A DNA stretch of 62,611 nucleotides from an uncultured Lentisphaeraceae bacterium (lineage in GTDB: Bacteria > Verrucomicrobiota > Kiritimatiellia > RFP12 > UBA1067): positions 1 through 62,611 of the forward strand of contig CAZKZI010000002.1 in assembly GCA_964557205.1 (NCBI GenBank). The letters run 5' to 3'. How positions within the stretch are numbered: position 1 is the stretch's first letter; every line of letters begins with the position of its first letter. A program made the position numbers and the translations under genes. Positions 1 through 62,611 of the stretch are shown piece after piece. Below the pieces are notes generated by a model. It was given only the letters and a program-made list of their open reading frames with translations. It was not told the origin of the DNA and searched no databases.

Positions 1-106
1 TCAATTTTTATCTGCAAAATATTTTCGGTGTCATTAATTGTGACGCAACGCGTATGGTATATTATAAAAGTAATTTACGTGGTTTATCTTTAGAGAGGTG
101 GTTAAA

Positions 107-3100
107 ATGAAAGCAAACGTCATTCTGTATACGGCGTTCTTCGGCATCATTGCGACATCGGCGGCGACGAATCCCATCGCTTGGTGGAAGATGGATAAGA
201 TCGAAAACGGCAAGGTGGCGGACGCTTCCGGCAACGGACGCGACCTCACGGTGGGTGCGGATTGCTTCATCTCGAATTCCGTCCACCTGCTCGAGTCGGA
301 GTTTTCGACGCTGTACTATCCCGGCACCACTGGATCGTGGGCCTCGTTCAGTTGCCCGGCGCTGACCAACCGTACGATCGTCTTCTGGCTCTACCGCGAA
401 GCCTCGGGCTGGGGTCCGCTCGACGCCGAAGTCAACTGCATCCCCTATCTGTGCCACCAGCTTTCGAGCATGGAAATGCAGTGCCACCGCAATGATTCCG
501 CGCCCATCATCGAGCCGTGGTACATGAACTACAACTCGGGCGGCACGCATTATTATCCCCATTCCTATATTCCGGTGCCCCGGGGGACATGGCATCAGCT
601 CGTCATTTCCATCAAGATCACCGGGGAGGAATCGGGCGGGGTGTTGCCGGGCGTACAGTCCACCTATTTGGATGGCACGAAAAATTTGGCCACCGCCAAT
701 CTCACGTTCCCCTCGACGCTCGGCCACGCCGGCGAGGCGATCATCGGCAACACTGCAGAGGGCGGCGAACGCCCGATCTTCGGCCATCTGGGCGAGGTGC
801 GCATCTACGACCGTACGCTTTCCGATGCGGAAATATTGGCTCTTTACGAGGAAAAAATCCATGGCCAGCTGCTCGCCCGCTGGGACATGGAGGCGGTCGC
901 TACCGACGGCGACGGCAAGCGCTTTATCGCCGGCCCCGTTGCGTCTTCCCCGAAACTCTACCTCGGTGACGCGGTGACGGTGACGCCGGGCATCGACGGC
1001 AACGCGCTATGGTTTAACCCCACGAACTCCGACACGATGGTCAAGACCTGGGCTGTTTCCTCCACGCTCGGCCTAAACGCAAACATTTCCGCCGGCACGG
1101 TTTCGCTGTGGTTCAACATGGCGACGAACATCAAAGACACCACATTGTTCCCCTTGCCATCCGGCAGCTACAACAACATCCCCCGCATCTGGAATCTCAC
1201 CAGCAACAGTACGCGTTTAATGGTCAACACGAGCTCCGGTGTAGACCGCAACACCACAGACCTCTACTACTATCTGGGCGGCGATTACTGCTACAGACGG
1301 TTCTGGGACGGCTACCTTGAGAAGGGGTGCTGGTCGCACATCACGATCGTCTCCAGATACGTGCCGGACGGTTCCGGCACCTATACGGGCCAGTTCGACA
1401 TCTATGTGAACGGCGAACTTTCAGGCTCGACAACGTCGCTGGAGGCCATGACGTTGGAGGCGTTCCTGTTCACGGCCACGAAATTCACGCTTGGTGCCAA
1501 CGTCCAGGCCGACGACGACAACAACTGCCGCGTGTACATGGGCCTCATGGACGACTTCCGCGTCTACGCGGGCGCGCTGACGGCGGACGAAATCCGCGCG
1601 GTCTACCGCGGCTCCGCGAAGGTGGATGCCGGCTACGACTTCACGACGACTTTGGAGACGACGACGTTGCGCGGCGCGGTGGCCGCTTCCGCGGAGCTGC
1701 CGTACCGCAAGGGCTATGCGGGCGACATTTCGTGGGAACTCGTGAACGCGCCCGCGGGCGGCGAAGCGGTCGCGATCGAAACGCCCGCGTCGCCCGTCAC
1801 GCGCGTGAAGTTGCCGGTCGCGGGTACCTATACGTTCCGCCTCAAGTCCACGGCGATGAGCTTCGCGCGCACGAACGACGTCACGGTGACGCGCGTCGCG
1901 GCGACGACGGGCAACACGGCTCCCACGGTGACGCTTGCCGCGTCCGTCACCTTCCCATTCCAAGGCCTCAACGCGCTTGCGGCGACGGTGGCCGATCCCG
2001 ACCACGGCCCGGGCACACTGCGCACGAGCTGGAAGAAAATCTCCGGCCCCGGCGGAGTGTGGTTCGAGCCGGCTAACTCCAACGCCACGGAGGTGTCCTT
2101 AACGGCGACGGGTTCCTACGTTCTCCGCTGCACGGCGGAAGACGGCCAGGACACCACCTCGGCTGACATCACGGTGACGGTGGATGGGAACGCGAATTTC
2201 GACCCCGCGTCGCTCACGAACGGTTTGTTCGCGTTCTATCCATTCACGGGCGGCGCGAAGACGAACTATGTCGCGGGTGGCGTAAACGCCACAATGGTAA
2301 ATTTCCTCGCGGGCAATTTCACCCAGCATTTCGATCCGACGCTCGACGGCCTCGGTTACCGCGGTTATGGCGGCGAGGACTATGCGAACCTCGGCGCGAC
2401 CGGTTTTGGTGAGTCGGGCGACACCTATCCGACCGATAAGTGGCGTACGATCAGCTTGTGGATGTACCACGATGCCGGGGCGCGGCCGGGCGGGCGCATT
2501 CCGTACAACCCCTCGATCGTTTCCCATCGCGTTGCCTTTGACTTGATCTACCTCGACAATCCCGACAACGGCAACCATGGATTTTGGGCGTTCCAGGCGT
2601 GGGGTGGACGCAAATGGGGATGTCCCGCGAAGGATCCTGCGAACCGCTGGACGCATGTCGTCGCGATGTTGGACCGTCGCGCCGAGATTGACGGGGCTGA
2701 CACGTCCGAGATCTGGATCGACGGCGTGAAGCAGACACCTACGGCGGAGCCGCCCAACCTCAAGTCGCGCAGCAGCGACGCAAACGTGGCCATCGGCGGC
2801 ACCCATTATTCGGCGTACGGCTCTGCGTTTCATCCAGATTACTGCCTCACGAACGAAACGTATGGCATCACCACGCGCACGTTTCCGGGCGTAATCGACG
2901 AAGTGCGCTTCTACAACCGCAAGTTGACTGACGAGGAGATCCGCTACCTTTCCGCGCATCCGGTGCTCGACGCGAACAAGGCGCCGTCGCTCGATCCGCC
3001 GACGCAGTCGACGGCGCACCCTATCATGCGCAAGCCGCTCACGGCCGAGGTCACCGCGCACGACGACGCGCTGCCGTACGATTCGTCCTTGACTTACATG

Positions 3101-3292
3101 TGGCAGGTCGTGAAGGGCGATGCGTCGAACGTGGTTTTCTCCGCGCCCGACGAGCGCACCACCACGGCGACGTTCGCGGTCGTGGGCGACTATACGCTGC
3201 AGCTCGCCGTTTCCGACGGCCAAAGCACAACGTATTCCGACCCGATCGACGTCACCGTCGAGACGGGCGGCCTTATAATTAGACTGCGGTAA
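107..3292 (+). CDS. secreted multi-LamG (concanavalin A-like lectin/glucanase fold) protein with Ig-like repeats
   Basis: ORF 98..3292 opens with GTG. ATG at 107 follows AGAGAGG and gives a signal-like N-terminus (MKANVILYTAFFGIIATSAA). The LamG closing motif recurs three times (GHLGEVRIYDRTLSDAEILALY, LMDDFRVYAGALTADEIRAVY, GVIDEVRFYNRKLTDEEIRYL). Ig/PKD-like segments are present (AGTYTFRLKS, TGSYVLRCTAEDGQDTTSADITVTV, VGDYTLQLAVSDGQSTTYSDPIDVTV). Confidence 0.8.
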   Translation: MKANVILYTAFFGIIATSAATNPIAWWKMDKIENGKVADASGNGRDLTVGADCFISNSVHLLESEFSTLYYPGTTGSWASFSCPALTNRTIVFWLYREASGWGPLDAEVNCIPYLCHQLSSMEMQCHRNDSAPIIEPWYMNYNSGGTHYYPHSYIPVPRGTWHQLVISIKITGEESGGVLPGVQSTYLDGTKNLATANLTFPSTLGHAGEAIIGNTAEGGERPIFGHLGEVRIYDRTLSDAEILALYEEKIHGQLLARWDMEAVATDGDGKRFIAGPVASSPKLYLGDAVTVTPGIDGNALWFNPTNSDTMVKTWAVSSTLGLNANISAGTVSLWFNMATNIKDTTLFPLPSGSYNNIPRIWNLTSNSTRLMVNTSSGVDRNTTDLYYYLGGDYCYRRFWDGYLEKGCWSHITIVSRYVPDGSGTYTGQFDIYVNGELSGSTTSLEAMTLEAFLFTATKFTLGANVQADDDNNCRVYMGLMDDFRVYAGALTADEIRAVYRGSAKVDAGYDFTTTLETTTLRGAVAASAELPYRKGYAGDISWELVNAPAGGEAVAIETPASPVTRVKLPVAGTYTFRLKSTAMSFARTNDVTVTRVAATTGNTAPTVTLAASVTFPFQGLNALAATVADPDHGPGTLRTSWKKISGPGGVWFEPANSNATEVSLTATGSYVLRCTAEDGQDTTSADITVTVDGNANFDPASLTNGLFAFYPFTGGAKTNYVAGGVNATMVNFLAGNFTQHFDPTLDGLGYRGYGGEDYANLGATGFGESGDTYPTDKWRTISLWMYHDAGARPGGRIPYNPSIVSHRVAFDLIYLDNPDNGNHGFWAFQAWGGRKWGCPAKDPANRWTHVVAMLDRRAEIDGADTSEIWIDGVKQTPTAEPPNLKSRSSDANVAIGGTHYSAYGSAFHPDYCLTNETYGITTRTFPGVIDEVRFYNRKLTDEEIRYLSAHPVLDANKAPSLDPPTQSTAHPIMRKPLTAEVTAHDDALPYDSSLTYMWQVVKGDASNVVFSAPDERTTTATFAVVGDYTLQLAVSDGQSTTYSDPIDVTVETGGLIIRLR

Positions 3293-3304
3293 ACAAGTAA
3301 CAAG

Positions 3305-6300
3305 ATGAAAAAAATGCTGATTACGGCGGCGTGCGCTTGTGTGTGCGCCGCCATGGCGGAGCCTACGTTTTGGAAAGGCGACGGCGCGTCGCCGGTCGCG
3401 CTCGACGCGACGAAGACGTTCGAACTGCGCGTAGGCGAGGTACCGAAGATGGGCGACGTGTCGCTTTTGGTCGCGCTCGGCGCGCCGGTGGACGACACTT
3501 TCCGGCCAACGGTGACGCTCAACGGCGTGTCGGCCACGACGGAAACGCGCGCGCCGCTAGCGACCTGGCTGCCCGGTTTCGACGCAACGCCTGTCCGCTC
3601 CCCGAAGGAAACCCGCGAAATCCAAGCCGGCTACAGGTATTCCTTTCCCTTGTCAGCGCTGAAAACGGGTGGCAACACGGTCGCGCTTGGCCCCGCCGTC
3701 GGCACGCCCAAGCTTCACGCGCTCGCGCTCGACGTGGATCCGGCCAAGGAGGTCGTCGTGGAAAACGACGACTTCCGCCTCGTCGTGGGAAAAGATGCGT
3801 GCGTGAAGTCCCTCGTCGTGAAAAAGACAGGCGAAGAATGCGTGGACGCGGGGATGGCGCTGCCGCTTTTCACGGCCACGCAGGACAGGCCGTTCCACAA
3901 TGAGCTCAAGCTGATCCACCCCAACAAGCGCACGGTCTATCCCGCGACACGCCTGCGGCGGGAGGGTGATTTGCTCTACGTCGGCTTCGACCATGACCTA
4001 TACGAGGCGAAGGTGGCGCTCAAAACGACGCCCGGCTACGTGGCGTTCACACTTGCCGATTTTTCGGTCGACCGCAAGTCGACCTACGACTACCTGCGCA
4101 TGGACCTGCCGCCCGTCGTGTCCTTCCGCCTACAGATGCCGGTGAAGAACCGCGCAAACTTCGGCGACTGGCTCAACGCGAGCTGGGACGCGAAGGCCGC
4201 CGTGGGCGTGGTAGGCACCTCGCCCCATACCGACATTGACCACGAAACGCGGGCGGGGGCGAAAATACTCTACGCGGAGGCGACGGCCGGCGTGAAGCTG
4301 CGCGGCGCCGGGGCGGCGCTTCTCGCGGCACCCGGCCGCGAGGCGTTCCTCGACGCGATGGACGCGCTCGAAAAGGACTTCGGACTCCCCCGCGGCGTGA
4401 AGAGCCGCCGCTCGCCGGATGTGCAGGAGTCGATCTTCCACGTGTGCGCCGCGTCATTGCCGGCCGACGTCGACGAGCTCGTCTCCTACGCTAAGAAAGG
4501 CGGGTTCACGCTGATGACCTTCAGCTACGGGGACGTGTTCAAATGCGCGCCGAGTTGGGGACTGTGTGGCAACTACGACTGGAAGGACTCTTATCCGAAT
4601 GGCGAAGCTGACCTGAAGGCGATGCTCGCCAAGGTTAAGGCGGCGGGAATCAAGGCCGGTTTCCACACGTTGCATTCGCACATCGGACTGCAGAGTCGCT
4701 ACGTGACGCCCGTCGCGGATCCACGGCTCAACAAAACGCGCCGCTTTACGCTCGCCGCGCCGCTTTACGCCTCGACGAACACCACGGAAATCACGGTGTA
4801 CGAGCCCACGGCCGACGTGGTGATGTACGCTCCCTGCCGCATCCTCCAGTTCGGCGGCGAACTCGTTTCGTACGAATCGTACACCGCGGTGCCGCCGTAC
4901 AAATTCCTCGGCGTGAAGCGCGGTGCACACAAGACGCGCGTCGTGGCGCATCCGAAAGGCGAGGTGGGCGGCATCCTCGACATAAGCGAATTCGGCGCGC
5001 CGATGAGCTGCTACGCCGACCAGAACACCGACCTGCAGGACGAAGTGGCGGCAAAGATCGCGCGCGCCTACAACTGCGGTTTCGAGTACGTCTACCTCGA
5101 CGGCTCGGAGGGCGTGAACCGTCCATTCAACTACCACGTCGCGAACGCGCAGCTCAGATACTGGAAGCTGCTCACGCCCGAGCCCTCCTTCGGCGAAGGC
5201 GCCGCTAAGACGCATTTCGGCTGGCACATGCTCGCGGGCGCGAATGCGTTCGACACCTTCCAACCAGAAGTGTTCAAGGCGAAGCTGCGCGAGTTTCCGT
5301 TCAAGCAGGCACCGATCACGCAGCAGGACATGTCGCGCGTGGACTTCGGCTGGTGGGCGTTTTTCACTCCGTCCGGCGGCGCGCAGCCCAGGGTGGGCAC
5401 GCAGGCGGACATGTGGGAATACGGCACCTCCGTGGCAGCAGCGTGGGACTGCGCGATATCGATTCTCATGCCGGCGTCGGCGTTGAAACGGCATCCGCGC
5501 GCGGATGACATCCTCGAGATGATGCGGCGCTGGGGCGACTGCCGCCGGCGCGGCCTTTTCAAGGACGAGTGGCGCCCGCGGCTCAAGAACTACGCGCAGG
5601 AGCACCACCTCATCGTTGACGCCAAGGGCGATTACGATCTCGTTGACTATTGGCCGCTCGCTGTCGGCAACGGCCAAACCCCGGTGCGCGCCTTCGTTTT
5701 CGCGAAGGACGGCGCCACGTGGGTCGTCTACTGGCATGGATCGGGCGAGGGGCGGCTGCGCCTTCCGATCGCGGCGGGCGCGGCGGCCCTCTACGAAGAC
5801 TTCGCCGGCAAGTCCGTCGCGTTCGAGAAGGACGGCGCGTCGATCATCGTGCCCGCGATGAAACGCCTCTACCTCAAGACGACGCTCGCGCGCGACGCGG
5901 TCGAACGGGCCTTCGCGGCGGCGGCGCTTCTGCCGCCCGGGAATGCGCCGTTCCTCGGTTTCAACGAAGACGACACGCACTACTACGGCCGCGCCGACCG
6001 CGTCAACCCCGATGGTTTCAGGAATTACATCGACGACATCTGCCGCGGCAAGGTGACGGACTTCTTCATCTGCGCGAACGCACAGCGCTCGATCGTTAGC
6101 TCGAAGGTGTTCGACAGCGCTTGGAAAGACAAGCCGAATCCAACCGGGTATGGGCTCAATCTCAAGAACCTCGAAGCCACCGGCACGGACGCGATACGGC
6201 TGTGGATCGAGACGTGTCGCGCGAAGGGAATCCGGCCGTGGGTGTCGATGCGCATGAACGACATACACGACGTGGACGACTTCGACCACCCGCTGCACAG

Positions 6301-7453
6301 TTCGTTCTGGCGCAACCATCCCGAGTGCTGGGTGGCGCCGGGCGTCGGCGACCTCAAGAACTCGACGGGCTGCTGGCGCTCGCTCGACTACGCGCAGAAA
6401 CCGGTGTACGACTACCATCTGGCGTTCGTGAAAGAACTGATCGACCGCTACGGCGACGCGGAGGGCATCGAGCTCGACTGGCTCCGCGGCGTCTATTGCC
6501 TCACGCGCGGAAAGCAGAAAGACCTCTACCCCGTGCTCACGCATTTTATGCGCGACGTGCGCGCCTACGCCAACGCCGCAGGGGAGAAGCGCGGCCGGAA
6601 GATCCGCGTCGCGGCGCGCGTCCCGTCCGACCCCGACGCGGCGGCCTCCTACGGTTTCCGCGCGGTGGAATGGGCGAAAGAAGGGCTTGTGGACTTGCTC
6701 ATCCCCTGCAACCACTACGGCTGTTCGGACTTTCTCCTGCCGTACCGCGACTGGTGCGCGCGCCTCGCCGCCGTCAACCCCGCCGTGCAGGTGGTGCCGG
6801 GCACGGACTCGGGGATCAATTTCCTCGGCGCGGGCGGGCGGCGCATGATGACGCTCGACGAATACTACGGCTGGGCGGACGGACTTTTCGCCGAGGGCGC
6901 GCGGGACTTCTACCTCTTCAACCTCTACGAGAATCCGCCGGATTCTGTCGCCTGGAACGAGATGCTTTCGCACGGGTTCGACGTGGCAAAGGTCGCCGCC
7001 CATAGTCGGCGCTACGCAATCACCCACCGCGACGTGCCGGGGATCCGTCCAGACTACGGCAATCTGCTGCCCGCGAACTGGGCGAAAGGCGTGGAGCTGA
7101 CCATCCGCGTGGGCACGCCGCCGAAAACGGGCGGCAAAGTCGCCGTGCTCGCGGCGTTCGACGGGGCTGCGCCGGACGATTTCGCCGCGCGCGTCACGCT
7201 CAACGGCGTATCGCCGATCAGCGGCGCGCTCGAGCCGCCAGCGAACTGGCTCAACGGCACGAAGGCGAACATGACCACCGTCAAGCAGAGCGCCGATCCC
7301 CAGTTCGGGTACCTGCCGCAGAACGTGAAGAGCTCCATGCGCTATGCATTCCCGGCCGAGACCGTCCAACGCGGCACGAACGCGCTTGTCGTGAAGCCGG
7401 CGGGTGAGGGATCGCTGCGGCTCATGTGCCTGGAACTTGAAATCGTGCCTTGA
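3305..7453 (+). CDS. large secreted protein, probable glycan-active enzyme (family not identified)
   Basis: ATG 3305 with signal peptide MKKMLITAACACVCAAMA. The 1382-aa frame is uninterrupted. The N-terminal and C-terminal ~130-aa modules resemble each other (TVTLNGVS...YRYSFPLSALKTGGNTVAL versus RVTLNGVS...MRYAFPAETVQRGTNALVV). I cannot name a catalytic family from motifs. Confidence 0.6.
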   Translation: MKKMLITAACACVCAAMAEPTFWKGDGASPVALDATKTFELRVGEVPKMGDVSLLVALGAPVDDTFRPTVTLNGVSATTETRAPLATWLPGFDATPVRSPKETREIQAGYRYSFPLSALKTGGNTVALGPAVGTPKLHALALDVDPAKEVVVENDDFRLVVGKDACVKSLVVKKTGEECVDAGMALPLFTATQDRPFHNELKLIHPNKRTVYPATRLRREGDLLYVGFDHDLYEAKVALKTTPGYVAFTLADFSVDRKSTYDYLRMDLPPVVSFRLQMPVKNRANFGDWLNASWDAKAAVGVVGTSPHTDIDHETRAGAKILYAEATAGVKLRGAGAALLAAPGREAFLDAMDALEKDFGLPRGVKSRRSPDVQESIFHVCAASLPADVDELVSYAKKGGFTLMTFSYGDVFKCAPSWGLCGNYDWKDSYPNGEADLKAMLAKVKAAGIKAGFHTLHSHIGLQSRYVTPVADPRLNKTRRFTLAAPLYASTNTTEITVYEPTADVVMYAPCRILQFGGELVSYESYTAVPPYKFLGVKRGAHKTRVVAHPKGEVGGILDISEFGAPMSCYADQNTDLQDEVAAKIARAYNCGFEYVYLDGSEGVNRPFNYHVANAQLRYWKLLTPEPSFGEGAAKTHFGWHMLAGANAFDTFQPEVFKAKLREFPFKQAPITQQDMSRVDFGWWAFFTPSGGAQPRVGTQADMWEYGTSVAAAWDCAISILMPASALKRHPRADDILEMMRRWGDCRRRGLFKDEWRPRLKNYAQEHHLIVDAKGDYDLVDYWPLAVGNGQTPVRAFVFAKDGATWVVYWHGSGEGRLRLPIAAGAAALYEDFAGKSVAFEKDGASIIVPAMKRLYLKTTLARDAVERAFAAAALLPPGNAPFLGFNEDDTHYYGRADRVNPDGFRNYIDDICRGKVTDFFICANAQRSIVSSKVFDSAWKDKPNPTGYGLNLKNLEATGTDAIRLWIETCRAKGIRPWVSMRMNDIHDVDDFDHPLHSSFWRNHPECWVAPGVGDLKNSTGCWRSLDYAQKPVYDYHLAFVKELIDRYGDAEGIELDWLRGVYCLTRGKQKDLYPVLTHFMRDVRAYANAAGEKRGRKIRVAARVPSDPDAAASYGFRAVEWAKEGLVDLLIPCNHYGCSDFLLPYRDWCARLAAVNPAVQVVPGTDSGINFLGAGGRRMMTLDEYYGWADGLFAEGARDFYLFNLYENPPDSVAWNEMLSHGFDVAKVAAHSRRYAITHRDVPGIRPDYGNLLPANWAKGVELTIRVGTPPKTGGKVAVLAAFDGAAPDDFAARVTLNGVSPISGALEPPANWLNGTKANMTTVKQSADPQFGYLPQNVKSSMRYAFPAETVQRGTNALVVKPAGEGSLRLMCLELEIVP

Positions 7454-7475
7454 TGCAACAGGAAGGACGGCGAAG

Positions 7476-9200
7476 ATGAAAAAGATGGTTTTGTCCGCGG
7501 CGTTAGCCACGTTTGGCGTGGCAATGGCGGCAGAGTGGAACTTTCCCGCCGGCGGCGACCCGAAGCTCGTGGTACCTCATGGCCCTGAAACCACGTTCAC
7601 GGAGGGCCTGAGGGCCGAAATCGACTTCTCGATCGACATCTCCAAGATCAACCCCACCCACCACTTCGCGAACCTCTTCACGAAGGGCAAGGATTTCATG
7701 GATGGCTTTTCGGTGATGGTGCGCGACACCGGACGGATGCTCGTGGACGTCAAAGGCATTGAGCCGAGCTACTATCATCATTGCGTTGAACTCGAAGCCA
7801 ACCGCGCGTACCATCTTGTGATGTACATTACGCGCGACAACGTGCGCCTATTCCTCGACGGAAACGAGGTGGGCAGCTACGTCTACCGCGGTGCCTTCGA
7901 CTTCTCGACTACGGCGCCGCTCACGATCGGCTCGATGGCCGGCTACACGTTCCCCGGCTCGATCACGCATTTTAAGCTCGAACCGCTCGCTGCCGTGAAA
8001 GTGCCGCCGGGCGGACCGGGACGACTTCTCTTGGAACCGCCGACCGATCAGGCGCGCGCCAAGATCCTCTGGTCGCGCGCGATCTGCCGCGACCGGGGCC
8101 GCTACGTGGGCTGGCCCACGGTGTGCCGTCTCCGGAACGGCGACATCCTCGCCGTGTTTTCCGGCGACCGCGAGGAACACGTCTGCCCATGGGGCAAAGT
8201 GCAGATGGCGCGCTCGATAGACGGCGGTGAAACGTGGGAAGGCCCCACCACGATCGCGAACGGGCCGGTCGACGACCGCGATGCCGGCATCGTGCAGATG
8301 CCCGACGGCGACATTGTGGTGACCTACTTCACCTCCGTCGCCTACCGCACGGAGTCGTTCCTCAAGAAGGACTGGCCGCGCGACGATCCGCACTACTGGT
8401 GGAAGCGCCACGACGAGAAGATCTCCGACGAAACGCGCCGCGCGGCACGCGGCTATTTCCGCATCGTCTCGAAGGACGACGGGAAGACGTGGTCGAAGCC
8501 GACGCGCATGGAAGGCGTGGGTAGCGCGCCGCACGGCCCCGTGCTGCTCAGGGACGGTTCGCTTTTCCAAGTCGGCATCACGGGCAAGCACCGGAAGCTC
8601 GCGGACGGCACCGTCAAGAAGTGCACGGCCGTGGGCGCGTGGAAATCCACCGACAAGGGCGCCACGTGGCAGTGCCTCTGCCCCGACATCCCGTGGTCGG
8701 ATGACGAAGGGCTCAAAAACATGGCGCTCGACGAACCGCACGTGGTGGAGCTCGCCGACGGCACACTCGTGGGCATGATCCGCTTCAACGGGAGCGACCA
8801 ATACCTGCGCCAGACCGTTTCGACGGATGGTGGCAAAACGTGGACGCGCATCGTGAAGACCCCCATGGTGGGGTTGCCACCGCACCTCATCCGCCTCGCG
8901 GACGGTAAGCTCGTGTGCGTCTACGCCCGCCGGATATCAACCCCGTGCTACGGCGAATACGCCTGTATTTCCGACGACGATGGCAAGACCTGGGACGTAG
9001 CGAACGAAATTTTGCTCAGGCCCTACCACAACTACGACATCGGCTATCCTTCAAGCTGCCTGCTGCCGAACGGCGATATCCTCACGGTGTACTACCACCC
9101 GCGCCAGGTCGGCGAGAAACCGTGTTTGATGGCGACCAAGTGGCGGGTCAAGAGCCACGACGGTCTGCCCGCCGCCAGCGGATTCGGGCGGTTGAACTGA
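7476..9200 (+). CDS. LamG-like domain + BNR/Asp-box (sialidase-fold) secreted protein
   Basis: Lies within ORF 7404..9200. ATG 7476 follows GGAAGGA and gives signal peptide MKKMVLSAALATFGVAMA. Five Asp-box motifs S-x-D-x-G-x-T-W are present (SIDGGETW, SKDDGKTW, STDKGATW, STDGGKTW, SDDDGKTW). Confidence 0.85.
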   Translation: MKKMVLSAALATFGVAMAAEWNFPAGGDPKLVVPHGPETTFTEGLRAEIDFSIDISKINPTHHFANLFTKGKDFMDGFSVMVRDTGRMLVDVKGIEPSYYHHCVELEANRAYHLVMYITRDNVRLFLDGNEVGSYVYRGAFDFSTTAPLTIGSMAGYTFPGSITHFKLEPLAAVKVPPGGPGRLLLEPPTDQARAKILWSRAICRDRGRYVGWPTVCRLRNGDILAVFSGDREEHVCPWGKVQMARSIDGGETWEGPTTIANGPVDDRDAGIVQMPDGDIVVTYFTSVAYRTESFLKKDWPRDDPHYWWKRHDEKISDETRRAARGYFRIVSKDDGKTWSKPTRMEGVGSAPHGPVLLRDGSLFQVGITGKHRKLADGTVKKCTAVGAWKSTDKGATWQCLCPDIPWSDDEGLKNMALDEPHVVELADGTLVGMIRFNGSDQYLRQTVSTDGGKTWTRIVKTPMVGLPPHLIRLADGKLVCVYARRISTPCYGEYACISDDDGKTWDVANEILLRPYHNYDIGYPSSCLLPNGDILTVYYHPRQVGEKPCLMATKWRVKSHDGLPAASGFGRLN

Positions 9201-9244
9201 AACTGCGCAGGTTGCGCGGACGCTATTTTGAATGGGAAGGAAAT

Positions 9245-9715
9245 GTGGCTGTGGAAAAGAACGAATTGAGAAAACTTCTGGGCGTGAGAAAGGCATCGGA
9301 CCTCGACAGCACCGTGGACTTCAGGTTGGCTTTCCATCCGCCGAGATGGGTGCTGGCGAGTGTGCATCCGGCCGTTGTCATCTCGGATTCCTTCGCGGCC
9401 GCAGATCGTCGGGCGGCATCCCTCGCCGAGGTCGGCCATCCGGCCCTTGCCGCCGAGACGCGTCCGGCGGGCAAGGACGCCGAAGCATTCGCCCTATGCG
9501 TGGAGGGCGTCGTTATCGCGGCGCGCACGCTCGCGCATTTCACGGGCGGTCGCACGCTCGACATGCATGCGGAGGGCGCTGCGGCGAACGCGGCGGCGGC
9601 GGCGTTCGCGCTGGAACGCGGTTATTTCGACGGTTTCCATGCGGCACATCCGCCCGCGGCGCGCGCGGGCCTTCCCGATTGGAAGGCACTGACCGGCGGT
9701 ACGGAGGTGCTCTGA
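9245..9715 (+). CDS. possible N-terminal-domain fragment of a split GH20-like (beta-N-acetylhexosaminidase-like) gene
   Basis: This is the tail of ORF 8915..9715 beyond the upstream stop. GTG 9245 is preceded by GGAAGGA. TGA at 9713-9715 lies 1 nt before ATG 9717 of the next ORF. The start is uncertain. Confidence 0.3.
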   Translation: MAVEKNELRKLLGVRKASDLDSTVDFRLAFHPPRWVLASVHPAVVISDSFAAADRRAASLAEVGHPALAAETRPAGKDAEAFALCVEGVVIAARTLAHFTGGRTLDMHAEGAAANAAAAAFALERGYFDGFHAAHPPAARAGLPDWKALTGGTEVL

Positions 9716-9716
9716 C

Positions 9717-10607
9717 ATGGCGGAAATAAGGGCCAACCTCGTCCACCTCGGCAGTTGCATGTGGGCGGATCCGCCGGGCCGACTGGTCTGCGAGGATGCG
9801 GAATGGCAGGCCATCACGGAACGCATGGCCGCCAAAGACTACAACATGATCCTCGTGGATCTCGGCGAAGGCGTCCGCTACGAAAGCCATCCCGAGATCG
9901 CCTCGGAGGGCGCATGGAGTGTCGGGAAGCTGCGCGGGGAACTGGCGCGGCTCAGAGGCCTCGGCCTAGAACCGATCCCGAAGATGAACTTTTCCACCGC
10001 CCACGACATCTGGCTCGGGGAATACCACCGGATGGTTTCGACGCCGGAATACTACCGCGTTTGCGGGGACTTGATCCGCGAAGCCGCGGCCATTTTCGAC
10101 AAGCCGCGCTTTTTCCACATCGGCTACGACGAAGAGGATGCCTGGAACCACGTCGGCCACGCCTATGTGGCCTTGCGGCAAGGCGAGCTCTGGTGGCACG
10201 ATCTCGATTGGTTCGTGCAGACCGTCGAGAAGGCGGGCATGCGCGCGTGGATGTGGAGCGACCACATCTGGGAGCACCGCGACGAGTTCCTAAAGCGCAT
10301 GCCGCGCAGCGTCGTGCAGTCCAACTGGTACTACGACGACGCTTTCAATTCGCGCGCCTTCCGTTGGCCGCGCGTCATGAACTATATCGACCTCGATAAG
10401 GCCGGTTTCGACCAGATTCCCACTTGCTCGAACTGCGTCTCCGACGTGAACGCAGTCGGCACGGTGGATTTCTGCCGGAAGAACCTTTTGCGGGACAGGC
10501 TGCTCGGATTCCTGCAGTCGAGCTGGCGTTTGACTACCGCCGCAAACCGGAAGAAGAACTTCGACGCCATCGACCAGCTCGCCGTAGCGGCGGCGTATGG
10601 ATCGTGA
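9717..10607 (+). CDS. GH20-like TIM-barrel hydrolase domain protein
   Basis: 296-aa ORF. FFHIGYDEED resembles the GH20 H-x-G-G-D-E catalytic strand. LEPIPKMNFSTAHDIWL resembles the GH20 'viPEid.PGH' strand. The family call is by eye only. Confidence 0.5.
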   Translation: MAEIRANLVHLGSCMWADPPGRLVCEDAEWQAITERMAAKDYNMILVDLGEGVRYESHPEIASEGAWSVGKLRGELARLRGLGLEPIPKMNFSTAHDIWLGEYHRMVSTPEYYRVCGDLIREAAAIFDKPRFFHIGYDEEDAWNHVGHAYVALRQGELWWHDLDWFVQTVEKAGMRAWMWSDHIWEHRDEFLKRMPRSVVQSNWYYDDAFNSRAFRWPRVMNYIDLDKAGFDQIPTCSNCVSDVNAVGTVDFCRKNLLRDRLLGFLQSSWRLTTAANRKKNFDAIDQLAVAAAYGS

Positions 10608-10620
10608 AGGGAAAATTACA

Positions 10621-12312
10621 ATGACGCAGCATTTCCATTGGATCAACTGGGCGATCGTGGGGGCATCTCTTTCGGCTGTCGTTTTCGCCGCGGCGGCGGA
10701 CGTGAAAGAATGGAAATTCCCGGACGGAAAGGACTTCGTACGCGTGTTGCCAGCCGAGGAACAGCCGGACTACCGCGACGGGTTCCGCGTGACGGCTGAT
10801 TTCATCTGCGACTTCGAGGCGTTCGACAAACAGAAGTGTTTCGGCAACATCGTCACCAAAGGACGCGACTTCGACCAGTCGTTCAGCGTGATGATCCGCA
10901 AGAGCGGCGATCTGCTGGTGGACCTGAAGGGGTGCGACCCCGAGTACGAGATCGTCGAGCTCGGGCTCAAGTCCGGCGAACGCTACCGCCTGGAAGTCGT
11001 TGTCGTGCCGAACGCCGTGTACGTTTCACTCGACGGCAAGGTGTGCGGCGGCTACGCCACGGCGGGTGAATTCCGATTCGATCCGAAGCTGCTGATCCAC
11101 GTAGGGCAGCTCGGCGGCTACAAATTCGAGGGAAAGCTTTTTTCCGTTTCGCTCGAAGCGCTGACGCCGCAGGCCGCGAAGGAGAGCGAGCCGACGTCGG
11201 ATTTCGCCCCGCCCGCGCATCAGGCGCGCGCGGAGGTGTACTGGACTAAGCCGATCTGCGTGGAAACCAACCGCTACATCGGCTGGCCGACCGTGTGTCG
11301 GCTCAAAAATGACGATCTGCTTGCTGTGTTCTCCGGCGACCGCGACGCGCACGCGTGCCCATGGGGAAAAGTACAAGCCGTGCGTTCGGCGGACGACGGT
11401 GAAACCTGGAGCGCCCCCACGACGGTGGCGAACGGCCCGCTCGACGACCGCGACGCCGGCGTGGTCGTCTTCCCCGACGGCGAAATCATCGTCACGTATT
11501 TCACCTCCGTCGCCTACCGGTCGAAGAAGTTCCTCAAGACGGACTGGCCGCGTGACGATCCGCACTACTGGTGGAAGCGTCACGACGACAAGATCTCAGC
11601 CAAGACGCGCAAAGAGGCGCTCGGCTATTTCCTCGTCAGGTCGAAGGACGACGGGCGCACGTGGGGCGAACCCGAGAAGATGACGCTCGACGCGCACGCG
11701 CCCCACGGACCGATCCTCCTGAAGGACGGTGGTCTCTTCCAGTTCGGGCTCGTGCAGTCCGCCGACGGCAACTGCCTCATCCGCGCGATGCGCTCCGACG
11801 ACCGCGGCCGCACCTGGCGCACGGTCTGCCGGGAAATCGGGCATTCGGGCCGCAACAAACTCGGTTATGCGATCTACGACGAACCGCATGCGGCGGAACT
11901 CCCGGACGGCACATTCGTGGGCTTCGTGAGGAACAACTGCGATTCAAGCCCCATGGTCATGCAGCGCACCCTCTCGACGGACGGCGGGTGCACGTGGACG
12001 CCGTTCGAATCCTCCGGGCTCGTGGGCCTGCCGCCGCATCTGACGGCGCTCGGCGGCAAGCGGGTGCTCTGCGTCTATGGTCGGCGCGAAAGGGCATTCG
12101 GCTTCGGCGAGTTCGCGGCTTTGTCGGACGACGGCGGCGCCACGTGGGACGCGGCGCACGAAATCACGCTTGCGCGTTCGCACTGCGGCGATCTCGGCTA
12201 TCCCTCGACGGCGGTTCTGCCGGACGGCAAACTCGTCACGGTTTATTATCAGCAACGGATTCCGGGCGAACGCCCTTGCCTCATGGCCACGAAGTGGCGC
12301 GTGACAAAATGA
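10621..12312 (+). CDS. LamG-like domain + BNR/Asp-box (sialidase-fold) protein, paralogue of 7476..9200
   Basis: Lies within ORF 10597..12312. ATG 10621 avoids overlap with the upstream stop and gives a hydrophobic N-terminus (WINWAIVGASLSAVVFAAAA). Asp-boxes are SADDGETW, SKDDGRTW, SDDRGRTW, STDGGCTW, SDDGGATW. Long collinear identity to 7476..9200 is visible (for example DWPRDDPHYWWKRHD in both). Confidence 0.85.
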   Translation: MTQHFHWINWAIVGASLSAVVFAAAADVKEWKFPDGKDFVRVLPAEEQPDYRDGFRVTADFICDFEAFDKQKCFGNIVTKGRDFDQSFSVMIRKSGDLLVDLKGCDPEYEIVELGLKSGERYRLEVVVVPNAVYVSLDGKVCGGYATAGEFRFDPKLLIHVGQLGGYKFEGKLFSVSLEALTPQAAKESEPTSDFAPPAHQARAEVYWTKPICVETNRYIGWPTVCRLKNDDLLAVFSGDRDAHACPWGKVQAVRSADDGETWSAPTTVANGPLDDRDAGVVVFPDGEIIVTYFTSVAYRSKKFLKTDWPRDDPHYWWKRHDDKISAKTRKEALGYFLVRSKDDGRTWGEPEKMTLDAHAPHGPILLKDGGLFQFGLVQSADGNCLIRAMRSDDRGRTWRTVCREIGHSGRNKLGYAIYDEPHAAELPDGTFVGFVRNNCDSSPMVMQRTLSTDGGCTWTPFESSGLVGLPPHLTALGGKRVLCVYGRRERAFGFGEFAALSDDGGATWDAAHEITLARSHCGDLGYPSTAVLPDGKLVTVYYQQRIPGERPCLMATKWRVTK

Positions 12313-13508
12313 AAGGACCCCCAATGAAAAAGATCGAAAGAATTTCCGCGCTCGAGCGCGAATACGTGAAACAGGTGCTGGACGGCCAGTTCAAGAGCGC
12401 CAGGAACTACTGCATGGTGACGCAGTTAGAAAAGGAATTCGCCACCAAGATTGGCGCGAAATACGCGATCGCGATGGTGAACGGCACGGCGACCTTGCAC
12501 TGCGCTCTTGAAGTGGCGGGTGTCGGCGAGGGAGACGAGGTGATCTGCCCGCCCTTGACTATGGCGAGCACCAACATGTGTATCCTTCACGTGGGCGCGA
12601 CGCCTGTCTTCGCGGACGTCGACCCCGATACGTTCACGATCTCCCCCGCGTCGATCGCGGCGAAGATCACACCGCGCACAAAGGCGATCATCCCCGTGCC
12701 GCTCTATGGCCTCCCCTGCGATATCGACGCGATCATGGCGATCGCCGCGAAGAACAATCTCACGGTGATCGAGGACGCCGCACAGTGCTTCCTCGGCAAG
12801 TACAAGGGCCGCACCGTAGGACATACCGCCCACATGTCGTCTTTCAGCTTCCAGGCCTCGAAACACATGACCTGCGGCGAAGGCGGCATAGTCACGACCA
12901 ACGACCCCGATCTCGCGCTCAAACTGCGGCGCTATTCAGGCCTCGGCTACGGCTCGATCGGCCTCGAGAAGAGCCGCATCACGAAGGAGGACATTCAAAG
13001 TCCCACCTTCGAGCGCCACGTCATCATGGGATGGAACTACCGTCCGTCTGATCTCTGCGGCGCGGTGGCACTCGCGCAGCTGCAGCGTCTCGACGAACTC
13101 GTCGAAATGCGCGTCTTGGCGGCGAAGCATTTCCTTGAGGCGGTGAAGCCCTTCGGCTGGCTCAAGCCGCAGGCCGAGCCGGAGGGCTACGTCAATTCTT
13201 GGTGGGCCTACGTGATGGCGTTCGACGTAAAGAAGGTGGACTGGTTCACGTTCCGGAATAAGTTCAGGGAACTTGGCGGCGACGGCGTGTACGGCGCATG
13301 GATGCTCGGCTATCTCGAGCCCATGTACCGGAACCGCAAGTTCCTCGGCCGCGAGAAAAAAATCGGCGGCGATTTTGCGAAAGGAATTTGTCCCGTGGCT
13401 GAAGACCTCCAGCCGCGTCTGCTGCAGTTCAAGACCAACTACTTCGACGAAGCGGACGCCGTCCGCCAGGCGGAGATTCTCCGTAAGACCTGCGAATTCT
13501 TCGACTGA
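12309..13508 (+). CDS. DegT/DnrJ/EryC1/StrS-family PLP-dependent aminotransferase
   Basis: ATG 12309 overlaps the upstream TGA (ATGA); an alternative ATG lies at 12324. The sequence is typical of the family (VNGTATLHCALEVAGVGEGDEVICPPLT) and has the PLP-lysine motif SFQASKHMTCGEGG. Confidence 0.85.
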   Translation: MKGPPMKKIERISALEREYVKQVLDGQFKSARNYCMVTQLEKEFATKIGAKYAIAMVNGTATLHCALEVAGVGEGDEVICPPLTMASTNMCILHVGATPVFADVDPDTFTISPASIAAKITPRTKAIIPVPLYGLPCDIDAIMAIAAKNNLTVIEDAAQCFLGKYKGRTVGHTAHMSSFSFQASKHMTCGEGGIVTTNDPDLALKLRRYSGLGYGSIGLEKSRITKEDIQSPTFERHVIMGWNYRPSDLCGAVALAQLQRLDELVEMRVLAAKHFLEAVKPFGWLKPQAEPEGYVNSWWAYVMAFDVKKVDWFTFRNKFRELGGDGVYGAWMLGYLEPMYRNRKFLGREKKIGGDFAKGICPVAEDLQPRLLQFKTNYFDEADAVRQAEILRKTCEFFD

Positions 13509-13517
13509 GGCGTGCGC

Positions 13518-13625
13518 ATGAAGAATCTGTTTGATCTCACGGGCAAAGTCGTGGCAATCACCGGCGGCGCCGGCGGGACGGCAGGATCACGGCAGAACTT
13601 TTCGAAACGGAGAAGTCAGAACTGA
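13518..13625 (+). pseudogene. 5' stump of a short-chain dehydrogenase/reductase gene
   Basis: ATG 13518 gives MKNLFDLTGKVVAITGGAGG, a classic SDR Rossmann start (TGxxxGxG). The sequence then diverges and stops after 35 codons (TGA 13623-13625). Confidence 0.5.
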
Positions 13626-13654
13626 ACCCGCTTCCGGCACAGAAGGCGCATTTT

Positions 13655-13691
13655 TTGGAGGGCGTTTTCTTTGAGGGATCTGGCGGCGGGG
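13655..13691. repeat. short interspersed motif, copy 1 (TTGGAGGGCGTTTTCTTTGAGGGATCTGGCGGCGGGG)
   Basis: Near-identical to 21113..21153 (TTGGAAGGCGTTTTCTTTCTTTGAGGGATCTGACGGCGGGG). Confidence 0.7.
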
Positions 13692-13841
13692 CGCGACAAC
13701 GGGCTTGCCGTTGAGAATGTCGGAGACCTGTCCCCTTGTTTGTTCTGAAAGAAAACACCCTTGCAGACTGCGGTGTGCGATGTGATAATTCAGCGGTAAT
13801 AGAATACGCGTGCAGGTCAACTTTGGAATTAAAGGGAGCGA

Positions 13842-16649
13842 ATGAAAAAGACGCTTTGGCTGTTAGTTTGGATGGTGGGAATTGCCTGTGCGGAAATGAA
13901 GCCGATACCGACCAGCGGGCCCGGCTGGCAGGGCGATCCGTTGACGTGGAAGTTTCGCCAAGACGGCATACATTGCACGCTGTCGAATGTCAACGGGATC
14001 GCCGTATACCGCGCGTCGCCGCTGGCATCGAAGGTAACGGTTGAGACCGTCTTCACGCCACAGAAGGCTCCGGGCTTGAACTGGAATGTGGCTGCTGTCG
14101 CCATCGTGGCCGACGAACGCAATTTCTGGCACCTCGCGTTGGTACAGACGCCGCCCGAACAAGGCTGCAAGCCCATGTTCGAACTCACAGAGATGCGCGA
14201 CGGGGAGTGGCTGGCGCAGAGCAATTTGAAGTTGGAGATCAACGAGGAAAGTGGCCAAAAGTGGGCCTTCGGTCAGTCCTATCGTCTGAAGCTGAACTTG
14301 GACAAAAGCGGCATTACGGGAACGATTGCGACGTCCAGCGGAAACCAGATTCTGCGGAAGCGGTTTGCCTTCACGGACGTTGCCGTTAAATGTGGTAGGC
14401 CCGCCGTGCGCATCAATGGTTTCACGGGAACGTTTGCGGAAATTCGCGCTGAGTCGGACGAGCCAATGGCTGATGTGAAAGTGGATGCTGCGTTTCCCGT
14501 CTATGCCATGGAAAACACGGTGCCGGGGATCACCGACCAAGCGACTGGTTTCTTCCATGTTGCGCAGAAACCGGACGGTCGCTGGTGGGCCATCGATCCG
14601 CTCGGACGCGGCGTTGTGCTGATGGGTGTCGACCATGTGACGTTTCATGGGCACTGGTGCGAGAAGCTGGGGTACAGTCCACACGCAAAGAAGAACGAGA
14701 AGAAGTACACTGACCATGCGGAGTGGGAAAGCGAGACGCTGGGTCGGCTGAAGACATGGGGTTTCACTATGCTCGGCGCGGGATGCGATTCGAAGCTTAA
14801 ACACCGTGGTCTGGTGCACACCGAGTTTCTCGGCATCGGCGACCACCTCGCGACGCTGGGCGACGAATATGACATCACGCCAAACGAGCGTCGGCCCTGT
14901 TCGTCGTTTCCAAACGTGTTTCATCCCGATTTCGAGGCGCACTGCCAATATCGTGTGCAACAGAGCTGCGTGCCGAATCGTAACGACCCTTGGCTGTTTG
15001 GATACTTCATTGATAACGAGTTGGCGTGGTGGGGCCGCGGCGGTTCCGAGACCGGACTGTTTGACGCGGTTATGAAAAAAAGCGCGACGCATACGGCCAA
15101 GATCGCCCTGCGCGATTTTTTGGCGCGGCAGGCGGAAAACGACGTGGCCAAGTTCAACGGCCTGTGGGGAACCCAACTCAAGGGCTTTGATGAGATTTTG
15201 GCGCTGAAGGCCTTGCCGGTTGCGAACGATGCGCAGCGGGTAGTGAAGCGCGATTTTCTGCGCTTTGCGGCGGATCGCTACTTCTCTGTCACGACGCGCG
15301 CAATCCGCGAGGCGGACCCGAACCATCTGGTGCTAGGCGCACGTTTCGCGGGAACAAGCGGTGCCGATCCTGTGGTGTGGGAGGTGTCCGGCAAATACTG
15401 CGACGTGGTGACCTTCAACTGTTATCCCATGGCCGATCTGGACGAGGGCCGCGTCTACACGCACTTCGGCAAAGGCGGCGAGTTGGTGACCGAGCACTTC
15501 GCCAAATTCTACGACACTGTGAAGCGGCCGATGCTGATCACTGAATGGTCCTTTCCCGCGTTAGACGCCGGGTTGCCGAGCGTGCATGGCGCGGGACAGC
15601 GCTTCCGCACGCAGGCTGAGCGCACGGCAGCGACGAGTCTGTTCGCACGCACGATGCTGAGTTTGCCGTTCTTGCTGGGCTACGACTATTTCATGTGGGT
15701 GGACGAGCCCGCGTTGGGTATCAGCACGCCGTTTCCTGAGGATTCCAACTACGGGCTTATCAACGAGGACGGTGTGCCTTACCCGCTTTTGACCGAGATG
15801 TTCACGGCGCTGCAACGCGAGGCGGGCGTTTGGCGCTTCAAGTCTGCTCCCGAGGCGAAACAGACGCTGAAAACCGGTCCGCTGCCAACTGCGATGTCGG
15901 TTGCGCGCGCGGCGGCGACGGGCGAAACGAAAGCGTTCTTTGTGCGCGAAGGCGACATGTTCCGCGCGGGCAACGGACGGATCGAGCTTTCCGGTGCTTT
16001 GGGCGGCGGCAACCTTGTGCGGCGCGTGACGCTCGACGGCGCGGAGAAACCGATCGGGCAGTACAATGCGCTGATCCAAACGTTGAACGCGAACGGGCAG
16101 AACCGCTGGACCGATACGCGGACGGTGAAGGCCGTCGTTGGGTGTGTGGATGAGGGCGTCGCGGTGGTGGAGGTGACGGGCGCGACAGAGGGCTCGGAAA
16201 GTTTCGAGGTGACGCACCGTCTGATTCTACCGCCCGGAACGCCGTGGTTCATCAGCGAGGTGGTGAGCGTGAAAAACACGGGAACGGGACCGCTCAAGCT
16301 GAACGGGATATTCTTCCGATTGTACAGCGACTTCAAAGACGTGCCTGAAGAATTGCCACCGAATCTATGGGGCATGCCGACGGCGAGCTGTTGGCTGGAC
16401 AGCAAGGACGGACGCTTTTTTGGCGCGGTGGCGTTCAGGCGGTCCGATCTGCAAATTCACTTCTGGGTGGATGAAAATGGCTGTGGCGCGCATCCCGATG
16501 CGAGACTGGCGATAGTTGAAACGGCGGTTGTTCCGGGTGCGGTCTGGATGCCAGCGGAACCGGTCTATCTGATTTGCACGGCTGGAACCGGCGGCAGCGT
16601 GGCGTGGCTGAAGTGCGCGCAAGAGCTTGGTGTGATTCTCGGGCGTTAG
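13842..16649 (+). CDS. secreted glycoside hydrolase-like protein (clan GH-A-type TIM barrel plus accessory domains)
   Basis: ATG 13842 follows AAAGGGAG and gives signal peptide [28 protein letters not shown] is a candidate N-E acid/base strand. [12 protein letters not shown] is a candidate nucleophile Glu strand. FMWVDEP...[12 protein letters not shown] is typical of GH42/GH50-like enzymes. The exact family is not determined. Confidence 0.6.
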
Positions 16650-16731
16650 AACCATTGAAATCAGACACAACCATGGAGGCAACAAAGATGAAGAAGAACA
16701 GAAATGCAGTGCAAGGAAGGAGCGAAGAACA

Positions 16732-17106
16732 ATGACAGCAAGAAAACAAGTCTACAAATGCAACGTATGTGGCAACATCGTCGAGGTTTTAGATAGTGGC
16801 GAGGGCGAACTCGTCTGCTGCGGCGAACCGATGCAGATTCAGACTGAGAATACCGTGGATGCGGCACGCGAGAAGCATGTGCCGGTGATCGAGAAGATCG
16901 ATGGTGGCGTGAAGGTGAAGGTCGGCAGCGTCGCGCATCCCATGGATGACAAGCATTGGATCGAGTGGATCGAAGTGATTGCCGATGGCAAGAGCTATCG
17001 TCAATTCCTCAAACCCGGCCAGGCGCCTGAAGCGGTGTTTGCGATCACGGCCCAAGAGATTACGGCCCGCGAGTACTGCAGTTTGCACGGGCTGTGGAAG
17101 GGGTAA
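16732..17106 (+). CDS. dfx: desulfoferrodoxin (superoxide reductase)
   Basis: 124 aa with RBS AAGGAAGGAG. It has the N-terminal desulforedoxin-like Cys cluster ([12 protein letters not shown]...LVCCGEPM) and a C-terminal SOR centre II region ([27 protein letters not shown]). Confidence 0.9.
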
Positions 17107-17196
17107 TCCGTTTGAGACAGATTGCTTTATCATGCAAAATAGAGTACCCTAAAAGCCGTGTTGGCGTTGAACAATGTATGAAACATCAGGAGTACC

Positions 17197-17769
17197 ATGA
17201 ATCGATTATTGGCAATCGGGATGATGGCAGGATTGATGGGGTGTGTAAGCTCCGAGAACGATGAGGCTACTGTGACCAATATCTACGATTTAACGATGCA
17301 GGACATTGATGGGGAAGCCGTGTGCCTTGGAGCTTTTAAGGGCAAGGTCTTATTGATTGTCAACGTGGCCAGCAAATGTGGTTTTACTGGGCAGTACGAG
17401 GGATTGGAGCAACTCTACAAGACATACAAAGACCAAGGCCTTGTCATTCTTGGTTTTCCGGCGAACAACTTCATGAGGCAAGAGCCGGGAACAGAGGCCG
17501 AAATCAAAAACTTCTGCACGCTGACCTATGGTGTAACCTTCCCGATGTTTGCGAAGATTTCGGTGAGGGGCAAAGACATCCACCCGCTCTATCAGTTCCT
17601 GACCTCGAAGGCAGACAACGCACAATTTGGCGGCCGGATCTCTTGGAACTTCAACAAGTTTCTGGTTTCGCGGACTGGCGCAATCATCGGGCGGTTCGGT
17701 AGCCGTACGAAGCCCGACGACAAAGCACTCGTCGCGGCGGTAGAAGCAGCGCTCAAGGCACCCAACTAA
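17197..17769 (+). CDS. gpx: glutathione peroxidase family protein (Cys-type), lipoprotein-like signal
   Basis: Motifs VASKCGFT, LGFPANNF and WNFNKFLV are present. The N-terminus is MMAGLMGC. The active-site residue is encoded by TGT (Cys), not TGA. Confidence 0.9.
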   Translation: MNRLLAIGMMAGLMGCVSSENDEATVTNIYDLTMQDIDGEAVCLGAFKGKVLLIVNVASKCGFTGQYEGLEQLYKTYKDQGLVILGFPANNFMRQEPGTEAEIKNFCTLTYGVTFPMFAKISVRGKDIHPLYQFLTSKADNAQFGGRISWNFNKFLVSRTGAIIGRFGSRTKPDDKALVAAVEAALKAPN

Positions 17770-17777
17770 GGGATGTC

Positions 17778-17909
17778 ATGGACAAAATCCGGCTCGGTGT
17801 CAGCAAATGCTTTCTCGGCGAAGTGGTCCGCTACGACGGTTAGCACAAACACGGTCACTTCATCACCGACCCGATCGAGTTGAAACTCCGCACCCATGCA
17901 TCGCGGTAG
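17778..17909 (+). pseudogene. DUF523-like gene remnant with an in-frame TAG
   Basis: MDKIRLGVSKCFLGEVVRYDG-TAG-HKHGHFITD matches the conserved DUF523 N-terminus (IG.SACLLGE.VRYDGGHK). The stop at 17841-17843 replaces the Gly. The frame ends at 17907-17909, exactly where base composition drops. Confidence 0.45.
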
Positions 17910-18066
17910 TATTATTAAATTACCAGTCCCTTTATATGAATTTTGACACTGCAGATGATGAAGAGAAGTTCACTGAGGGGATTCTTGCGGTTCCCGTGGT
18001 TGCATAGGCGACACGTTTATGACAAGCACTCCCCAATTCAGGATTTGAAAGGAAAGGCGGCTCGAC

Positions 18067-18447
18067 ATGAGTGAAGCTGCAGTGATTCCGGTGGAACGGA
18101 TTGAGAGGGCTATCTATCTGATACGCGGGCTCAAGGTTATGCTGGACGGGGATTTGGCCGCACTGTACGGTGTGGCTACCAAGCGGCTGAAGGAACAGGT
18201 GCGCCGAAACAGCGACCGGTTCCCGGACGACTTCATGTTTGTCCTTGATAGGCAAGAGTTTGCGACTTTGAGGTCGCAATTTGCGACCTCAAAGTCTGAA
18301 TCTCGCGGCGGTACGCAGTATCTTCCCATGGCCTTTACCGAACAGGGCGTGGCGATGCTCTCGACCGTGCTGAACAGCAAGCGCGACCTCGGCCCCCGGG
18401 GGGTGCTGACGGTGGAGGGGACGGGCGTCATAGGAGCTATTCGCTGA
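18067..18447 (+). CDS. ORF6N (KilA-N-related) domain protein, C-terminus probably truncated
   Basis: IERAIYLIRGLKVMLDGDLAALYGV.TKRLKEQVRRNSDRFPDDFMF.L...EF..LRSQFATSK...RGGTQYLPMAFTEQGVAMLSTVLNSKR is the ORF6N signature. The sequence after LNSKR does not continue as in family members. Confidence 0.7.
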   Translation: MSEAAVIPVERIERAIYLIRGLKVMLDGDLAALYGVATKRLKEQVRRNSDRFPDDFMFVLDRQEFATLRSQFATSKSESRGGTQYLPMAFTEQGVAMLSTVLNSKRDLGPRGVLTVEGTGVIGAIR

Positions 18448-18684
18448 AAAGTGTTTCCTCGTGTTGGTGTGGAAGTTGCAGCGTATTGTTTGTTACGGTG
18501 TTTTCAATTGACGAGTATCTCTGAAAGTAATGAATCTTTGGCATAAAGCTCCCCATTTAAAAATTTACCATCAATTTGGTTGCGGAAACTTGGAAATCAA
18601 CAACGCCAAGAAGAAGGGCCCATTCAATGCGATGCCGGGCGAATTTCGCACGGTTCTGTCATCACCGCAGCACTTGTAGAACTG

Positions 18685-18954
18685 TTAAGCACCGACACAC
18701 AGCGCCACGGCTTGAGCTATTTCGTCAAGTTGCACCGCTTCGATCCGGCCGAGATAACGGGCGAAGCGGCGAAGGGGAACGGATTTTACCTGAAAGGCAT
18801 CAGCAGCGGACTCCTTCGAAAGACCGTTTGTTCCAGAAGGTTTCAGGTTTACCATCCAAGGTGACTCCACATACTTGGGAGACCAATCAGTGACCGGTAC
18901 CACGATGCGGAGGGGGAGACGGCCGATGGCATCCAGACTGAGAATAACGGCCGG
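18685..18954 (-). pseudogene. PemK/MazF-like toxin remnant (N-terminus missing)
   Basis: The minus-strand frame reads PAVILSLDAIGRLPLRIVVPVTDW...GLSKESAADAFQVKSVPLRRF..YLGRIEAVQLDEIAQAV, which matches the MazF core. A TAG at 18955-18957 cuts off the N-terminal strand, and no antitoxin ORF lies upstream. Confidence 0.5.
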
Positions 18955-19297
18955 CTAGTCAACGACAATTATACTTCCCTACCAGCGACAATTATAATTC
19001 CCTCTTTTTGTGTGTTTTTATTAGGTGTGTTTTTCAGCCATCAGGCTGCCTGACATTGGGTTAATGGGCGGGGAGGATGATGGGGCGGGTGTACGTTCGA
19101 GAAATTTGTCGGGTGTGTTGCCGGCAACGAAGAGATCATGAAGTGGAAGGCCTTCCTTGAAAGGCGTTACTTTGTCAGTTCAGGGTCAAACCTAAATAAG
19201 AATTCCGTTACCGAATCACGGCGTGGAACGCTCTCTTTTTGTACCTACGGCATTTTATATTACACTTCTCGTACTTTTGAATTCCCGCCGACACCAG

Positions 19298-19326
19298 TTG
19301 ACATGTTTGGAAAAAGGGCTTATTCT
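19298..19326 (+). promoter_or_regulatory. candidate sigma70-type promoter for the HEPN/SecB-like module
   Basis: TTGACA (19298-19303), a 17-nt spacer, then TATTCT (19321-19326), about 60 nt upstream of ATG 19388. Confidence 0.3.
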
Positions 19327-19387
19327 TGTGATGTTTTGAGGGCACTTAGGTGTTTTGAGACCTGCAGACGGATATTGGTCTGTTGCC

Positions 19388-19744
19388 ATGAGTTATAAAA
19401 AACGCTCTGATGAATTTTGGGATGCCGCTGAACTATGTAATTCGAACGATTTGTATGCGGCGGCCGCCAGTCGATTTTACTATGGCCTCTTTTTGGCCGT
19501 GTGCGGTTTTTTTGTGACGAAGAAGGGGTTTGATCCGAATCCTTCAAATGTGCACAGTAGACTGTTGACGAAGCTGAAAGAAGAGGAGCCAGATGGCAAA
19601 CGGGATGCGCGAGTGTTTCGTGAGTTCAAAGATATCCGCGTTGATGCGGATTATGCGAAGGCAGAGGTTTACAAGATTGATCTGACTGAACGATCAAAAG
19701 CTGATGCGGTCCGGCAGAAGTATTTGAAGAAAATGGTGGGATGA
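19388..19744 (+). CDS. HEPN-like domain protein (putative toxin of a three-gene module)
   Basis: Lies within ORF 19355..19744, with ATG at 19388. The helical pattern is typical of HEPN proteins (DLYAAAASRFYYGLFLAVCGFFV...HSRLLTKL...FKDIRVDADYA). I do not see a clear R-x4-6-H RNase motif. Confidence 0.55.
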   Translation: MSYKKRSDEFWDAAELCNSNDLYAAAASRFYYGLFLAVCGFFVTKKGFDPNPSNVHSRLLTKLKEEEPDGKRDARVFREFKDIRVDADYAKAEVYKIDLTERSKADAVRQKYLKKMVG

Positions 19745-19748
19745 TTTT

Positions 19749-20270
19749 ATGGAACCGGAGAGACAAGAGGTTTTCAGTAGAGTCGAATGTGTGGCGCGTG
19801 AACGTTTCCCCGAGTATACTGTTGTTGCTGAGAGTGATCCGAGTGACAGTGGCTCGATCGGGGTTGGTGTTTATGGCGTGCCGCTGGCGGAGGTCAGTGC
19901 GGTTAGGAATATCATTTACGACTTGGAAGAGGAAATATTCCCTCGTGGAGAGTACTGCCTGTCTGCTTTTGTACGCGATGTCGAGTACACACGACAGTAT
20001 TGTTCGCAGTGCATGCCGGAGGCTAAGGCGTTGTCGATTGACATGGACGAACTCTGTTTGCAGCTGTCGCAGAAAGAGAGTTCCAAGTGGATGGACAGTA
20101 CGCCTATAAACGGGGTGGCTGCCTTGGGACGTTACGCTTCAGAGAAGATGGACGTTTCGATTGTGACTGACTTCTTGTCCTCGGATTGCAGAGATAAATG
20201 GTCTCCGAATGAAAGTTGTCCCTCGTCTGGGGTTCCTGTCGTCGAAAACAACTTTGATCGCGCCGCATAA
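19749..20270 (+). CDS. hypothetical protein (candidate antitoxin position in the TAC-like module)
   Basis: ATG 19749 lies 4 nt after the HEPN stop. It is followed after 8 nt (GAGG RBS) by the SecB-like gene. No recognisable domain. Confidence 0.5.
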   Translation: MEPERQEVFSRVECVARERFPEYTVVAESDPSDSGSIGVGVYGVPLAEVSAVRNIIYDLEEEIFPRGEYCLSAFVRDVEYTRQYCSQCMPEAKALSIDMDELCLQLSQKESSKWMDSTPINGVAALGRYASEKMDVSIVTDFLSSDCRDKWSPNESCPSSGVPVVENNFDRAA

Positions 20271-20278
20271 GAGGTTTT

Positions 20279-20743
20279 ATGGACAGCACGAAAGAGCCCG
20301 GTATCATTCTCGACAAAGTGGTGTTGCTCAAGTCTGACGTCGAGTATAAGCCAAATGTGAAAAGGGCCGATGAAGGAGGGCTTTCTTATTGTTTGGCACT
20401 GACTAAGTTCACCAGGAATGAAGCGGCAGAGGATACTGAACTGTGTGCCATAGTCGAGTTTGATCTGATGAACGGCATTGAAAACGCACCCATTGTTTTC
20501 AGAGCTACCTTCTATCTCGAATACAAGCGTCCAAAAGAGGCGTCGATGGCTTGGACAGAATTCAAGAACCCAATGGTGCTCGCGCATGCCATTCCGTATC
20601 TTCGCGAGTTTGTGACCAACATGACGGCCCGGATGCCTGTGCCTCCGCTCATCCTTGATCCGGTCAATACGATTTTGCTTTACAAGCGTTATCAGGCAAG
20701 CCAATCGCCCGCTCAGGCAGAAGCCGAAGCGAAGCCCTCCTAG
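20279..20743 (+). CDS. SecB-like chaperone
   Basis: AHAIPYLREFVTNMTARMPVPPLILDPVNTILLYKRY aligns with E. coli SecB [39 protein letters not shown]. The upstream beta-strand pattern is also collinear, and the tail is acidic and Ala-rich. Confidence 0.7.
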   Translation: MDSTKEPGIILDKVVLLKSDVEYKPNVKRADEGGLSYCLALTKFTRNEAAEDTELCAIVEFDLMNGIENAPIVFRATFYLEYKRPKEASMAWTEFKNPMVLAHAIPYLREFVTNMTARMPVPPLILDPVNTILLYKRYQASQSPAQAEAEAKPS

Positions 20744-21044
20744 CCCGTGGGATCGTGCAGAGGCAAATCTGGTTGCTTGTGTTTTTTCTCTGCGAACCAG
20801 TTGAGAAGCGACGTAGCGCAAGGTCGATGGCAACGGACGGTTCAGGAGGCAGCGCAGGCCCGCGGAGGCCGGCGCGTGACCGGTGTTGGTTGATCAGTTT
20901 GTCGGCGCACCCTGCGGCGTCGATCACCGTGAGCTTCGGGCTAAATCGGTGATCTTTGATTTGACCGGAAACACATTTTGGACGATTGGGACGTTTTCTC
21001 GTAAGTGTCTTTACTTTGACCTACTGGTTGCCAGTTGATAGCCG

Positions 21045-21053
21045 TGCTATAAT
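21045..21053 (+). promoter_or_regulatory. extended -10 element TGCTATAAT with no obvious downstream gene
   Basis: A perfect TGnTATAAT at 21045-21053. Downstream lie only a 15-codon ORF (MKKNTRKTDKSGRRQ) and repeat copy 21113..21153. Confidence 0.25.
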
Positions 21054-21112
21054 GGCGGCATGAAGAAAAACACGAGAAAAACCGACAAGTCGGGGCGCAG
21101 GCAATAGCCGGT

Positions 21113-21153
21113 TTGGAAGGCGTTTTCTTTCTTTGAGGGATCTGACGGCGGGG
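21113..21153. repeat. short interspersed motif, copy 2
   Basis: See 13655..13691. Confidence 0.7.
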
Positions 21154-21191
21154 ATGAGGCGGAGGTGTCCTTCTTCGTTATTATGAAGATG

Positions 21192-21665
21192 TCAGTTCGT
21201 AAGCGCCATGGCCTTGATCCGCTTTTCCAGTGCCTTCCAGTCGGGTTCGGGTTCTGAGAGCAAAATGTCTGTAATGTGAACGTGGGTATAGATGTTGCCT
21301 GATATAGGAGCACGGTACTGACTCCCCCTCCAGCGCTTCCAGGTCTTTGCCCGTTCCGGCGTATACAGTGCGGTTGTCCATATCTCGATCAGGCAGGTTT
21401 CCGGGCACAACACATAGATCCATTCGTTGGAAAGCGGATTAAAAAATGGATCAACTTGTTCTTTTGTGCCAAGACCGTGTTTATGCAAACGCGCTTCCGG
21501 GTCTGGATATGCTGTTCCTTTAAGAGCTTTTTCGATAAGCACCAGATCGATTGTTTGCGGTTGTCCCGCTACCTTGCCACAATAGGGGCAGACGCCACCA
21601 GAACGGACCTCCTGCCAATCACCGCAGGTTTTGAGGATTTCGACGAGATATGGGCAGCGTTTCAA
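21192..21665 (-). CDS. hypothetical protein with a Cys-x2-Cys ribbon-like element
   Basis: 157-aa ORF with a TTG start and a CPYCG motif. It is divergent from the McrB-like gene. No family recognised. Confidence 0.4.
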   Translation of the reverse strand: MKRCPYLVEILKTCGDWQEVRSGGVCPYCGKVAGQPQTIDLVLIEKALKGTAYPDPEARLHKHGLGTKEQVDPFFNPLSNEWIYVLCPETCLIEIWTTALYTPERAKTWKRWRGSQYRAPISGNIYTHVHITDILLSEPEPDWKALEKRIKAMALTN

Positions 21666-21683
21666 CAGGTTTGATGGACAATT

Positions 21684-21794
21684 TCAGATCAGCTCGACCA
21701 TTACGCGGTCGCCGTTGATCTCCCGTAGAACAATGCGGATGTTTTCCTCGCCCTTCTGCGGCTTGCTGTATATGACAATGTCGTTTGCTTTCAT
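21684..21794 (-). CDS. possible small ORF (36 aa)
   Basis: ATG 21794 gives MKANDIVIYSKPQKGEENIRIVLREINGDRVMVELI and stops at 21684-21686, 18 nt upstream of the TTG of the next ORF. It is below the ORF-track cutoff. Confidence 0.2.
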   Translation of the reverse strand: MKANDIVIYSKPQKGEENIRIVLREINGDRVMVELI

Positions 21795-21815
21795 GGTATT
21801 TCCATGCGAGCTAGC

Positions 21816-21845
21816 TTGCATAAGCAAATATTGTTAACGTATAAT
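21816..21845 (+). promoter_or_regulatory. candidate promoter for the McrB-like gene
   Basis: TTGCAT (21816-21821), an 18-nt spacer, then TATAAT (21840-21845), about 180 nt upstream of ATG 22025. Confidence 0.3.
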
Positions 21846-22024
21846 GAAATGCATTAACAAGTTCGAATGGGCTAAACCTTTTGCCCCTTTCCAGCACTTG
21901 ATAGTCGGCTAGTTGCATTGGGTAGGGTGACACAGTTAAAGAGCATTTATGAGCAACTCGTTTTCTTTGAGTATCTGTTGCGGAGCGGATTTTGCGGTCA
22001 CGTAAGTTTTATTAAAGGGATTCT

Positions 22025-24610
22025 ATGAGTATTCGTAATTGCATTGAAAGAGTTATAAATGATTGGCCCACTGAAAAGAGTAAGCCATTTAAAGGAAACG
22101 AGCTGGCCGAATTTATTCGTACAGTTTTTACCAATGAAGTCCGCGAAATCGTAGGTTCCATAAATCCAATGCTAAAGGTTAAAGCGAGTCCCGGCGCTGG
22201 AAATTGGGCGAGTGTTCCGTGGTTGGCCATTCTGGACCCGAAAATAACAGATTCTACTGAAGACGGCGTTTACCCCGTATATTTTTTCCGTGCTGACGGC
22301 ACAGGTGGCTATTTGTCTTTAGGTCAAGGTACGACAACTCCCACTAAGTTGTTGGGTAAAAAAAGGGCAAGAATACGCGCTCAGGTGATGGCCGCAGATT
22401 TGCGCAAACAAATTCCCTTGCTCAACAAATGGATAGAGGGAAAGACATATCTTCGCACAGAAACTAATCTTGGCGGATCATATGAAGACGCAAATATTGG
22501 GGCACGTTTGTACGAAAAAGGACAAGTTCCAAGCGAAGAAGTGCTTCGTGAGGATTTGGCGGATATATTATCCATATATCAGGAAGTAGTTAATATCTGG
22601 CCCTCAAAAGGACTTGTTAACACGCCACTGCAAAAAATGGTGAAGGCGTTTCGCCAAGACTTCCCCGACTTCAAAACCTTTGGGGATTGCGGACAAGATT
22701 TTCTGAAGAACGAAGACGGGTACAAGCGTAAAGCGGTTAGTCTATTCTCTGAATTATTCAATGATTGGCTGGATGGAGCCCCAGACAGTTTGGAAGCATC
22801 GGATTTTTCAGCCAAAATCCTTAAGATTTTCAGGAAGACTAATTTGCTCGACTGGCGTACCGTGGATAAAATCGACGGAAACATTTTAAAGTCGGCCAAA
22901 TTGCTACCTCAGTTCCAGACGCTGTGCCATAGTCTACTGGTCAAAGCCAGAAGCGGGAAGATGCTGGACAGCGAGTTGGAGTCTCTGGTCGGGTTTATGG
23001 TCCAGAAGGGGAAAGCGCCGCGTGCCGCAACCCAAATGATCCCCTCTTATCTGCTGATGCTCGCCAAGCCAACAAAATACATTTTCATCAAACCGACACT
23101 GGTTGACGCTTTCTTCCAGCGCTTGGGGCACGGTGATCTGCTGGGACAGCCTTGGCTAACCGCGGAGGCCTACGGTAAAGTGCTGGGGCTTTTTGTAAAT
23201 GTCCAATCACAGCTCGCGGAGCTTGGCCCGCGGGATATGATCGACCTGCAGTCCTTCTACTATGTTGTTGTGGGGTATGGACAAAAAGGGGCTGTTATGC
23301 TGCCTGAACCAGAAGGCTCAGTGGAGAAATCCGTGGACTACTCAAAAGTTTTTCCAGAAATCGTGCCGGCTTTTGCAACCGCGATATCTGAATCCGGGTT
23401 TTGCATTGGCAATAATCTGCCTTTGCGGTTCATCTCGTCGTTAACCGCGAAGCCGTATGTTGTTCTCACAGGAAATTCCGGTACTGGGAAAACCAAACTG
23501 GCGGAACTTTTTCCCCGATGGCTTAGCTGTGAAGCGAACGATCGGCTCGCCTTGGTTCCTGTTGGAGCTGACTGGACCGATAGCCGTAATGTCCTCGGTT
23601 TTGTAAACCACATTCGGTCTACCAAGCCTGTTGGAGAAACGGTCGATGTGCCGCTTTATCAGTCCACCGTTATCCTAGACTTGCTTCTCGCCGCTAGGAC
23701 TCAACCGTCCCAACCGTTTTTCCTGATTCTCGATGAGATGAATCTCTCCCACGTGGAGCGATATTTTGCGGATTTTTTAAGCACCATGGAATCAGCGAAG
23801 GGTGAGTTGCTGTTGCATTGCGAGGGCCGCTTGCTCCCTCGCAAATTGGGCGGGGCCGCCGATGTTCCGGAAGTTCTGCCGATGCCGCGCAATGTGTTCG
23901 TCGTCGGTACTGTGAATGTGGATGAGACAACTTACATGTTTAGTCCGAAAGTCTTGGACCGCGCGAACGTGATTGAATTTCGAATTACTAAGGATGAGGT
24001 TAATAAGTTTTTTGAGCAAGGCGGAGGTAATATTGGCGAGTTAGAGTCAGCGCCGGAGGGTACCGCAGAGGCGTTTTTGGAACTTTCTCTGCGTGCACGT
24101 GGTGTGCGGAGGGCTGACGATAGTGAGCGGGAGCCGCTGGCTGCCCCAGCCAAACTTGCTGAATGCCAAGAAAAGCTGAAAGAAGTTTTCGAAATCCTTT
24201 CAAACGCTCGGTTGGAATTTGGATACCGTACACTGAACGAGGTTTTACGTTATGCCCGAGTTGATTTTGAGTTAACAGAGGATAAAACGAAGTGGAAGTG
24301 GGAGGATTGCATGGACGCGCAGATCCTGCAGAAGATCTTGCCGAAACTTCATGGGAGCAAGCGCAGGATTGAAACTGTGCTTATCGAACTGGCTCGTTAC
24401 TGCGAAACGGGCCTTTTGCATGAGGAGAAGAGCGTTTACGCCTCAGACTTTATGGTTACGCCTAAAGTCAAAAGAGTCCCTAGACCAAAGAAAAGCGAAG
24501 GGGACACAATTCCAGGACCGGATACAGTTGTTTTCCGCGAGAGTTACGAGAAACTGTGCGACATGATCGATGCGGTCCGGCGTGACCAGTTTGTCAGCTT
24601 CATCCAATAA
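22025..24610 (+). CDS. McrB-family AAA+ NTPase with an N-terminal DUF3578 (MrcB_N-like) domain; type IV restriction specificity/motor subunit
   Basis: The N-terminus KVKASPGAGNWASVPWLAILDPKITDSTEDGVYPVYFFRADGTGGYLSLGQGTT is the DUF3578 signature. Walker A is LTGNSGTGKTKLA. Walker B region is FFLILDEMNLSHVERYFADFLSTME. VVGTVNVDETTYMFSPKVLDRANVIEF corresponds to the McrB GTMNTADRS...RRF region. Confidence 0.85.
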   Translation: MSIRNCIERVINDWPTEKSKPFKGNELAEFIRTVFTNEVREIVGSINPMLKVKASPGAGNWASVPWLAILDPKITDSTEDGVYPVYFFRADGTGGYLSLGQGTTTPTKLLGKKRARIRAQVMAADLRKQIPLLNKWIEGKTYLRTETNLGGSYEDANIGARLYEKGQVPSEEVLREDLADILSIYQEVVNIWPSKGLVNTPLQKMVKAFRQDFPDFKTFGDCGQDFLKNEDGYKRKAVSLFSELFNDWLDGAPDSLEASDFSAKILKIFRKTNLLDWRTVDKIDGNILKSAKLLPQFQTLCHSLLVKARSGKMLDSELESLVGFMVQKGKAPRAATQMIPSYLLMLAKPTKYIFIKPTLVDAFFQRLGHGDLLGQPWLTAEAYGKVLGLFVNVQSQLAELGPRDMIDLQSFYYVVVGYGQKGAVMLPEPEGSVEKSVDYSKVFPEIVPAFATAISESGFCIGNNLPLRFISSLTAKPYVVLTGNSGTGKTKLAELFPRWLSCEANDRLALVPVGADWTDSRNVLGFVNHIRSTKPVGETVDVPLYQSTVILDLLLAARTQPSQPFFLILDEMNLSHVERYFADFLSTMESAKGELLLHCEGRLLPRKLGGAADVPEVLPMPRNVFVVGTVNVDETTYMFSPKVLDRANVIEFRITKDEVNKFFEQGGGNIGELESAPEGTAEAFLELSLRARGVRRADDSEREPLAAPAKLAECQEKLKEVFEILSNARLEFGYRTLNEVLRYARVDFELTEDKTKWKWEDCMDAQILQKILPKLHGSKRRIETVLIELARYCETGLLHEEKSVYASDFMVTPKVKRVPRPKKSEGDTIPGPDTVVFRESYEKLCDMIDAVRRDQFVSFIQ

Positions 24611-24631
24611 TTCTGCCGAGCATGTTGTTGT

Positions 24632-25015
24632 ATGAGCGAACTTGGAACACCTCTGGCGGTCATCCGCGTGACATTGGACGGATGCGCTATCCGGATTTAT
24701 CCGGCTTCCGAAGACAACCCCGAGGTGCCTTTCGATTTCAAGGAGTTGCAGAGCGCGACTTGTTTGCTCGAGGGCCGCACGGCCAAAGGTGGTGATGTTC
24801 CATTCCGCTATGACCCAACAGCCTCGGCACGGGGACTACAGCCGCTTAGACTTTATGAGAACACCCGCTATTGCTGGGAGGTGGAGGGGATAGCTGAGAC
24901 CAATGGGCCGTTCAGCTCTTTGAAGTCACCCGGTCGCGCAGAATGGCATGTGCGGCGCCGTAAAGAGCGCATCGAGGGTGATTTCCGAGTTACCAACTAT
25001 CTGGGCACAGCTTAG
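24632..25015 (+). CDS. N-terminal fragment of a DUF2357/McrC-like protein (ends at an in-frame TAG)
   Basis: Ends ...GDFRVTNYLGTA-TAG. It is in the same frame as 25043..27037, and the intervening codons are open. Read through, the sequence gives the DUF2357-like F.v.NYvG.a......L.FEV.S.KLD.E.EY motif. Confidence 0.6.
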   Translation: MSELGTPLAVIRVTLDGCAIRIYPASEDNPEVPFDFKELQSATCLLEGRTAKGGDVPFRYDPTASARGLQPLRLYENTRYCWEVEGIAETNGPFSSLKSPGRAEWHVRRRKERIEGDFRVTNYLGTA

Positions 25016-25042
25016 ATTCGGCTGAAGCCGGATGGGGCAGCT

Positions 25043-27037
25043 TTGCACTTCGAGGTTCTTTCCAGAAAATTGGACTTTGAGGACGAGTACCGCTGGATGG
25101 TTCAGGCGCTGGCCGAAGAATGTCAACAGTTACTGCTGGAGTGGAACAGTCCCACCGCCTTTTCGATCCGCTCTGACGCAGACCATGACCGGCGATTGCT
25201 GCTGGAGCAGTTTCTGTTTCTCAGGCACTGCCTGCTCGGTAGCGACAAGCTCGACAGTTTTCTGGAGCAGATCAGGCGGCGACCGCATACGTTGCTCAGG
25301 CGTGAACAAATGTGGCAGCCATCAGCAATGGCGTATAGTCCTGCCTTTGTACGCGACCCGATCAGGTTCGGCCGGTCGTGGCGGGAGAACGGTGAAGGCG
25401 CATTCTTTCCAGAAGAGGTCTTGTCGGAGCGGAAATTCGAGACGCTCGACACACAGCCGAACCGGTTCATCAAGTTTGCTTTGCAGCAGTTTCAAGAGCT
25501 TTGCGATAACGTCCGATCCATGCTTAAGAAGGAGCAAGGAACCGCCTGGATGGAGGCGGGGCTGATGCAGGAGTCCTTGGACGCGTTTCTGCTGGATCCT
25601 TTCTTTGATGAAGTTGAGCCCTTGCATCGGATTCCGTTGGACAACGTGACGCTGCAGAAACGCGAGGGATACAGGGATATCCTGTTCACTTGGCTGATGT
25701 TGGAAGTGGCGGCGCAACTGGATTGGCCAGGGCGCGATGACGTATACGACGGGACAAACCGTGATGCGGCCACGCTATATGAATACTGGCTCTATTTCGT
25801 TTTGAGGAAGCAACTCTTGGAGAAGTCGGGCGATCACAGCCTAGCGATGGAGGAGTTGTCGGTCAATCGGGAGGTCGAATCCGGCGCGCTACCGTTCATA
25901 TGTCAGACCGATGCGGGCAATCTGGAGATCAACCTCAAAGAAGGATGCGCTTCTTTATCGAGGTTTATTTGGAAAGCAGATGACGGACGTTCCCTTTGTA
26001 TTCATCTATTCTATAACCGCACCTTTATCGGCCAGAAAGATCCACGAAAGCGCGGCTCTTACAGTCATTCTTTCCGGCCGGATTACACGCTAGTCATTCT
26101 GCCGGGCGAGTATGCAGCAGACCGATGGGATACGGCCGAAAATAAAGCCGAACAGGAGGGGCGGATCGCATACCTGCATTTCGACGCCAAATATCGAATC
26201 GAGAAGCTCGATGATCTGTTCGGTCTCGACAGCGATGATTTTCTGAGGGATGAAAACGTCGAAGTGAAAACACGGCAAACCTATAAGCGCGGCGATCTTT
26301 ATAAGATGCACACCTACAACGACGCGATCCGGCGGACGGCAGGCGCATACGTTTTCTATCCCGGGAATGCACAGGACAGCAACGAAGCGGCCAAGAGATT
26401 CGGCCGATTTGAAGAACTGGTCCCGGGTGTTGGGGCTTTCGCTGTGCGGCCTGGGAAGACTGGGCCGACGGGTGTTATTGCGGTGCGAAGTTTCATCAAG
26501 GACGTTCTGAAACATCATTTAAACTCATTCACCCGCGATTACCGCATCCGGTATTGGACTCACAGGACTATCTGTGAGACGCCCGCTATGCAAGCAGACA
26601 ATGATCATGGGGAACACCGACAAGCCCCAGCCGGTGACATTGCGGTGGTCGTTGCTTGGGCACGGTCTGAAGCCGTTGCGGAATTGTGGAGGGAGAAGAA
26701 GTTCTTTTATGTCCATGCGCTTAAGGCGACTCAGCGACAGCAAGATGTCCCTGAAGGGCTTTTGAGCGCAGACAAAGTTTTACCTCACTGTGACGGCAAG
26801 TGGCTGTTATGGACAGCGAAAATTGAACGCTGGGAGTTGGTGGAGAGGCGGCAACTCATCGATGCTTGGTTGGGGGGCGATGAGAGCCTGCTGGGCAGCG
26901 ATACGAGCTACTACTATGTGGCTTCGCTGAAGCAGTCCGAGAGCATTGAAGGACTCCCGATCGTGCGGACACCTAGGCGGGGGTACGACGTGGTACCGTG
27001 GTCCAAGCTTTTTGTGGCGGGGGCGGATGAAGGATGA
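25043..27037 (+). CDS. DUF2357-type McrC-like protein with a PD-(D/E)xK nuclease domain (C-terminal 664 aa)
   Basis: The ORF-track start is TTG 25043. HFEVLSRKLDFEDEYRWMV and DTQPNRFIKFAL are the McrC/DUF2357 ENR-type motif. The nuclease motif is FRPDYTLVIL ... YLHFDAKYR ... DLYKMHTYNDAI. Confidence 0.75.
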   Translation: MHFEVLSRKLDFEDEYRWMVQALAEECQQLLLEWNSPTAFSIRSDADHDRRLLLEQFLFLRHCLLGSDKLDSFLEQIRRRPHTLLRREQMWQPSAMAYSPAFVRDPIRFGRSWRENGEGAFFPEEVLSERKFETLDTQPNRFIKFALQQFQELCDNVRSMLKKEQGTAWMEAGLMQESLDAFLLDPFFDEVEPLHRIPLDNVTLQKREGYRDILFTWLMLEVAAQLDWPGRDDVYDGTNRDAATLYEYWLYFVLRKQLLEKSGDHSLAMEELSVNREVESGALPFICQTDAGNLEINLKEGCASLSRFIWKADDGRSLCIHLFYNRTFIGQKDPRKRGSYSHSFRPDYTLVILPGEYAADRWDTAENKAEQEGRIAYLHFDAKYRIEKLDDLFGLDSDDFLRDENVEVKTRQTYKRGDLYKMHTYNDAIRRTAGAYVFYPGNAQDSNEAAKRFGRFEELVPGVGAFAVRPGKTGPTGVIAVRSFIKDVLKHHLNSFTRDYRIRYWTHRTICETPAMQADNDHGEHRQAPAGDIAVVVAWARSEAVAELWREKKFFYVHALKATQRQQDVPEGLLSADKVLPHCDGKWLLWTAKIERWELVERRQLIDAWLGGDESLLGSDTSYYYVASLKQSESIEGLPIVRTPRRGYDVVPWSKLFVAGADEG

Positions 27038-27386
27038 GGGACGGAGGGGGCGAGCAGTTCGTTAGGTCATTATTGCATTAATTGGGGGGGGGCTGATTGC
27101 GGGAAGCGCGTTAGGCGCGATATGCACGATCAGAGTGGAGGGGGAAGCGGGAAAGTCGTGGTTTCAAGAGGTTCCAACGCGCCGCGTGCTCGGGGTTCAG
27201 GGTTTGGGTAAGTTGATATAGCGCGATACGGCCCAACCTTGTTGCCAGAATCCGATTCTGCAGGAGGGAGGCGACATCGATGATGTCCGCCAGTTCGAGC
27301 AGGCCGTACCTGCGCTCGCTGACGAGGTAGTCCCGACGTGCTCTTGGAATGTCAGCTCGGGCGGGGCATGTCGTTTGGCCATGGCG

Positions 27387-28067
27387 TCAGGGCTCCGGTG
27401 GCGGTTTGAAGCCGTTGAGCGTTTCGATCAGCGTGTAGACGGTTGTGCAGGGGTTGGCGCGTGAAGGTGGCGTTTGGAACGCGACGACATCATTATGGAG
27501 GCGCTTAGCCCAAGCAATCGCCTGGGCCTGCTTGCCGGTTTGCGAAAGGACTTGATACATGTCCACGGCGTTCTTCGCGTAAGGCCGGTCCATCAGGTCC
27601 GTGAGTTTGTCTTGATACTCGGTGCGGGGCATGGCGGTGATGCGGTACTCGAAATGGAGCACGTACCAGAGTTCGAAAGCCTCGTTCGACCAGGCGGCCT
27701 TCATGCCCTGATTCTCGGCTTTCAAAATGGCGTTGTCGAAATTAGCGGGCGGGAAGCTGTCGCGGTCAAAGACGACCCAGACCTGGTCGAACGGATAATC
27801 ACTGTCGGCCCGCTCGTCACGCAGCGCCTGCGCTTTCTCGACCAGCCGCAAGGTGTTGTCGCCCTCGCCGCTGATTTCCACTTCAATGACATGCAGGGGC
27901 AATTCGGCTTTGATAGCCTTGAAGTAATTGGGCTCGGTCTTCTCGCCCTCGCAGACGATCAAGAGACGCTGCCGCTCAGCCAAAGCGTCGACTTGTCGTT
28001 TGAGGCTTTTTTGGCTGCGAAGGTGCCACGGCGTGTTGCGGTCGCTAATCTTGACGGGTTTCCCCAT
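27387..28067 (-). CDS. RloB-like (Toprim-related) protein
   Basis: LLIVCEGEKTEPNYFKAIK ... FDQVWVVFDRDSF ... AWSNEAFELWYVLHF is the RloB family signature. The start overlaps the upstream ATPase gene by 23 nt. Confidence 0.85.
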   Translation of the reverse strand: MGKPVKISDRNTPWHLRSQKSLKRQVDALAERQRLLIVCEGEKTEPNYFKAIKAELPLHVIEVEISGEGDNTLRLVEKAQALRDERADSDYPFDQVWVVFDRDSFPPANFDNAILKAENQGMKAAWSNEAFELWYVLHFEYRITAMPRTEYQDKLTDLMDRPYAKNAVDMYQVLSQTGKQAQAIAWAKRLHNDVVAFQTPPSRANPCTTVYTLIETLNGFKPPPEP

Positions 28068-29355
28068 GATCCGTCTCCTTCAAGAGGGTTTCGAAGTGGC
28101 CCAGATAGGGGATCGCGCCGTAGCGGCCGCGGATGTAATTGGCGGCAAGATCCGCATCATTGCGCACCTTGGAGCCGTCCGGGAGTTTGAACTCGGCCAA
28201 CGAATAGAGCGTCGTGGCGGCGAGGCGGTCCTTTTCCGTGAACCAGATCTGGTCGCGGCGCAGCTTGCCCTTTTCGAGCAGCATCGTGTCGTGCGTGACA
28301 AAGATCAACTGCGCGCCCTTGGGATTCGTCACGGTGGAGTTGAACATTCCGACGATGGCCTTGGTCAGTAGCGGGTGCAACTTGGCGTCCAACTCGTCGA
28401 TAGCCACCACGTAACCGTTGTCGAGGCAATCTAGAAGCGGGGCGGCCATGCGCAGGAACTTCTTAGTGCCTTCTGACTCTCGCTCGTTAAATGGAAAAGG
28501 TATGAGGATGTCCGGTTCACCGTCACGAAACCGTTGATGGATCGCTGAAATCTTCAGAGACGTTTGGTTGCGCAATTTGTTCTGCATTTCCGGGGTAAAG
28601 AACTTGAGATATCCTTCGTCGGCAGAAGTTGGCGCTTCATTGACGCTGAGTTCTGAGATTCCGACATCCGCGTTTCTGACAAAACGCACAAGTTGATCAT
28701 GCTTTGTCACGTCTTGGATGCAACGAGCGGTATAGGCGTCAAACATTTGATCGTTCAGTCCGTGGATCGTCCGGAAGTCGTTAAACCACTTGAGGATGTG
28801 ACCGGCAGTCTCGCCGTTGAACTGCGCGACGACCGAGAGGAAGAGGGCGTTATCGCGGGTCTTATCCTCCAGTCCGGAGCCCTCCTTGAACGTTTTGCGG
28901 ACGTCGATGCCGTCGTCCTCGCGCAGGAAGAGGGTGGTCTCTTTGGTCTTTTCCGTGCGGAGCAGCCATTCCTTGCGGACGGCCTTGCTGTCGGCCTCGA
29001 AACCATAGCGGTAACGCGCGCCGTTCTGGATAAGCGTGATCTCGAAGCGGCTCGGGGCGTTTTCGGTGGCGGTGTCCAGCAGGAAAGGCTTGACGGGTAT
29101 ATCATCCTCGACCTGAGTTTCCTTGGACGAGGAGAGTACGAAGCGCCGCATGAAGACCATGGCGGCGATCAGGTTCGACTTGCCGCTTGCGTTGGCGCCA
29201 TAGATGGCGGCGCTTTTTAGCAGGCGGGTATCGTCGGAGCCGGCCTCGAAGGTGTTATCATCGAGCTGCTCCTTGTAGGCGTTCACGGCGACCATGCTGA
29301 GCCGCACGGGGTCCTTGAACGAAAGATAGTTGCCGACTTCGAAATCGATCAACAT
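28045..29355 (-). CDS. AAA_15/AAA_21-type ABC-like ATPase (RloA/OLD-N-terminal-like)
   Basis: MLIDFEVGNYLSFKD..., Walker A IYGANASGKSNLI, the C-terminal VVAIDELDAKLHP (Walker B/D-loop) and QLIFVTHDT (H-loop). Confidence 0.85.
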   Translation of the reverse strand: MLIDFEVGNYLSFKDPVRLSMVAVNAYKEQLDDNTFEAGSDDTRLLKSAAIYGANASGKSNLIAAMVFMRRFVLSSSKETQVEDDIPVKPFLLDTATENAPSRFEITLIQNGARYRYGFEADSKAVRKEWLLRTEKTKETTLFLREDDGIDVRKTFKEGSGLEDKTRDNALFLSVVAQFNGETAGHILKWFNDFRTIHGLNDQMFDAYTARCIQDVTKHDQLVRFVRNADVGISELSVNEAPTSADEGYLKFFTPEMQNKLRNQTSLKISAIHQRFRDGEPDILIPFPFNERESEGTKKFLRMAAPLLDCLDNGYVVAIDELDAKLHPLLTKAIVGMFNSTVTNPKGAQLIFVTHDTMLLEKGKLRRDQIWFTEKDRLAATTLYSLAEFKLPDGSKVRNDADLAANYIRGRYGAIPYLGHFETLLKETDHGETRQD

Positions 29356-29429
29356 GGCTAATCCTTTTGGTTCTGTGTCTCAAAAACAGCCGTAGTATGA
29401 CACAAGAATCCGTCTAATGCATCAGAAAT

Positions 29430-29444
29430 TGTGATAAAATCACA
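29430..29444. promoter_or_regulatory. perfect 6-3-6 palindrome TGTGATAAAATCACA upstream of the ATPase/RloB operon
   Basis: Read directly from the sequence. It lies about 75 nt upstream of the ATPase start (29355, minus strand) in an AT-rich stretch. Confidence 0.25.
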
Positions 29445-29771
29445 AAAATATAAATTCATACTCCTGAATACGCCGACGATCGGCGGCCAGATTGTTGAGG
29501 CGGGGTTAGTACAGGGCGAGCGTGGATGTTCTCGGGGCAGGCTCGTGTTTTCCAGGGAAGCGCTGATCGCGAAAGGGGCTACCTGGGCGATGGATGCCTG
29601 CCTTATCTTCTGGTTTATGATGTCGCGCCGCTGGATGAAAATGATCCCTTGAACGGATATGTCTGGGATCTTTCGAAAGTACCTGACGTCGACAGCGGGC
29701 TCGGCTCCGCCGTTCCGAAGAAAGGCATCGCGTTGAGTGAGCTGATGAAAGCCGCGAATAAGAAAACGTAG

Positions 29772-30120
29772 TACGGAGGGAGAGCGCTCAAGGGGAGATG
29801 TGGAATGGGGGAGAGTAGCAGTTGGCAGAAGCAGTGGGCAGAGATGGTCCGTCTTCGTCCGGCAGATGCCCGTCTTCTTCCCTCATGAGCGGGATTTCGT
29901 CGTGATACAGCCGGACTACGTCGCGGCAGACCGGGGTAGCGGGGTGGGGGAAGTTCTAAAGTTTGAGAGTGCAAAAATGCGGGAGTTGGGGGAAGAGGGA
30001 AGACAGTGGGCAGTAAGCAGTAGGCAGGGCGGAAAGCGCGGTAGGCACGATAAGCACGATAAGCCGGGGTAGCGGGATGGGGATGGTGGAAGTTCGAGAG
30101 TGCGGAAGTTGGGGGAGAGA
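29772..30120 (+). repeat. purine-rich 7-nt-periodic tract with two ~57-70-nt direct repeats
   Basis: Heptad runs are visible (GGCAGAA GCAGTGG GCAGAGA; GCAGTAA GCAGTAG GCAGGGC). 29931-30000 and 30064-30120 are direct repeats (CCGGGGTAGCGGG.TGGGG...GAAGTTC...GAGAGTGC...GGAGTTGGGGGA.GAG). Confidence 0.6.
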
Positions 30121-30180
30121 CGCGATAGGCCCTCTGCCTTAACAACGGCTTGCATTACCCGGCAATAGACATGGAACAGT

Positions 30181-30203
30181 TGCCTTGCCTTGCCTTGCCT
30201 TGC
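30181..30203. repeat. pentanucleotide microsatellite (TGCCT)x4
   Basis: tgccttgccttgccttgccttgc, read directly; about 130 nt upstream of tlyA. Confidence 0.9.
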
Positions 30204-30333
30204 GCTGACCTGTTGTGGTAACTTGTAGTCATGGCAAAGCGGTTGAGCGGATGGCGGAAAGGCTGATGACCAACAGGGTTGTGCAGCGGGCGGCCGCGCG
30301 GGTCTTAAGGATGCTGGAAACAGGAAAAGTCTA

Positions 30334-31122
30334 ATGTCAAACTACGCCCCCTGTGTGGGATTAAAGAGGCGTCTTGACGAACTGCTGGTCATGGCCGGTC
30401 TGGCTGAGAGCAAAGAGCGCGCAAAGCGGCTGATTATGGCGGGTGAGGTGCGGGCGGGAGGGCAGGTGGCGACCAAGCCCGGACACAAGTATGCCGCTGA
30501 CGTGAGCCTGACAGTGGCGGCGCGCCCACGTTTCGTAAGCCGCGGCGGCGATAAACTGGAAGGGGCTTTTGCCGCCTTTCCGGCCTTTGATGTTGGGGCG
30601 AAAGTCTGTTTGGATGTGGGAGCTTCGACAGGCGGGTTCACTGATTGCCTGCTGCAGCACGGCGCGGCACGTGTGATAGCGCTGGACGTGGGCAAGGGAC
30701 AATTGCACTGGAAGATGCGGCAGGATCCGCGGGTGCATGTGATCGAAGGTTTCAACGCGCGGTATATGCGGTTGTCCGACCTGCCAGAGCAACCGCAGGC
30801 TGCTGTGACGGATGTCTCTTTCATCTCGCTGAAGCTGATATTGCCGCCGATATCGGACGTGCTGCCGCCGGGAGGCGAGATCGTTTCTCTGATCAAGCCG
30901 CAGTTCGAGGCCGGTCGCGAGAACGTGCCCGGCGGTGTCGTGCGTGATCCGGCGGTGCGAGAGGCGGTGGTGGCGGGAATCCGTGATTTCGGAACCGGAT
31001 TTTTGCATCTTGAATGGCTTGGCTGTGTAGAATCGCCGTTGAAGGGTCCGGAAGGGAATGTCGAGTTCCTGGCGTTGTGGCGCAAGGAGAAGAGAGAAGA
31101 GAGAATAGGGAATAGGGAATAG
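30334..31122 (+). CDS. tlyA: TlyA-family rRNA (cytidine-2'-O)-methyltransferase
   Basis: S4-like N-terminus (RLDELLVMAGLAESKERAKRLIMAGEVR), FVSRGGDKLEGA, and the SAM motif CLDVGASTGGFTDCLLQHGA. The last ~12 codons (RKEKREERIGNRE) are encoded by the downstream repeat tract. Confidence 0.85.
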   Translation: MSNYAPCVGLKRRLDELLVMAGLAESKERAKRLIMAGEVRAGGQVATKPGHKYAADVSLTVAARPRFVSRGGDKLEGAFAAFPAFDVGAKVCLDVGASTGGFTDCLLQHGAARVIALDVGKGQLHWKMRQDPRVHVIEGFNARYMRLSDLPEQPQAAVTDVSFISLKLILPPISDVLPPGGEIVSLIKPQFEAGRENVPGGVVRDPAVREAVVAGIRDFGTGFLHLEWLGCVESPLKGPEGNVEFLALWRKEKREERIGNRE

Positions 31123-31475
31123 GGAAGAGTGAATAGTGAAGAGGGAATAGTGGAGAGTGGAGAGAGCAGGGACCGGGGGATTTCAACCACAGAGAACACT
31201 GAGAGCACAGAGAGAGAGAAGAGAGAATAGGGAATAGGGAATAGTGGAGAGTGGAGAGACCGGGGGATTTGTAACCACGAATGAGAAAGAAAGCAAGGAC
31301 CGGGGGATTTTTAACCACAGAGAACACTGAGAGCACAGAGAGAGAGAATAGTGAATAGTGAATAGTGAATAGGGAATAGGGCAGAATTAGGAATTAGGAA
31401 TTAGGAGTTAGGGGCGTGGCGCGGCTGGTGGAATAGTGAAGAGGGAAGAGAGCAGGGGCCGGGGGCGTTAGAGTA
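31085..31475 (+). repeat. cluster of purine-rich 7-nt-periodic tracts with three copies of a conserved core
   Basis: Heptads GAATAGG x3, GAAGAGT, GAATAGT, GAAGAGG, GAATAGT, GGAGAGT and so on. The core CA.GGACCGGGGGATTT(C/TT)AACCACAGAGAACACTGAGAGCACAGAGAGAGAG occurs at 31167-31218 and 31294-31346. A partial core lies at 31254-31285. Confidence 0.85.
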
Positions 31476-31524
31476 GGCATTTTTTTTGTTACAGTCCGAA
31501 GCTGTTTGCGTATATATTAAAGGC

Positions 31525-33237
31525 ATGAAGCTTTTTTGCGTCATTTTAGCCGCCGCTCTGATCATTGCGCTGCCTTTCATGTTAAGGAAGGCGCCTGCCG
31601 CGGGTGAGTGGAACGATGGCGATCCCGAGCTGATTGTTGTGACCGCCCACAATGAGGCTTTCCGGCAGGAGTTTGCCGATGGTTTTTCAGCTTGGCACCG
31701 GGAAAGATACGGCAGTCCGGTGCGTATCGACTGGCGGGTGATCGGCGGCACGACCGAGATCATGCGTTATCTGGCGTCGGAGTACGCGGCTTCCGCGCGG
31801 CGTTATTTCACTGGACTAGGCCTGCCGTGGCCGGCTGATGGCAGCGCGGCGGTGCTGGCCGCCAAAAGGCCGGAGCCGGAAGACCGCGGGGAATTGTGGG
31901 AGAGGTTTAGGGCATCGGACAACGCCGCTGAGATCACCTGCCGCATGGATCTGTTTTTCGGTGGCGGCACGTATGACCACTCTAAGGCGGAGCGGCAGGG
32001 GCTCACGGTGTCGGCCTGGGGTCAGGCAGGCCCGCCGCCTGGTATATTCGAGGATGCGGATGGGCGTGTGCTGATACCGCGAGAGATGAACGGCGAGGTC
32101 TGGTACGGCGAGGCTTATTACGGCTGTGTGCTGAGCGCCTTCGGAATTTGTTACAACCGCGACCGTCTGGCGGACCTCGGGATCGATAAGCGTCCTGAGG
32201 CGTGGCGGGATCTGGCTGATCCGCGTTATTTCGGCACGTTAGGGTTGGCTGATCCATCCAAAAGCGGCAGCGTGGCCAAAGCTTATGAGATGGTGATACA
32301 CGAACAGTGCGCCAAGGCCGTAACTGAGGCCGGGTTCACGCGCGAGCAGATCCGGGAGTTCGAGCGGATGGCCTTTTCAACGGGAGGTTCCGCCGGGCTG
32401 CCGCAGGCATATCAGGCCGCAGTTGAGCGCGGATGGTTGGCTGGCATAAACCTGATGCGCCGCATCGGGGCCAACGCGCGTTACTTCTCCGACGCGTCGG
32501 GCAAGGTGCCTGTGGATGTCAGCGCGGGCGCGGCAGCGGCGGGGATTGCCATTGACTTTTTCGGCAGGCTGCAATCAGAGATGTCCACTCCGCCGGGCGG
32601 CGAGCCGGTTATGTGCTATATCACGCCGATGGGAGGTTCCGGGGTTAATTCAGATCCTATAAGTCTGTTGCGCGGTGCGCCGCACCGGGCGCTGGCGGTG
32701 CGTTTCATCGAGTTCACGCTCGGCGAAGAGGGTCAGCGCCTCTGGAGTTACAGCGTTGGCGAGCCCGGCGGACCGCGGCGCTTCACCTTGCGGCGTTTGC
32801 CTATACGGCGAGATTTCTATCCGTCGGACGACCCGGTGTTGCAGGCGACTTTTGAGCGGCACCGTGCCCATCTCGCCGAGCCCTTGTGGGAGCCGGAGGT
32901 CGACGCCTACCGGCTGGGCGCGTCCTTTATTTATGAGGCGCGCTGGACCAGTCGGCATTTCGGTGTGCAGCGCGACTTGATCCGGGCCATGTGCATGGAC
33001 TCCGGCGATGAGCTGCGGAGTGCGTGGCAGGCCATTCTGGAAAACGGCGGGCCTGAGAACAATCCCGAGGCAATGCGGCTGCTCAATGCGTTGCCGGACC
33101 AGCCGCGTCCCTTGACCTGGGCCAGCGCGGTCGACATTTACGCCACAGTGCCGCGGCTGGAACTGCTGCGCGACTGGACGGCGTTTTTCCGTCGGCAGTA
33201 CCGGCTGGCCGAGAAAAAGGCCTGCACGACCCGATAG
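31525..33237 (+). CDS. periplasmic solute-binding protein (ABC-type, iron/polyamine-like PBP2 fold)
   Basis: Lies within ORF 31486..33237. ATG 31525 gives signal peptide MKLFCVILAAALIIALPF. PELIVVTAHNEAFRQEFADGFSAW...IDWRVIGGTTEIMRYL is typical of this SBP class. The substrate is unknown. Confidence 0.6.
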   Translation: MKLFCVILAAALIIALPFMLRKAPAAGEWNDGDPELIVVTAHNEAFRQEFADGFSAWHRERYGSPVRIDWRVIGGTTEIMRYLASEYAASARRYFTGLGLPWPADGSAAVLAAKRPEPEDRGELWERFRASDNAAEITCRMDLFFGGGTYDHSKAERQGLTVSAWGQAGPPPGIFEDADGRVLIPREMNGEVWYGEAYYGCVLSAFGICYNRDRLADLGIDKRPEAWRDLADPRYFGTLGLADPSKSGSVAKAYEMVIHEQCAKAVTEAGFTREQIREFERMAFSTGGSAGLPQAYQAAVERGWLAGINLMRRIGANARYFSDASGKVPVDVSAGAAAAGIAIDFFGRLQSEMSTPPGGEPVMCYITPMGGSGVNSDPISLLRGAPHRALAVRFIEFTLGEEGQRLWSYSVGEPGGPRRFTLRRLPIRRDFYPSDDPVLQATFERHRAHLAEPLWEPEVDAYRLGASFIYEARWTSRHFGVQRDLIRAMCMDSGDELRSAWQAILENGGPENNPEAMRLLNALPDQPRPLTWASAVDIYATVPRLELLRDWTAFFRRQYRLAEKKACTTR

Positions 33238-33245
33238 AGAACATT

Positions 33246-34715
33246 ATGGAAAAAGGCTTTTATTGGGGGTTGGTAAACAGACTGCATGCCGCAGTAGCGG
33301 CTGGCCTACTGGCGCTCTTATCAGGCTGCTGTTATCATGCGGTCAAGCCCTTGCCGGATGGGCTTTCGTATAGCAGCGGGTGGCTACCGGTGCCGGAAGC
33401 CCGGTTCTTGAGCGACCGCTCCGGTGTGGACGCTGTCGGGCGGCGGCTGGTGGAACAGGAGATTTTCGACGAGGTGTTCGGCATGATCGCCCGAGCCGAA
33501 AGGCTGGTGCTGGTAGACATGTTCCTGTTCAATGATTTTCTCGGCGTCGGTCCGCCGCCGCACCGCTGTCTCAGCAAAGAGCTGACCGAGACCCTGATCG
33601 CGCGCAAGCGTGCTGTGCCGGGATTGCGTGCGGTGCTGATCACCGACCCGGTGAATACAGTTTACGGCGGCATGGAGAACACTTATCTAAAACGTTTGGA
33701 GGCGGCTGGGGTCGAGGTGGTTGTCACCCGCCTGGAGGCGCTGCGCGACAGCAACACCGCCTGGTCGAGCGTATGGAGATTGTTCGTCCAACCTTTTGGC
33801 AACAGCCCGGGCGGCCGGGTGGCAAACCCTTTCGGTCCGGGCCGGGTCACTGTGCGCAGTTGGCTGGCGCTGCTCAACTTCAAGGCCAACCATCGTAAAG
33901 TGGTGGTGGCAGACGCGGGCGGCAGGCTGTACGCGCTGGTTACTTCCGCCAACCCGCATGACGGCAGCAGCGCCCACTCGAACGTCGGGATTGTGTTCGA
34001 GGGCGTGGCGGCGCAGGCAGTGCTGGAGACGGAGCAGGCGGTGCTGGAATTCAGCGCCGCGCCGACAGCGCCTTTATGCAACGAGTTCGTGGATGCCGCG
34101 GCGCACGCCGGGGGTCTGCCTGACGCGGGCGGAGTGCGGTTGCAGGTGCTGACCGAAGCGGCGATCGCAGATGCGGCCGAGGCCATGATAGACAGCTTGG
34201 ATGCAGGTGATCGGCTGGACCTGGTCATGTTTTATCTGGCTGACCGCGGTGTTGTCTGTGCGCTCAAGGCTGCGGCAGGATGCGGCGTGTCCTTGCGCGT
34301 GGCACTTGATCCGAACAAGGACGCTTTCGGGCGGCAGAAAAGCGGGATGCCGAACCGGCAGGTGGCGCGGGAACTGGTGGCGGCGGGTGTGCCGGTGCGC
34401 TGGGCGGTGACGAGCGGCGAGCAGATGCATTCCAAGCTGCTGTTGGCGCGAAGGGCTGACGGCTCGGCTGATCTGCTTTTGGGCTCGGCAAACTTCACGC
34501 GCAGGAATCTTCGGGACTACAATCTGGAGACCAACGTGCGTTTGTCCGGCGGAGCTGAAACGCCCGCGCTGTGCGCTGCGGCGGATTACGCCGAGCTGGT
34601 CTGGAACAACACAGGGCGCGTTTACACGACAGCTTACGAGAAGTATCGCGACGATTCGCGCTGGCGCGTCTGGCGTTACCGACTGCAGGAGGCCACTGGT
34701 CTCTGCACCTGGTAA
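33246..34715 (+). CDS. phospholipase D-family (two HKD motifs) lipoprotein
   Basis: Lipobox LLALLSGC. HKD-1 is NHRKVVVAD. HKD-2 is MHSKLLLARR...LLGSANFTRRN. Confidence 0.85.
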   Translation: MEKGFYWGLVNRLHAAVAAGLLALLSGCCYHAVKPLPDGLSYSSGWLPVPEARFLSDRSGVDAVGRRLVEQEIFDEVFGMIARAERLVLVDMFLFNDFLGVGPPPHRCLSKELTETLIARKRAVPGLRAVLITDPVNTVYGGMENTYLKRLEAAGVEVVVTRLEALRDSNTAWSSVWRLFVQPFGNSPGGRVANPFGPGRVTVRSWLALLNFKANHRKVVVADAGGRLYALVTSANPHDGSSAHSNVGIVFEGVAAQAVLETEQAVLEFSAAPTAPLCNEFVDAAAHAGGLPDAGGVRLQVLTEAAIADAAEAMIDSLDAGDRLDLVMFYLADRGVVCALKAAAGCGVSLRVALDPNKDAFGRQKSGMPNRQVARELVAAGVPVRWAVTSGEQMHSKLLLARRADGSADLLLGSANFTRRNLRDYNLETNVRLSGGAETPALCAAADYAELVWNNTGRVYTTAYEKYRDDSRWRVWRYRLQEATGLCTW

Positions 34716-34860
34716 GAGAGAGAGAATAGAGAAGAGAGAATAGTGAAAGAGTGAAGAGTGGAGAGAGCAGGGGCCGGGGGATTTTAACCACAGAGAGCAC
34801 AGAGAGAGAGGGAATGGGGAAGATGGAAGAGGGAAGAGGGAATAGTTAATAGTGAATGCT
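34716..34860 (+). repeat. purine-rich heptad tract plus one core copy, starting right after the PLD stop codon
   Basis: The core CAGGGGCCGGGGGATTTTAACCACAGAGAGCACAGAGAGAGAG lies at 34768-34810, flanked by GAATAG/GAAGAG heptads. Confidence 0.85.
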
Positions 34861-35034
34861 GGCAGGTTTGCATTGGTCTGTTCCTGTTCGAGCCAGCCGT
34901 GCGCGAGTGTGTGGCGGAGACCGTCTAGGAACGAAAAATCTCTTCCAGCGCACGGCGCACGGCTTTGTCTTTCGGCACGTAGCCGACGTGACATAATAGA
35001 GTCCGTCCGTGTAATCGTGGCTTGCTAGGCGCAA
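34846..35034 (-). pseudogene. possible remnant of an IS200/RAYT-like Y1 transposase N-terminus
   Basis: The minus-strand frame reads RLASHDYTDGLYYVTSATCRKTKP, resembling the conserved RAYT start (..YDYS..G.YFVT.CT..R.). The similarity is short, and downstream frames look scrambled. Confidence 0.25.
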
Positions 35035-35094
35035 CGTCTTACGACGCGGTTGTCGGTGAGTGGCACCGGCTTGAGGCCGCGGTTAGTAATCACT

Positions 35095-35922
35095 TTAGTG
35101 GATGCGTTTGACGGTGCGGGCGGTGAAGGCGAGGTTTTTAAGCGCATCGCAGTAGTTGGGATCAAAAAAGAAGGGTTTCAGGTTATCCCAGGGGACTATT
35201 GTGTCAACCACGCCGGCCGCGCCGCAGAACACGCTGTAGGGCGGTATGTACCAACGGATGCCGCCGGGTTCGATCATGAAGTTACCGTTCTCGAATAACC
35301 CATCGGACATGACCTTGCTGTAAGGGGCCATCTCGGGGGGCAGCGGGGGTGAGTTTTGTTCTTTGCAGGCCTTGTCAACGATGTGTCGGTTAAGTTGAGC
35401 GTATTTTTCGGTGTCGAAAAAGTCATGTTCGGAAAGCAGCTTGCCGGTGTTGAGCGAGAAAACGCGGTTGATAGAGTAAGCATGGCAACCGTTGCCGCCC
35501 TCGGTGTGGTAGCCGTCAATGGTATAGCCGAGATAACCGGCTGTGGCGAGGCAGATTTTAAGCTTGGCGTGGTAATCCAGATAGCGATTCGCCTGTTCCC
35601 TGATTTTGAACAGGGCTTTGTAGACCAAGTACCTTTGGGCTTGGTCCGGTGCATCGTACCGCATCGGCGCGGTTTTGGATTTGTGGTCATAGAACGGGTC
35701 GGTGAAGACATCCCGGCAGATCTGGCGGCGGATGGCGGTGAGCACATTTTTATCAACACCGTCTATGTTATCCGGCCAGTCAATGTTCCAGTCGATGTCT
35801 AGCCCCAGATTGTTGAAACTAGATTTGACGCAGCCCTCGCAGGTTTTTAAAGTGACTTCGTTTTCGGCATACAGGCTGGTGGTGAGGTTGGCGCAGAGGG
35901 CTAAAAACACAAGATGTTTCAT
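35095..35922 (-). CDS. DUF3298/DUF4163-like secreted protein
   Basis: Lies within ORF 35095..36111. ATG 35922 gives signal peptide MKHLVFLALCANLTTSLYA. The C-terminal FMIEPGGIRWYIPPYSVFCGAAGVVDTIVPWDNLKPFF resembles the DUF3298 end motif. Confidence 0.55.
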   Translation of the reverse strand: MKHLVFLALCANLTTSLYAENEVTLKTCEGCVKSSFNNLGLDIDWNIDWPDNIDGVDKNVLTAIRRQICRDVFTDPFYDHKSKTAPMRYDAPDQAQRYLVYKALFKIREQANRYLDYHAKLKICLATAGYLGYTIDGYHTEGGNGCHAYSINRVFSLNTGKLLSEHDFFDTEKYAQLNRHIVDKACKEQNSPPLPPEMAPYSKVMSDGLFENGNFMIEPGGIRWYIPPYSVFCGAAGVVDTIVPWDNLKPFFFDPNYCDALKNLAFTARTVKRIH

Positions 35923-36137
35923 ATCAGGACTCCGAGTTCGGGTTATGCATGGCAAGATGTATGATGTTGAAAGGATGGCACAAGCGGTGACGGATGTCCA
36001 GAAGTGCCGATAAAAAATTCGGATATTCCAGTATGTTAATGAATAACGCCTGCCAATGTCTGTCAAAACACTGTTTTCGCAAAAGCCGCAAAAAAGAGCA
36101 AAGTGTGGCAAACGGGTTTATCGACGTTGACAGCAGT

Positions 36138-38204
36138 TCACCGATCGAGACTGGAGAGAAACTCGGAAATGGGCGTTATGCCTGTGATCAACAGGAAGTC
36201 CCGGGCGCGGGTGGCAGCCACATAGAGCATCTGACGCTCCATCGCCATGATGTCATTCGCATCAGCTTCGCGCATGGCGCAATCCAGCCGCGTTTGGAGC
36301 GGCACCCACATGGCATCGCACGCCATTACCGCAACTGCTTTGAACTCAAGTCCTTCCGCATAGGGCATGGTCGCCATCGCGATTTTTCCCTCTTCATCCG
36401 GGTTTCCTTGGTCTAACAGAACATAGTCTTGCTTTACCAAGGTCACAACCTCTTCGGCACGCGGTAGCAATTCATGGGTGCGCACGAAAATGCAGCACTC
36501 TTGCGGCTTGACCCCTGCCTCAAAAACCTGTTCCAGCCATTGGGCAACCCCGAACTGCTCTTCTTCCTTTGTCATGTACTGTCGGATCGAGGGCGATAAC
36601 CCCGAGAATATTGAGATGGCCTGGCGCCGATCTTCAATGACTCCATCCGCATCCTGAAATTGCTTTGAGACAAAACGATCAGCCAGCATCCGTATCTGAT
36701 GCGAGGTACGGTAGTTGACCTTAAGAATGTGCGAGCGGCCGACAATGTTAATCCCAGCCGATTGCCACGAGACCAGTGGTTGCCGAATCCGCTGTCCTAA
36801 ATCACCTACAAAGAAGAGCGATTGCGGCGTTTTGCGCATGGCGTTAAGCAACACAAGGTGCTCGTGCCGTAAATCCTGGCATTCGTCAGTAATAATGTAA
36901 TCGAATGGATTCTGCAACCTTCCGTCAGCAAGCATCATAGTCACGGTACGAACTTGACGAAAAGGGGGCGTCAGTCCGCGTGCTGCCAGAAGCTTAGTCG
37001 CCCGCTCAACAATTCGCCAGATCTCATGCCGCTGAACCCGACTCAACCGCACAAGTCGTCCTTGTCGCGCTAGCGCGGCATAGGACTCCGGGTTGTCAAC
37101 TCCGGCTACTTCGATCACCTGACTCCACTCGTCAAAGAGGAAGTCTTCCGAATAGTTGTTTAAATCCAAATCGATCCGGGCTTCCTTAAGCGTCTTGCGT
37201 ACCTCCCGCTCATCTGCTGCTGGCGCGGTTGTCGCTTTTCCGTCCAGAAGCAGTTCCGGCAGTGTATCAATTGCCACAACAGTGATGTGTTCAAAAACAG
37301 TTGAATCATCTCCGACTAATCGCTGCACCAGCGAGGCAAGAGATGCGGCCAGTGCCCGGGAGATCGTTGTCAACAGGATTCGTGCTGTGGGCGCTTGACG
37401 TGCCAGGTGCACCGCCCGGTGTAAAGCCACCACCGTCTTGCCAGTTCCCGGACCGCCGCAGATACGCGCATCGCCGTCATCCTCTGCTTCGACCCACTTA
37501 CGCTGTTCGGGGTGAAGGAAGATGCGCCAATCATCCCAGGGCATGGACAAGGCGGCTTGCAGTGCATTCGGCGAATCAATAGCGTAAAAACGGCGGGCTG
37601 CATCGGGTGCGAGAAACGGATTGGTTGTCGCCACTGGCCACCGCGTCACTCGCGGTGTACCGCCGCTCGCCAGTGTCAGCAGGGCTTCGACAGCTTCCTC
37701 CGGCAAATATTCGATAAAGTCCAACAATTCTTTTTCCGAGCGAACACCACGCACATCGTTCACCCACTGATCCGGAATTCCCAGCCAGGCAAATTCGGTT
37801 CGCGGTAGATTGGCGAACAGGGGACGGCGCTGATCGCGTACGGGTGTGGGTCTGGCACGCATTTCTGACTTCACCAGTTCACGCAGAACAACCATCTGCA
37901 TTGCGCCGGTCGTGGGATTGGCAGCAAACTTCCGTTTCTGCGCCCAGGCATAAGCCTGATCGTGGTGGTCGGCATAGCAGAAGAGGGTGCCGTGCTCTGA
38001 GTCATGCAGAATGAGCCGGATGTCCCGCGTACTTCGCAACGACCAGAAGCCAGGATCGCGGCAGCGGTCGAGCCGGTGTTTGCGCAACCCCGGATGGGCG
38101 GGGTTCGCCTGATACATCTCCGCCGCCTCGACCGCGCTCTCTCGCTCAGCGGCCTGCAGTCGCGTCAGACTCTCAGTAAAACTCTTGGCAATGAACAATC
38201 CCAT
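36138..38204 (-). CDS. UvrD/Rep-type SF1 helicase with an N-terminal RelE/ParE-like domain (operon gene 7)
   Basis: Walker A GGPGTGKTVVALHRA, motif II FDYIITDECQDL, motif III FFVGDLGQRI, NYRTSHQI, and motif VI LYVAATRARDFLLITG. The N-terminal ~95 aa (NPAHPGLRKHRLDRCRDPGFWSLRSTRDIRLILHDSEHGTLFCYADHHDQAY) follow the RelE/ParE pattern. Confidence 0.85.
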   Translation of the reverse strand: MGLFIAKSFTESLTRLQAAERESAVEAAEMYQANPAHPGLRKHRLDRCRDPGFWSLRSTRDIRLILHDSEHGTLFCYADHHDQAYAWAQKRKFAANPTTGAMQMVVLRELVKSEMRARPTPVRDQRRPLFANLPRTEFAWLGIPDQWVNDVRGVRSEKELLDFIEYLPEEAVEALLTLASGGTPRVTRWPVATTNPFLAPDAARRFYAIDSPNALQAALSMPWDDWRIFLHPEQRKWVEAEDDGDARICGGPGTGKTVVALHRAVHLARQAPTARILLTTISRALAASLASLVQRLVGDDSTVFEHITVVAIDTLPELLLDGKATTAPAADEREVRKTLKEARIDLDLNNYSEDFLFDEWSQVIEVAGVDNPESYAALARQGRLVRLSRVQRHEIWRIVERATKLLAARGLTPPFRQVRTVTMMLADGRLQNPFDYIITDECQDLRHEHLVLLNAMRKTPQSLFFVGDLGQRIRQPLVSWQSAGINIVGRSHILKVNYRTSHQIRMLADRFVSKQFQDADGVIEDRRQAISIFSGLSPSIRQYMTKEEEQFGVAQWLEQVFEAGVKPQECCIFVRTHELLPRAEEVVTLVKQDYVLLDQGNPDEEGKIAMATMPYAEGLEFKAVAVMACDAMWVPLQTRLDCAMREADANDIMAMERQMLYVAATRARDFLLITGITPISEFLSSLDR

Positions 38205-38210
38205 GACCGC

Positions 38211-40703
38211 CTACTGCATGGTTCCGATCGCTGAACCCAGTTCCCGATCTTCAATTGTGTCCGTTTTGCGGATAAACCGCGCCACATAATCGGAAAAGCA
38301 GCCTCCTACCTGATTCATGTTAGCAACCATGGTTGGAGGAAAACATACATTAGCAAGCTGTCCGTCAAAGTTAATTAGCCGCAACAATCTTTCCCGCAAG
38401 GGATCATCTTTATTGGCAAGAAAGTCCGGATGCGTTTCACGTACGCTAAGAGCAAAGAGGATAGAAAACAACACGTCCTTCCGTGGCACATCAGCAAAGC
38501 CATTAAGATTGAAGTTTGGCAAATAATTTATCAAAGCGTTCAAATAGCATTGCACAAGTTCAAGATTTATTGTGATTCCAGTATGCCAGCAGAGCATCCT
38601 AAAGAGTGACCAACACAACATTTTCGCTTGCTGTGGATCACTAAAATGTGCGTTTTCGCAATAGTTTACGAGTAATTGAAGATCATCAGGATGATCACCA
38701 AGAACAAAACCAGGGCCATGTGCCTCGGAGTAAGACGGGAATGGTGCGTTAATTCGCAGAAGTGAGCGAATATGATTCTTGTAAGCTTGCGATGCATGTC
38801 CGTGACAGTAGTTGTTCTGCTTACTCCAATTATTACGAAGCTGCATACCAGCAGGTATGTTTCCGTTTTGCCAAAGATGATTCGAGAGAATCTCTGCCAA
38901 CTCGGATATTTCCCTGTCTGGTAACACACGCGTGCCAAACAGACCGCGGGTAGGTTGACTTGGGTGAGCACGCCACCCCCAGCGATCAAGAGCGCTAAAA
39001 GGAAAAATTGGTGCGCAGTGAACCGGGGGAGAATCAACACGATATTGCTGAACAGCATTTTGCAAAGCAGCAATTTGATCTTCTTCCCCATTACAGTATC
39101 TGACCAACAAACTGAGCATTTCCAGATTTGCTGGATCATCATAGATGCGTCCAATTACAGGTTGAGCTTCAAGATAGCCTTTGTGCTCAGGCTCGGGCTT
39201 CGTCTCTCTGCCTTGTGCGTGATCGTCTGGATCAAGGGCATAGGTAAGTATGACGGAGTTTTTTCCCTGTTTTCCGTCCGAAACAAAAGGTCGCGAATCA
39301 TCAGCCGCAGTGACAGTAAACCTGGCGTTTCCCCTTGCTGCTTCTACCGTTGCATCAAGACGCAGAGGCAGTTCTTGTGGCAATGGCGTAAAAAGGTCCA
39401 CCTGAAGCCGACGTGCGTAGTCGTAGTCTGGATCATCACAAGGAAGCCGCCGAACGAGCATGGAAAAGCGATCTCGATGACGGTTGATGCAGAAGGCATT
39501 GTGTATGGCGTCATCATTTAATGTCCACGGGATTCCTGGTTCAACCTCCTGATTGGGAGCAACAAGCTGCCTGCCGCCTTGGCTGGTCCAGATTCTGTAC
39601 TCCGGCAACGTATCGTAGTAGGTCGGTTGATTTTCCGCCCGCCGCTCGGCGAAAAGCCGCGATCCTTCAGCTACCGCTGCAAGCGGTAACACCCGGATAT
39701 TCCGTCCAGGCCATACGCCCTCAAGCATCGCTTTCAACCCGTCCGCATCAAGATGCGTGAGCCATCCGTAAACAAGAATGGTGTCGCCTTGCGCAAGATT
39801 AAAATCCTGATGCGTAAGGACGTTCTGCAAGCCATGCCACGTGTGCGGTAATGCGTCAGGCTTTGTTACATGGACCTTTTGCCAACGTATTCCTGCACAG
39901 ACCCAGATATCAAATGCGCGCGCTTCGGATTCCAACTGCTCCTGCACCTCGGGCGCGGTCTGGCAACATCTTAACTGGTCGCGCTCAGGGATATTGGAAA
40001 ACAACTCACTCCAGGCGCCATTCAGAGCCGTGTAATTAAGGTTTCTCCGACGCTCAATGTCTGTCGCGCAGGTGCGAACTGGCGCAATCCAGGCGTTGTC
40101 GCGCTGATGGCGTCGCCAGGTTAGTCGCGTAAACTCCAGCCCTGCCGAGTCGAGGTCCAGTACCCAGACCGCGCCGGTGCCCTTTGTATTGGCAAAGACT
40201 TCTTCCCCATCGCCAGCGGTTAGCCAATACAGCATGGCGGCCACGGGCCGCCAAAGCAACGATACATCGGAATGGATGCCGCTCAAGGCGCGCAGCAACG
40301 CATCCTGCGCGTCTTCGTTCAACCGGTTGGGGATTACAAAGGCGAGTTTTCCCTGCTCGTTTCTTAATGTAGGCAAATGTGCTTTAAGAGCATCAGCTAC
40401 CAATGATGCGCTTTGCCAGACATTTTTCCTCTGCGTCAAATCGCGCCAGATTGCCTCAATCGAAAGCAGGTTGGCTGTGAAAACAGTAGCGGCGTTATTT
40501 CCCTGTACGATATTGAACTCTCTGTTACATACCTGTGGACGAAAGTTTTTGGGACTGCCCCACGTTATGCGCTCGTCATGATCCTTTGCACCAGCGGCAT
40601 CGGCATAGGGTGGGCAACCGAGGAGAACGTGTCGTGTATTGACAGCTTCTTGTTCTATCTGCCACCGCAGGGCTCGCCCAGAGAGATCAATGCCGACACT
40701 CAT
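38211..40703 (-). CDS. large protein with an N-terminal degenerate Hsp70/actin-fold (ASKHA) ATPase domain (operon gene 6)
   Basis: Collinear matches to DnaK NBD motifs are visible. VGIDLSG matches [28 protein letters not shown] matches [33 protein letters not shown] matches [28 protein letters not shown] matches [26 protein letters not shown] matches [26 protein letters not shown] matches PDEAVAIGAAVQG. The C-terminal ~480 aa are unassigned. Confidence 0.6.
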   Translation of the reverse strand: [830 protein letters not shown]

Positions 40704-42373
40704 GTCATCACCTCCTGAAGCATTTTATGGACTTTGTCCTTGAAGAATCCATTGCTGCCACGCAGCATGTTTTTATCAGGCGGCAACTCCCATAGAACAG
40801 CACGCCCTTTGCGATCTTCCACTCTTGTTCTTTCCGCAGCGCGCACAAGTAACAACATGGGAATCGTAACCGTCGAGCGATTCGTTTCTGGCGAATGCCT
40901 CCATGCGATGCCAGCTTCTTCAACCCCCTTCAAGCATTCGGTGCGTAACGCCTTTGTTTTCATTTCATCCTGCCATCGACCATCGCCGATCAGTGTCCAG
41001 ACTGGAACCGCACGCACTTTTGGCCAGTCGGTAGAAACTGCAATCCAGTAAAGATCGGCATTCAGCCGATCCAGCGACAGGCCGCCCAGGCTGGACACAC
41101 GGCTAACGTCTTCACGGTTGAAAAGATAAAGCGAGATGTGGTTGCCGTCGTTTTCAAAGACAAGCGGACCATCGAAGGGTTCGGCTTTGAACCAGCAACC
41201 AAATTGTGGCTCTTTGAGGATGCGAATTGGTTTCATCGAGGCCTGAAATGCCGGAGGCCTCTCTTGGAATTTCAGGGTCCGCATGACTTCTATCATGCTT
41301 GCACGTACATAGTCGGTCCAGGCACGGCGTTTCCAGCGCCACGTCTGGTCACAAATGTCCTCCTGACGCAGCAACTTCTGATAAGCATCCCAGACCTTCA
41401 TGTACCGGACGTTCTGCTGAAGGGCGTAATTGGGTCTGCGGCAGGGAACTGCCAGCGGCGTCACACTGGTCAAAGTTGGTGATGACAAAAACTGTTCACA
41501 TCGGCGTGCAAAGGCGTCCACCCGACGTACACGTCGGCTGCAAACCGTTTCATCATTATTTCGCAGCAGCTCCCCGGTGCATTTTTTGCAGCGGGCACAC
41601 TCTTCTGCGACATACGCCATTGCTGCTGTTCGAGCGCGTCTACAGAAATCATGTACTACCCGATTTTCCAGGGTATTGGCTGTTTCTTCTCGAATAACCG
41701 CCAAAAGCTGCTGCCGATCTCCGGCTTTAATGACAGAGGTATGCCCTGGACGACGGGCGTAGTCGATAAGTGCGGTGAGGTCCATCTCCTGAAGGCGATC
41801 CAGCCTGACCTGGGCATGTTTACGCTGCAGTAAACGTCTCGGTCTTTCGATGATCTCCTGAAGTGGGCCGGGTAAATCTTCAGCTAGATTACAGATTAAT
41901 GCGCGCGAGGCAAAGTCCTCATCCTGAGATGAAAAAAAACTTTCAATCGCCTCTGTTAATAGCTGCTCAAAAAATAAGTCATACAGTTTCTTACGCTTTT
42001 TATAGAGATCATCGGCAAGTTCCTGCAGGTTATTAGTTAACATGCTATGGAACTTGCCAGGCCACTCCTCATAACTTGTTGACTGGGCACCTTTGTATGG
42101 CAGAATGGTAGTTGTCTCCTGCATTGGTAAACGCAGCGTCAAATCCTGTGGACCATCTGCGCGAAATGACGGGCCGGGAAGTTCGAACCAGAAGCTGCCA
42201 TCTGATAAGCGTGTCGGAGTCAGTCCAACTGCCAGATGTGCCACCTCTTCTTCAGATGCATCATAAATCCAGATGCCTGCGCCGTTGTCCGGTCTAACCC
42301 CTTTGTCAGGCGTAACACCTCTTGCCGGAGAGAGTATTACCTGCCAGGGGTATTCTGTGAATGCCCATGGCAT
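40700..42373 (-). CDS. McrC/DUF2357-like protein, nuclease motif not evident (operon gene 5)
   Basis: IIERPRRLLQRKHAQVRL and EETANTLENRVVHDFCRRA parallel QIRRRPHTLLRRE and LDTQPNRFIKFALQQF in 25043..27037. The position of PDY...DAKY reads ADLYW...IGDGRW. The start overlaps gene 6 by ATGA, and the gene lies 3 nt after gene 4. Confidence 0.5.
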   Translation of the reverse strand: MPWAFTEYPWQVILSPARGVTPDKGVRPDNGAGIWIYDASEEEVAHLAVGLTPTRLSDGSFWFELPGPSFRADGPQDLTLRLPMQETTTILPYKGAQSTSYEEWPGKFHSMLTNNLQELADDLYKKRKKLYDLFFEQLLTEAIESFFSSQDEDFASRALICNLAEDLPGPLQEIIERPRRLLQRKHAQVRLDRLQEMDLTALIDYARRPGHTSVIKAGDRQQLLAVIREETANTLENRVVHDFCRRARTAAMAYVAEECARCKKCTGELLRNNDETVCSRRVRRVDAFARRCEQFLSSPTLTSVTPLAVPCRRPNYALQQNVRYMKVWDAYQKLLRQEDICDQTWRWKRRAWTDYVRASMIEVMRTLKFQERPPAFQASMKPIRILKEPQFGCWFKAEPFDGPLVFENDGNHISLYLFNREDVSRVSSLGGLSLDRLNADLYWIAVSTDWPKVRAVPVWTLIGDGRWQDEMKTKALRTECLKGVEEAGIAWRHSPETNRSTVTIPMLLLVRAAERTRVEDRKGRAVLWELPPDKNMLRGSNGFFKDKVHKMLQEVMT

Positions 42374-42376
42374 AAA

Positions 42377-44050
42377 TTAATTGTCTTCCCCGTATGCCCA
42401 ATCCAACCCCTGCCAGTGGAAGAAACCGGAGCGGTTTTTCTGTCTGTTTACAGCGTTATCAAAAGCAGTATTCAGGGTGTCATCGCCAATTAGTTGGACC
42501 GTTTCTCCTACCAGCTCCAGTGTCTGAGCATGTTGTGTAAGGTCCAGTCCACGCAGTTTGGGCATGATGCGCATGCCAATCTGATCGGCCAGCGGACGTT
42601 TAAAGAAACCTAGTGTATCACTCTCGTCAATTCCCGCAGCCTTGTATGGATAGTTTGCCAGATAGCTCAGCATGGCCTGGTAGGATCTGTGCGCAAATGG
42701 ACGTCCCAGGTTTGCTAATTCGTTATTGAGTCTTTTGAGTTGCTGCTCTGCTATATGCCAACGACCATTTTCCTGTGTGTCAATTGCAGTAACGTCTTGC
42801 TTCCAATTTTCCCAGGCTGTGCGTTGCAGCATCTTTTGTGTGCCATTCTGTTTATCGGCTGTCATAGGTTTCAAGTTGTTGGGCCGCCCGAAATAGAGCA
42901 CATTTGCCCGATCAAGAACCTTGTCTGAGAGACTTTGGGTAGTTTCGTCCTCGTTCATTGTGCCGACAAAAAGCGTATTGTAATTTGCGAACAGTTGGAT
43001 TGGTTTTTCCCTGAATTCAACTTCTTGGTTGTTTTCCCCCTCCTTTTCAAAACCGTTGGCACCTGCGAATATCTCCATTGCAACTCTGCGCCGATGTTCG
43101 GTATCGTCTAGCCTGCCCCCGCGACGCAACTCCAGCTTGCTCAGGAACTCACTGAAGTAGTATTCAATACGTGCCAGGTTCATCTCATCCAGCATTGCCA
43201 TCAGCATGTATTCACTGAGGTCAGGGTCAGGATGTAACCCCTCCTGCGGGTGATGTCCCTGAAACTGAAACAGCGCTTTGGCAAGCGGTGTCGGTTCATA
43301 GCGGTTGGTGACATAGTTAAAGAATCCGAGAAGATCCTTGGGGCTGTCCCAACGCGGCTCAACCGCCAACGTAACCAGATGTATGCCCATGGCTTTGGCA
43401 TAGAGATCCGGCAGGGCGCTTTTTCCTGTTCCGCTCACGCCCGCCATAACCGTCAGGCTGGATATATCGGAGGTCTTAAGTGAGGTGTGGAAGGCATAGA
43501 GCAGACGCTCTGGCAGATCATATTCACGAATATTACGAACATAGTTCTTCATGCCATCCAATGCCTGGGTCTCAGATTTAAATTCCTGATCGGCAGATGG
43601 AGTTGTAAATACCGGATTTTTGACAATCCCCTCAAATGCCGCCTGTCGCAGAACAACCGGCCTCTCTTTCCGTGCCTTTGCAATGGCGGCAAGATCATCC
43701 ATCATCTGTTGGTTGGTCTGACATATTGAATGTTGTAACTCCCTTGTACTCTTGAGCGTTTCGTCCAGGGCCTTCAGTGCCTTAGCCTTTGATTCGTATT
43801 CCTGTGCTTTGGACCCCAGATTCTCAATAGCCTCGTTGATCTTTTTGAGCTTGGCTTCGTTCGGGCCAATTTCGTTTTCAAGGTCGTTCTTTTTTGCTTT
43901 CAGTTTGCTTATTTCAGGAATCAACTGCCCCACCCGTTCCTGTGCTTGTTCGATTTGATTTTTCAACGTATCAAGCGATGTGCGGGCTTCATCTCGATCC
44001 TTGCGAAGTCTTTCCAATTCATCCGCGAGCAAGGCATGTTCTGACTCCAT
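42377..44050 (-). CDS. coiled-coil + McrB-family AAA+ NTPase (operon gene 4)
   Basis: The N-terminal ~110 aa have heptad-rich coiled-coil character. Walker A is MAGVSGTGKSALPDLY. Walker B region is MLDEMNLARIEYYFSEFLSKLE. FVGTMNEDETTQSLSDKVLDRANVLYF is present. It is clearly paralogous to the AAA+ module of 22025..24610. Confidence 0.8.
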   Translation of the reverse strand: MESEHALLADELERLRKDRDEARTSLDTLKNQIEQAQERVGQLIPEISKLKAKKNDLENEIGPNEAKLKKINEAIENLGSKAQEYESKAKALKALDETLKSTRELQHSICQTNQQMMDDLAAIAKARKERPVVLRQAAFEGIVKNPVFTTPSADQEFKSETQALDGMKNYVRNIREYDLPERLLYAFHTSLKTSDISSLTVMAGVSGTGKSALPDLYAKAMGIHLVTLAVEPRWDSPKDLLGFFNYVTNRYEPTPLAKALFQFQGHHPQEGLHPDPDLSEYMLMAMLDEMNLARIEYYFSEFLSKLELRRGGRLDDTEHRRRVAMEIFAGANGFEKEGENNQEVEFREKPIQLFANYNTLFVGTMNEDETTQSLSDKVLDRANVLYFGRPNNLKPMTADKQNGTQKMLQRTAWENWKQDVTAIDTQENGRWHIAEQQLKRLNNELANLGRPFAHRSYQAMLSYLANYPYKAAGIDESDTLGFFKRPLADQIGMRIMPKLRGLDLTQHAQTLELVGETVQLIGDDTLNTAFDNAVNRQKNRSGFFHWQGLDWAYGEDN

Positions 44051-44055
44051 TCGGG

Positions 44056-44475
44056 CTATTTCAGTTTTTCGGCTTGTGCTATCAATTCCTGGATTTTATC
44101 ATTTAGATTTTGAAGCTCCCTTTGCTTGGTATTGATCTCGGCCACCAGATTGGCAAGTATTTTTTCCAATGCCTCCCGTTCCCCATCTAATCTTGGCTTC
44201 TCATATTCAAGCCAATCCTCGGCCTCTTTTTTTCTCCTTAAAATCTCTGTAACCTTTGTATATTCGTCGTTCAAATTTTCAAGCTGTTTGCTCAACAACG
44301 TAGCTTTTTCAGCATTTTCAATTTGATTTTTTAAGGCAGTCAACTCTTTGTCAGCGTTACTGCGCAATAGCGCAACTTGTTCTTCGAGATCGCGTTTTTC
44401 GCGGGCTTTGCTGATATAGATGACGATTGCCAGAACAGCAGATGCCAGATAGGCGATAATTAGATGATTTTCCAT
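44056..44475 (-). CDS. small membrane-anchored coiled-coil protein (operon gene 3)
   Basis: An N-terminal hydrophobic helix (LIIAYLASAVLAIVIYI) is followed by KAREKR and ~110 aa of E/K/L/Q-rich coiled-coil sequence. It shares LKNQIE(N/Q)A with the gene 4 N-terminus. Confidence 0.65.
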   Translation of the reverse strand: MENHLIIAYLASAVLAIVIYISKAREKRDLEEQVALLRSNADKELTALKNQIENAEKATLLSKQLENLNDEYTKVTEILRRKKEAEDWLEYEKPRLDGEREALEKILANLVAEINTKQRELQNLNDKIQELIAQAEKLK

Positions 44476-44499
44476 AATGATGTTCCTGTTAGTTTGAGA

Positions 44500-45768
44500 T
44501 TATGGTTGCGGCTGGAGGTCAGCATCCGCGTTCCCAGTCGCACCTGCCGGAGCCTTCGCATTAGTAGCGCGAATGAATCGCTCAAGTTCAGCAAGATCCT
44601 TTTTGAGCTGTTCCAGCGTCTTGCGCACAATCAATTCATCGCGCCTCGCCTCGTCCAGGCGTTTGTGAGCTTCGGCTGCGCCGATCCGCGCCTCTGCCTC
44701 GGCTTCACGTGCTTTCATTTCTCCTTCTTTGGCAGCCTTGAGCCGCGCCTCCGCCTCGGCGACCTGTGTTTGCACCTTTTTTAATGCGGATTGCAGCTCA
44801 ATGATCTCAGCCGTTGCCTTATCGATTTGATCTTTCAGATCGCGAAGTTTTTCATTTGCCTGCTCAACTTGTGCCGTGTATTTGGACGCCTCAGTGCGCC
44901 TGGCATCAGTCTGTTCGCGTGCCGATTTCAGATTTGCCTGTTCCAAGGCCAGCTCCTCCTTGATCTCCGACAGCAGCTTGTTGGTGGCAGTAAGTTGAGC
45001 TTCCACTGCTGTTTTGGCTTGCAGAGCGACCGCCTGTTCCTGTTTCAGATCGTTCAGCCTCTTTTGTTCTTTTTTGATCTCCGCAAGAGTCGTATTCAGG
45101 CTGGAGAGAGCATTTTTCAATTCGGCGTCCTTCTCGTCGATTTCCGCACCCAGACGTTTTTTATCGTCGCCCAGGGTGACGATATCCTTGTTCAATTGGT
45201 CACGGCGTTTCTCGGCATCAAGTGCTTCCTGCGTCAATCGCGGCACGCGTATTTCAAGCCCCTGCAATGCTACAGCCACTGTGTTGGTATGCGCCTGCAG
45301 GTTTGCCGACTCCTGTTTTAGAAACTCTGTTTCTTCACTAACTTTTCCATTCTCGATTCGCAGTAGATGATTCGTCCGCGACAGAGTTTGGCAAATACTT
45401 TCAGCCGCCATACGATCCGCTTCAGCATTTTTACGCAATTCATTCTCTTTGTTATGGGCTGCTATAGCACTTTGCAGTTTGGTGTTAGCTTCTCTAACGC
45501 GATCAACCAGGTTGGTTAATTCAATTTCGGTTTCCACCGTCTCCTGAACCTTCCGGCTAGTTTTTTTATTGAGCTTGTCAATTTCTTCGTTGAGAGAGAC
45601 AACCTCCTTTTTTTTATCACGTATGCGAGCCTTGATATTAAAAAGTTCAACTTGCGGCAGTAATCCGACGATAACGACACTGATAAAAATAATCAAGACG
45701 CACAGTTCAATGATGCCCTGCCAACGTTTTTTATCCGGCTTGCGCACCTGTTTTTCAGTCTGTTCCAT
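44500..45768 (-). CDS. membrane-anchored long coiled-coil protein (operon gene 2)
   Basis: The ORF-track start TTG 45777 overlaps gene 1. ATG 45768 lies 9 nt after GAGGAG and 1 nt after the gene 1 stop. One TM helix (GIIELCVLIIFISVVIVGLL) is followed by ~380 aa of coiled-coil-type sequence. Confidence 0.65.
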   Translation of the reverse strand: MEQTEKQVRKPDKKRWQGIIELCVLIIFISVVIVGLLPQVELFNIKARIRDKKKEVVSLNEEIDKLNKKTSRKVQETVETEIELTNLVDRVREANTKLQSAIAAHNKENELRKNAEADRMAAESICQTLSRTNHLLRIENGKVSEETEFLKQESANLQAHTNTVAVALQGLEIRVPRLTQEALDAEKRRDQLNKDIVTLGDDKKRLGAEIDEKDAELKNALSSLNTTLAEIKKEQKRLNDLKQEQAVALQAKTAVEAQLTATNKLLSEIKEELALEQANLKSAREQTDARRTEASKYTAQVEQANEKLRDLKDQIDKATAEIIELQSALKKVQTQVAEAEARLKAAKEGEMKAREAEAEARIGAAEAHKRLDEARRDELIVRKTLEQLKKDLAELERFIRATNAKAPAGATGNADADLQPQP

Positions 45769-45769
45769 G

Positions 45770-46396
45770 TTAATCAACTCCTCTCATTTGATTCCAAAGT
45801 GTCTTTACCTGTTTGGCACATTCATCCATGTCTTGCATCAACTCTGACACCCAAAACCGTTTAACCGACCATCCAGCGGCTACGAGTTTTGCGTCCCGTA
45901 TAACATCTTGTACTTTGCGACGTCCTCTCCTGTCGCAATGGGTGGAGCGTCCGTCCACCTCCACGTCCAGACGTTGACATCCGTCTGACGATACGAGAGC
46001 GATGTCAAGAAAGTACCCCTCGGCAGGATACTGTTGGAAGATGTTAAGTCCCATCTTCCAGAGCTTGTCGGCAAATGCCGGTTCCCAGACTGGACCGATA
46101 AAGGCGGGATTACCCACTAGCGTTGGGCCGCTAGATGATGAACAAGATGGCGTGTTGACCGATTTTGAAAGTGTTTTATCAGAAGCAGAAAACTGCTTGA
46201 GACACCAGAGTGTGCCGTGATTTATTGACACAGCATTTTCATCGGACAGGTCGGCCATGGCCATGGCAACCTGGCTCAGGCGGGTGGCAAAACCGATACG
46301 CATACGCAGCACATAAAATCCCATGCCGACCGGCGAACCGGCCAGGTTTTCCTTAATCGCTTGTTTCAGTGTTTCATCTCGCAACGCAGATGGCAT
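45770..46396 (-). CDS. DUF559 / Vsr-like restriction-endonuclease-fold protein (operon gene 1)
   Basis: The C-terminal half FADKLWKMGLNIFQQYPAEGYFLDIALVSSDGCQRLDVEVDGRSTHCDRRGRRKVQDVIRDAKLVAAGWSVKRFW follows the DUF559 pattern (E..f...L...g....Q..v..Y.lDfa....l.iEvDG..H.....D..Rd..L...Gw.v.Rf). The N-terminal ~110 aa are unassigned. Confidence 0.7.
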   Translation of the reverse strand: MPSALRDETLKQAIKENLAGSPVGMGFYVLRMRIGFATRLSQVAMAMADLSDENAVSINHGTLWCLKQFSASDKTLSKSVNTPSCSSSSGPTLVGNPAFIGPVWEPAFADKLWKMGLNIFQQYPAEGYFLDIALVSSDGCQRLDVEVDGRSTHCDRRGRRKVQDVIRDAKLVAAGWSVKRFWVSELMQDMDECAKQVKTLWNQMRGVD

Positions 46397-46649
46397 GTTT
46401 TTGAAAACCTTAAAAACAGACGTAAATATATCCTGTCACATTAATAAAGATATACCATTCACATCATTATTCGAAACTATAACTGGGTTGCGTACTGATG
46501 GCAAGTCTCTTTGAGAGGAAGATGGCAGACGGGTTGTGATTGATTTTTGGCACCGCTGGAAGTAGTATATATACGGTTTATGTACGCGAATTAGTTTCTC
46601 ATTTGCCTTTCGAGTTATGTAGGACAAGTCAGGATTCAGCGGGGGAGTT
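46397..46649. promoter_or_regulatory. AT-rich divergent intergenic region (likely promoters of the seven-gene operon and of 46650..48803)
   Basis: A 253-nt gap between divergent starts, markedly AT-rich. I could not pin convincing -35/-10 hexamers. Confidence 0.35.
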
Positions 46650-48803
46650 ATGAAAAGACGTGAGATGTTGGTGGCGACGGGATCGGCGGTGATGGGGATG
46701 AGCATGCGGCCTTTTGTCGCGCATGCGCAGGTCGGCGTAAAGACGGGCGGCAAAAAAGTTTTCCGGGCTGGGGCCTGTGCGCAGGACATCACGCCGGAAT
46801 ATTTTCCGATCGCCGTGAACGGCGGGTTTAAGCCGCGCTATGTCGAGAAGGCGCTTGATCCGCTACACGCGCGCTGTCTGGTGCTTGATGACGGCGCGGG
46901 CCAGATCGCCATGGTGGTGGTCGACAGTTGTGTGCTGGGCCGTGAATTGATGGAAGAAGCCAAGCAGACGGCCAGCCGTCTGACGGGGATTCCAGTCGGC
47001 CGGATTTTCATCTCCGCCACGCACACGCACTCCGCCCCGGCGGTGATCAGCCTGCTGGGCACGGATCTGGAACCGCGTTACCGTGCGTGGTTGCCGGGCA
47101 AGATCGCGGAAGGCATTCATAAGGCGAGCAAGGCGCTGGCGCCGGCACAGGTCGGCTGGGCGGTTGAAAGCCTGCCGGAAGTGGCGCAGTCGCGCCGCTG
47201 GATCGCGAGGCCAGACCGCATAAAGGAGGATCCTTTCGGCGAGTTTACCACTAGGGCGACCATGCATCCGGGATACCGCAACCCGGACTGGGAAGAGCCT
47301 TCGGGACCGATGAATCCGGAGGTCAGCGTACTGGCGGTACGCCGGCCTGACGGTTCGCCGATTGCCTTGCTGGGGAGCTTTTCGATCCACTATGTCGGCT
47401 CCGGCGCTCTTTCGGCCGATTACTTCGGCGTTTTCGCGGAGCGCGTCGCCGCCCTGCTGGAAGCGGGACGGGAGGGGCGGCCTTTTGTGGGAATTTTAGC
47501 CAACGGGGTCAGTGGCGACGCATATCTCAAGAATTACACTTTGGAGAAGCAGGACAAGTTCGACAAGCACTCCATTGCCGAGGTGGTGGCGCAGGCGGCG
47601 TGCAAAGCCTACCGCGCGGCGGTTTGGAGTGACTGGCTGCCGCTGGATGTGCGCGAATCAGAGCTGGAACTGAAACTGCGTGAACCCAAGATCGAGTGGG
47701 CGAAGAAAATCATGGCGGAGATCGAGGCTGGACGCGAGAAGGCGGAATCGCTGACCGGGGCTTACGCGCGTGAGCAATTTTTGCTGGCTGAGATGCCTAA
47801 AACCGTTCGGCTCAAACTGCAGACTTTGCGCATCGGCAAGTTGGCGATCGTGGGTATCCCCTGCGAGGTCTTTGCGATCACGGGTTTGCGGATCGCGGAG
47901 GCGAGTCCGTTCGAGCACACCTTCACGGTGATGCTGGCTAACGGCTATAATGGCTATCTGCCGCCGCCCGAACAGATGGTCATGGGCGGGTACACCACAT
48001 GGCTGGCGCGGTCCAGTTATCTGGAGACGGAGGCCGAGCCGAAGATCGTGGCTGAGGTCGGGAAACTGCTGACCGGGCTGGTCGGCGGCGGGGCGGTCAA
48101 GCGCGCGCCGAGACCGCTAGCGCCGTACGCCGTGGCGGTTATGGCGTCCGAACCGCTGGTATATTGGCGGCTGGACGAGCTGGCCGGGCCGCATGCGCTG
48201 AACGCGGTGGACGGGCGGCCGCTGGGAAAATTCGGCATGCCCACGGCCTACCACATGCCCGGCGCGCAGGCGCCGGATTTCCCCGGGCTTGGCGCTGGCA
48301 ACCGCGTGCCGCATTTTGTTGGCAAGCCCTTGTCGGCGGCGGTGGCCGGGCTGGCCGGGTCTTACAGCGTCGAGTTCTGGTTTTACAACTGCATGCCGTC
48401 CGACGCGCGCGCTGTGACGGGTTACCTGTTCGCGCGCGGCAACGGCGACCGGCTGGCCATCGGCGGCACGGCGCAGGCACCGGGGAAACTGGTGTTCCAT
48501 GTCGGGGACGATCTTGGGCAGGCGTTAGGCGGCAAGACCGATGTGCCGTTGCGCAATTGGGTGGATCGAGAGAGCTGGCATCATGTGGCTTTCGTGCGCG
48601 ATGGCCAGACGGTCAAGGTGTATCTCGACGGCAAGCCGGAGCTGGCTACGGAGACCGCGTCGCCGGACGCGTCGCCGGATTTATGGATTGGCGGCAAGGG
48701 TGACGGCGAGCTGGGGTTTGAAGGCCGCATTGACGAGGTGGCCGTGTTCAGCCGTGCGCTGGGCGCCGAGGAGATCGTGCGGCACTACCGGGCGGCGGTG
48801 TAG
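46650..48803 (+). CDS. neutral/alkaline ceramidase-like N-terminal domain + C-terminal LamG domain protein (Tat-type signal)
   Basis: RBS GGGGGAG. The N-terminus MKRREMLVATGSAVMGMSMRPFVAHA looks like a Tat signal. RAGACAQDITPE...LHARCLVLDDG...VVVDSC...ISATHTHSAP follows the ceramidase-like pattern. The C-terminal LamG motif is GRIDEVAVFSRALGAEEIVRHY. Confidence 0.65.
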   Translation: MKRREMLVATGSAVMGMSMRPFVAHAQVGVKTGGKKVFRAGACAQDITPEYFPIAVNGGFKPRYVEKALDPLHARCLVLDDGAGQIAMVVVDSCVLGRELMEEAKQTASRLTGIPVGRIFISATHTHSAPAVISLLGTDLEPRYRAWLPGKIAEGIHKASKALAPAQVGWAVESLPEVAQSRRWIARPDRIKEDPFGEFTTRATMHPGYRNPDWEEPSGPMNPEVSVLAVRRPDGSPIALLGSFSIHYVGSGALSADYFGVFAERVAALLEAGREGRPFVGILANGVSGDAYLKNYTLEKQDKFDKHSIAEVVAQAACKAYRAAVWSDWLPLDVRESELELKLREPKIEWAKKIMAEIEAGREKAESLTGAYAREQFLLAEMPKTVRLKLQTLRIGKLAIVGIPCEVFAITGLRIAEASPFEHTFTVMLANGYNGYLPPPEQMVMGGYTTWLARSSYLETEAEPKIVAEVGKLLTGLVGGGAVKRAPRPLAPYAVAVMASEPLVYWRLDELAGPHALNAVDGRPLGKFGMPTAYHMPGAQAPDFPGLGAGNRVPHFVGKPLSAAVAGLAGSYSVEFWFYNCMPSDARAVTGYLFARGNGDRLAIGGTAQAPGKLVFHVGDDLGQALGGKTDVPLRNWVDRESWHHVAFVRDGQTVKVYLDGKPELATETASPDASPDLWIGGKGDGELGFEGRIDEVAVFSRALGAEEIVRHYRAAV

Positions 48804-49071
48804 GGAAGAGAGAAGAATTAGGAATTAGGATGGATGCAAGCCAGCCGTGCTGCTGTGCTGGGGAGACGGGTTATTGCGACCACCAAGTGGACGCAATGGA
48901 GAGGGTAAAAAAAGAAAGAGAGAAGAGAGAGTAGGGAAGAGGGAAGAGAGAAAGAGTGGAGAGAGAATAGCCCCCCCGCCCGGGGTTTCGGTAATGAACG
49001 AGGTGGTAACGGTTATCAACGAATTAAACGAATGAGACGAATTATAATTAGCTTAATTAGCTTAATTCGGT
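48804..49071 (+). repeat. purine-rich heptad tracts, a degenerate core, and a 9-nt-periodic AT-rich tract
   Basis: It starts at the stop codon (TAGGGAAGAGAGAAGAATTAGGAATTAGGA). GAGTGGAGAGAGAATAGCCCCCCCGCCCGGGGTTT resembles the core's left part. 49018-49071 has 9-nt periodicity (AACGAATTA AACGAATGA GACGAATTA TAATTAGCT TAATTAGCT TAATTCGGT). Confidence 0.7.
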
Positions 49072-49100
49072 GAGAAAACTTGAAGTTATAGGTAAAGCGC

Positions 49101-49808
49101 ATGAGTGAGCAGAAGAGGTTGACTTTGGTGGCGGATCGTTCGGCCGGTAGTTCCGGAGTGGCAGTGTTTCGCGGCAGTGAGTCGGTCTGCATAAAACGGT
49201 GGGAGGCCGAGCCTTCGCGCACGCCAGAATGGATTGCCGAGGCGGGGAGCGCCTTGGACCAGGCCGGGATTGAGCTGTCCGAGATCGGGCAGTTCATTTG
49301 CGGTTTGGGTCCCGGGTCGTTTTCGGGCATACGCTCGTGTTTATCGGCCTTGCAGGGCATGGCGCTGCCAGGTGGGCGACCGGTTTGCGGCGTGTCCAGC
49401 GCGGCGGCGCTGGCGTTGGGACAGGCGTGCGGCGAGGAGGCGATTACGGTGGCAGGCGACGCGCGGCGCGGCCGAATCTGGTGTGTGACTTACAGGGTGG
49501 ATCGGGATGCGGCGCGGGTGCGTCTGATGGACGGGAGCGCGCCGAGCCACACCGGCGACGATTTCACGCTTACTACGGCGGAGGATCTGTTGTATGCCGT
49601 GCCGGAAGGAACGCGTGTCGTTTCGCCGGAGTGGAGGCGGTTGGAGACGGTGTTGACAGAGATGTTTCCGACGGAGCTACTGGTGCGGCAGGATGTTTTT
49701 CCGGACGTTGTTGACTTGGGGCGGCTGGCCTTGGCCGAACCTGGCGCGTGTTTGTCGGATCCGGTGCCGATCTATTTGCATCCGGCAGTGGCGGCGCGGG
49801 GAGGCTGA
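49101..49808 (+). CDS. tsaB: tRNA t6A biosynthesis protein TsaB (YeaZ) family
   Basis: LTLVADRSAGSSGVAV...ICGLGPGSFSGIRSCLSALQGMAL...VCGVSSAAALA is collinear with E. coli TsaB (AIDTATEACSVAL...[29 protein letters not shown]). Confidence 0.7.
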   Translation: MSEQKRLTLVADRSAGSSGVAVFRGSESVCIKRWEAEPSRTPEWIAEAGSALDQAGIELSEIGQFICGLGPGSFSGIRSCLSALQGMALPGGRPVCGVSSAAALALGQACGEEAITVAGDARRGRIWCVTYRVDRDAARVRLMDGSAPSHTGDDFTLTTAEDLLYAVPEGTRVVSPEWRRLETVLTEMFPTELLVRQDVFPDVVDLGRLALAEPGACLSDPVPIYLHPAVAARGG

Positions 49809-49849
49809 GTGGAATGGCGGAGTGATGGAATAGTGGGAAAGCTGGCGTG

Positions 49850-51553
49850 ATGAGGTGTAGGCAAGTTATAGCGGCGGTGCTGATGGCGGCGCTGGGGGCG
49901 TGCGGCGAGACGGTGTTCCGTCGCAGCATGGAGCGCGTGTCCAGCATGGATCCGGCAATGGCAGCGTCGTTGTATGCCGCGCGGGCGGTGCAGCTCGCGT
50001 ATGAGACGCTGTTAGAGTTCGACTACGCGGCGCGTCCGTACCGGCTGGTGCCGGGGCTGTCCGAATCCTTGCCGGAGGTGCAGTCGAACGGGTTGGTCTA
50101 TGTTTTCCGCATCCACCCTGAGGCGCGTTTCCAGCCTGATCTCTGTTTTGGTGTAGGCGCTGGGGGAGCGGCGCGCGGTCGGCCGGTTGTGGCCGGGGAT
50201 GTGATTTTCGCGCTCAAGCGGTTGGCTGACCGGCGGGTGGCATCGCCTGGCGCGTGGCTGGTGGAGGACACGATCGCGGGGATGCGGACTTTCGCGGATG
50301 CCAGTGTGCAGGGCAGCGCTACCGATTACGCTATGGAAGTTGCGGGGCTGAGGGCGCTTGATGCCCGCACGGTACGGATCGAACTGACACGGACTATGCA
50401 CCAGTTCATATGGTACATGGCTATGGCTTACACGGCGGTGGTACCGCGTGAGGCGGTTGAGTTTTACGGGGATGATTTTGGCGGACACGCGGTCGGCACG
50501 GGGCCTTACCGGCTGGCGGGGTGGCGGCGCAATCACCAGATGATCTTTGAGCGTGATGCCGGTTGGCGCGGCTGGGACGCGGGGTCGGGCAAAAGCGGGG
50601 ATGGCGCGGGCGCACGGCCTTTCGACAAGGTGGTGTACCGGGTGATCGACGACGCATCGACACAGTGGTTATGTTTTCTTGCGGGCGAGCTGGATTTTCT
50701 GGGCGAAATCGCGCGGGATAACTGGGATGCGGTGATCGGGGCCGACGGTGCATTGATCAGCGGGTTGCGCAAGCGTGGCATCAGTTTGTATTCCATGCCG
50801 GCGCTGGAGGTGGCGTATGTCGGAATCAACATGGAAGATCCGGTTTTGGGTGGCAACCGGGCCTTGCGGCAGGCACTGAACTGCGCTTTCGACAGCGAGG
50901 CCTGGGTGCGTTTTTTAAACAACCAGGTGTTGCCCTGCGACGGGCCGGTGCCGCCCGGGATCGAGGGGCGTCTGGAGAGTCCGTTCCCTTACGCCTCGAA
51001 CATAGAAAAGGCCAAGGAACTTTTACGTGTGGCGGGTTATCCGGACGGGGTTGACCCGCGCACCGGGCGCAGGCTGGAACTGACGCTGGATTTGGGGCGC
51101 ACGTCGCAGGACATCCGCGAGTCCACCGAACTGCTGGTGGCGTTCTACGAGCGCGCTGGTATCGCGCTCAAGCCACAATACCACAACTGGCCGACCTTTC
51201 TGCGCCGCGTGTCGGGTCGGCAGAGCCAGATGTTTCGGATCGGCTGGGTGGGAGATTATCCCGATGCCGAGAATTTTCTGCAACTTTTTTACGGCAAGAA
51301 CATTTCTCCGGGGCCGAACCGGACGAATTTTGTCGATCCCGGGTTTGACCGTCTTTACGAGGCGGCCTGCAGCGCGTCCGGCGCGGTTGAGCGCAGCCGC
51401 TACTGGGCCGAGGCGCAATCACTGGTGCGTGAAGAGTGCCCGTGGATTTTTCTGCACTTCAGGCGGGCCTACAGTCTGTGCCAAGCGCGGGTCTTGAATT
51501 ACGTGCCCTCCGATTTTCCGTATGGAACGGAGAAATATCTGCGGGTGAGATAG
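49850..51553 (+). CDS. ABC transporter substrate-binding protein, family 5 (peptide/nickel type), lipoprotein
   Basis: The ORF-track start is GTG 49847, with ATG at 49850. Lipobox-like LMAALGAC. ETLLEFDY..RPYRLVPGLSESLPEVQSNGLVYVFRI and WVGDYPDAENFLQLF are typical SBP_bac_5 segments. Confidence 0.75.
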   Translation: MRCRQVIAAVLMAALGACGETVFRRSMERVSSMDPAMAASLYAARAVQLAYETLLEFDYAARPYRLVPGLSESLPEVQSNGLVYVFRIHPEARFQPDLCFGVGAGGAARGRPVVAGDVIFALKRLADRRVASPGAWLVEDTIAGMRTFADASVQGSATDYAMEVAGLRALDARTVRIELTRTMHQFIWYMAMAYTAVVPREAVEFYGDDFGGHAVGTGPYRLAGWRRNHQMIFERDAGWRGWDAGSGKSGDGAGARPFDKVVYRVIDDASTQWLCFLAGELDFLGEIARDNWDAVIGADGALISGLRKRGISLYSMPALEVAYVGINMEDPVLGGNRALRQALNCAFDSEAWVRFLNNQVLPCDGPVPPGIEGRLESPFPYASNIEKAKELLRVAGYPDGVDPRTGRRLELTLDLGRTSQDIRESTELLVAFYERAGIALKPQYHNWPTFLRRVSGRQSQMFRIGWVGDYPDAENFLQLFYGKNISPGPNRTNFVDPGFDRLYEAACSASGAVERSRYWAEAQSLVREECPWIFLHFRRAYSLCQARVLNYVPSDFPYGTEKYLRVR

Positions 51554-51617
51554 GGGATGGTTGATGGGGGTTATAAGTTGCGTGGCGTGGAGTTAGTTTG
51601 CTAAATTATAAATCGTT

Positions 51618-52265
51618 ATGAAAATAGTAGTTTTTCTGGGTGCGCCGGGTTCCGGCAAGGGTACTATTGCCAGTCGTATGGCGGAGGCGAATGAAACATG
51701 GCGTCATGTCTCGAGCGGTGACCTGCTGCGTGACGCGGTCAAGCGGCAGACGGCCGCAGGTAATGAAGCCGGAGGTTACATGAAGCGCGGGGAGCTGGTG
51801 CCGGACGTGATCGTCGGACAGATGATCGGGAATTGCATAAGCGGCGTGGCGGGCGCGGACACCATGTTGCTTGACGGGTTTCCCCGGACCGTGGCGCAGG
51901 CCGAGATTCTGGACATTGTGGTCGCGCGATGCGGTGCTGAGCTAGCGGCGGTGATTTTGTTGGAGGTGGCGGACGATATCATCGTAGAGCGTATCGCAGG
52001 CCGCCGGAACTGCCCCAAGTGCGGGGCGGGGTATCATGTCAAAAACATACCGTCGCGGGTCGAGGGCGTTTGTGACGTGTGCGGGACCGGGCTGGTTGTC
52101 CGCAAGGACGACAATCCCGAGACGGTGAAGAACAGGCTTTCGGTTTACAAGGGGCAGACGGTTCCGCTGATTGATTTTTACGGTGTACGGGGCTTGTTGC
52201 GGCGGGTTGACGGCACAGGGCGAATTGACGACACAGTGCAGATAATCAGGCAAACTTTGGCATGA
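51618..52265 (+). CDS. adk: adenylate kinase (Zn-lid type)
   Basis: P-loop GAPGSGKGT, LLDGFPRT, and lid cysteines CPKCG...CDVCG. Confidence 0.95.
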   Translation: MKIVVFLGAPGSGKGTIASRMAEANETWRHVSSGDLLRDAVKRQTAAGNEAGGYMKRGELVPDVIVGQMIGNCISGVAGADTMLLDGFPRTVAQAEILDIVVARCGAELAAVILLEVADDIIVERIAGRRNCPKCGAGYHVKNIPSRVEGVCDVCGTGLVVRKDDNPETVKNRLSVYKGQTVPLIDFYGVRGLLRRVDGTGRIDDTVQIIRQTLA

Positions 52266-53011
52266 AGATACATTTGAAGAACGCATCGGAGCTTGATGGC
52301 ATGCGGACCAGTTGTCGCATGACTGCCGAGGTTCTGGGTCGTGTTGCGGAAGCTGTACAGCCGGGGGTGTCCACCGGGGAGTTGGACGAGCTGGCAAAAA
52401 AGATTATAATGGGTATGCGGGCGCGGCCATCGTTTTTGGGGTATCACGGATATCCGGGAGCGATGTGCATATCCGTCAACGACGAGGTGATCCACGGCAT
52501 ACCTGGTAAGCGAGTCATAATGCCTGGCGATTTGGTCAGTCTTGATGTTGGGGTTTTTTACAACGGTTTCCATGGTGACAGCGCAACCACGGTGATGGTG
52601 GGGGTGACCGATTCTGATGTTATCCGGCTGGTCGAGGCTACGCGCCGGGCTTTGTCCGTGGGGTTGACGGTGGTGCGGCCCGGGGCGCGTCTGTCGGATG
52701 TTTCCCATAGCATAGAGTCAACGGCCAAGGCGGCGGGATGTTCGGTGGTGCGCGAGTTTGTGGGGCACGGCATAGGCAGGGAGTTGCATGAGGACCCGCA
52801 GATTCCCAATTTTGGGGCTCCGGGGCACGGGCCGGTGCTTCGTCCGGGGATGACATTGGCGATCGAGCCGATGGTCAACCTCGGCCGCCCCGAGGTTTCT
52901 GTGCTTGACGACGAATGGACGGTTGTCACGCGTGACGGTCTAGCTTCGGCTCATTTTGAGCATACAGTAGCGGTTTTGGAGGACGGAATGGAGATACTTT
53001 CCAAGGTTTAA
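52262..53011 (+). CDS. map: type I methionine aminopeptidase
   Basis: ATGA overlap with adk. Metal-ligand context is present: DLVSLDVG, GDSATT, FVGHGIG, LAIEPM, FEHT. Confidence 0.95.
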   Translation: MKIHLKNASELDGMRTSCRMTAEVLGRVAEAVQPGVSTGELDELAKKIIMGMRARPSFLGYHGYPGAMCISVNDEVIHGIPGKRVIMPGDLVSLDVGVFYNGFHGDSATTVMVGVTDSDVIRLVEATRRALSVGLTVVRPGARLSDVSHSIESTAKAAGCSVVREFVGHGIGRELHEDPQIPNFGAPGHGPVLRPGMTLAIEPMVNLGRPEVSVLDDEWTVVTRDGLASAHFEHTVAVLEDGMEILSKV

Positions 53012-53102
53012 AAAGATTTTTTTATTTATTTAATAATTGGGTATAGACAAAGCGTATGGTTTTTGGTTAAATCTACTCCCTTTTTTGAACAAGGAAAAGA
53101 TC

Positions 53103-53216
53103 ATGAAAGTTCGCAGTTCAGTGCGGCGCATTTGTGAGCGTTGCCGGGTGGTACGTCGCAAAGGTGTCGTACGCATCATTTGTACGAATCCCCGCCATAA
53201 GCAGCGTCAGGGTTAA
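53103..53216 (+). CDS. rpmJ: 50S ribosomal protein L36
   Basis: Translated by hand as [37 protein letters not shown]. It is below the ORF-track cutoff. Confidence 0.9.
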
Positions 53217-53232
53217 TTCAGAGAGGACAGCC

Positions 53233-53637
53233 ATGCCGAGATTGATGGGTGTGGATATTCCGGGTAGGAAGCGTGTTGAGTATGCTCTCCGGTACATTCA
53301 CGGGATAGGTCCCAAGCGGGCCAATAACGTGGTCGAGAAATGCAAAGTGGATCCAGCCAAGAAGGCTGACGATCTGACACCTGACGAAATTCGTCAGATT
53401 GTTGCCTTCATACAGGACCATTATCGGGTCGAGGGTGATCTGCGCCGTGAGATTTCGCAAAACATCCGGCGGCTTATAAGCATCGGAACCTATCGCGGTT
53501 TGCGCCACAAGCGCGGATTGCCGGTACGCGGTCAGCGGACCAAGACCAACGCGCGGACCCGCAAGGGCAGCAAGCGTACGGTGGGAGCGGTGCGTAACAA
53601 GTCGGCTCGCTCGGCCATCAAGGCCAAGGGCAAGTGA
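53233..53637 (+). CDS. rpsM: 30S ribosomal protein S13
   Basis: Lies within ORF 53134..53637. ATG 53233 gives MPRLMGVDIPGRKRVEYALRYIHGIGPKRA...GLRHKRGLPVRGQRTKTNARTRKG. Confidence 0.95.
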   Translation: MPRLMGVDIPGRKRVEYALRYIHGIGPKRANNVVEKCKVDPAKKADDLTPDEIRQIVAFIQDHYRVEGDLRREISQNIRRLISIGTYRGLRHKRGLPVRGQRTKTNARTRKGSKRTVGAVRNKSARSAIKAKGK

Positions 53638-53722
53638 CCTTGTGGTTGAAGCGGTGGTGTCCGGTCGCGTCAAAAACGCATACCGAGTGCCTTATTTAAA
53701 CTTATATCGAGGCTGATAACGC

Positions 53723-54361
53723 ATGAGCGAAGAAGCTGTCAAAGAAAAAGCTGTTAAAACAGAAGCTGTGAAAGAAAAAGCTGTGAAAACAGCAGCTGTC
53801 AAAGAAAAAGCTGTCAAAGAAAAAGCTGTGAAAACAGAAGCTGTGAAAACAGAAGCTGTTAAAACAGAAGCTGTTAAAACAGAAGCTTTGAAAACAGAAG
53901 GGCCGGTCGCTGCCGCAGAGCAAACGGCTGTTAGTGAAGCGGCTGCGGTCATGGCGGTGGGCGAAGAGCCCGCCAAAGCTATGGATGCGGCCAAGAAAAA
54001 GGGGAAGGGCAAATCGATTCCTTCCGGCATCGCATTTGTGCGTTCCACCTTTAATAACACGCTGGTTTCAATCGCGGATGCCCGCGGGGGTGTGATCTCC
54101 TGGAGTTCGGCCGGCAAGGCCGGGTTCAAGGGGTCGCGTAAATGCACCGCTTTCGCGGCCACGATGGTGGCGCAGGACGCTGCCCGGCAGGCGATGGCCA
54201 AAGGCATGCATGAGGTTGAGGTTAGAATCCAGGGTGCCGGGGCAGGTCGCGAATCCGCTGTGCGGGCTATCCAGTCCTCAGGACTACATATCACTTTGAT
54301 CAAGGATTGCACGCCTATACCCCACAACGGTTGCCGTCCACGCAAACGGAGGAGAGTCTAA
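53723..54361 (+). CDS. rpsK: 30S ribosomal protein S11, possibly with an ~85-aa repeat-containing N-terminal extension
   Basis: The canonical S11 core is [50 protein letters not shown]...[13 protein letters not shown]. An alternative canonical-length start is ATG 53981 ([11 protein letters not shown]). Confidence 0.9.
53729..53900 (+). repeat. tandem 15-nt (5-codon) repeats GAAGCTGT(G/T/C)AAAACA / GAAAAAGCTGT
   Basis: Read directly from the sequence. They encode (E/K)(A/K)AVK(T/E) repeats if translated from ATG 53723. Confidence 0.85.
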
Positions 54362-54362
54362 G

Positions 54363-54992
54363 ATGGGTCGATATACAGGTCCTGTTTGCCGCATCTGCCG
54401 GCGTGAGGGGCAAAAGCTGTTTCTTAAAGGCGCCAGGTGCTACATGGCCAAGTGCGCGATTGAGCAAGGGGCGCCAGCTCCTGGCCAGCACGGAAGGCGC
54501 CGTGCCCGCAAGATGTCGGAATACGGCGAGCAGCTCCGGCAGAAACAGTGCCTGCGCCGCCAGTTCGGCATGCAGGAACTTCAGTTCAAGCGCTTTTTTA
54601 AAGAGGCTCTGCGTCGCGAGGGCGTGACCGGCGAGATTCTGCTTCAGTTGTTGGAAACCCGGATGGACAATCTTGTTTATCGGCTGGGCTTTGCCTCTTC
54701 CAGGCGCGCGGCGCGACAATTCGTGCTGCACGGCCATATGGCTGTTAACGGAAAGAAGGTTTCCGTTCCGTCCATGATCCTGAAGGTGGGTGATGTTATC
54801 GAGGTGCGTGACCGGCCGCGCAGCCGGGACCTCGCTACACGCAGTCTTGAGGCTGCCACCACCCAGCAGACACCGCCGTGGCTTTCGTTGGAACAGAAGG
54901 CTTTCCGGGCAGAGATACTCAGTCTACCGACACGCGAGCAGATCGCGCCGGTCGTGGATGAGCAGGCCATTGTCGAATTGTATTCGCGTTAA
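54363..54992 (+). CDS. rpsD: 30S ribosomal protein S4
   Basis: MGRYTGPVCRICRREGQKLFLKG.RC...LETRMDNLVYRLGFA.SRRAARQFV.HGH..VNGKKV..PS. Confidence 0.95.
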   Translation: MGRYTGPVCRICRREGQKLFLKGARCYMAKCAIEQGAPAPGQHGRRRARKMSEYGEQLRQKQCLRRQFGMQELQFKRFFKEALRREGVTGEILLQLLETRMDNLVYRLGFASSRRAARQFVLHGHMAVNGKKVSVPSMILKVGDVIEVRDRPRSRDLATRSLEAATTQQTPPWLSLEQKAFRAEILSLPTREQIAPVVDEQAIVELYSR

Positions 54993-55059
54993 GCAATATA
55001 GCGTTATAGCGTTGATGGCCGTAGCCTCTTAGTCGGGGCCGGCCTGAAAGGACGGAACT

Positions 55060-56055
55060 ATGCCGATTCGTTTGAGTCGTTTTGAAATGCCAAGGCGCGT
55101 TCAGAAGGAAGATAACACCGCCACCGCCACCTACTCGCGTTTTACCGCGGAACCGTTTGAAGTTGGGTATGCCCGCACTATCGGCAACTCACTTCGGCGT
55201 GTTTTGCTGTCTTCCATCGAGGGGGTTGCGATCACATCCGTAAGGATCGCCGACGTCAGCCACGAGTTTGCGTCTCTAAAGGGCGTCAGCGAGGATGTGA
55301 CGGACATCATCCTGAACCTCAAAGGAGTCTTGTTGAAAAGTTACAGCCGCAGTCCGATTTGGCTGAAGCTGAACAAAAAAGGCCCCTGCGTGGTCACGGC
55401 TGCCGATTTTGCCGATGAAAACTCGATAGAGGTTCTGAATCCCAACCATCCTATTGCGACACTTGACACTGACGGTGTGCTGCAGCTTGAAGCGGAGATC
55501 CGCACCGGGCGCGGCTTCTGTGCGGCTGAAGGCAACAAGTCGGACGAGCAGGAAATCGGAAGAATTCCGATTGACAGCATTTTCTCGCCTGTTTCCCGTG
55601 TTAATTTCTTGGTAGAGAACACGCGCGTGGGCCAGCGCACAGATTATGAGAAGCTGGTGATTGATATCTGGACGGATGGGCGGATCACACCGGATGATGC
55701 TTTGAAGACGGCAGCGGCGGTGCTTCGCCACCATCTTGACGTTTTTGTGGATTACAGCGAAGAGGTTTTGGAGTTCGAAGAGTCGGAGAAGAAGGTCGAT
55801 GAAGAGCGTGACCGTCTGCGCCGCATACTGAACATGAGCGTCAACGAGATCGAGCTCAGCGTGCGCGCGGCCAACTGTCTGAACAACGCTAACATCACGA
55901 CCGTCGGTGAGCTGGCGATGAAGACCGAGGCTGACATGCTGAAATATCGCAATTTCGGTAAGAAGTCGCTAAACGAGATCAAGGACAAACTGTCCGAGTT
56001 GGGGCTCTGTTTGGGATACAAGTTTGATGCAGCTTTGATCGAGAACAACAAATAA
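55060..56055 (+). CDS. rpoA: DNA-directed RNA polymerase alpha subunit
   Basis: FTAEPFEVGYARTIGNSLRRVLLSSIEGVAITSVRI... and the C-terminal domain ELSVRAANCLNNANITTVGEL...NFGKKSLNEIKDKL. Confidence 0.95.
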   Translation: MPIRLSRFEMPRRVQKEDNTATATYSRFTAEPFEVGYARTIGNSLRRVLLSSIEGVAITSVRIADVSHEFASLKGVSEDVTDIILNLKGVLLKSYSRSPIWLKLNKKGPCVVTAADFADENSIEVLNPNHPIATLDTDGVLQLEAEIRTGRGFCAAEGNKSDEQEIGRIPIDSIFSPVSRVNFLVENTRVGQRTDYEKLVIDIWTDGRITPDDALKTAAAVLRHHLDVFVDYSEEVLEFEESEKKVDEERDRLRRILNMSVNEIELSVRAANCLNNANITTVGELAMKTEADMLKYRNFGKKSLNEIKDKLSELGLCLGYKFDAALIENNK

Positions 56056-56073
56056 ACTTTTGAGGGGTATAAG

Positions 56074-56487
56074 ATGCGTCATAACAGAATCGCCAAAAAG
56101 TTCGGACGGTCAATGTCGCACCGTAAGGCTCTGATGAGCAGCCTGGTGACGAACTTGATTTTGCAGAGCAGCATAAAGACAACCTTGCCCAAAGCCAAGC
56201 AGGCGCGGCGGGACGCTGAAAAAATGGTCACAATGGCTCGCAAAGGAACACTGGCCTCCCGCCGCATATGTTCCGCACGGTTGCAGAGTCCTAGGGCTGT
56301 GCAGATGCTGTTTGATAGCGTAGTGTCGGCGATGGATGGCCGCAACGGCGGGTATACTCGCATACTGAAGCTGGGGCGGCGTCGCGGCGACGGTTCCGAG
56401 ATGTGCCTGTTGCAGTGGGTTGTGATTCCCGCGCAAACCGCCGCTGTGGAAGCAGTCACGGCTGAGCCCGCCGAGAAGAAGGCGTAA
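56074..56487 (+). CDS. rplQ: 50S ribosomal protein L17
   Basis: MRHNRIAKKFGRSMSHRKALMSSLVTNLILQSSIKTTLPKAKQARRDAEKMVTMA...GGYTRILKLG.RRGD. Confidence 0.95.
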   Translation: MRHNRIAKKFGRSMSHRKALMSSLVTNLILQSSIKTTLPKAKQARRDAEKMVTMARKGTLASRRICSARLQSPRAVQMLFDSVVSAMDGRNGGYTRILKLGRRRGDGSEMCLLQWVVIPAQTAAVEAVTAEPAEKKA

Positions 56488-56542
56488 AAATTTGGCGCTT
56501 CGAGAATTTGACGGGTAACGACTTTTGATGCCTGCCAAAAAA

Positions 56543-57967
56543 CTAATCCGCTAGTTCCACCAAGCCGACTTCGGTAATCTTAGACGCTTCCTGATAATCG
56601 TAATCGGTGTTGATGGCCCACAGGTCGTGATCAGTGCCTTGGCTGATATTCTGAGCGGCCAGATAGCCCATAAGTATGCTGTGGTCTTGATTGTTGTATT
56701 TGAAGGCGCCGTAACGTCCGATAACGCATAGGTTTTCGATGGACTTCAGATACGCGGCCACTGTGGCGAGCGGTTCTCTGTATCCTTTGGCGTAAACAGG
56801 GTAGGAGTTCTCCAGTCTGACCACATGTCCTTCGAGTACGCTATGTCCGCTCAACAGACCGGACAGCCGCAATTCATCAGACGCGATTGCGATAAGTTCA
56901 TTATCCGGTTTGCTAAACAGAGTATCTTCGGAATAACACCAATATTCCAGCGCCACAACGGTTTCCGAGAGTTTCCCGTAAAGTTGTGGCACCCAGTTTC
57001 TGAAGTTGCTGATGCGTCCGGTCTGCAGTTCGGTGGAGTGCACATATAGCCAGTTGTCGCGGAAAAGGTCTGAGCAGTCTATCTGCAGGTGGACGACGAT
57101 TGTATTACGGAAACGCAGACGGGGGAGAGCCTGCCTAACCGCCTCTGGAACAGTGTCCATGCGCGAGACAAGGTGGGTGATCGGCATGCACGAGACAACA
57201 CGGTCAAAACGCTTGACCGTGCCGTCGTTAAGTTCGATCCCCACGGCGCGGCCGGACTCGGTCACGACCCTTTTGGCGGGTGTGTTCAAGTGAATCTGGT
57301 TGCCGTGCTTTTCGCAGAACTTGGCCATGCGGGCGTAGATCGAGCCGGTGCCGCCATGAGGATAGGCGAACTGGTCAACCAGCGTCTTGTGTTTTGAGGC
57401 ATCCAATCCGAACGCGTCTTTCAAAGCTTCGATCAGCGAGAACTTCTTGATGCGCTGCGCCGCGAAGTCCGCGTCAAGTTCCGCACAGGGTATGCCCCAA
57501 AGCTTCTCACTGTAGGTCTTGAAAAAGAGAGTGAACAGGCGCTGACCGAAACGACTGGCCACCCACTCCTCGAAAGTCGGTTCGGGGTTGTGTTTTTTTG
57601 AGACAAACAGGCGGATGGCGTAACTGATGAGGCAACGGGCAGTTTCTAGAAAGCCCAGGTTCAAGAGCGCGTTGAAAGGTTTAAGAGGGTAGTAAAAAAA
57701 CTTACCTTTATAAAGAATCCTGGTCAGCCGGTTGACCATTGAATAATCTTTGCCTGCCACCTCCAACCAGAGACTGTTGACGCGCGTGTCGCTGCTGAAA
57801 AAGCGGTGCGGGCCGAGATCAACGGTCTGTCCCCAAAGCGAGATTGATTTCGCCATGCCGCCCACGGAAGGCGAACTTTCAAACACCTCCACCTCGACAC
57901 CGGCTTTGGTAAGTTCATAGGCAACCGTCATTCCGGCCGGGCCCGCGCCGATAATTCCAACCCTCAT
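56543..57967 (-). CDS. FAD-dependent oxidoreductase (amine-oxidase / UDP-galactopyranose-mutase-like fold)
   Basis: The N-terminal dinucleotide-binding motif is MRVGIIGAGPAGMTVAYELTKAGVEVEVFESSPSVGGMA. 474 aa. Specific function not determined. Confidence 0.7.
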   Translation of the reverse strand: MRVGIIGAGPAGMTVAYELTKAGVEVEVFESSPSVGGMAKSISLWGQTVDLGPHRFFSSDTRVNSLWLEVAGKDYSMVNRLTRILYKGKFFYYPLKPFNALLNLGFLETARCLISYAIRLFVSKKHNPEPTFEEWVASRFGQRLFTLFFKTYSEKLWGIPCAELDADFAAQRIKKFSLIEALKDAFGLDASKHKTLVDQFAYPHGGTGSIYARMAKFCEKHGNQIHLNTPAKRVVTESGRAVGIELNDGTVKRFDRVVSCMPITHLVSRMDTVPEAVRQALPRLRFRNTIVVHLQIDCSDLFRDNWLYVHSTELQTGRISNFRNWVPQLYGKLSETVVALEYWCYSEDTLFSKPDNELIAIASDELRLSGLLSGHSVLEGHVVRLENSYPVYAKGYREPLATVAAYLKSIENLCVIGRYGAFKYNNQDHSILMGYLAAQNISQGTDHDLWAINTDYDYQEASKITEVGLVELAD

Positions 57968-58063
57968 CCATTCTCCCGTTTCTTTGTAGGAAATAAGTAT
58001 AGGCAGTGTGCTGGTCGAATGCTAATATAAAAATTCAACGCTGGAGGTCGGAAAGGGTGTTTT

Positions 58064-60715
58064 ATGGGCAAATGCGCCGCGTTATTTCATCGTATTGGGC
58101 TGCATCACATTTTTGGGATGGTTCTAGCGTTATCAGGTGTGATGATAGTCTTTTCCCCTGTGATTTCGCGATATTCCGGTCTGATCGCCCCCGATTCCAT
58201 GCCGTTTTTCGCTTATCCTTGGCGCACCAGTCATTTTGAAACAATGCTGGCAAGCGGATCATTCACACCTCAGAATCTTTATTGGTTGCTTTTGCACCCG
58301 CTGTACGCGCATGAATTGACCTATATAATCGACTCGCTTGTGTTGACATTTGGTGCGGTCTACTATTTGCGCACTCAGCGTCTGCATCCTTTGGCAGCCT
58401 GGTTTGGCGGGTTGGCCTTGGGACTATGCGGTTATACTTTCACGCTCTTCAGCGCTGGCCATCGCGGTTATTTTCACATGTTCTCCTGTGCCGTGTGGGC
58501 GTTTGGTCTGATCGCGCGCGGGTTTGAGACAAGGAAGCTGTTTTACTTCGCGATGCTGGGCCTGGTGTTCGCGTGGGGCGTGCCGTATCAGCCTGACGTC
58601 CTTCTGCTGGTCGGTGCTTTGGCGTCGGCGTATGTGTTGTGGCTGACGGGAAGGGATAGAAGTCGGAAGTCAGAAGTCGGAAGTCAGCGGTCGGAAGAGG
58701 TGGGGCAGGAGATGGGAGATGGGGGACGGGAGACGGGAGACGTGAGTCGTGAGTCGCGAGTCATCAAAGCAGCGACAGGCCGATCTGGCTACTGGAAAAC
58801 CGCGCTGCACGTCTGGCCCAGGTTCGGAGTGTCGGCATTGGTGTTGGTTCTGGCAGGGTTTGGGGGTATCCGTGCGGCGCTCACAACGCAGATCGCAAAC
58901 CGCGATGCGCAAATTGCGGGTGTGACAGGAAAGGTTGAGAAGGCGGATGGGAAATCCGTGAAAATGACGGATGCCCAGAAGCGTGAGCGCTGGCTGTTCG
59001 CGACGAACTGGAGTCTGCCGCCAGAGGACGTGCTGGAATTTATCGTGCCCGGGGTGTATGGCAACGATTCCGGCCAGCCGCCTTATCCTTATTGGGGGAG
59101 GCTGGGGCGGCCCCACCACAGCGTCTTCCAAAAAGGGCGAATGATGCCGAATTATCGTCAGCATACGGTCTACCTCGGGCTCGTCCCTCTGCTCTTCGCT
59201 CTCTTCGCGGTGTTCGCCTGGTTCTCGTACCGCCGAACAAAGGAACCCCTTCCTAACCACGCGAGCGCCTCATTCCCATTCTCAATTCATCCTTCATCCT
59301 TCACCCCTCAAAATTATTCAGATGTCCCCTTCTGGTGCGGCGTGTGGGTGGTCTGCCTCTTGTTGGCCTTCGGCCGCTACACGCCTTTGTATAGGCTTTT
59401 TTACGCGCTGCCCTACATGGACTACATTCGCGCGCCGGTCAAGTTTCTGCATCTGGTGGAGATCGCGACCGCTTTTCTGGCCGGCATGGGTATGGAAGTG
59501 TTTATGCGTGCCGAGCGTGACGCGTTGCGGCGCAAGCTGCTCTGGTTGGCGGTCAGCATAACCGCGCTGTTGCTATTGGGGTCGCTGGTGGTCCTGACGG
59601 CCAGGCCTGCGATTGTCAGGCATATTGCAGAGCTAGGCATGGCACAGCTTGCCGATGCGCTAGGAGGCTACGCAGTGCGCAACTTCGTCCGATCAACAGG
59701 GCTTGCCATGCTGATAGCGGGCGCACTATGGGCGGTTGTTGGAAGGTGCCAGAGCGAACGGGCGCGGCTGGTATTGGGCGGGTGTTTGATGGTGGTGCTC
59801 TGTCTGGATCAGGCGGAGGTGGCCAGCCGGTATGTGCGCGCGATGGATTTGGGCCCGCTCTACCGCGAGAACGCGGTGGTCAAGGCGATCAAGAAACAGG
59901 CTGGAGGGCAACTTGCGAACGTTGTCAATTATGCGACACAGAATGCAACGGGACGAGACTGGTTTAGTTCGTCGCTGGCATTCAACGGCATTCGCAATCT
60001 GGCGCCTTCGCAGGATGAGATCGGCCAGCCATACGGGCGCATTTTTCTGGGGATGCAGAAAGAGCCGTTAAGACTGTGGAAGCTATTGGGGGCGCAGACG
60101 GTGATCGTGCCGCTGAAAGGCAGTGAGGGATTATTACGGGCGGGTGTGTTGCAGCCGCTGTTGAACTTTGAACTGGGGGCAGGCACTGTCAGACAGGTGC
60201 AGCAGCCTGGTGACAAGACCCTCGTCCTGGCGGCTTTACCGAGAGCGGGAAAAGGGCTGCGTTTCCTCGTAGATTGGCAGGGTGACGTGCCGGTTGAAAG
60301 GCAGGCGGAGGTTCTGGTTAAGGGACAGCGGAGCGTCTCCGACGCGCCTTGTCTGGCTGGCTGCAAATTAGTGTCCGGGGGGCAGGTTGAGACCCTTACA
60401 GAGCGCGGGTTGCCGGGGGCGCTTGCGACGCGCGTCAGAGTCAAGACTGACGGGCCCGGCCTGCTGGTCTTTAATGAGCGAGCTGATGACCGCCAAGAGG
60501 TGCTGGTGGATGGAAAGGTCGCGTCCGGGTATGTCGCGGACGCGGTCTGGCGGGCGGTACTGGTTCCGTCTGGTGAACACGAGGTCTTATTGAGGCACCA
60601 CCGAAAAACAGCAGAATTAATCTTAAGTATCCTGACAGCGCTGGCAATCTTCACATGGGCACTGGCTGTTAATTTCTTGCATAAAAAACCGGAGTTTGCC
60701 GGAGTTTCGGCATGA
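58064..60715 (+). CDS. large polytopic membrane protein (YfhO/glycosyl-carrier-transferase-like), with a repeat-encoded loop
   Basis: 883 aa with many hydrophobic segments in the N-terminal half, more at ~aa 430-560, and a C-terminal TM. The neighbourhood holds envelope polysaccharide genes. The family call is tentative. Confidence 0.55.
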   Translation: MGKCAALFHRIGLHHIFGMVLALSGVMIVFSPVISRYSGLIAPDSMPFFAYPWRTSHFETMLASGSFTPQNLYWLLLHPLYAHELTYIIDSLVLTFGAVYYLRTQRLHPLAAWFGGLALGLCGYTFTLFSAGHRGYFHMFSCAVWAFGLIARGFETRKLFYFAMLGLVFAWGVPYQPDVLLLVGALASAYVLWLTGRDRSRKSEVGSQRSEEVGQEMGDGGRETGDVSRESRVIKAATGRSGYWKTALHVWPRFGVSALVLVLAGFGGIRAALTTQIANRDAQIAGVTGKVEKADGKSVKMTDAQKRERWLFATNWSLPPEDVLEFIVPGVYGNDSGQPPYPYWGRLGRPHHSVFQKGRMMPNYRQHTVYLGLVPLLFALFAVFAWFSYRRTKEPLPNHASASFPFSIHPSSFTPQNYSDVPFWCGVWVVCLLLAFGRYTPLYRLFYALPYMDYIRAPVKFLHLVEIATAFLAGMGMEVFMRAERDALRRKLLWLAVSITALLLLGSLVVLTARPAIVRHIAELGMAQLADALGGYAVRNFVRSTGLAMLIAGALWAVVGRCQSERARLVLGGCLMVVLCLDQAEVASRYVRAMDLGPLYRENAVVKAIKKQAGGQLANVVNYATQNATGRDWFSSSLAFNGIRNLAPSQDEIGQPYGRIFLGMQKEPLRLWKLLGAQTVIVPLKGSEGLLRAGVLQPLLNFELGAGTVRQVQQPGDKTLVLAALPRAGKGLRFLVDWQGDVPVERQAEVLVKGQRSVSDAPCLAGCKLVSGGQVETLTERGLPGALATRVRVKTDGPGLLVFNERADDRQEVLVDGKVASGYVADAVWRAVLVPSGEHEVLLRHHRKTAELILSILTALAIFTWALAVNFLHKKPEFAGVSA
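58653..58764 (+). repeat. 7-nt-periodic purine-rich tract inside the CDS (16 heptads)
   Basis: GGGATAG AAGTCGG AAGTCAG AAGTCGG AAGTCAG CGGTCGG AAGAGGT GGGGCAG GAGATGG GAGATGG GGGACGG GAGACGG GAGACGT GAGTCGT GAGTCGC GAGTCAT. It encodes DRSRKSEVGSQRSEEVGQEMGDGGRETGDVSRESRV. Confidence 0.8.
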
Positions 60716-62064
60716 TCCGTCTGAAGGAAAAGATCAAGGCGTGGCTGGGTCCCCTGTGGTGGTATGCCGCTGTCATGTTCTGCGTTGGGCGTTTCGGCGA
60801 TGTCATCAATCTGTATACCGGACTCTGGCTTGTTCCCAAATGGGTTCCGCCTGCAGAGTTGGGCGCACTGCTGCCTCTGGGGCAGATCGGCGGTCTCCTG
60901 GGATTGCCGCTGGCAATTTTGCTGATCCCGTTCATGAAGTTTTTGAACACCTTTGGTGCACGGGAAGAGACTGGCAAAGTCAAAGCGCTATTGTGTGACG
61001 CACTGATGCTGGCAGGGGTGTCGGCCGTTGCCATCGTCGCCTACACATGGTTTTCCGCGCCGTTTGTTTTCGAGCGGTTGCGCATCAGCGGAACTGGTCT
61101 GATCTGGTTGCTGTGCGGCATTGCGGTCACATCTGCGTTCATTCCGATTCTGAACAGCGGGTTGTCGGCACTCAAGCTGTTTCGTTGTATGGGTGTGGCA
61201 GGTCTTGCATCTGCGCCTGTCCGTCTGGTTTTTCTGTTGGCACTGCTTCCGGTTTACGGGTTAGTCGGATTCTTTTCCGCACAAGTTCTGTCGAATGTTG
61301 CGGCTCTCGGGATCTCGTTCTGGGGATTGCGCAAGATCATGTCGGCCGGAATTAGGCGGGAATCGTATCGCGGGTATTGGCGCGAGATGGTGCAATACAC
61401 CATTCCAATTGCAGGGATCATGTTGGCCAACAACCTTTCATCGACGGCTCAATTGCTGGTCATCCGGCAGAGGTTGCCGGATGTTGAATCGGCGGCCTTT
61501 TATTTCTTGTCGCGCTTTTCAGAGATCCCCAATGTTTTGTGGTCGGCGATCGCGATAGTCTTTTTCCCAGTCATTTCCGAGGCGTTCGAGAAGGGAAAAG
61601 ATACACGGAGGATACTGATTCAGGTGTTGCTGTTCACGGTGGGCGGCGGGGCAATTGTCGCAGTCGTGCTGGGGGTAGGAATTGAGTGGCTGTTCGGAGT
61701 TGTATCCAAGTGGCACAACTATCGGCCGTATGCCGGTCTCATGGTATGGATGGCGATGACCAATGTGTTCCGTGTTGCGTTCGCCTGTTTTTCGAACCAC
61801 GAAATGGCTTGTCGGCGGTTCGGGTTTATCCGTTATGCGGTGCCCTTATCTCTGCTTGAGGCAGCCGTTTTGGTGTCGCTGACGGGCTATGGCTTTTTCA
61901 CGCCCTATTTGCCCCTGACGTGGGTTGAGTGGATGAGCTCACTGCATGCAGCACGGTTGGAATTTATTGTGTGTGCTATGCTGATCACATCTTTTGCGGT
62001 GTTTCTGGGGCTCGTTATTCAGATGTCGCTTTTCCGGACCGGTGCCAGGCGAGCGTCCGCCTGA
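60712..62064 (+). CDS. polysaccharide/oligosaccharide flippase-like (MOP/Wzx-type) membrane protein
   Basis: ATGA overlap with the upstream gene. About 12-14 hydrophobic helices over 450 aa, in an envelope-glycan gene context. Confidence 0.55.
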   Translation: MIRLKEKIKAWLGPLWWYAAVMFCVGRFGDVINLYTGLWLVPKWVPPAELGALLPLGQIGGLLGLPLAILLIPFMKFLNTFGAREETGKVKALLCDALMLAGVSAVAIVAYTWFSAPFVFERLRISGTGLIWLLCGIAVTSAFIPILNSGLSALKLFRCMGVAGLASAPVRLVFLLALLPVYGLVGFFSAQVLSNVAALGISFWGLRKIMSAGIRRESYRGYWREMVQYTIPIAGIMLANNLSSTAQLLVIRQRLPDVESAAFYFLSRFSEIPNVLWSAIAIVFFPVISEAFEKGKDTRRILIQVLLFTVGGGAIVAVVLGVGIEWLFGVVSKWHNYRPYAGLMVWMAMTNVFRVAFACFSNHEMACRRFGFIRYAVPLSLLEAAVLVSLTGYGFFTPYLPLTWVEWMSSLHAARLEFIVCAMLITSFAVFLGLVIQMSLFRTGARRASA

Positions 62065-62611
62065 TGGCCTCATCCAGAGGGCAGCGGGGATAGAGTCCGA
62101 GTTCCGTTTTGGCCCGCTCGATGGAGGGCACATAGCGGGAAGGGGGGGCAAAAGGATCGGGGGTGCCCAGAACCGTGATCGGTGCGTTTGTCCCGGCACA
62201 CGCTTGCACTTTGTAAGCGAGTTCGCGGATGGAGAGCGCTTCGTCCGACCCTATATTGTAGGCATTGGCATGCTCGCCCTTCAGCAAGATTGTCAAAAGC
62301 CACTCGGCGAGATCCGCGGCGTAGAGATATGAGCGCAGCGGCGTGCCGTCACCTTTGATCATGATGGGGGTGTTGTTCAGCACGTCGCGGATAAAGTTGC
62401 CGATCGCGAAGTGGGTGTCTAACGGCAGATACGGTCCGACGAAGGCGAACGGCCGGGCGATCACGCACTCGAAGTGTCCGTCAGAGGCGTCAAGGCACAG
62501 TTGCTCAGAAACTTTCTTGCCTTTTCCGTAAGCGGTTGTGGGGGTGCCCTCGTAGGTTTCAACGAGGTGGGAGAGTTCAGGTGGTTGTTGTCCGTAGACC
62601 GCGCCAGAACT
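62015..62611 (-). CDS. NAD-dependent epimerase/dehydratase (extended SDR), 5' end outside the window
   Basis: The minus-strand frame is open to the window edge: SSGAVYGQQP...TAYGKGKKVSEQL (SS.AVYG and the catalytic Y-x-x-x-K), then ...RPFAFVGPY...IKGDGTPLRSYLYAADLAEW. Confidence 0.8.
   Translation of the reverse strand, partial: SSGAVYGQQPPELSHLVETYEGTPTTAYGKGKKVSEQLCLDASDGHFECVIARPFAFVGPYLPLDTHFAIGNFIRDVLNNTPIMIKGDGTPLRSYLYAADLAEWLLTILLKGEHANAYNIGSDEALSIRELAYKVQACAGTNAPITVLGTPDPFAPPSRYVPSIERAKTELGLYPRCPLDEAIRRTLAWHRSGKATSE

Follow-up and report, generated by a model that had tools for sequence, protein, structure and literature searches.

Toxin–antitoxin–chaperone (TAC) systems couple a toxin and its antitoxin to a SecB-like chaperone. 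In the Mycobacterium tuberculosis HigB1–HigA1–SecB(TA) system and in CmdTAC, the genes are arranged in the order of toxin, antitoxin, and chaperone (PMC5105189, PMC9519451). The function of the chaperone-addiction tail (ChAD) of the antitoxin depends on aromatic residues, and ClpX degrons inside the ChAD have been demonstrated experimentally for CmdA, which ends in Ala-Ala, and for HigA1, which ends in Val-Ala. Such a degron is not universal among TACs, as it is absent from E. coli NT1F31 HigA. Recent work has shown that TAC systems sense phage, with the SecB-like chaperone detecting the nascent structural proteins of the phage. Among the papers that we found, HigBA, MqsRA, HicAB, and CmdTA are the only TA families linked to SecB-like chaperones, and the literature searched contained no description of a HEPN toxin paired with such a chaperone. 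Here, we describe a three-gene module that is probably a HEPN-type TAC, composed of a HEPN-T toxin, a new antitoxin with an addiction tail, and a dedicated SecB-like chaperone, and that probably serves in abortive phage defense.

The window, i.e. the whole stretch of DNA analyzed, comprises 62,611 nucleotides of a contig from an uncultured Lentisphaeraceae bacterium. The module consists of three genes on the plus strand: ORF1 (19388–19744; 118 amino acids from ATG), ORF2 (19749–20270; 173 amino acids), and ORF3 (20279–20743; 154 amino acids). The coordinates confirm the spacers of 4 nt (19745–19748) and 8 nt (20271–20278) described in a preceding sequence-only reading of this DNA. A TTG at 19355 is an alternative start of ORF1 (the mechanical start of the reading frame), and the Shine–Dalgarno-like sequences GGTGGGA and AAGAGG are located within the ends of the upstream genes. 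The left boundary of the module is a σ70-like promoter on the plus strand (19298–19326; TTGACA-17-TATTCT, 10/12 match), followed by a 5′ UTR (19327–19387, plus strand) that is conserved with two other loci, L001 and L003. The promoter scan alone was not significant (3 sites versus 2.2 expected). The assignment of this promoter in the sequence-only reading is borne out by the DNA homology to the L001/L003 module (62–81% identical), which starts exactly at the −35 hexamer and spans the 5′ UTR; the sequence upstream of the hexamer is unrelated between the window and L001/L003. Neither an inverted repeat nor an operator was evident at the promoter and 5′ UTR, and no DNA-binding domain or operator for autoregulation was found in the module. 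Searches of the window gave no Rfam family, tRNA, or tmRNA. Contigs from four lake metatranscriptomes cover 19370–20048 and 20379–20586 of the module, with no coverage of the flanks (18000–19360 and 21000–22500). The first RNA contig begins at 19370, and a single RNA contig bridges the ORF1/ORF2 junction. The dN/dS values against L001 (0.10 for ORF1, 0.18 for ORF2, and 0.15 for ORF3) indicate that purifying selection acts on all three genes. The module exceeds chance because all three genes are conserved elsewhere, their dN/dS values are low, and the RNA contigs lie on the module and not on its flanks. A 233-amino acid antisense ORF (20132–20833), which lies opposite the conserved coding frames of ORF2 and ORF3, was judged spurious.

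The order of HEPN, ORF2-family, and SecB-like genes was found in 10 of the 10 loci with readable flanks. These sequence-verified independent loci are the window, L001, L009, L010, L011, L013, L014, L016, L017, and L018; the stop and start codons of their triad genes often overlap or abut, and the identity of ORF2 among them falls to ~25%. Co-conservation of the three genes in other genomes, including SecB-like genes near HEPN genes, therefore agrees with the proposal of the sequence-only reading. With a subset of 15 ORF2 sequences as the query, only two genome loci and no viral contigs were recovered; one viral contig (IMG/VR) was recovered by the SecB-like profile. The island of the window that harbors the module is lower in GC and also contains ORF6N/PDC-S05, a MazF remnant, McrBC-like genes, and AbiL. 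Its relatives adjoin RM systems, integrases, a tape-measure gene, and a holin, one of them in the IMG/VR contig, and the SecB-like gene travels with the triad between these unrelated neighborhoods. Our view of the secB genes of the source genome is restricted to the window DNA, and the three genes might in principle be juxtaposed by chance, with ORF3 as the housekeeping SecB and ORF1 and ORF2 as unrelated neighbors. We give this explanation hardly any weight. The triad moves as a unit across unrelated neighborhoods at the 10 loci, a synteny that effectively refutes chance juxtaposition. Further counterevidence is provided by the low-GC island, the 4- and 8-nt spacers, the RNA contig over ORF1 and ORF2, and the score of ORF3 against the NCBIfam SecB equivalogs (12–23 bits, with cut-offs of 103–277).

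The shortfall of ORF3 from these equivalog cut-offs is 80–260 bits; its best equivalog score is 22.9 against a cut-off of 180, and TIGR00809 gives 20.9 against 102.8. In Pfam, ORF3 scores 20.4 bits with SecB, below the cut-off of 26 and with a match only over residues 105–150, and the gathering score was not reached by any ORF3-family member tested. A phmmer search against PDB SecB gave E = 0.011, the ORF3 family profile matched PDB SecB 1fx3 with E = 9e-6, and hhalign aligned ORF3 to E. coli SecB with 88% probability. The match to Rv1957 (E = 0.026) extends over residues 46–129, and the ORF3-family member of L010 aligns to positions 32–137 of the 141 of Pfam SecB. In the window ORF3, significant similarity to SecB is confined to the ~45 residues at the C terminus, the region in which the sequence-only reading had noticed it. 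The best match in the defense libraries is PADLOC PD-T4-9_C, i.e. CmdC (E = 1.4e-4, residues 56–137). ORF3 shares with housekeeping SecB a colinear homologous C-terminal helix region and a similar length (~154 versus 155 amino acids) but falls far below the equivalog cut-offs, belongs to a three-gene module that is mobile, and is unconnected with sec genes. Because the equivalog scores are far too low, CmdC is the best defense match, and the gene travels with the module, ORF3 is, by sequence criteria, a SecB homolog of the SecB-TA type, distinct from housekeeping SecB. The dedicated chaperone suggested in the sequence-only reading is thus supported.

ORF1 scores 34.8 bits with the Pfam HEPN family PF05168, above the curated cut-off of 22, which substantiates the HEPN-like helical pattern noted earlier. 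Its relatives score 17–31 bits, and the family profile matches the PDB HEPN structures 9xbd/9xbc with E = 5e-4. No paper on PDB code 9XBD was found in the literature. The family-invariant residues of ORF1 are Arg29, Tyr31, Tyr32, His56, Arg84, Ala87, Asp88, Tyr89, and Arg109, which hold across ~26–34%-identical homologs in the alignment; the codons of His56, Arg84, and Tyr89 are at 19553–19555, 19637–19639, and 19652–19654, respectively. The canonical Rx4-6H endoRNase motif, which had already seemed to be missing, is absent from both the sequence and the family alignment. The motif region reads R84-V-D-A-D-Y89, with no His 4–6 residues past Arg84, and catalysis by ORF1 is accordingly not assured. 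Among HEPN-T proteins, a variant has been described with Asp in place of His and with a conserved His N-terminal to the motif. PF05168-type HEPN domains that lack Rx4-6H and compensate with an upstream His are on record, a feature of which the sequence-only reading was unaware. His56 and R84-x3-D-Y89 of ORF1 fit the alternative site described for HEPN-T. ORF1 would thus be a HEPN-T-type toxin, most likely a metal-independent RNase acting through an alternative site of His56 and Arg84…Asp88-Tyr89.

The absence of Rx4-6H also permits a TAC-like module with a non-catalytic HEPN, which would be RNA-binding or regulatory and toxic by sequestration only or not toxic, or a module for stress response or mobile-element addiction instead of phage defense. 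HEPN domains lacking the motif may be non-catalytic (Anantharaman et al.), the M. tuberculosis TAC was originally described as stress-responsive, and relatives of the module are located on integrative elements. We consider this explanation unlikely, though it is the most serious of the rivals. The invariance of His56, Arg84, Asp88, Tyr89, and Arg109 in distant homologs argues for a conserved active site, motif-less HEPNs can still be toxic according to the same authors, and the window module and several of its relatives lie within defense islands.

No match to ORF2 was found in Pfam, NCBIfam, PADLOC, or PHROGs, in keeping with the sequence-only reading, which had recognized no domain in it. 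A word-indexed protein search recovered only 2 ORF2 and 4 ORF3 relatives, and an exhaustive profile search was required; it yielded 82 ORF2 relatives over residues ~3–95. The unnamed family comprises ~90 sequence clusters, and no Pfam family covers the N-terminal domain in the 54 members checked. AlphaFold models from one or two sequences (pLDDT 54) gave no usable fold match and were replaced by a model from 91 sequences. In the latter, the N-terminal domain (residues 1–90; 19749–20018, plus strand) has a pLDDT of 92–98 and an α-β-β-α-β-α topology, whereas the tail (residues ~100–173) has a pLDDT of 52–60. A Foldseek search of this model against PDB gave nothing at E < 0.02; looser matches to α/β sandwiches of the BolA, KH (uS3), and CDF-CTD-like types were set aside and no function was drawn from them. 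A hydrogenase (NuoC-like) subunit was likewise rejected as a relative (family profile against PDB sequences, E = 0.43, non-significant). According to the model, the ~90-residue domain is a new α/β domain with no structural or sequence relative in PDB. It is the putative toxin-neutralizing part of ORF2.

The partner of a PF05168 HEPN protein is classically a minimal nucleotidyltransferase (MNT). The module could thus be a derived type VII HEPN–MNT system, in which ORF2 is a highly diverged MNT that AMPylates Tyr89 of the HEPN protein and the SecB-like protein is an add-on. In line with this, Tyr89 aligns with the tyrosine for which a Tyr-to-Phe variant of the closest solved HEPN is deposited (9xbd/9xbc). 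However, the G[GS]...DxD motif of MNTs (G[GS]x9-13Dx[DE]), which have a pol-β fold, is absent from the ORF2-family alignments, none of the 54 family members matches Pfam NTP_transf, no nucleotidyltransferase is among the Foldseek matches to the α-β-β-α-β-α domain, and the HEPN gene comes first here, whereas in HEPN–MNT systems the MNT gene usually does. ORF2 as a diverged MNT was rejected on the basis of motifs, topology, and the fold search, and this derivation is very improbable. The system described here and type VII HEPN–MNT share the superfamily of the toxin domain (PF05168/DUF86 HEPN in type VII), and the closest solved relative, 9xbd, shares the sR-YY, HS, and R-x4-Y motifs. They differ in that the module has no nucleotidyltransferase partner and places the HEPN gene first; neutralization of the HEPN protein is presumably by binding (type II-like) under chaperone control.

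The C-terminal region of ORF2 consists of a predicted disordered linker, the putative ChAD (20019–20234, plus strand), and a putative SsrA-like degron, PVVENNFDRAA-COOH, which together with the stop codon occupies 20235–20270 (plus strand) and is diverged from the family consensus. The linker aromatics Trp114, Phe142, and Trp151, as well as Phe169, are kept in a 62%-identical homolog. In the family, the tails have a median of 74 amino acids and 6 aromatics, and Trp is present in 66 of 77. A C-terminal Ala-Ala is found in 80 of 94 members and LAA in 52 of 94. In sequence, the tail consensus AANxELALAA (logo, [VA]AAN[ETD]ELALAA) closely reproduces the SsrA/ClpX degron. The window ORF2 ends in -RAA (…NNFDRAA), and its ClpX affinity is uncertain because the tail departs from LALAA at positions −3 and −4. 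Modeled as disordered and aromatic-rich and ending in Ala-Ala, the long C-terminal tail emphasized in the sequence-only reading is consistent with an addiction-type tail. By analogy, it corresponds to the C-terminal tails of the TAC antitoxins HigA1 and CmdA, which combine chaperone addiction with a ClpX degron. ORF2 is a candidate TAC antitoxin because it combines a folded N-terminal domain, a long disordered aromatic-rich extension, and a ClpX-type Ala-Ala end. The SsrA-like tail and the wider family of ORF2 had been overlooked in the sequence-only reading.

Selection on the two parts of ORF2 is unequal (dN/dS of 0.37 for the tail and 0.07 for the N-terminal domain). The strong conservation of an N-terminal domain whose function is unassigned could mean that the roles are different or reversed, with this domain as the effector, HEPN as a regulator or sensor, and the degron tail limiting the effector dosage; the CmdTAC antitoxin is also required for toxin folding. 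Nevertheless, every characterized TAC has the ChAD and degron on its antitoxin, HEPN domains are established toxins, and the N-terminal domain is small and has no recognizable catalytic motif. Such a reversal thus seems highly improbable, at least as much so as the MNT derivation. P0032, a database protein, is an in-frame fusion of HEPN and ORF2, although an artifact of assembly or gene calling could account for it. An interaction between ORF1 and ORF2 is suggested by synteny and this single fusion protein.

We propose the following mechanism for the module as a HEPN-type TAC. The N-terminal domain of ORF2 (~90 amino acids) would bind and neutralize the HEPN toxin, and the tail (~80 amino acids, disordered and aromatic-rich) would be a chaperone-addiction element ending in an SsrA-like ClpX degron. 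When the ORF3 chaperone is bound to this tail, the antitoxin would stay soluble with its degron hidden. Titration of the chaperone would expose ORF2 to destruction by ClpXP, and the freed HEPN would shut down the cell (abortive infection). The titrating agents in CmdTAC and HigBAC are nascent phage structural proteins. For the module, we infer toxicity and RNase activity of ORF1, binding of ORF1 to ORF2 and of ORF2 to ORF3, dependence on ClpXP, and a phage trigger. The HEPN toxin, antitoxin, and dedicated SecB of the sequence-only reading find support in the synteny at 10 of 10 loci, the non-housekeeping character of ORF3, and the TAC-antitoxin anatomy of ORF2, and every computational test able to refute the TAC reading favored it. 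A more specific and more tentative possibility is that the module founds a "HEPN-TAC" clade. Such a clade may combine a non-canonical HEPN-T (R-x4-Y with an upstream His), a new antitoxin fold, a hard-wired and nearly full SsrA tag (AANxELALAA), and a SecB-like chaperone acting specifically as a shield against the machinery that degrades tmRNA-tagged proteins, meaning ClpXP and possibly SspB-type adaptors. Chaperone competition induced by infection would then lead to immediate destruction of the antitoxin. For both the HEPN-T toxin and the antitoxin fold of such a HEPN-TAC, this would be the first link to chaperone addiction.

The M. tuberculosis TAC (Rv1955–1957) has the same toxin–antitoxin–chaperone order, a disordered aromatic ChAD with a terminal aliphatic ClpX degron, and a dedicated SecB homolog (PMC5105189, PMC8165232). 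Its toxin is an RNase of the RelE/HigB fold and its antitoxin core is HigA; the module instead has a HEPN protein as the toxin and, as the antitoxin core, a new α/β domain without an HTH. The family degron here is a nearly complete SsrA-like decapeptide, in contrast to just Val-Ala. In the case of CmdTAC (PD-T4-9, anti-phage in E. coli), whose CmdC is the best defense-library match of ORF3, the small antitoxin also has a long unstructured C terminus with an Ala-Ala end and no known antitoxin domain (PMC9519451, PMC11618068, Mets preprint), and both systems occur in a defense or mobile context. CmdT is an mRNA ADP-ribosyltransferase instead of a HEPN protein, the core of CmdA is a helical pair instead of a 90-residue α/β domain, and neither the toxins nor the antitoxins of the two systems showed detectable similarity in sequence. 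MqsRAC and HicABC illustrate the same modular logic, in which ChAD and SecB(TA) are grafted onto different TA pairs (PMC5105189). Their toxin and antitoxin families are different from those of the module, and their antitoxins are MqsA or HicB homologs with DNA-binding domains.

If the TAC reading is true, the module would be a fifth chaperone-linked TA type and would bring the largest RNase toxin superfamily of defense systems under chaperone addiction. The ORF2 N-terminal domain would define a new antitoxin domain family (~90 clusters) that is absent from the four databases searched. The pair of a clean natural SsrA-mimicking degron and its protecting chaperone could serve as a portable chaperone-gated degradation switch, and the module would be a test bed for the nuclease activity of HEPN-T proteins without Rx4-6H. 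The ORF2 family is almost wholly metagenomic, from lake water, Kiritimatiellota, and other uncultured lineages, and annotation pipelines therefore currently label all three genes as hypothetical.

Three plus-strand genes, ORF1 (19388–19744, 118 aa from ATG), ORF2 (19749–20270, 173 aa), and ORF3 (20279–20743, 154 aa), follow one another with spacers of 4 and 8 nt, as read earlier from the sequence alone. In architecture and logic, they rather probably form a toxin–antitoxin–chaperone (TAC) system with a HEPN toxin. The ATG of ORF1 is backed by the aligned start of its homologue in L001, a related metagenomic locus, and by DNA conservation around it; Shine–Dalgarno-like sequences lie inside the 3′ ends of ORF1 and ORF2, ahead of the next gene. 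The promoter proposed in the sequence-only reading (TTGACA-17-TATTCT, plus strand) was found at 19298–19326, although a consensus scan by itself was without significance (three sites versus 2.2 expected). In an alignment with the homologous module of two metagenome contigs, DNA similarity started exactly at the −35 hexamer and spanned the 5′ UTR, whereas the DNA 5′ of the hexamer was unrelated; the promoter therefore bounds a mobile unit on its left side. The 5′ UTR (19327–19387; ~1160–1223 in L001) is conserved between modules of 62–81% identity in pieces such as CACTTA, GTG-TTT-AGAC, and GGTCTG-TGCC ahead of the ATG. It lacks an inverted repeat and may be a regulatory leader. Assembled contigs of four lake-water metatranscriptomes, a crude measure of expression, match 19370–20048 and 20379–20586, three without any difference and one with a single-base difference, and one crosses the ORF1/ORF2 junction. 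Because RNA contigs match the module and none maps to the flanks (18000–19360 and 21000–22500), the module is transcribed in situ, probably from the promoter at 19298–19326.

The HEPN-like character ascribed to ORF1 was borne out by Pfam (PF05168, 34.8 bits; cut-off 22). When ORF1 was aligned with seven homologues (26–69% identical) taken from other triads, the invariant residues were A26, A27, R29, Y31, Y32, A37, H56, R84, A87, D88, Y89, and R109. The canonical Rx4-6H motif, already suspected to be missing, is absent, and R-x2-A-D-Y takes its place. This pattern is exactly that of the HEPN-T/PF05168 variant, in which the His is replaced by Asp and a second strongly conserved His, N-terminal to the motif, could form an alternative active site (Anantharaman et al. 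2013). A TAC system that is non-catalytic or serves no defence is rather unlikely; HEPNs without the motif still score as toxins (Anantharaman et al. 2013). The nearest solved structure to the ORF1 family is 9xbd (family profile, E = 5e-4), annotated only as "HEPN domain-containing protein"; both contain the elements sR-YY, HS, and R-x4-Y. Between 9xbd and its sister entry 9xbc, Tyr is changed to Phe in an R-N-R-S-D-Y motif that aligns with R84–Y89 of ORF1. A literature search on the two entries found no paper; this Tyr appears to be under study by someone.

ORF2, described earlier as having no recognizable domain, has no match in Pfam, NCBIfam, PADLOC, or PHROGs. A word-indexed protein search gave a single relative (62% identical), and a profile run exhaustively against 1.8 billion cluster representatives gave 82 proteins at E < 1e-3, all matching residues ~3–95 and most 130–190 aa long. 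Among 54 members, no Pfam family was found except HEPN in one fusion protein. In an AlphaFold model from a 91-sequence alignment, residues 1–90 form an α-β-β-α-β-α domain (pLDDT 92–98; 52–60 for the rest). The usual partner in type VII HEPN–MNT systems is a minimal nucleotidyltransferase (MNT), and ORF2 could be a cryptic one in a derived system of this type. This is improbable, being contradicted by motifs, topology, and the fold search: Foldseek of the model against PDB yielded no match with E < 0.02, and no nucleotidyltransferase was among the matches. A profile search found no PDB sequence relatives of the ORF2 family.

In the family alignment, the linker that follows the N-domain varies but is aromatic-rich (median of six aromatics; Trp in 66 of 77 members). 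Conservation of the final residues is striking: Ala-Ala ends 80 of 94 family members, and Leu-Ala-Ala ends 52; most of the 14 exceptions are short, perhaps through truncation. In E. coli, the tmRNA tag reads AANDENYALAA, with the terminal LAA-COO− as the ClpX determinant. Over its final 11 residues, the family logo reads [V/A]-A-A-N-[E/T/D]-E-L-A-L-A-A, a consensus that thus nearly copies this SsrA tag. In the window ORF2 and its close relatives the tail has diverged to …NNFD[R/Q]AA, keeping the terminal Ala-Ala, Asn, and aromatic positions. In the Mycobacterium tuberculosis TAC system HigB1–HigA1–SecB-TA, the chaperone-addiction region (ChAD) of HigA1 carries a Val-Ala ClpX degron as well as the site at which SecB-TA binds (PMC8165232). 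In the E. coli system CmdTAC (PD-T4-9), the terminal Ala-Ala of the antitoxin CmdA is required for ClpXP-dependent toxicity of CmdTA; for ChADs in general, recognition needs aromatic residues (Mets et al. preprint). ClpP degrades CmdA when the chaperone CmdC is missing or has been taken up by capsid protein of T4 (PMC11618068). Reversed roles within the present module are very improbable.

ORF3 alone matches SecB over residues 105–150 only (Pfam, 20.4 bits, below the cut-off of 26; phmmer against PDB SecB, E = 0.011). This C-terminal match, the basis of the SecB-like assignment in the sequence-only reading, was strengthened by family profiles: six members gave E = 9e-6 against Haemophilus influenzae SecB, and a nine-member alignment gave 88% probability against E. 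coli SecB (hhalign), colinear at residues 104–145 of 154 versus 106–147 of 155. Residues 46–129 match SecB-TA (Rv1957; E = 0.026), residues 56–137 match the PADLOC model PD-T4-9_C (CmdC; E = 1.4e-4), and the family member in L010 aligns with Pfam SecB positions 32–137 of 141. ORF3 thus resembles SecB at the sequence level; scoring 12–23 bits against NCBIfam SecB equivalogs (cut-offs 103–277), it is not, by that measure, the housekeeping SecB. That ORF3 is a housekeeping SecB, named beforehand among the findings that would undo the TAC proposal, and has chance neighbours is contradicted by these scores and by synteny across the surveyed loci and is extremely improbable.

The gene order HEPN, ORF2 family, SecB-like was the same in every locus with readable flanks, so that the triad is co-conserved elsewhere, and its stop and start codons mostly overlap or abut. 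The survey covered about a dozen of ~90 ORF2-family clusters, most relatives lying on short metagenomic contigs. In the window, from a lake water metagenome, the triad sits in a defence island; in L001/L002/L003 (JGI and Logan metagenome contigs), the three proteins are 69/62/81% identical and the other neighbours differ. The triad also occurs in a Kiritimatiellota MAG (L009) and an uncultured bacterium bin (L010). In ENA metagenome assemblies, its neighbours are a methylase and helicase of type I RM-like character (L011) or a phage tape-measure gene (L013), and it lies beside IS66 in NCBI assembly GCA_036681025.1 (L014). It is further found in an IMG/VR viral contig (L016; tail ending in ALVA), among DUF3987/DUF932 mobile-element genes in a JGI metagenome contig (L017), and next to an integrase in a Logan assembly (L018). 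ORF2-like and SecB-like genes are paired on two contigs truncated at the edge (L007 and L008) and, in one locus without DNA, beside a methylase, ResIII helicase, and holin. The database protein P0032 is an in-frame HEPN–ORF2 fusion ending in AANEELALAA, weak evidence as a single case. Between the window and L001, with synonymous sites near saturation, dN/dS was 0.10 for HEPN, 0.18 for ORF2 (N-domain 0.07, tail 0.37), and 0.15 for the SecB-like gene. The HEPN gene start is over-extended in L013 (5468–5944), and the gene finder missed this gene entirely in L011 (5635–6000); the triad would accordingly be counted too low in automated surveys.

The module lies inside a 17–30 kb stretch of lower G+C (0.44–0.59 versus ~0.62–0.66 upstream). 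Within this stretch, upstream of the module, are an ORF6N-domain gene (18067–18447, plus strand), which matches PDC-S05, a candidate defence family in PADLOC, at E ~ 1e-42, and a 72-aa PemK/MazF ORF (18685–18903, minus strand), which, matching only profile positions 41–107 of 109, is a truncated toxin remnant with no antitoxin partner visible. Downstream, a 157-aa Cys-containing ORF (CPYCGK motif; 21192–21665, minus strand) without a match in Pfam, PADLOC, or PHROGs precedes a McrBC-like pair (22025–27037, plus strand), consisting of an 861-aa MrcB_N + AAA protein (PADLOC PDC-M26A) and a 664-aa DUF2357 + PD-(D/E)XK (PDDEXK_7) protein. An AbiL-type pair follows (27387–29355, minus strand), in which the gene for a 226-aa RloB/AbiLii protein overlaps that for a 436-aa AAA_21/AbiLi ATPase (PADLOC E = 6e-100).

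The module shows those defining features of TAC systems that can be tested, in agreement with the sequence-only reading. We propose that the ORF2 N-domain binds and thereby neutralizes the HEPN protein. From the anatomy of ORF2 and the HigA1 and CmdA precedents, its tail would be a ChAD held by a SecB-like tetramer, which would keep ORF2 soluble and mask the SsrA-like degron. When the chaperone is unavailable, the tail would be exposed to ClpXP, ORF2 degraded, and HEPN freed to act, most likely as an RNase via H56/R84/D88/Y89. In known TACs, it is newly made capsid or tail proteins of the phage, still nascent, that compete the chaperone away. Because of the defence-island and prophage contexts, abortive phage defence is the likeliest role; our confidence in the RNase chemistry and phage trigger is lower than in the TAC architecture.

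SecB-like chaperones have been linked with HigBA, MqsRA, and HicAB pairs (PMC5105189) and with CmdTA (PMC9519451, PMC11618068); full-text literature searches on this question found no HEPN-type TAC. The module differs from known systems in toxin superfamily, antitoxin fold, and its near-complete SsrA mimic. A HEPN TAC is for the specialist a natural extension, not a shocking one, given that transfer of ChAD and SecB modules among TA families is already known; most interesting are the antitoxin family, which is new, and the SsrA tag hard-wired into it.

Several further features were noted. A 450-nt gap (20744–21191) separates ORF3 from the convergent gene. No convincing terminator was seen after ORF3, and one metatranscriptome contig (run X9) maps inside the gap at 20815–20965; this RNA may belong to a long 3′ UTR or be a small transcript in its own right. 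A 233-aa antisense ORF (20132–20833, minus strand) opposite ORF2 and ORF3 is probably spurious, a by-product of conserved plus-strand coding frames. A second block of lower G+C (0.47–0.57; 36138–46396, minus strand) contains six co-oriented genes, encoding a UvrD-like helicase, an 830-aa unknown, a DUF2357 (McrC-like) protein, 557-aa and 425-aa unknowns, and a REase_MTES_1575/DUF559 protein. This block may encode a further multi-gene defence system, several components of which have no annotation.

Follow-up and report, generated by a model that had tools for sequence, protein, structure and literature searches.

The gene-less stretch of about 400 nt that follows the tlyA-like gene in this genome is best read as a series of fragments from a modular selfish repeat system, each reduced to one arm and amplified in tandem, without a demonstrated function. 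With a rough probability of 0.55, the tract represents a young, non-coding mosaic derived from such a modular intergenic repeat system. The window analysed here is the whole stretch of 62,611 nt in which the tract is located.

The tlyA-like gene occupies positions 30334-31122 of the plus strand and terminates with a TAG stop codon at 31120-31122, while the gene downstream of the tract codes for a solute-binding protein (SBP; ATG at 31525). The plus strand of the tract (31085-31475) consists of 77.5% purines and only 9% C, and autocorrelation against shuffled sequences yields a lag-7 identity of 0.59 (z 12.5), accompanied by z values of 5.4 at lag 14 and of 3.1 at lag 9, which is the period of the words in the core; the purine-rich, strand-asymmetric, and 7-nt-periodic nature ascribed to the tract in the initial annotation is thus borne out. 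Period-7 arrays were located by Tandem Repeats Finder at 31087-31166, 31201-31259, 31346-31379, and 31384-31412. The core is a single unit of about 50 bases, in which a G-rich head is followed by a T run, the motif AACCAC, and three 9-base CAC words, and the whole repeating unit of about 100-130 nt leads from a purine heptad array through the head, the T run, and AACCAC to these three words. A 90-nt stretch including the full cores recurs with 83% identity and a period of 128 nt, and the unit numbers differ among the copies of the tract.

Followed along the plus strand, the first purine heptad array (31088-31165; Tandem Repeats Finder) starts within the last codons of the tlyA-like gene, of which it encodes the last 11 residues as well as the stop codon. 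It leads into core unit 1 (31166-31218; nhmmer E value 1e-17), composed of the G-rich head (31166-31183), AACCAC (31185-31190), and the three 9-nt CAC words, which extend to 31214. The second heptad array (31213-31253) links this unit to the next one via a common GA run. The latter unit (31254-31292) is partial, containing a head, AACCAC, and a single word of the CACGAAT type, which is also found on contigs C27, C107, and C202. Core unit 2 (31293-31346; nhmmer E value 9e-17) is near-identical to unit 1 and is followed by heptad arrays 3 and 4 of the GAATAGT and GAATTAG types, respectively (31346-31412; 96 and 95% matches in Tandem Repeats Finder). Half of a "centre" module is then present without its partner at 31413-31431, and the remaining segment (31432-31487) contains a short heptad stretch, a head-only copy (31452-31469), and a T8 run (31480-31487). 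In complete elements of the same genome, the centre module pairs with its own inverse between inverted heptad arms, and these complete forms, found on contigs C131, C133, C170, and C5, fold with -50 to -67 kcal/mol, compared to -30 for the locus at 31413-31431. Both full cores described initially were recovered at the positions given above, as were the partial one (31254-31285) and a further one at 34767-34806; the head-only copy is an addition to that list. The arm of the unit, in which the T run and AACCAC precede at least three 9-nt CAC words, is present at 31181-31214, 31308-31342, and 34782-34806.

Two further loci on the plus strand of the window carry related sequences. At the second locus (34713-34848), an array begins within the stop codon of a PLD-like gene, at its second base, and is followed by core unit 3 (34767-34806; nhmmer E value 3e-12) and more heptads, with the period-7 arrays placed at 34715-34767 and 34807-34842 by Tandem Repeats Finder. 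The third locus opens with a short heptad array (48801-48830) contiguous with the TAG stop codon of a LamG-domain gene. A hairpin module (48868-48915) combines an 11-bp stem and a 3-nt loop with a downstream purine block resembling a Shine-Dalgarno sequence and an A run; it belongs to a separate abundant repeat family, which is often found ahead of word arrays and has 47 copies with stable stems. Finally, a purine array and a degenerate unit occupy 48916-49045, where Tandem Repeats Finder reports period 7 at 48916-48967 and period 9 at 49018-49044. The copy near 48955-49045, initially described as a degenerate core, contains a related head, but its three 9-nt words are of another type. Likewise, the suggestion that every cluster begins at a stop codon applies to the tlyA-like, PLD-like, and LamG-domain genes, but not to a weak 81-codon ORF ending at 29771, since the stretch following it is a different G-rich repeat outside this family.

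A view on the entire genome reveals 119 purine or pyrimidine tracts (defined by 27 or more of 30 bases) and 42 word units, as compared to 10 and none, respectively, in a shuffled genome. The initial reading as a class of intergenic repeats is supported. All purine tracts of this contig are on the plus strand. The order of heptads, head, T run, and AACCAC words seen after the tlyA-like gene is repeated at 34713-34848 and on contigs C133, C173, C27, C63, C131, C107, and C202, and the genome contains 10 instances of the head-plus-arm junction. The word sequences vary between the elements of the genome. A genome-wide search for the core, as suggested in the initial annotation, gave a divided answer: the exact core is almost confined to the window, with three strong nhmmer hits nearly restricted to two loci 3.6 kb apart, but about 20-30 weaker relatives are present on other contigs. 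The term genome-specific, which had been applied to the whole class, is appropriate only for the head-plus-arm junction among the genomes searched, whereas both the word arm and the heptad arrays have a wide distribution. In 200 genomes of the class, this junction does not exceed the control level, and it was not found in the five nearest relatives; in a metagenome scan for it the words follow in 5 of the 120 matches listed, the remainder being chance-like.

The tracts were gained recently, as they are missing at the same loci in genomes of the same genus. In G001 and G003, two genomes of this genus whose tlyA genes are 86-88% identical to the one studied here, the spacing between tlyA and the next gene amounts to 15-35 nt, in contrast to about 400 nt in this genome. 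Their tlyA orthologues end differently, directly after a common Trp-Arg-Lys sequence, beyond which the tail is replaced here by residues encoded by the array, and a Shine-Dalgarno purine block follows their stop codons; the array begins at a similar purine-rich sequence. The PLD-like protein has a conserved C-terminus, and the array behind its gene is absent in G001, G003, and G007, although these relatives are fragmented MAGs (81-84% complete), and two of them have contigs ending exactly at the gene ends in question (less than 20 nt from those carrying arrays here), so that arrays may be hidden there. The comparison with related genomes suggested initially therefore speaks for absence of the tracts at both loci. 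Neither a target-site duplication nor a clean insertion junction was recognisable in the tract junctions when compared to G001 and G003, and the ancestral tlyA spacer was replaced rather than simply interrupted.

As an alternative, the tract might have grown in place as a microsatellite by slippage seeded in the purine-rich region of stop codon and Shine-Dalgarno sequence, the cores being local duplications spread by gene conversion without any mobile element. The contiguity of the arrays with stop codons, the start of the tlyA array at a sequence like the post-stop block of G001 and G003, the variable unit numbers, and the near limitation of the exact core to two neighbouring loci are all consistent with this scenario, as is the description of sense-strand heptamer repeats near or overlapping stop codons in Xanthomonas and Nostoc (PMC4692102). 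Nevertheless, it is considered unlikely, because it does not account for a non-periodic head of 17 nt joined to an arm of 9-nt words on at least eight other contigs, nor for the occurrence of the same arm architecture in many phyla and beside GxxExxY genes.

The orientation of the arrays is biased in a conditional manner. Those located up to 20 nt from a stop codon are without exception in sense orientation (13 to 0), while the ratio is 21:14 for those farther away (Fisher p 0.01 for the two groups compared); away from stop codons, the sense bias is not significant. The initial claim that the purine strand is always the coding strand of the upstream gene is therefore valid for arrays abutting a stop codon, but not for more distant ones. 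The 35 nt downstream of the stop codon are purine-rich in 11 genes and pyrimidine-rich in one. Three of the four triplets of the type T-purine-purine are stop codons, and stop triplets amount to 5.1 per 100 nt on the purine strand versus 0.5 on the other strand; this tenfold excess can explain the bias. As the purine strand is rich in stops, a sense array overrunning the end of a gene halts translation within a few codons, whereas the opposite orientation is almost devoid of stops and would add a long tail, so that only sense arrays would survive in contact with stop codons. The orientation of the arrays thus probably reflects a selective filter.

No sign of a conserved structure was obtained for the tract. 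RNA folding of both strands is no better than that of shuffled sequences (z -0.37 and -0.24), no inverted repeats of 20 nt or more are present in 31000-31520, a scan for promoter and terminator consensus sequences gave no hit in the tract, with no terminator-like site in 31085-31500, and a permissive Rfam scan of the region from 28 to 50 kb returned no match. These results lend no support to the role in 3'-end formation or stability that had been put forward in the initial annotation. No stem precedes the T8 run at 31480-31487, and the combination of a G+C-rich stem and a T run that makes up an intrinsic terminator was not detected in the tract. Canonical G-quadruplex motifs are lacking at all three loci of the window, a single motif emerging at 34810 when the permitted loop length is raised to 12 nt.

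A functional RNA spacer within a tlyA-to-SBP transcript may still be envisaged, acting either as an unstructured, C-poor, and stop-rich 3' UTR that catches read-through ribosomes, as a 30S-binding spacer via its Shine-Dalgarno-like words, or as a Rho-resistant sense strand whose C-rich complement serves as Rho loading site for antisense transcripts. The strand asymmetry with 9% C on the sense strand would fit these proposals, as would the 30 stop codons distributed over all three sense frames, the 13 Shine-Dalgarno-like tetramers within 391 nt, the strict sense orientation of arrays touching a stop codon, and the finding that most such repeats are transcribed in Xanthomonas (PMC4692102). However, same-genus genomes do without the tract at the same loci, and it is therefore not needed by these operons; moreover, only about 11 of the 1906 genes (as called by a codon-usage caller built for this analysis) carry such a tract directly after the stop codon. 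Further objections are the lack of a significant orientation bias away from stop codons, the lack of a conserved structure or an Rfam family, and the length of 400 nt, which far exceeds the need of a ribosome trap. We regard a spacer function of this kind as distinctly unlikely. Nothing indicates a dedicated regulatory role of the tract, and its absence in relatives together with its lack of structure suggests that it has no function.

The preferred interpretation as fragments of a selfish repeat system gains support from the distribution of the arm. A scan of one genome per species, with a pattern that itself imposes the CAC-word form, identified the T run, AACCAC, and three-word arm at at least 120 loci, compared to about 2 expected by chance according to our own estimate. 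The matches come from Planctomycetota, Verrucomicrobiota, Acidobacteriota, Proteobacteria, Bacteroidota, Cyanobacteria, Chloroflexota, Spirochaetota, and others. An exact inverted copy of the terminal 10-mer follows within 1500 nt downstream in 38 of 133 arms among the matches listed, at distances of 34-432 nt. A GxxExxY gene is located within 150 nt in 4 of 120 loci among the matches listed, the other 116 being without one, and the link between arm and GxxExxY gene across phyla is therefore an enrichment, not a rule. No description of hairpin elements with AACCAC word arms was found in the literature searched. Conservation of the G-rich head across phyla was rejected, as only the T run just before AACCAC is common; the conserved head is not accounted for by the mosaic model and counts against it.

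In this genome, inverted word arms are present on both sides of each of the four PF13366 (GxxExxY) genes. Two of these genes, both on contig C123, have arms of the CAC-word kind seen in the core, one opening with AACCAC, and these arms are weakly matched by the core profile in nhmmer; the gene on C1 has related arms of the AGCCGC kind, and the one on C6 shows other words. PF05635 genes are encoded on C14 (two), C139, and C52, the latter being truncated. All three complete genes are located outside rRNA and between inverted word arrays of other words, while the truncated one has word arrays on one side only; hence, the genes for IVS proteins of this genome use words different from those of the window. 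In a related genus, two-unit blocks form near-perfect to perfect tandem arrays (98-100%) of 9 and 21 copies.

These observations favor the second option raised in the initial annotation, the footprint of a mobile activity, given that the tracts are missing in same-genus genomes and that the arm is shared with hairpin elements that are found across phyla and flank GxxExxY genes in this genome. The word part of the core represents the same kind of arm that elsewhere builds long hairpins as inverted pairs, a minority of which carry a small GxxExxY gene of the PD-(D/E)XK type. Four-helix-bundle genes of the 23S-IVS type lie between inverted arms of other words in the present genome. A unit may have landed within or next to the 3' end of tlyA as well as at the stop codon of the PLD-like gene, and its GA-rich ends would then have allowed tandem amplification via slippage or unequal exchange. 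The arms of the window are solo and all point in one direction, precluding a hairpin; no inverted partner arm is present in the window, the tract contains neither a GxxExxY (PF13366) gene nor an S23p/PF05635 ORF, the units are linked neither to a transposase nor to any other mobilising gene, and the terminal inverted repeats typical of MITEs are lacking at the tlyA locus. The idea that the arrays bracket small cassettes was rejected, as the genes between neighbouring arrays are full-length and show normal coding scores. We consider it very unlikely that the three direct 9-bp words, perhaps with the head, constitute iteron-like candidate sites for a nucleoid-associated or element-encoded protein (GxxExxY nuclease-like or four-helix-bundle) in chromosome organisation or in recognition by a moving or maintaining enzyme: the fixed start of the cross-phylum arm with T run and AACCAC and its three or more words of constrained form, where a mere RNA stem could vary, the position of arms around genes of a nuclease-fold family, and the 9- and 21-copy arrays of the related genus would suit such sites, but the words differ among elements of one genome, have no known binding protein, owe their apparent constraint partly to the circularity of a scan pattern that forces the CAC-word form, and are placed on differing helix faces by their 9-bp spacing.

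Several known repeat systems share features with the tract. REP, BIME, and REPIN sequences are short, abundant, and mosaic intergenic repeats which cluster after genes and are mobilised by RAYT; their sequences are species-specific and their arrangement is modular, and the REPs, each of them an imperfect palindrome, come with a linked Y1 (RAYT) transposase. The tract is likewise mosaic, modular, intergenic, placed after genes, and species-specific in sequence, but contains no palindrome, and the 92.7%-complete genome shows no match to the Y1 transposase (PF01797), which was detected in control genomes; a REP/RAYT system was therefore rejected. The initial exclusion of a classical REP hairpin and of a CRISPR-like nature is thus upheld, a CRISPR array being dismissed because the "spacers" between the cores are themselves heptad repeats. 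STRR sequences were defined in heterocystous cyanobacteria; together with the long simple sequence repeats of cyanobacteria and the TAACTGA repeats of Beggiatoaceae, they resemble the tract as tandem heptamers in intergenic DNA, but neither STRR nor TAACTGA repeats show the composite unit found here. The TAACTGA repeats lie just upstream of start codons (MacGregor, 2015, PMC4679880), and horizontal spread has been suspected for 7-nt repeats of unrelated phyla, with no mechanism known (PMC4679880).

Further parallels are provided by heptameric repeats that are G-rich and heterogeneous, with the units GGGAATC in Xanthomonas and GGGGAYT in Nostoc PCC 7120 (Rehm et al., 2015, PMC4692102); they are intergenic, mostly located between co-directional genes, and without a known function. 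Their G-rich strand is the sense strand when they overlap a stop codon or lie within 50 bp of it, and they are found farther off when on the other strand (PMC4692102). The tract shares the tandem heterogeneous units of period 7 and the same conditional sense-strand rule near stop codons, but its units are A/G-rich with few G3 runs and no canonical quadruplex motif, so that the quadruplex reading of Rehm et al. is not transferable; moreover, its arrays are joined to a non-periodic head and an arm of 9-nt words and stem from a different phylum. A published precedent is the IVS of Coxiella burnetii 23S rRNA (Warrier et al., 2016, PMC4990558), a selfish element that has terminal inverted repeats and is removed by RNase III. 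Besides an AG-rich block, its 5' arm contains three tandem heptamers, the number of which is strain-dependent (PMC4990558). The three complete PF05635 genes of this genome between their inverted word arrays are similar to 23S IVS with an S23p ORF, whereas the tract is not inserted in rRNA and has different words; as it contains no ORF, inverted partner, or stem, it would not be open to excision by RNase III. In Geobacter metallireducens, families of multicopy intergenic sequences are built from hepta- or octanucleotide words, four to five of them in tandem and mostly paired on opposite strands (Aklujkar et al., 2009, PMC2700814), and were read as regulator sites or regulatory RNAs without tests (PMC2700814). 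The heptad GGGACCG of one Geobacter family, present in 49 places (PMC2700814), equals the seven bases opening the head described here, which may be a coincidence, but that study describes neither an AACCAC-word arm nor a purine heptad array.

As a tentative and rather doubtful generalization, the T run, AACCAC, and three-word arm might mark a pan-bacterial, unnamed class of small mobile hairpin elements, whose full members would carry a gene for either a GxxExxY nuclease-like protein of the PD-(D/E)XK type or a four-helix-bundle protein of the 23S-IVS type. These elements would settle preferentially at stop codons, hairpins without a gene and one-armed tracts would be their relics, and much of the heptamer and short-word DNA after bacterial genes, including STRR, the Xanthomonas and Nostoc heptamers, and the Geobacter multicopy sequences, would be their debris.

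The locus has practical consequences for annotation and assembly. The pyrimidine strand of such tracts is nearly free of stop codons and gives rise to false ORFs, here of 288 and 147 codons on the minus strand, which confirms the predicted spurious low-complexity ORFs, while the purine strand can supplant the real C-terminus and stop codon of a gene, as at tlyA. Such repeats may also break MAG assemblies, as the contigs of relatives end near the gene ends bearing arrays. The rule of sense orientation only at stop codons is explicable by a simple property of the genetic code, without invoking a function. Finally, the locus connects a species-specific repeat with an arm architecture common to many phyla and with two small gene families, and, if the elements are mobile, this would provide a concrete origin for heptamer and short-word repeats, which have gone unexplained in reports since 1990.

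The purine-rich tract at 31085-31475 on the plus strand, 3' of the tlyA-like gene (30334-31122), has the character that the initial annotation ascribed to it: it is strand-asymmetric, with 77.5% purines and only 9% C on the plus strand, and shows a 7-nt periodicity (lag-7 identity of 0.59, z of 12.5 against shuffles). Lag 9 is raised as well (z of 3.1), because the cores contain 9-nt words. Period-7 arrays are delimited by Tandem Repeats Finder on the plus strand at 31087-31166, 31201-31259, 31346-31379, and 31384-31412, as well as at the two other loci of the window, which follow a PLD-like gene (34713-34848) and a LamG gene (48801-49045). Two full cores are present on the plus strand (31166-31218 and 31293-31346), both inside a 90-nt block that is repeated with a 128-nt period and 83% identity. 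The partial core (31254-31285), the core 3' of the PLD-like gene (34767-34806), and the degenerate unit near 48972-49045 are likewise confirmed on this strand, and a head-only copy missed earlier is added at 31452-31469. The core is indeed not palindromic, as judged from the lack of inverted repeats of at least 20 nt in the tract region.

Alignment of the window copies with weaker relatives from other contigs defines a unit in which a G-rich head (about 17 nt) leads into a short T run, followed by AACCAC and three 9-nt words starting with CAC, with purine heptads on both sides; a sister type carries AGCCRC in place of AACCAC. The words vary from copy to copy, and tandem pairs of units with unlike words are frequent. 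Two-unit blocks also occur in another genus of the family (G006), tandemly arrayed at 98-100% identity as 9 x 115 bp (L019, 974-2013) and 21 x 143 bp (L018, 996-4015), each period comprising two head/T-run/word units with unlike words. Elsewhere in the genome under study, pairs of heptad arrays in inverted orientation also enclose a palindromic "centre" module, and these elements are predicted to fold into long hairpins (-50 to -67 kcal/mol); the tract has half of the centre module only and no partner arm. Additional shared modules, namely a half-centre motif and a stretch of 23 nt, are located 3' of the arrays at 34850-34900 and 48836-48860, the 23-nt stretch recurring in inverted form on contig C22 (around 24200-24280), so the spacers hold more module types than those analysed. 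A separate 45-nt module at 48868-48915 consists of a near-perfect 11-bp stem with a 3-nt loop and no T run after it, a Shine-Dalgarno-like purine block, and an A run. This module recurs at about 47 further sites of the genome (e.g., C14 17816, C10 32279, 33991, and 34776, C93 13314) and also in G006, often lies directly 5' of purine word arrays or of the arms of an IVS-protein cassette, and is roughly evenly oriented relative to gene direction (17 sense, 14 antisense).

The assembly (3.24 Mb, 245 contigs) contains 119 purine/pyrimidine tracts and 42 word units, compared to 10 and 0, respectively, in a shuffled genome. The notion of a genome-wide element class holds in part: 20-30 weaker copies of the core are scattered beyond the window, whereas the exact core is almost restricted to it (three strong nhmmer matches). 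The junction of the head with the arm (T run, AACCAC, and words) occurs in 10 copies in this genome and in none of its five nearest relatives, and its level in 200 genomes of the class equals that of a reversed-pattern control.

A comparison with related genomes, as envisaged initially, reveals that the tract is missing after tlyA in two MAGs of the same genus (G001 and G003, 86-88% tlyA identity), where the gap to the same downstream gene measures 15-35 nt versus about 400 nt here, and that no array follows the PLD-like gene in G001, G003, and a further relative (G007), all relatives being fragmented MAGs. In two MAGs of the same genus, a contig breaks off no more than 20 nt from the relevant gene end. 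One of these contigs (L147, on G002 C326) ends less than 20 nt from the stop codon of the tlyA orthologue, the other (L162, on G001 C171) exactly where the LamG-gene orthologue ends; unassembled repeats may be located there.

The genes flanking the arrays code for a TlyA-like S4/FtsJ methyltransferase, a PLD-domain protein, a LamG-domain protein, and a solute-binding protein. The ORF ending at 29771, counted initially as another array-bearing gene, has to be removed from this set: it has 81 codons, scores weakly for coding potential, matches no Pfam family, and is followed by a repeat of a different family. This G-rich region upstream of tlyA (29771-30330) contains a direct repeat of about 130 nt, 13-nt and 9-nt tandem repeats, and (TTGCC)x5 at 30180-30203.

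The initial statement that the purine strand is always the coding strand of the upstream gene applies to tracts at most 20 nt from the upstream stop codon in co-directional gaps (13 sense, 0 antisense, with genes called by a home-made codon-usage caller), but not to those farther off, where the bias by itself is not significant (21 sense, 14 antisense; Fisher p of 0.01 for the contrast). This conditional strand rule has also been reported for the heptamers of Xanthomonas and Nostoc (Rehm et al., PMC4692102). Of 1906 genes, 11 have at least 85% purines within the first 35 nt past the stop codon and one has at least 85% pyrimidines there, and less than 1% of the genes are touched by tracts. Of the four T-purine-purine triplets possible on a purine-rich strand with a T here and there, three are stop codons, and stop triplets amount to 5.1 per 100 nt on the purine strand of the tracts versus 0.5 on the other; in the window tract, the three sense frames contain 11, 12, and 7 stops and the antisense frames 2, 1, and 4. 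A sense array overrunning a gene end would end translation within a few codons, and an antisense array would add a long tail; such a stop-codon filter probably accounts for the orientation bias. The tlyA locus represents an instance of the former: the protein has Trp-Arg-Lys in common with its orthologues, which end differently directly afterwards, and continues with 11 array-encoded residues up to a TAG inside a heptad (31088-31122). The C-terminus of the PLD-like protein is conserved, and the array begins at base 2 of the stop codon (TAA here, TGA in the relatives). Since the pyrimidine strand is nearly devoid of stops, the minus-strand ORFs at 30342-31208 (288 codons) and 30893-31336 (147 codons) are artefacts, one of which was chosen over tlyA by a length-based gene caller.

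A scan for the arm (AACCAC plus three CAC words) in a 596-Gb collection with one genome per species yields at least 120 loci, with about two chance matches expected by our own estimate from the information content of the pattern and the collection size. The hosts among the matches listed belong to Planctomycetota, Verrucomicrobiota, Acidobacteriota, several proteobacterial classes, Bacteroidota, Cyanobacteria, Chloroflexota, Spirochaetota, a CPR lineage, and others, and their arms share a T run directly 5' of AACCAC and often have an inverted copy ending in the complement and then an A run. Among these listed matches, an exact inverted terminal 10-mer is found within 1500 nt downstream of 38 of 133 arms (distance of 34-432 nt), for 28 of 135 arms the start lies no more than 15 nt past an ORF of 100 codons or more on the same strand (11 of these 28 overlapping the stop by 1 or 2 nt), and four loci have a gene of the nuclease-like GxxExxY family (PF13366) within 150 nt. 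In the genome under study, each of the four PF13366 genes lies between inverted word arms, which are of the CAC-word kind of the core for the two genes on C123 (one arm beginning with AACCAC), of the related AGCCGC kind on C1, and made of other words on C6. On C123 (3240-3560), the right arm, together with the final 30 nt or so of a GxxExxY gene, is repeated in tandem with a 61-nt period into an assembly gap. The three complete PF05635 genes (C14 17100-17830, C14 33790-34297, C139 3000-3620), which code for 23S-IVS-type four-helix-bundle proteins and are located outside rRNA, all lie between inverted arrays of other, short words, unlike from locus to locus, and a truncated fourth one on C52 is accompanied by word arrays on a single side. 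The IVS of Coxiella is known to be excised by RNase III and has terminal inverted repeats with three tandem heptamers in the 5' arm, whose number is strain-variable (PMC4990558).

A role at transcript 3' ends, as proposed initially, finds no favor: the predicted RNA fold of the tract is no better than shuffles on either strand (z of -0.37 and -0.24), no terminator- or promoter-like site and no Rfam match are found for it, and it is absent in congeners, which argues against a dedicated function in 3'-end formation. Canonical quadruplex motifs are absent from the tract, and no Y1 transposase was found in the genome. We favor, at a probability of about 0.55, the reading of the tract as a young fragment, one-armed and amplified in tandem, of a modular selfish repeat system, the tolerance of the fragment following, on this view, from its orientation; mobility, amplification route, and lack of function are all three points that we infer. 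Slippage alone, by which the tract would have grown in place, seems unlikely, and a functional RNA, either as unstructured spacer or as antisense Rho site, is a still more doubtful explanation; an array of protein-binding DNA sites appears improbable.

The repeat is real and well delimited and represents a new form, peculiar to this species, of known intergenic repeats, namely heptameric simple repeats and IVS-like hairpin elements. Descriptions of AACCAC-word elements or of the repeat context of GxxExxY genes were not found in the searchable literature. The chief value of the locus lies in presenting a clear case of recent gain, of stop codons supplied by the array, and of a connection to an arm architecture shared across phyla.

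Follow-up and report, generated by a model that had tools for sequence, protein, structure and literature searches.

The window, i.e., the whole stretch of 62,611 nucleotides that was analyzed, contains a minus-strand block of seven ORFs (positions 36138–46396), designated here as g1–g7 in the order of transcription; all features of this operon described below lie on the minus strand. The ORF calls agreed with a preliminary description of this DNA in the number and position of the ORFs and in their junctions: g1 and g2 overlap by 8 nt if g2 starts with TTG (45777) or are separated by 1 nt if it starts with ATG (45768), and the following junctions are 24, 5, 3, −4 and 6 nt. Every motif listed in that description was found in the translations. 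The AT-richer island it noted is real, but the G+C content of the operon is 51.0% (60.2% and 61.9% in the flanks), not 47%; by gene, it is 56% in g7 and 40–51% in g1–g6. A promoter-like site (46476–46504; TTGCCA, 17 nt spacer, TATAGT) was found about 80 nt upstream of g1. It matches the consensus at 10/12 positions and is the best in the region, but it is weak evidence for a promoter, since the total number of such sites was not above the shuffled expectation. Gene products were named after the components of CoCoNuTs (coiled-coil nuclease tandems), which form a subclass within the type IV restriction systems of the McrBC type (10.1101/2023.07.31.551357).

The first gene, g1 (45770–46396), encodes a stand-alone PD-(D/E)xK endonuclease of the Vsr/DUF559 type (208 aa) with Pfam matches to MTES_1575 (1.1e-11) and DUF559 (1.1e-7), both over the cut-off. 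Residues D144, E146, D148, G149, D164, R167 and D168 are invariant among nine homologues. The published Type III-B helicase CnuH is a UPF1-like SF1 helicase with an N-terminal wHTH and a C-terminal Vsr-like nuclease (10.1101/2023.07.31.551357), and the UPF1-like helicases of the related loci L008 and L020 end in a Vsr domain that shares 48–54% identity with that of g1. The N-terminus of g1 showed a weak match (E 0.04) to residues 238–297 of the L008 CnuH, and this short domain may be a wHTH. The likely effector is g1, which would be either CnuE-like or a CnuH without its helicase core. A Vsr-type nuclease that looks catalytically intact, stand-alone or fused to a helicase, was found in every related locus checked except L007.

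The second gene, g2 (44500–45777), encodes a CnuA-like protein, in which hydropathy and profile analysis revealed one N-terminal TM helix (residues 22–40; Kyte–Doolittle mean 3.14) followed by about 380 aa of coiled coil. Its profile matches were of the coiled-coil type only (SMC-type, TIGR02168 1.2e-9), and its counterpart at the equivalent place in L004 is a homologue (5e-41). Thus, g2 corresponds to the separate, pure coiled-coil CnuA of Type III-B with a TM helix added. The TM helices at the N-termini of CnuA and CnuB were kept in 11/11 loci checked. Matches of these TM/coiled-coil N-termini to the Pfam DivIC/FtsB model were sub-threshold (E 0.001–0.04; cut-off 28.9 bits), including that of g2 residues 27–73 (E 0.002).

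The preliminary description had counted g2 and g3 as two membrane-anchored coiled-coil proteins. Alignments to the relatives L002 and L004 do not bear this out: g3 (44056–44475) is the frameshifted N-terminus of CnuB, with a TM helix (residues 4–22; Kyte–Doolittle mean 2.22) and a coiled coil, and it aligns to residues 1–131 of the undivided CnuB of 703 aa (L004) and 692 aa (L002). The rest of CnuB, namely about 125 aa of coiled coil and then an AAA+ GTPase of the McrB type (NxD clade), is encoded by g4 (42377–44050), as determined with PADLOC and hhalign. Frame comparison placed the change from the g3 frame to the g4 frame, a −1 shift, at a run of five A residues (44065–44069). With one A inserted in this run, an ORF of 699 aa results, which aligns collinearly with the L004 CnuB (1–699 vs. 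1–703) at 71% identity, and in all relatives cnuB is undivided. Judging from these alignments, g3 and g4 are one cnuB gene divided by a frame change and not two genes. No stimulatory RNA structure was found downstream of the run. The ATG at 44050 lies 5 nt past the stop of g3, and its Met is conserved among homologues (MESE). Either the split cnuB gives a GTPase without a membrane anchor through re-initiation at this ATG, or the system is partly disabled. Three assemblies, each from a different sample, contain this same split (the window, L026 and L027). With its cnuB frameshifted, the window copy may be non-functional.

The GTPase part of g4 contains the motifs GVSGTGKS, LDEMNLARIEYYF and GTMNEDETT. 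It matched the PADLOC profile PDC-M26A at 7e-39 (the MrcB_N-type McrB of the window matched the same profile at 1.5e-42), and hhalign comparison of an alignment of the GTPase domain of the g4 family with that MrcB_N-type McrB gave a probability of 99.1% (E 4e-19, 298 columns). The Pfam match to AAA_5 was only 1.5e-3, under the cut-off, and a sequence search found no solved structure for the GTPase domain. More than 6300 homologues of g4 were found. The CoCoNuT-bearing branch of McrB is distinguished by the signature NxD, usually followed by E or D (10.1101/2023.07.31.551357). The motif GTMNEDETT (N-E-D-E) was invariant in alignments of 8 and of 19 family members, which would assign g4 to the McrB branch marked by this shortened signature, here with a following E. 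The coiled coils expected of a CoCoNuT were found as well: residues 1 to about 125 of g4, together with g3 and g2, match coiled coils of the SMC/myosin type, and homologues of g3 and g4 combine about 250 aa of coiled coil and the GTPase in one protein.

Gene g5 (40700–42373) encodes a CnuC-like McrC homologue with the Pfam domain DUF2357 (3.4e-9; 36.7 bits vs. a cut-off of 23.3). The DUF2357 domain of McrC plugs into the McrB ring and activates McrB. An alignment of 13 sequences revealed a conserved cluster of cysteines (C259, C262, C278 and C292) and, in the C-terminal domain, no conserved (D/E)xK; D440 in 'LNAD' is invariant but stands alone. No PDDEXK family of Pfam was matched, neither Pfam nor the alignment indicated a coiled-coil segment in g5, and profile searches against PDB sequences gave no match. 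An McrC homologue apparently lacking an active PD-(D/E)xK, with g1 as the associated nuclease, would form the 'nuclease tandem' of a CoCoNuT.

Searches of Pfam, PADLOC, NCBIfam and PDB with the sequence of g6 (38211–40703) gave no match, so far as sequence similarity goes. Modeling using AlphaFold 2 (AF2; pLDDT 79.6, pTM 0.76) led to a CnuD-like protein in which an Hsp70-fold NBD is combined with an SBD-like beta-sandwich and a C-terminal region of about 300 aa that is entirely helical. The top 47 Foldseek matches of this model were DnaK/Hsp70/Hsp110 proteins (E to 4.5e-11, probability 1.0, 540–705 columns). Direct reading showed that the phosphate loops are degenerate, with GIDLSGRA and LDLDSAG in place of GIDLGTTNS and DLGGGTFD. 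The published III-B CnuD has an Hsp70-like NBD/SBD, a degenerate Walker-A-like motif and HEAT-like helical repeats (10.1101/2023.07.31.551357). The model of g6 is consistent with this protein in its separate Hsp70-like NBD/SBD, degenerate loops and helical C-terminus; the coiled coils published as predicted for CnuD were not seen in it.

The last gene, g7 (36138–38204), encodes a putative accessory helicase, which begins with a domain of the RelE/YoeB fold (up to about residue 95) and, after a linker and a helical segment, continues as an SF1A helicase of the UvrD type. Pfam matches to UvrD-helicase (8.5e-14) and UvrD_C (1.7e-12) and the motifs GGPGTGKT and DECQD were found. Pfam sequence models did not detect the RelE-type domain; however, the JGI annotation of g7 homologues reads 'RelE of RelBE'. 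The AF2 model of residues 1–241 had pLDDT >94 over residues 1–95, and Foldseek matched this N-terminus to YoeB 2a6r and RelE 3bpq (E 8e-5, target TM-score 0.71–0.76, rmsd about 2.6 Å). Over all YoeB, RelE and YafQ matches, the target TM-score was 0.66–0.76 and the rmsd 2.4–2.9 Å. The N-terminal domain is thus predicted to have the fold of RelE/YoeB microbial RNases.

About 20 independent contigs, metagenomic or from MAGs, were found to repeat the gene order, with g6 identities of 23–60%; the loci belong to MAGs of Bacteroidales, Kiritimatiellae and Selenomonadaceae. The order Vsr nuclease, TM-coiled coil protein, TM-coiled coil-McrB (NxD), DUF2357 protein and Hsp70-like protein occurs in L002, L004, L006, L010, L011, L017, L019 and a 36-kb JGI contig, and an arrangement shared in this way is far beyond chance. 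The conserved order holds from the Vsr gene to the Hsp70-like gene but does not extend to g7: in most relatives its slot is empty or holds either a TPR protein or an uncharacterized protein of about 290 aa. The position equivalent to g1 is taken in L008 and L020 by a UPF1-like SF1 helicase with the Vsr domain fused to it, the architecture published for the III-B CnuH; a TerY-P triad is carried by L007. Signs of recombination were seen in a 2.2-kb GTPase/DUF2357 core, which is 94–99% identical at the DNA level to a Bacteroidales MAG (44–65% in the remainder). Neighbors of the related loci include Type I RM and a DUF4011/AAA_11/AAA_12/MTES_1575 (Hhe-type) helicase gene at L006, the latter kind also at L002, AAA_15/DUF4435 adjoining the copy on the JGI contig, and Schlafen-type genes.

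A comparison with known systems indicated the closest similarity to the Type III-B CoCoNuT described by Bell, Sahakyan, Makarova, Wolf and Koonin (bioRxiv, 10.1101/2023.07.31.551357, later eLife). The shared features are a pure coiled-coil CnuA, a fusion of coiled coil and NxD McrB (CnuB), a DUF2357 CnuC with a Cys cluster and without catalytic PD-(D/E)xK residues, a separate Hsp70-like CnuD with a helical-repeat tail, a Vsr-like nuclease effector, and the lack of a TerY-P triad (no VWA, PP2C or kinase genes were found in or beside the window operon). In the published III-B CnuC, an Ig-like beta-sandwich forms the N-terminus, and the PD-(D/E)xK fold is retained in inactivated form (10.1101/2023.07.31.551357). 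By its match to Type III-B in CnuA, CnuB, CnuC, CnuD and the Vsr nuclease, the locus is, at the level of predicted proteins, not a new kind of system.

There are also differences from Type III-B. CnuH is not present; Pfam revealed no UPF1-like (AAA_11/AAA_12) helicase in the operon, and the short N-terminal domain of g1 is followed by the Vsr domain only. CnuA and CnuB each start with a TM helix, a RelE-fold UvrD-type helicase is added at the 3′ end, and the reading frame of cnuB is shifted. Whereas published III-B systems are mainly alphaproteobacterial (10.1101/2023.07.31.551357), the loci found here belong to MAGs of Bacteroidales, Kiritimatiellae and Selenomonadaceae. The main text of that paper does not mention membrane anchors for any CoCoNuT. 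Since the hosts differ and that text is silent on anchors, this lineage may lie outside III-B as defined.

With Types II and III-A, the operon shares an SF1 helicase immediately preceded by a RelE-like ('RTL') domain, an architecture already described for these types (10.1101/2023.07.31.551357). However, the g7 helicase is of the SF1A/UvrD type and not UPF1-like SF1B, no SmpB-like OB fold is present, and the nuclease is Vsr-type and not HEPN. The layout of CnuE, a wHTH followed by an effector, resembles that of g1 (a short, possibly wHTH N-terminal domain and then the nuclease), but unlike in the cnuHE pair, the helicase and nuclease genes lie at opposite ends of the operon. In CoCoPALMs, an FtsB-like TM helix and a coiled coil are fused to an NxD McrB GTPase (10.1101/2023.07.31.551357); here, a TM helix and coiled coil are present in all CnuB homologues, with DivIC/FtsB matches that stay sub-threshold. 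In contrast to CoCoPALMs, Hsp70-like CnuD and a Vsr nuclease, which are CoCoNuT traits, are present, no signal-peptidase or pilus-assembly genes were found at any related locus, and the McrC homologue has no coiled coil. Finally, canonical McrBC (McrB/McrC of E. coli) likewise has an McrB-type AAA+ GTPase with a DUF2357 partner immediately downstream, but differs in its DNA-binding specificity domain (such as MrcB_N), absent here, in NxxD instead of NxD, in a recognizable McrC nuclease domain and in the absence of the four or five extra conserved partners.

Against this background, the domain calls of the preliminary description (DUF559 in g1, McrB in g4, DUF2357 in g5, the Hsp70 fold in g6, UvrD and the RelE fold in g7) were supported by profiles or AF2/Foldseek, and its CoCoNuT-like label was borne out by the NxD GTPase, the coiled coils and the conserved gene order. 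Only some of the departures it proposed proved to be new, namely the TM anchors, the Vsr nuclease without an attached helicase and the UvrD type of the helicase; the others already occur in published CoCoNuTs. Thus, DxK is indeed absent from g5, but such a CnuC was described in III-B; a Vsr-like effector was likewise published; and the toxin-like domain ahead of the helicase is known from Types II and III-A.

We consider it probable (about 0.72) that this operon serves anti-phage defense, was acquired horizontally and belongs to the CoCoNuT class, closest to the published Type III-B. In favor of this reading are the domain identities, the NxD+E signature of g4, the gene order kept among relatives, the agreement with published III-B, the defense-type neighbors, the low-GC island, the tight or overlapping junctions and the TM helices kept in all loci checked. 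Against it stand the frameshifted cnuB, the missing CnuH, the absence of g7 from most relatives and, for the GTPase domain, the AAA_5 match under the cut-off and the lack of a solved structure found by sequence. To our knowledge, within a limited literature search, no experiments on any CoCoNuT exist, and we therefore infer the whole mechanism. The coiled coils of CnuA and CnuB would bundle and hold the motor formed by the CnuB hexamer and CnuC at the inner face of the membrane. CnuD could be a sensor or adaptor for an invader-derived ligand, i.e., a nucleic acid or ribosome-associated substrate, and ligand binding would license GTP hydrolysis stimulated by CnuC. Since CnuC cannot cut in this scheme, the Vsr nuclease g1 would act in trans to cleave. 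In the window lineage, g7 would stand in for the UPF1-like helicase CnuH and supply unwinding, and it might also act as a RelE-type, ribosome-dependent RNase providing a second, abortive layer.

The place of g7 in such a machine can be doubted. Among the related loci, it was found only in the window and the L004/L005/L012 lineage, and members of its family also occur beside transposases with no CoCoNuT genes around (L028, L029); therefore, g7 may not belong to the machine. It is possible, though doubtful, that two systems adjoin here, with g1–g6 of the CoCoNuT type and g7 an independent mobile single-gene defense or toxin module. The PADLOC matches of g7 to stand-alone or Gabija-type UvrD helicases (C3a187, GajB), its higher G+C content and the ends of two independent assemblies inside g7 at 37230 point in this direction. 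Against this, the L004 lineage retains the g6–g7 adjacency (junction of 6–7 nt) despite identities to the window of only 65% for g7 and 60% for g6, and g7 occurs precisely in the lineage without CnuH, as expected of a functional replacement. We regard it as unlikely that the operon is a decaying remnant no longer working in defense, in which a III-B ancestor lost the helicase core of CnuH, leaving g1 as a wHTH-Vsr stub, and cnuB was then frameshifted. The frame change in a gene undivided in all relatives, programmed frameshifting lacking a supporting RNA structure, the closeness of the g1 Vsr domain to that of CnuH-type helicases and the similarly broken CnuH of L009 (594 aa and 112 aa) are consistent with decay. 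However, helicase-less Vsr with intact ORFs recurs in at least eight diverged loci and is therefore a stable form rather than a one-off decay, the other six ORFs of the window are intact across 10 kb, the conserved Met just past the g3 stop is compatible with coupled re-initiation, and the three assemblies from different samples are identical in sequence.

A non-immune role, in which the membrane coiled-coil, AAA+ and actin/Hsp70-fold proteins form a machine for envelope, division or pilus-related functions, appears very improbable. Cytoskeletal and division proteins are also built from Hsp70 and actin folds, and the sub-threshold DivIC/FtsB matches would fit such a role, as would the link of CoCoPALMs, relatives of CoCoNuTs, to pilus-assembly genes (10.1101/2023.07.31.551357). 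It is contradicted by the lack of signal-peptidase or pilus genes at any locus, the Vsr-type nuclease conserved everywhere save L007, the neighboring restriction-modification, Hhe-type helicase, AAA_15/DUF4435 and Schlafen-type genes, the patchy distribution in a low-GC island and mosaic recombination typical of defense loci. The window also contains a second, more conventional NxD McrBC at 22025–27037, as well as AbiL.

The operon occupies positions 36138–46396 on the minus strand and consists of seven co-directional ORFs, namely g1 (45770–46396), g2 (44500–45777), g3 (44056–44475), g4 (42377–44050), g5 (40700–42373), g6 (38211–40703) and g7 (36138–38204). The junctions between them are −8 nt (1 nt from an alternative ATG), 24, 5, 3, −4 and 6 nt. 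This layout, as well as all of the motifs quoted in the preliminary description, was found in the sequence. The low-GC island reported there is also real (51.0% G+C; the flanking 5 kb on either side have 60.2% and 61.9%), but the rough estimate of 47% was too low. The top sigma-70-like match of the region is located ~80 nt upstream of g1, promoter-like sites show no overall enrichment in the region, and no tRNA genes were found near or flanking the island. An ORF with a DUF3298 domain (338 aa, 35095–36111, minus strand) lies 26 nt downstream of g7 in the same orientation. It was considered as an eighth gene and left out of the system because it shows no resemblance to the gene following g7 in L004, a related contig from a Bacteroidales MAG.

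Pfam and PADLOC searches, profile alignment and structure modeling bore out every domain assignment proposed earlier. The g1 protein was attributed to the MTES_1575 (1.1e-11) and DUF559 (1.1e-7) families, both matches exceeding the Pfam cut-offs, and its catalytic-type residues (D144, E146, D148, D164, R167 and D168) are intact. For g2 and g3, only coiled-coil-type matches were obtained; their N-termini are hydrophobic and resemble transmembrane (TM) helices, with Kyte–Doolittle means of 3.14 and 2.22 (19 residues). The match of g4 to Pfam AAA_5 is weak and under the cut-off (1.5e-3), and the PADLOC profile PDC-M26A matches it at 7e-39. The same profile matches the conventional MrcB_N-type McrB encoded elsewhere in the window (1.5e-42). 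In profile searches against the PDB, the g4 GTPase-only profile retrieved no McrB structure, and the hits of the full CnuB profile were dominated by myosin and SMC coiled coils. The kinship of g4 with McrB was instead shown via the MrcB_N-type McrB of the window, to which the g4 GTPase-domain profile aligned with a probability of 99.1% (E 4e-19, 298 columns). The motif GTMNEDETT of g4 is a shortened NxD+E signature, and the Walker motifs are intact in both g4 and g7.

The g5 protein contains a DUF2357 domain (36.7 bits, cut-off 23.3). It had been described as McrC-like and apparently lacking the catalytic DxK; it has no nuclease motif, and no nuclease domain was matched in Pfam. When its N-terminus and C-terminus were searched individually against Pfam, with E allowed up to 10, neither returned anything, and matches of the g5 family profile in the PDB did not rise above chance level. 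Alignment of the g5 family with the canonical McrC of the window using hhalign had a probability of <1% and covered the ET..T.ENR motif alone, so no alignment of the g5 C-terminal domain with a PD-(D/E)xK nuclease was obtained.

By sequence, g6 had zero matches in Pfam, PADLOC, NCBIfam and the PDB, and its predicted Hsp70 fold is revealed by structure prediction only. An AlphaFold2 model built with 14 homologues (pLDDT 79.6, pTM 0.76) matched full-length DnaK, BiP and Hsp110 with E down to 4.5e-11 and a probability of 1.0 over 540–705 aligned columns. The model comprises an NBD, a beta-rich SBD-like domain (residues ~363–505) and a C-terminal helical domain of ~300 residues. The phosphate-binding loops read GIDLSGRA and LDLDSAG in place of GIDLGTTNS and DLGGGTFD, and the ATPase loops are thus degenerate. 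The g7 protein was classified as a UvrD-type helicase (Pfam UvrD-helicase, 8.5e-14; UvrD_C, 1.7e-12). A separate Pfam search with its N-terminus, again with E allowed up to 10, returned nothing. A structure model of residues 1–241 has pLDDT >94 over residues 1–95. The modeled N-terminus resembles the YoeB, RelE and YafQ toxins (target TM-scores 0.66–0.76, rmsd ~2.6 Å), and several g7 homologues carry the JGI label 'RelE'.

In the window, g3 and g4 are separate ORFs, as previously stated, and lie in different frames, but in every relative they correspond to a single protein, CnuB. Read upstream from its ATG, the g4 frame stays open over 15 codons, and the encoded KTEIARMESE matches SEIAEMESE of L004. 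Addition of one A to the A5 run at 44065–44069 yields a 699-aa ORF that is colinear end to end with the 703-aa L004 protein (71% identity). Two further assemblies from different samples, which differ from the window at 0 and 1 positions over 11 and 15 kb, show the identical frame change; the change is therefore real, and a sequencing error or an assembly or homopolymer artefact is ruled out. A programmed −1 frameshift, in which tRNA-Lys could slip on A_AAA of the A5 run, is unsupported because the run is short and the 85 nt downstream of it fold worse than shuffled sequences (z +1.9). This leaves either re-initiation at the ATG located 5 nt past the g3 stop, which would give an anchor-less GTPase and a separate anchor, or partial inactivation.

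A word-based search found 15 close homologues of g6. An exhaustive profile search of 1.84 billion cluster representatives returned 573 at E<=1e-3, of which 305 also passed E<=1e-10 and 55 passed E<=1e-30; the family is small, yet not unique. More than 6300 homologues were found for g4. Gene neighbourhoods were collected from nine look-ups and two collection scans and re-annotated with phmmer. The scans of genome contigs and metagenomes yielded 3 and 13 loci, respectively, these low numbers being due to the narrowness of the two peptide patterns used. Gene order proved to be conserved, with one core shared across the loci examined: a Vsr-type nuclease, a TM coiled-coil protein (314–436 aa across relatives), a TM-coiled-coil-McrB protein (638–723 aa), a DUF2357 protein (514–564 aa) and an Hsp70-like protein (792–890 aa). 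Both coiled-coil proteins carry an N-terminal TM helix in each of the 11 loci examined, among them the loci with UPF1-like helicases. The nuclease is a free protein of 171–229 aa in the related contigs L002, L004, L006, L010, L011, L017 and L019 and in a 36-kb JGI contig. In L008 and L020, it is fused C-terminally to a UPF1-like SF1 helicase (AAA_11/AAA_12, 1158–1379 aa in all), and in L009 the helicase–nuclease gene is in two pieces. The identity between g1 and the C-terminal Vsr domain of UPF1-like helicases is 48–54%. Relatives often adjoin defence genes, namely type I RM, Hhe-type helicases, AAA_15/DUF4435 and a Schlafen-domain helicase.

The seventh position is variable. Among the loci compared, the RelE–UvrD helicase is restricted to the window and the L004/L005/L012 lineage. 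In its place after CnuD, a conserved protein of ~290–300 aa is encoded in L002 (11496–12404), L003 (2473–3381), L006 (16027–16956) and L021 (1321–2250); it has no Pfam or PADLOC match. Its domain is also found inside a 1071-aa Sel1-repeat protein upstream in L002. The JGI contig contains a TPR protein at this position. RelE-fold/UvrD genes of the g7 family lacking CoCoNuT neighbours were observed in L028 (9001–9978) and L029 (9001–10789), where they are truncated or split and adjoin transposase genes. Two assemblies otherwise identical to the window, L026 (ENA ERZ27248937) and L027 (Logan SRR8437217), both stop exactly at 37230, inside g7, and many homologues of the g7 N-terminus likewise end at contig ends. 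The shared stop suggests strain variation or a repeat at this point.

A codon-by-codon comparison of the window with the L004 contig revealed a mosaic pattern. DNA identity is 94–99% between approximately codon 130 of g4 and approximately codon 100 of g5 and still 80–94% as far as approximately codon 300 of g5. This core of ~2.2 kb (window ~43660–41470; L004 7026–9230) is surrounded by sequence with an identity of 44–65%, namely g1, g2, g3, the g4 coiled coil, the g5 C-terminus, g6 and g7. Third-position identity at conserved residues averages 85% over the whole of g4 versus 38–46% in g1–g3, g6 and g7. The presence of a near-identical GTPase/DUF2357 core inside otherwise diverged operons indicates that the motor cassette has recently been exchanged by recombination across diverged systems and hosts, and it shows modular recombination within such systems.

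CoCoNuTs were defined by an NxD-clade McrB GTPase, long coiled coils and McrC homologues with missing or inactive nucleases, alongside other nucleases, and RNA or a substrate associated with the ribosome was proposed as their target (Bell et al., bioRxiv 10.1101/2023.07.31.551357). In Type III-B of that work, CnuH combines a wHTH, a UPF1-like helicase and a fused Vsr-like nuclease; CnuA is a coiled coil only and CnuB is also present; CnuC contains DUF2357 and an inactivated PD-(D/E)xK domain; and CnuD is a separately encoded Hsp70-like NBD/SBD protein with HEAT-like repeats and degenerate Walker-A-like motifs. Of the five proteins, four have a match in the window, and of CnuH the Vsr domain is matched; L008 and L020 match all five. 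The earlier 'CoCoNuT-like' label is correct. CnuH, one of the defining features of Type III-B, was looked for in the operon and was absent; for this reason, the operon is not called a Type III-B member outright and is best classified as a CoCoNuT variant similar to Type III-B. The hosts also differ: published III-B systems are mainly alphaproteobacterial (Bell et al.), whereas this lineage was found in Bacteroidales, Kiritimatiellae and Selenomonadaceae MAGs. Type III-B lacks the TerY-P triad, which according to the same paper never accompanies Types III-B or III-C; compare L007, in which a TerY-P-like triad of VWA, PP2C and kinase genes (4573–8426) lies immediately upstream of a CnuA-B-C-D set without a Vsr nuclease.

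Four differences from CoCoNuTs had been put forward as undescribed: coiled coils partly on two membrane-anchored proteins, a stand-alone nuclease, an McrC-like protein apparently without catalytic residues and a UvrD-type helicase with a toxin-like N-domain. Comparison with the published III-B parts showed three of them to be already described or nearly so. The operon represents a variant, with new features, of a computationally defined kind of system and not a new class. The text of Bell et al. mentions neither membrane anchoring of CnuA and CnuB, nor a free Vsr protein without CnuH, nor a UvrD-type helicase; it does not use the word 'membrane', and gives TM helices only for the FtsB-like CoCoPALM relatives of CoCoNuTs. 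Sub-threshold DivIC/FtsB matches on the TM and coiled-coil starts hint at a link with CoCoPALM, although pilus and signal-peptidase genes are absent here. In Types II and III-A, CnuH carries an 'RTL' domain (bioRxiv 10.1101/2023.07.31.551357), a layout paralleled by the RelE-fold domain before the SF1 helicase of g7; likewise, the short N-terminal domain followed by a nuclease in g1 is similar in layout to CnuE. These parallels suggest that CnuH and CnuE may have been functionally replaced by the non-orthologous g7 and g1.

A bolder reading, with a probability of roughly 0.35, is that of a distinct and undescribed CoCoNuT lineage mainly of uncultured anaerobes (e.g., Bacteroidales, Kiritimatiellae and Selenomonadaceae). 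In this lineage, the McrB-like motor and CnuA would be membrane-anchored, the UPF1-type CnuH displaced non-orthologously by a RelE-fold/UvrD-type helicase with Vsr kept as a free CnuE-like effector, and the core cassette of GTPase and DUF2357 exchanged through recombination among distant hosts, separately from the parts that serve as coiled coils, sensor and effectors; the A5 frameshift could naturally yield an anchor-less motor and a separate anchor. In the mechanism inferred for the operon, a membrane-tethered CnuA/CnuB coiled-coil scaffold would bear a GTPase motor of a CnuB hexamer and CnuC, CnuD may sense or adapt the target, cleavage would be passed to the Vsr nuclease g1, and g7 would unwind and perhaps also perform ribosome-dependent RNA cleavage. 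To our knowledge, CoCoNuTs have never been tested experimentally.

The cnuB frameshift and the loss of the helicase could also indicate a decaying copy of such a system; however, the helicase-less form is intact in at least eight loci and the other ORFs of the operon are whole, unlike the split cnuB. Another explanation concerns g7, which could be an independent neighbour of g1–g6. The tight adjacency retained at 60–65% identity and the analogy with CnuH argue for its belonging to the operon, while its lack in most relatives, the occurrence of its family elsewhere beside transposases, a G+C content above that of g1–g6 and the assembly break within it argue for independence. A membrane machine with no role in immunity is unlikely, since the nuclease is obligatory and the surroundings are rich in defence genes.

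Few predicted prokaryotic immune systems are as elaborate as CoCoNuTs, and the present lineage provides a compact form with six or seven genes and a testable entry point to CoCoNuT biology, in which the free Vsr nuclease is separately mutable. From the anchor on the motor and its coiled-coil partner, surveillance is predicted to take place where genomes enter the cell or where translation is membrane-bound. The swap of helicase type with a RelE-like domain kept in front argues that functionally the pairing of an RNase-toxin domain with an SF1 helicase matters, and not the UPF1 lineage. As for annotation, CnuC, CnuD and CnuA of this lineage are currently missed by PADLOC, Pfam and NCBIfam.

A second, more conventional McrBC pair is located on the plus strand (22025–24610 and 25043–27037) within another low-GC block (~17–30 kb, 44–55% G+C). 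Its McrB contains an MrcB_N domain and the NxD-type motif VGTVNVDETT, and its McrC contains DUF2357 and PDDEXK_7. It is directly adjoined by an AbiL-type pair on the minus strand (27387–28067 and 28045–29355), comprising AbiLi (AAA_21, PADLOC 6e-100) and AbiLii (RloB, 1.8e-28), so the window contains at least three defence loci. A 489-aa PLD-like protein (PLDc_2, 1.5e-18) is encoded on the strand opposite to the operon, ~1.4 kb beyond its end (33246–34715, plus strand). Surface- or glycan-related genes with Laminin_G_3, BNR and PKD domains, a setting suggestive of a Verrucomicrobia/Kiritimatiellae-like host, surround two large plus-strand ORFs without a Pfam match, at 3305–7453 (1382 aa) and 13842–16649 (935 aa).
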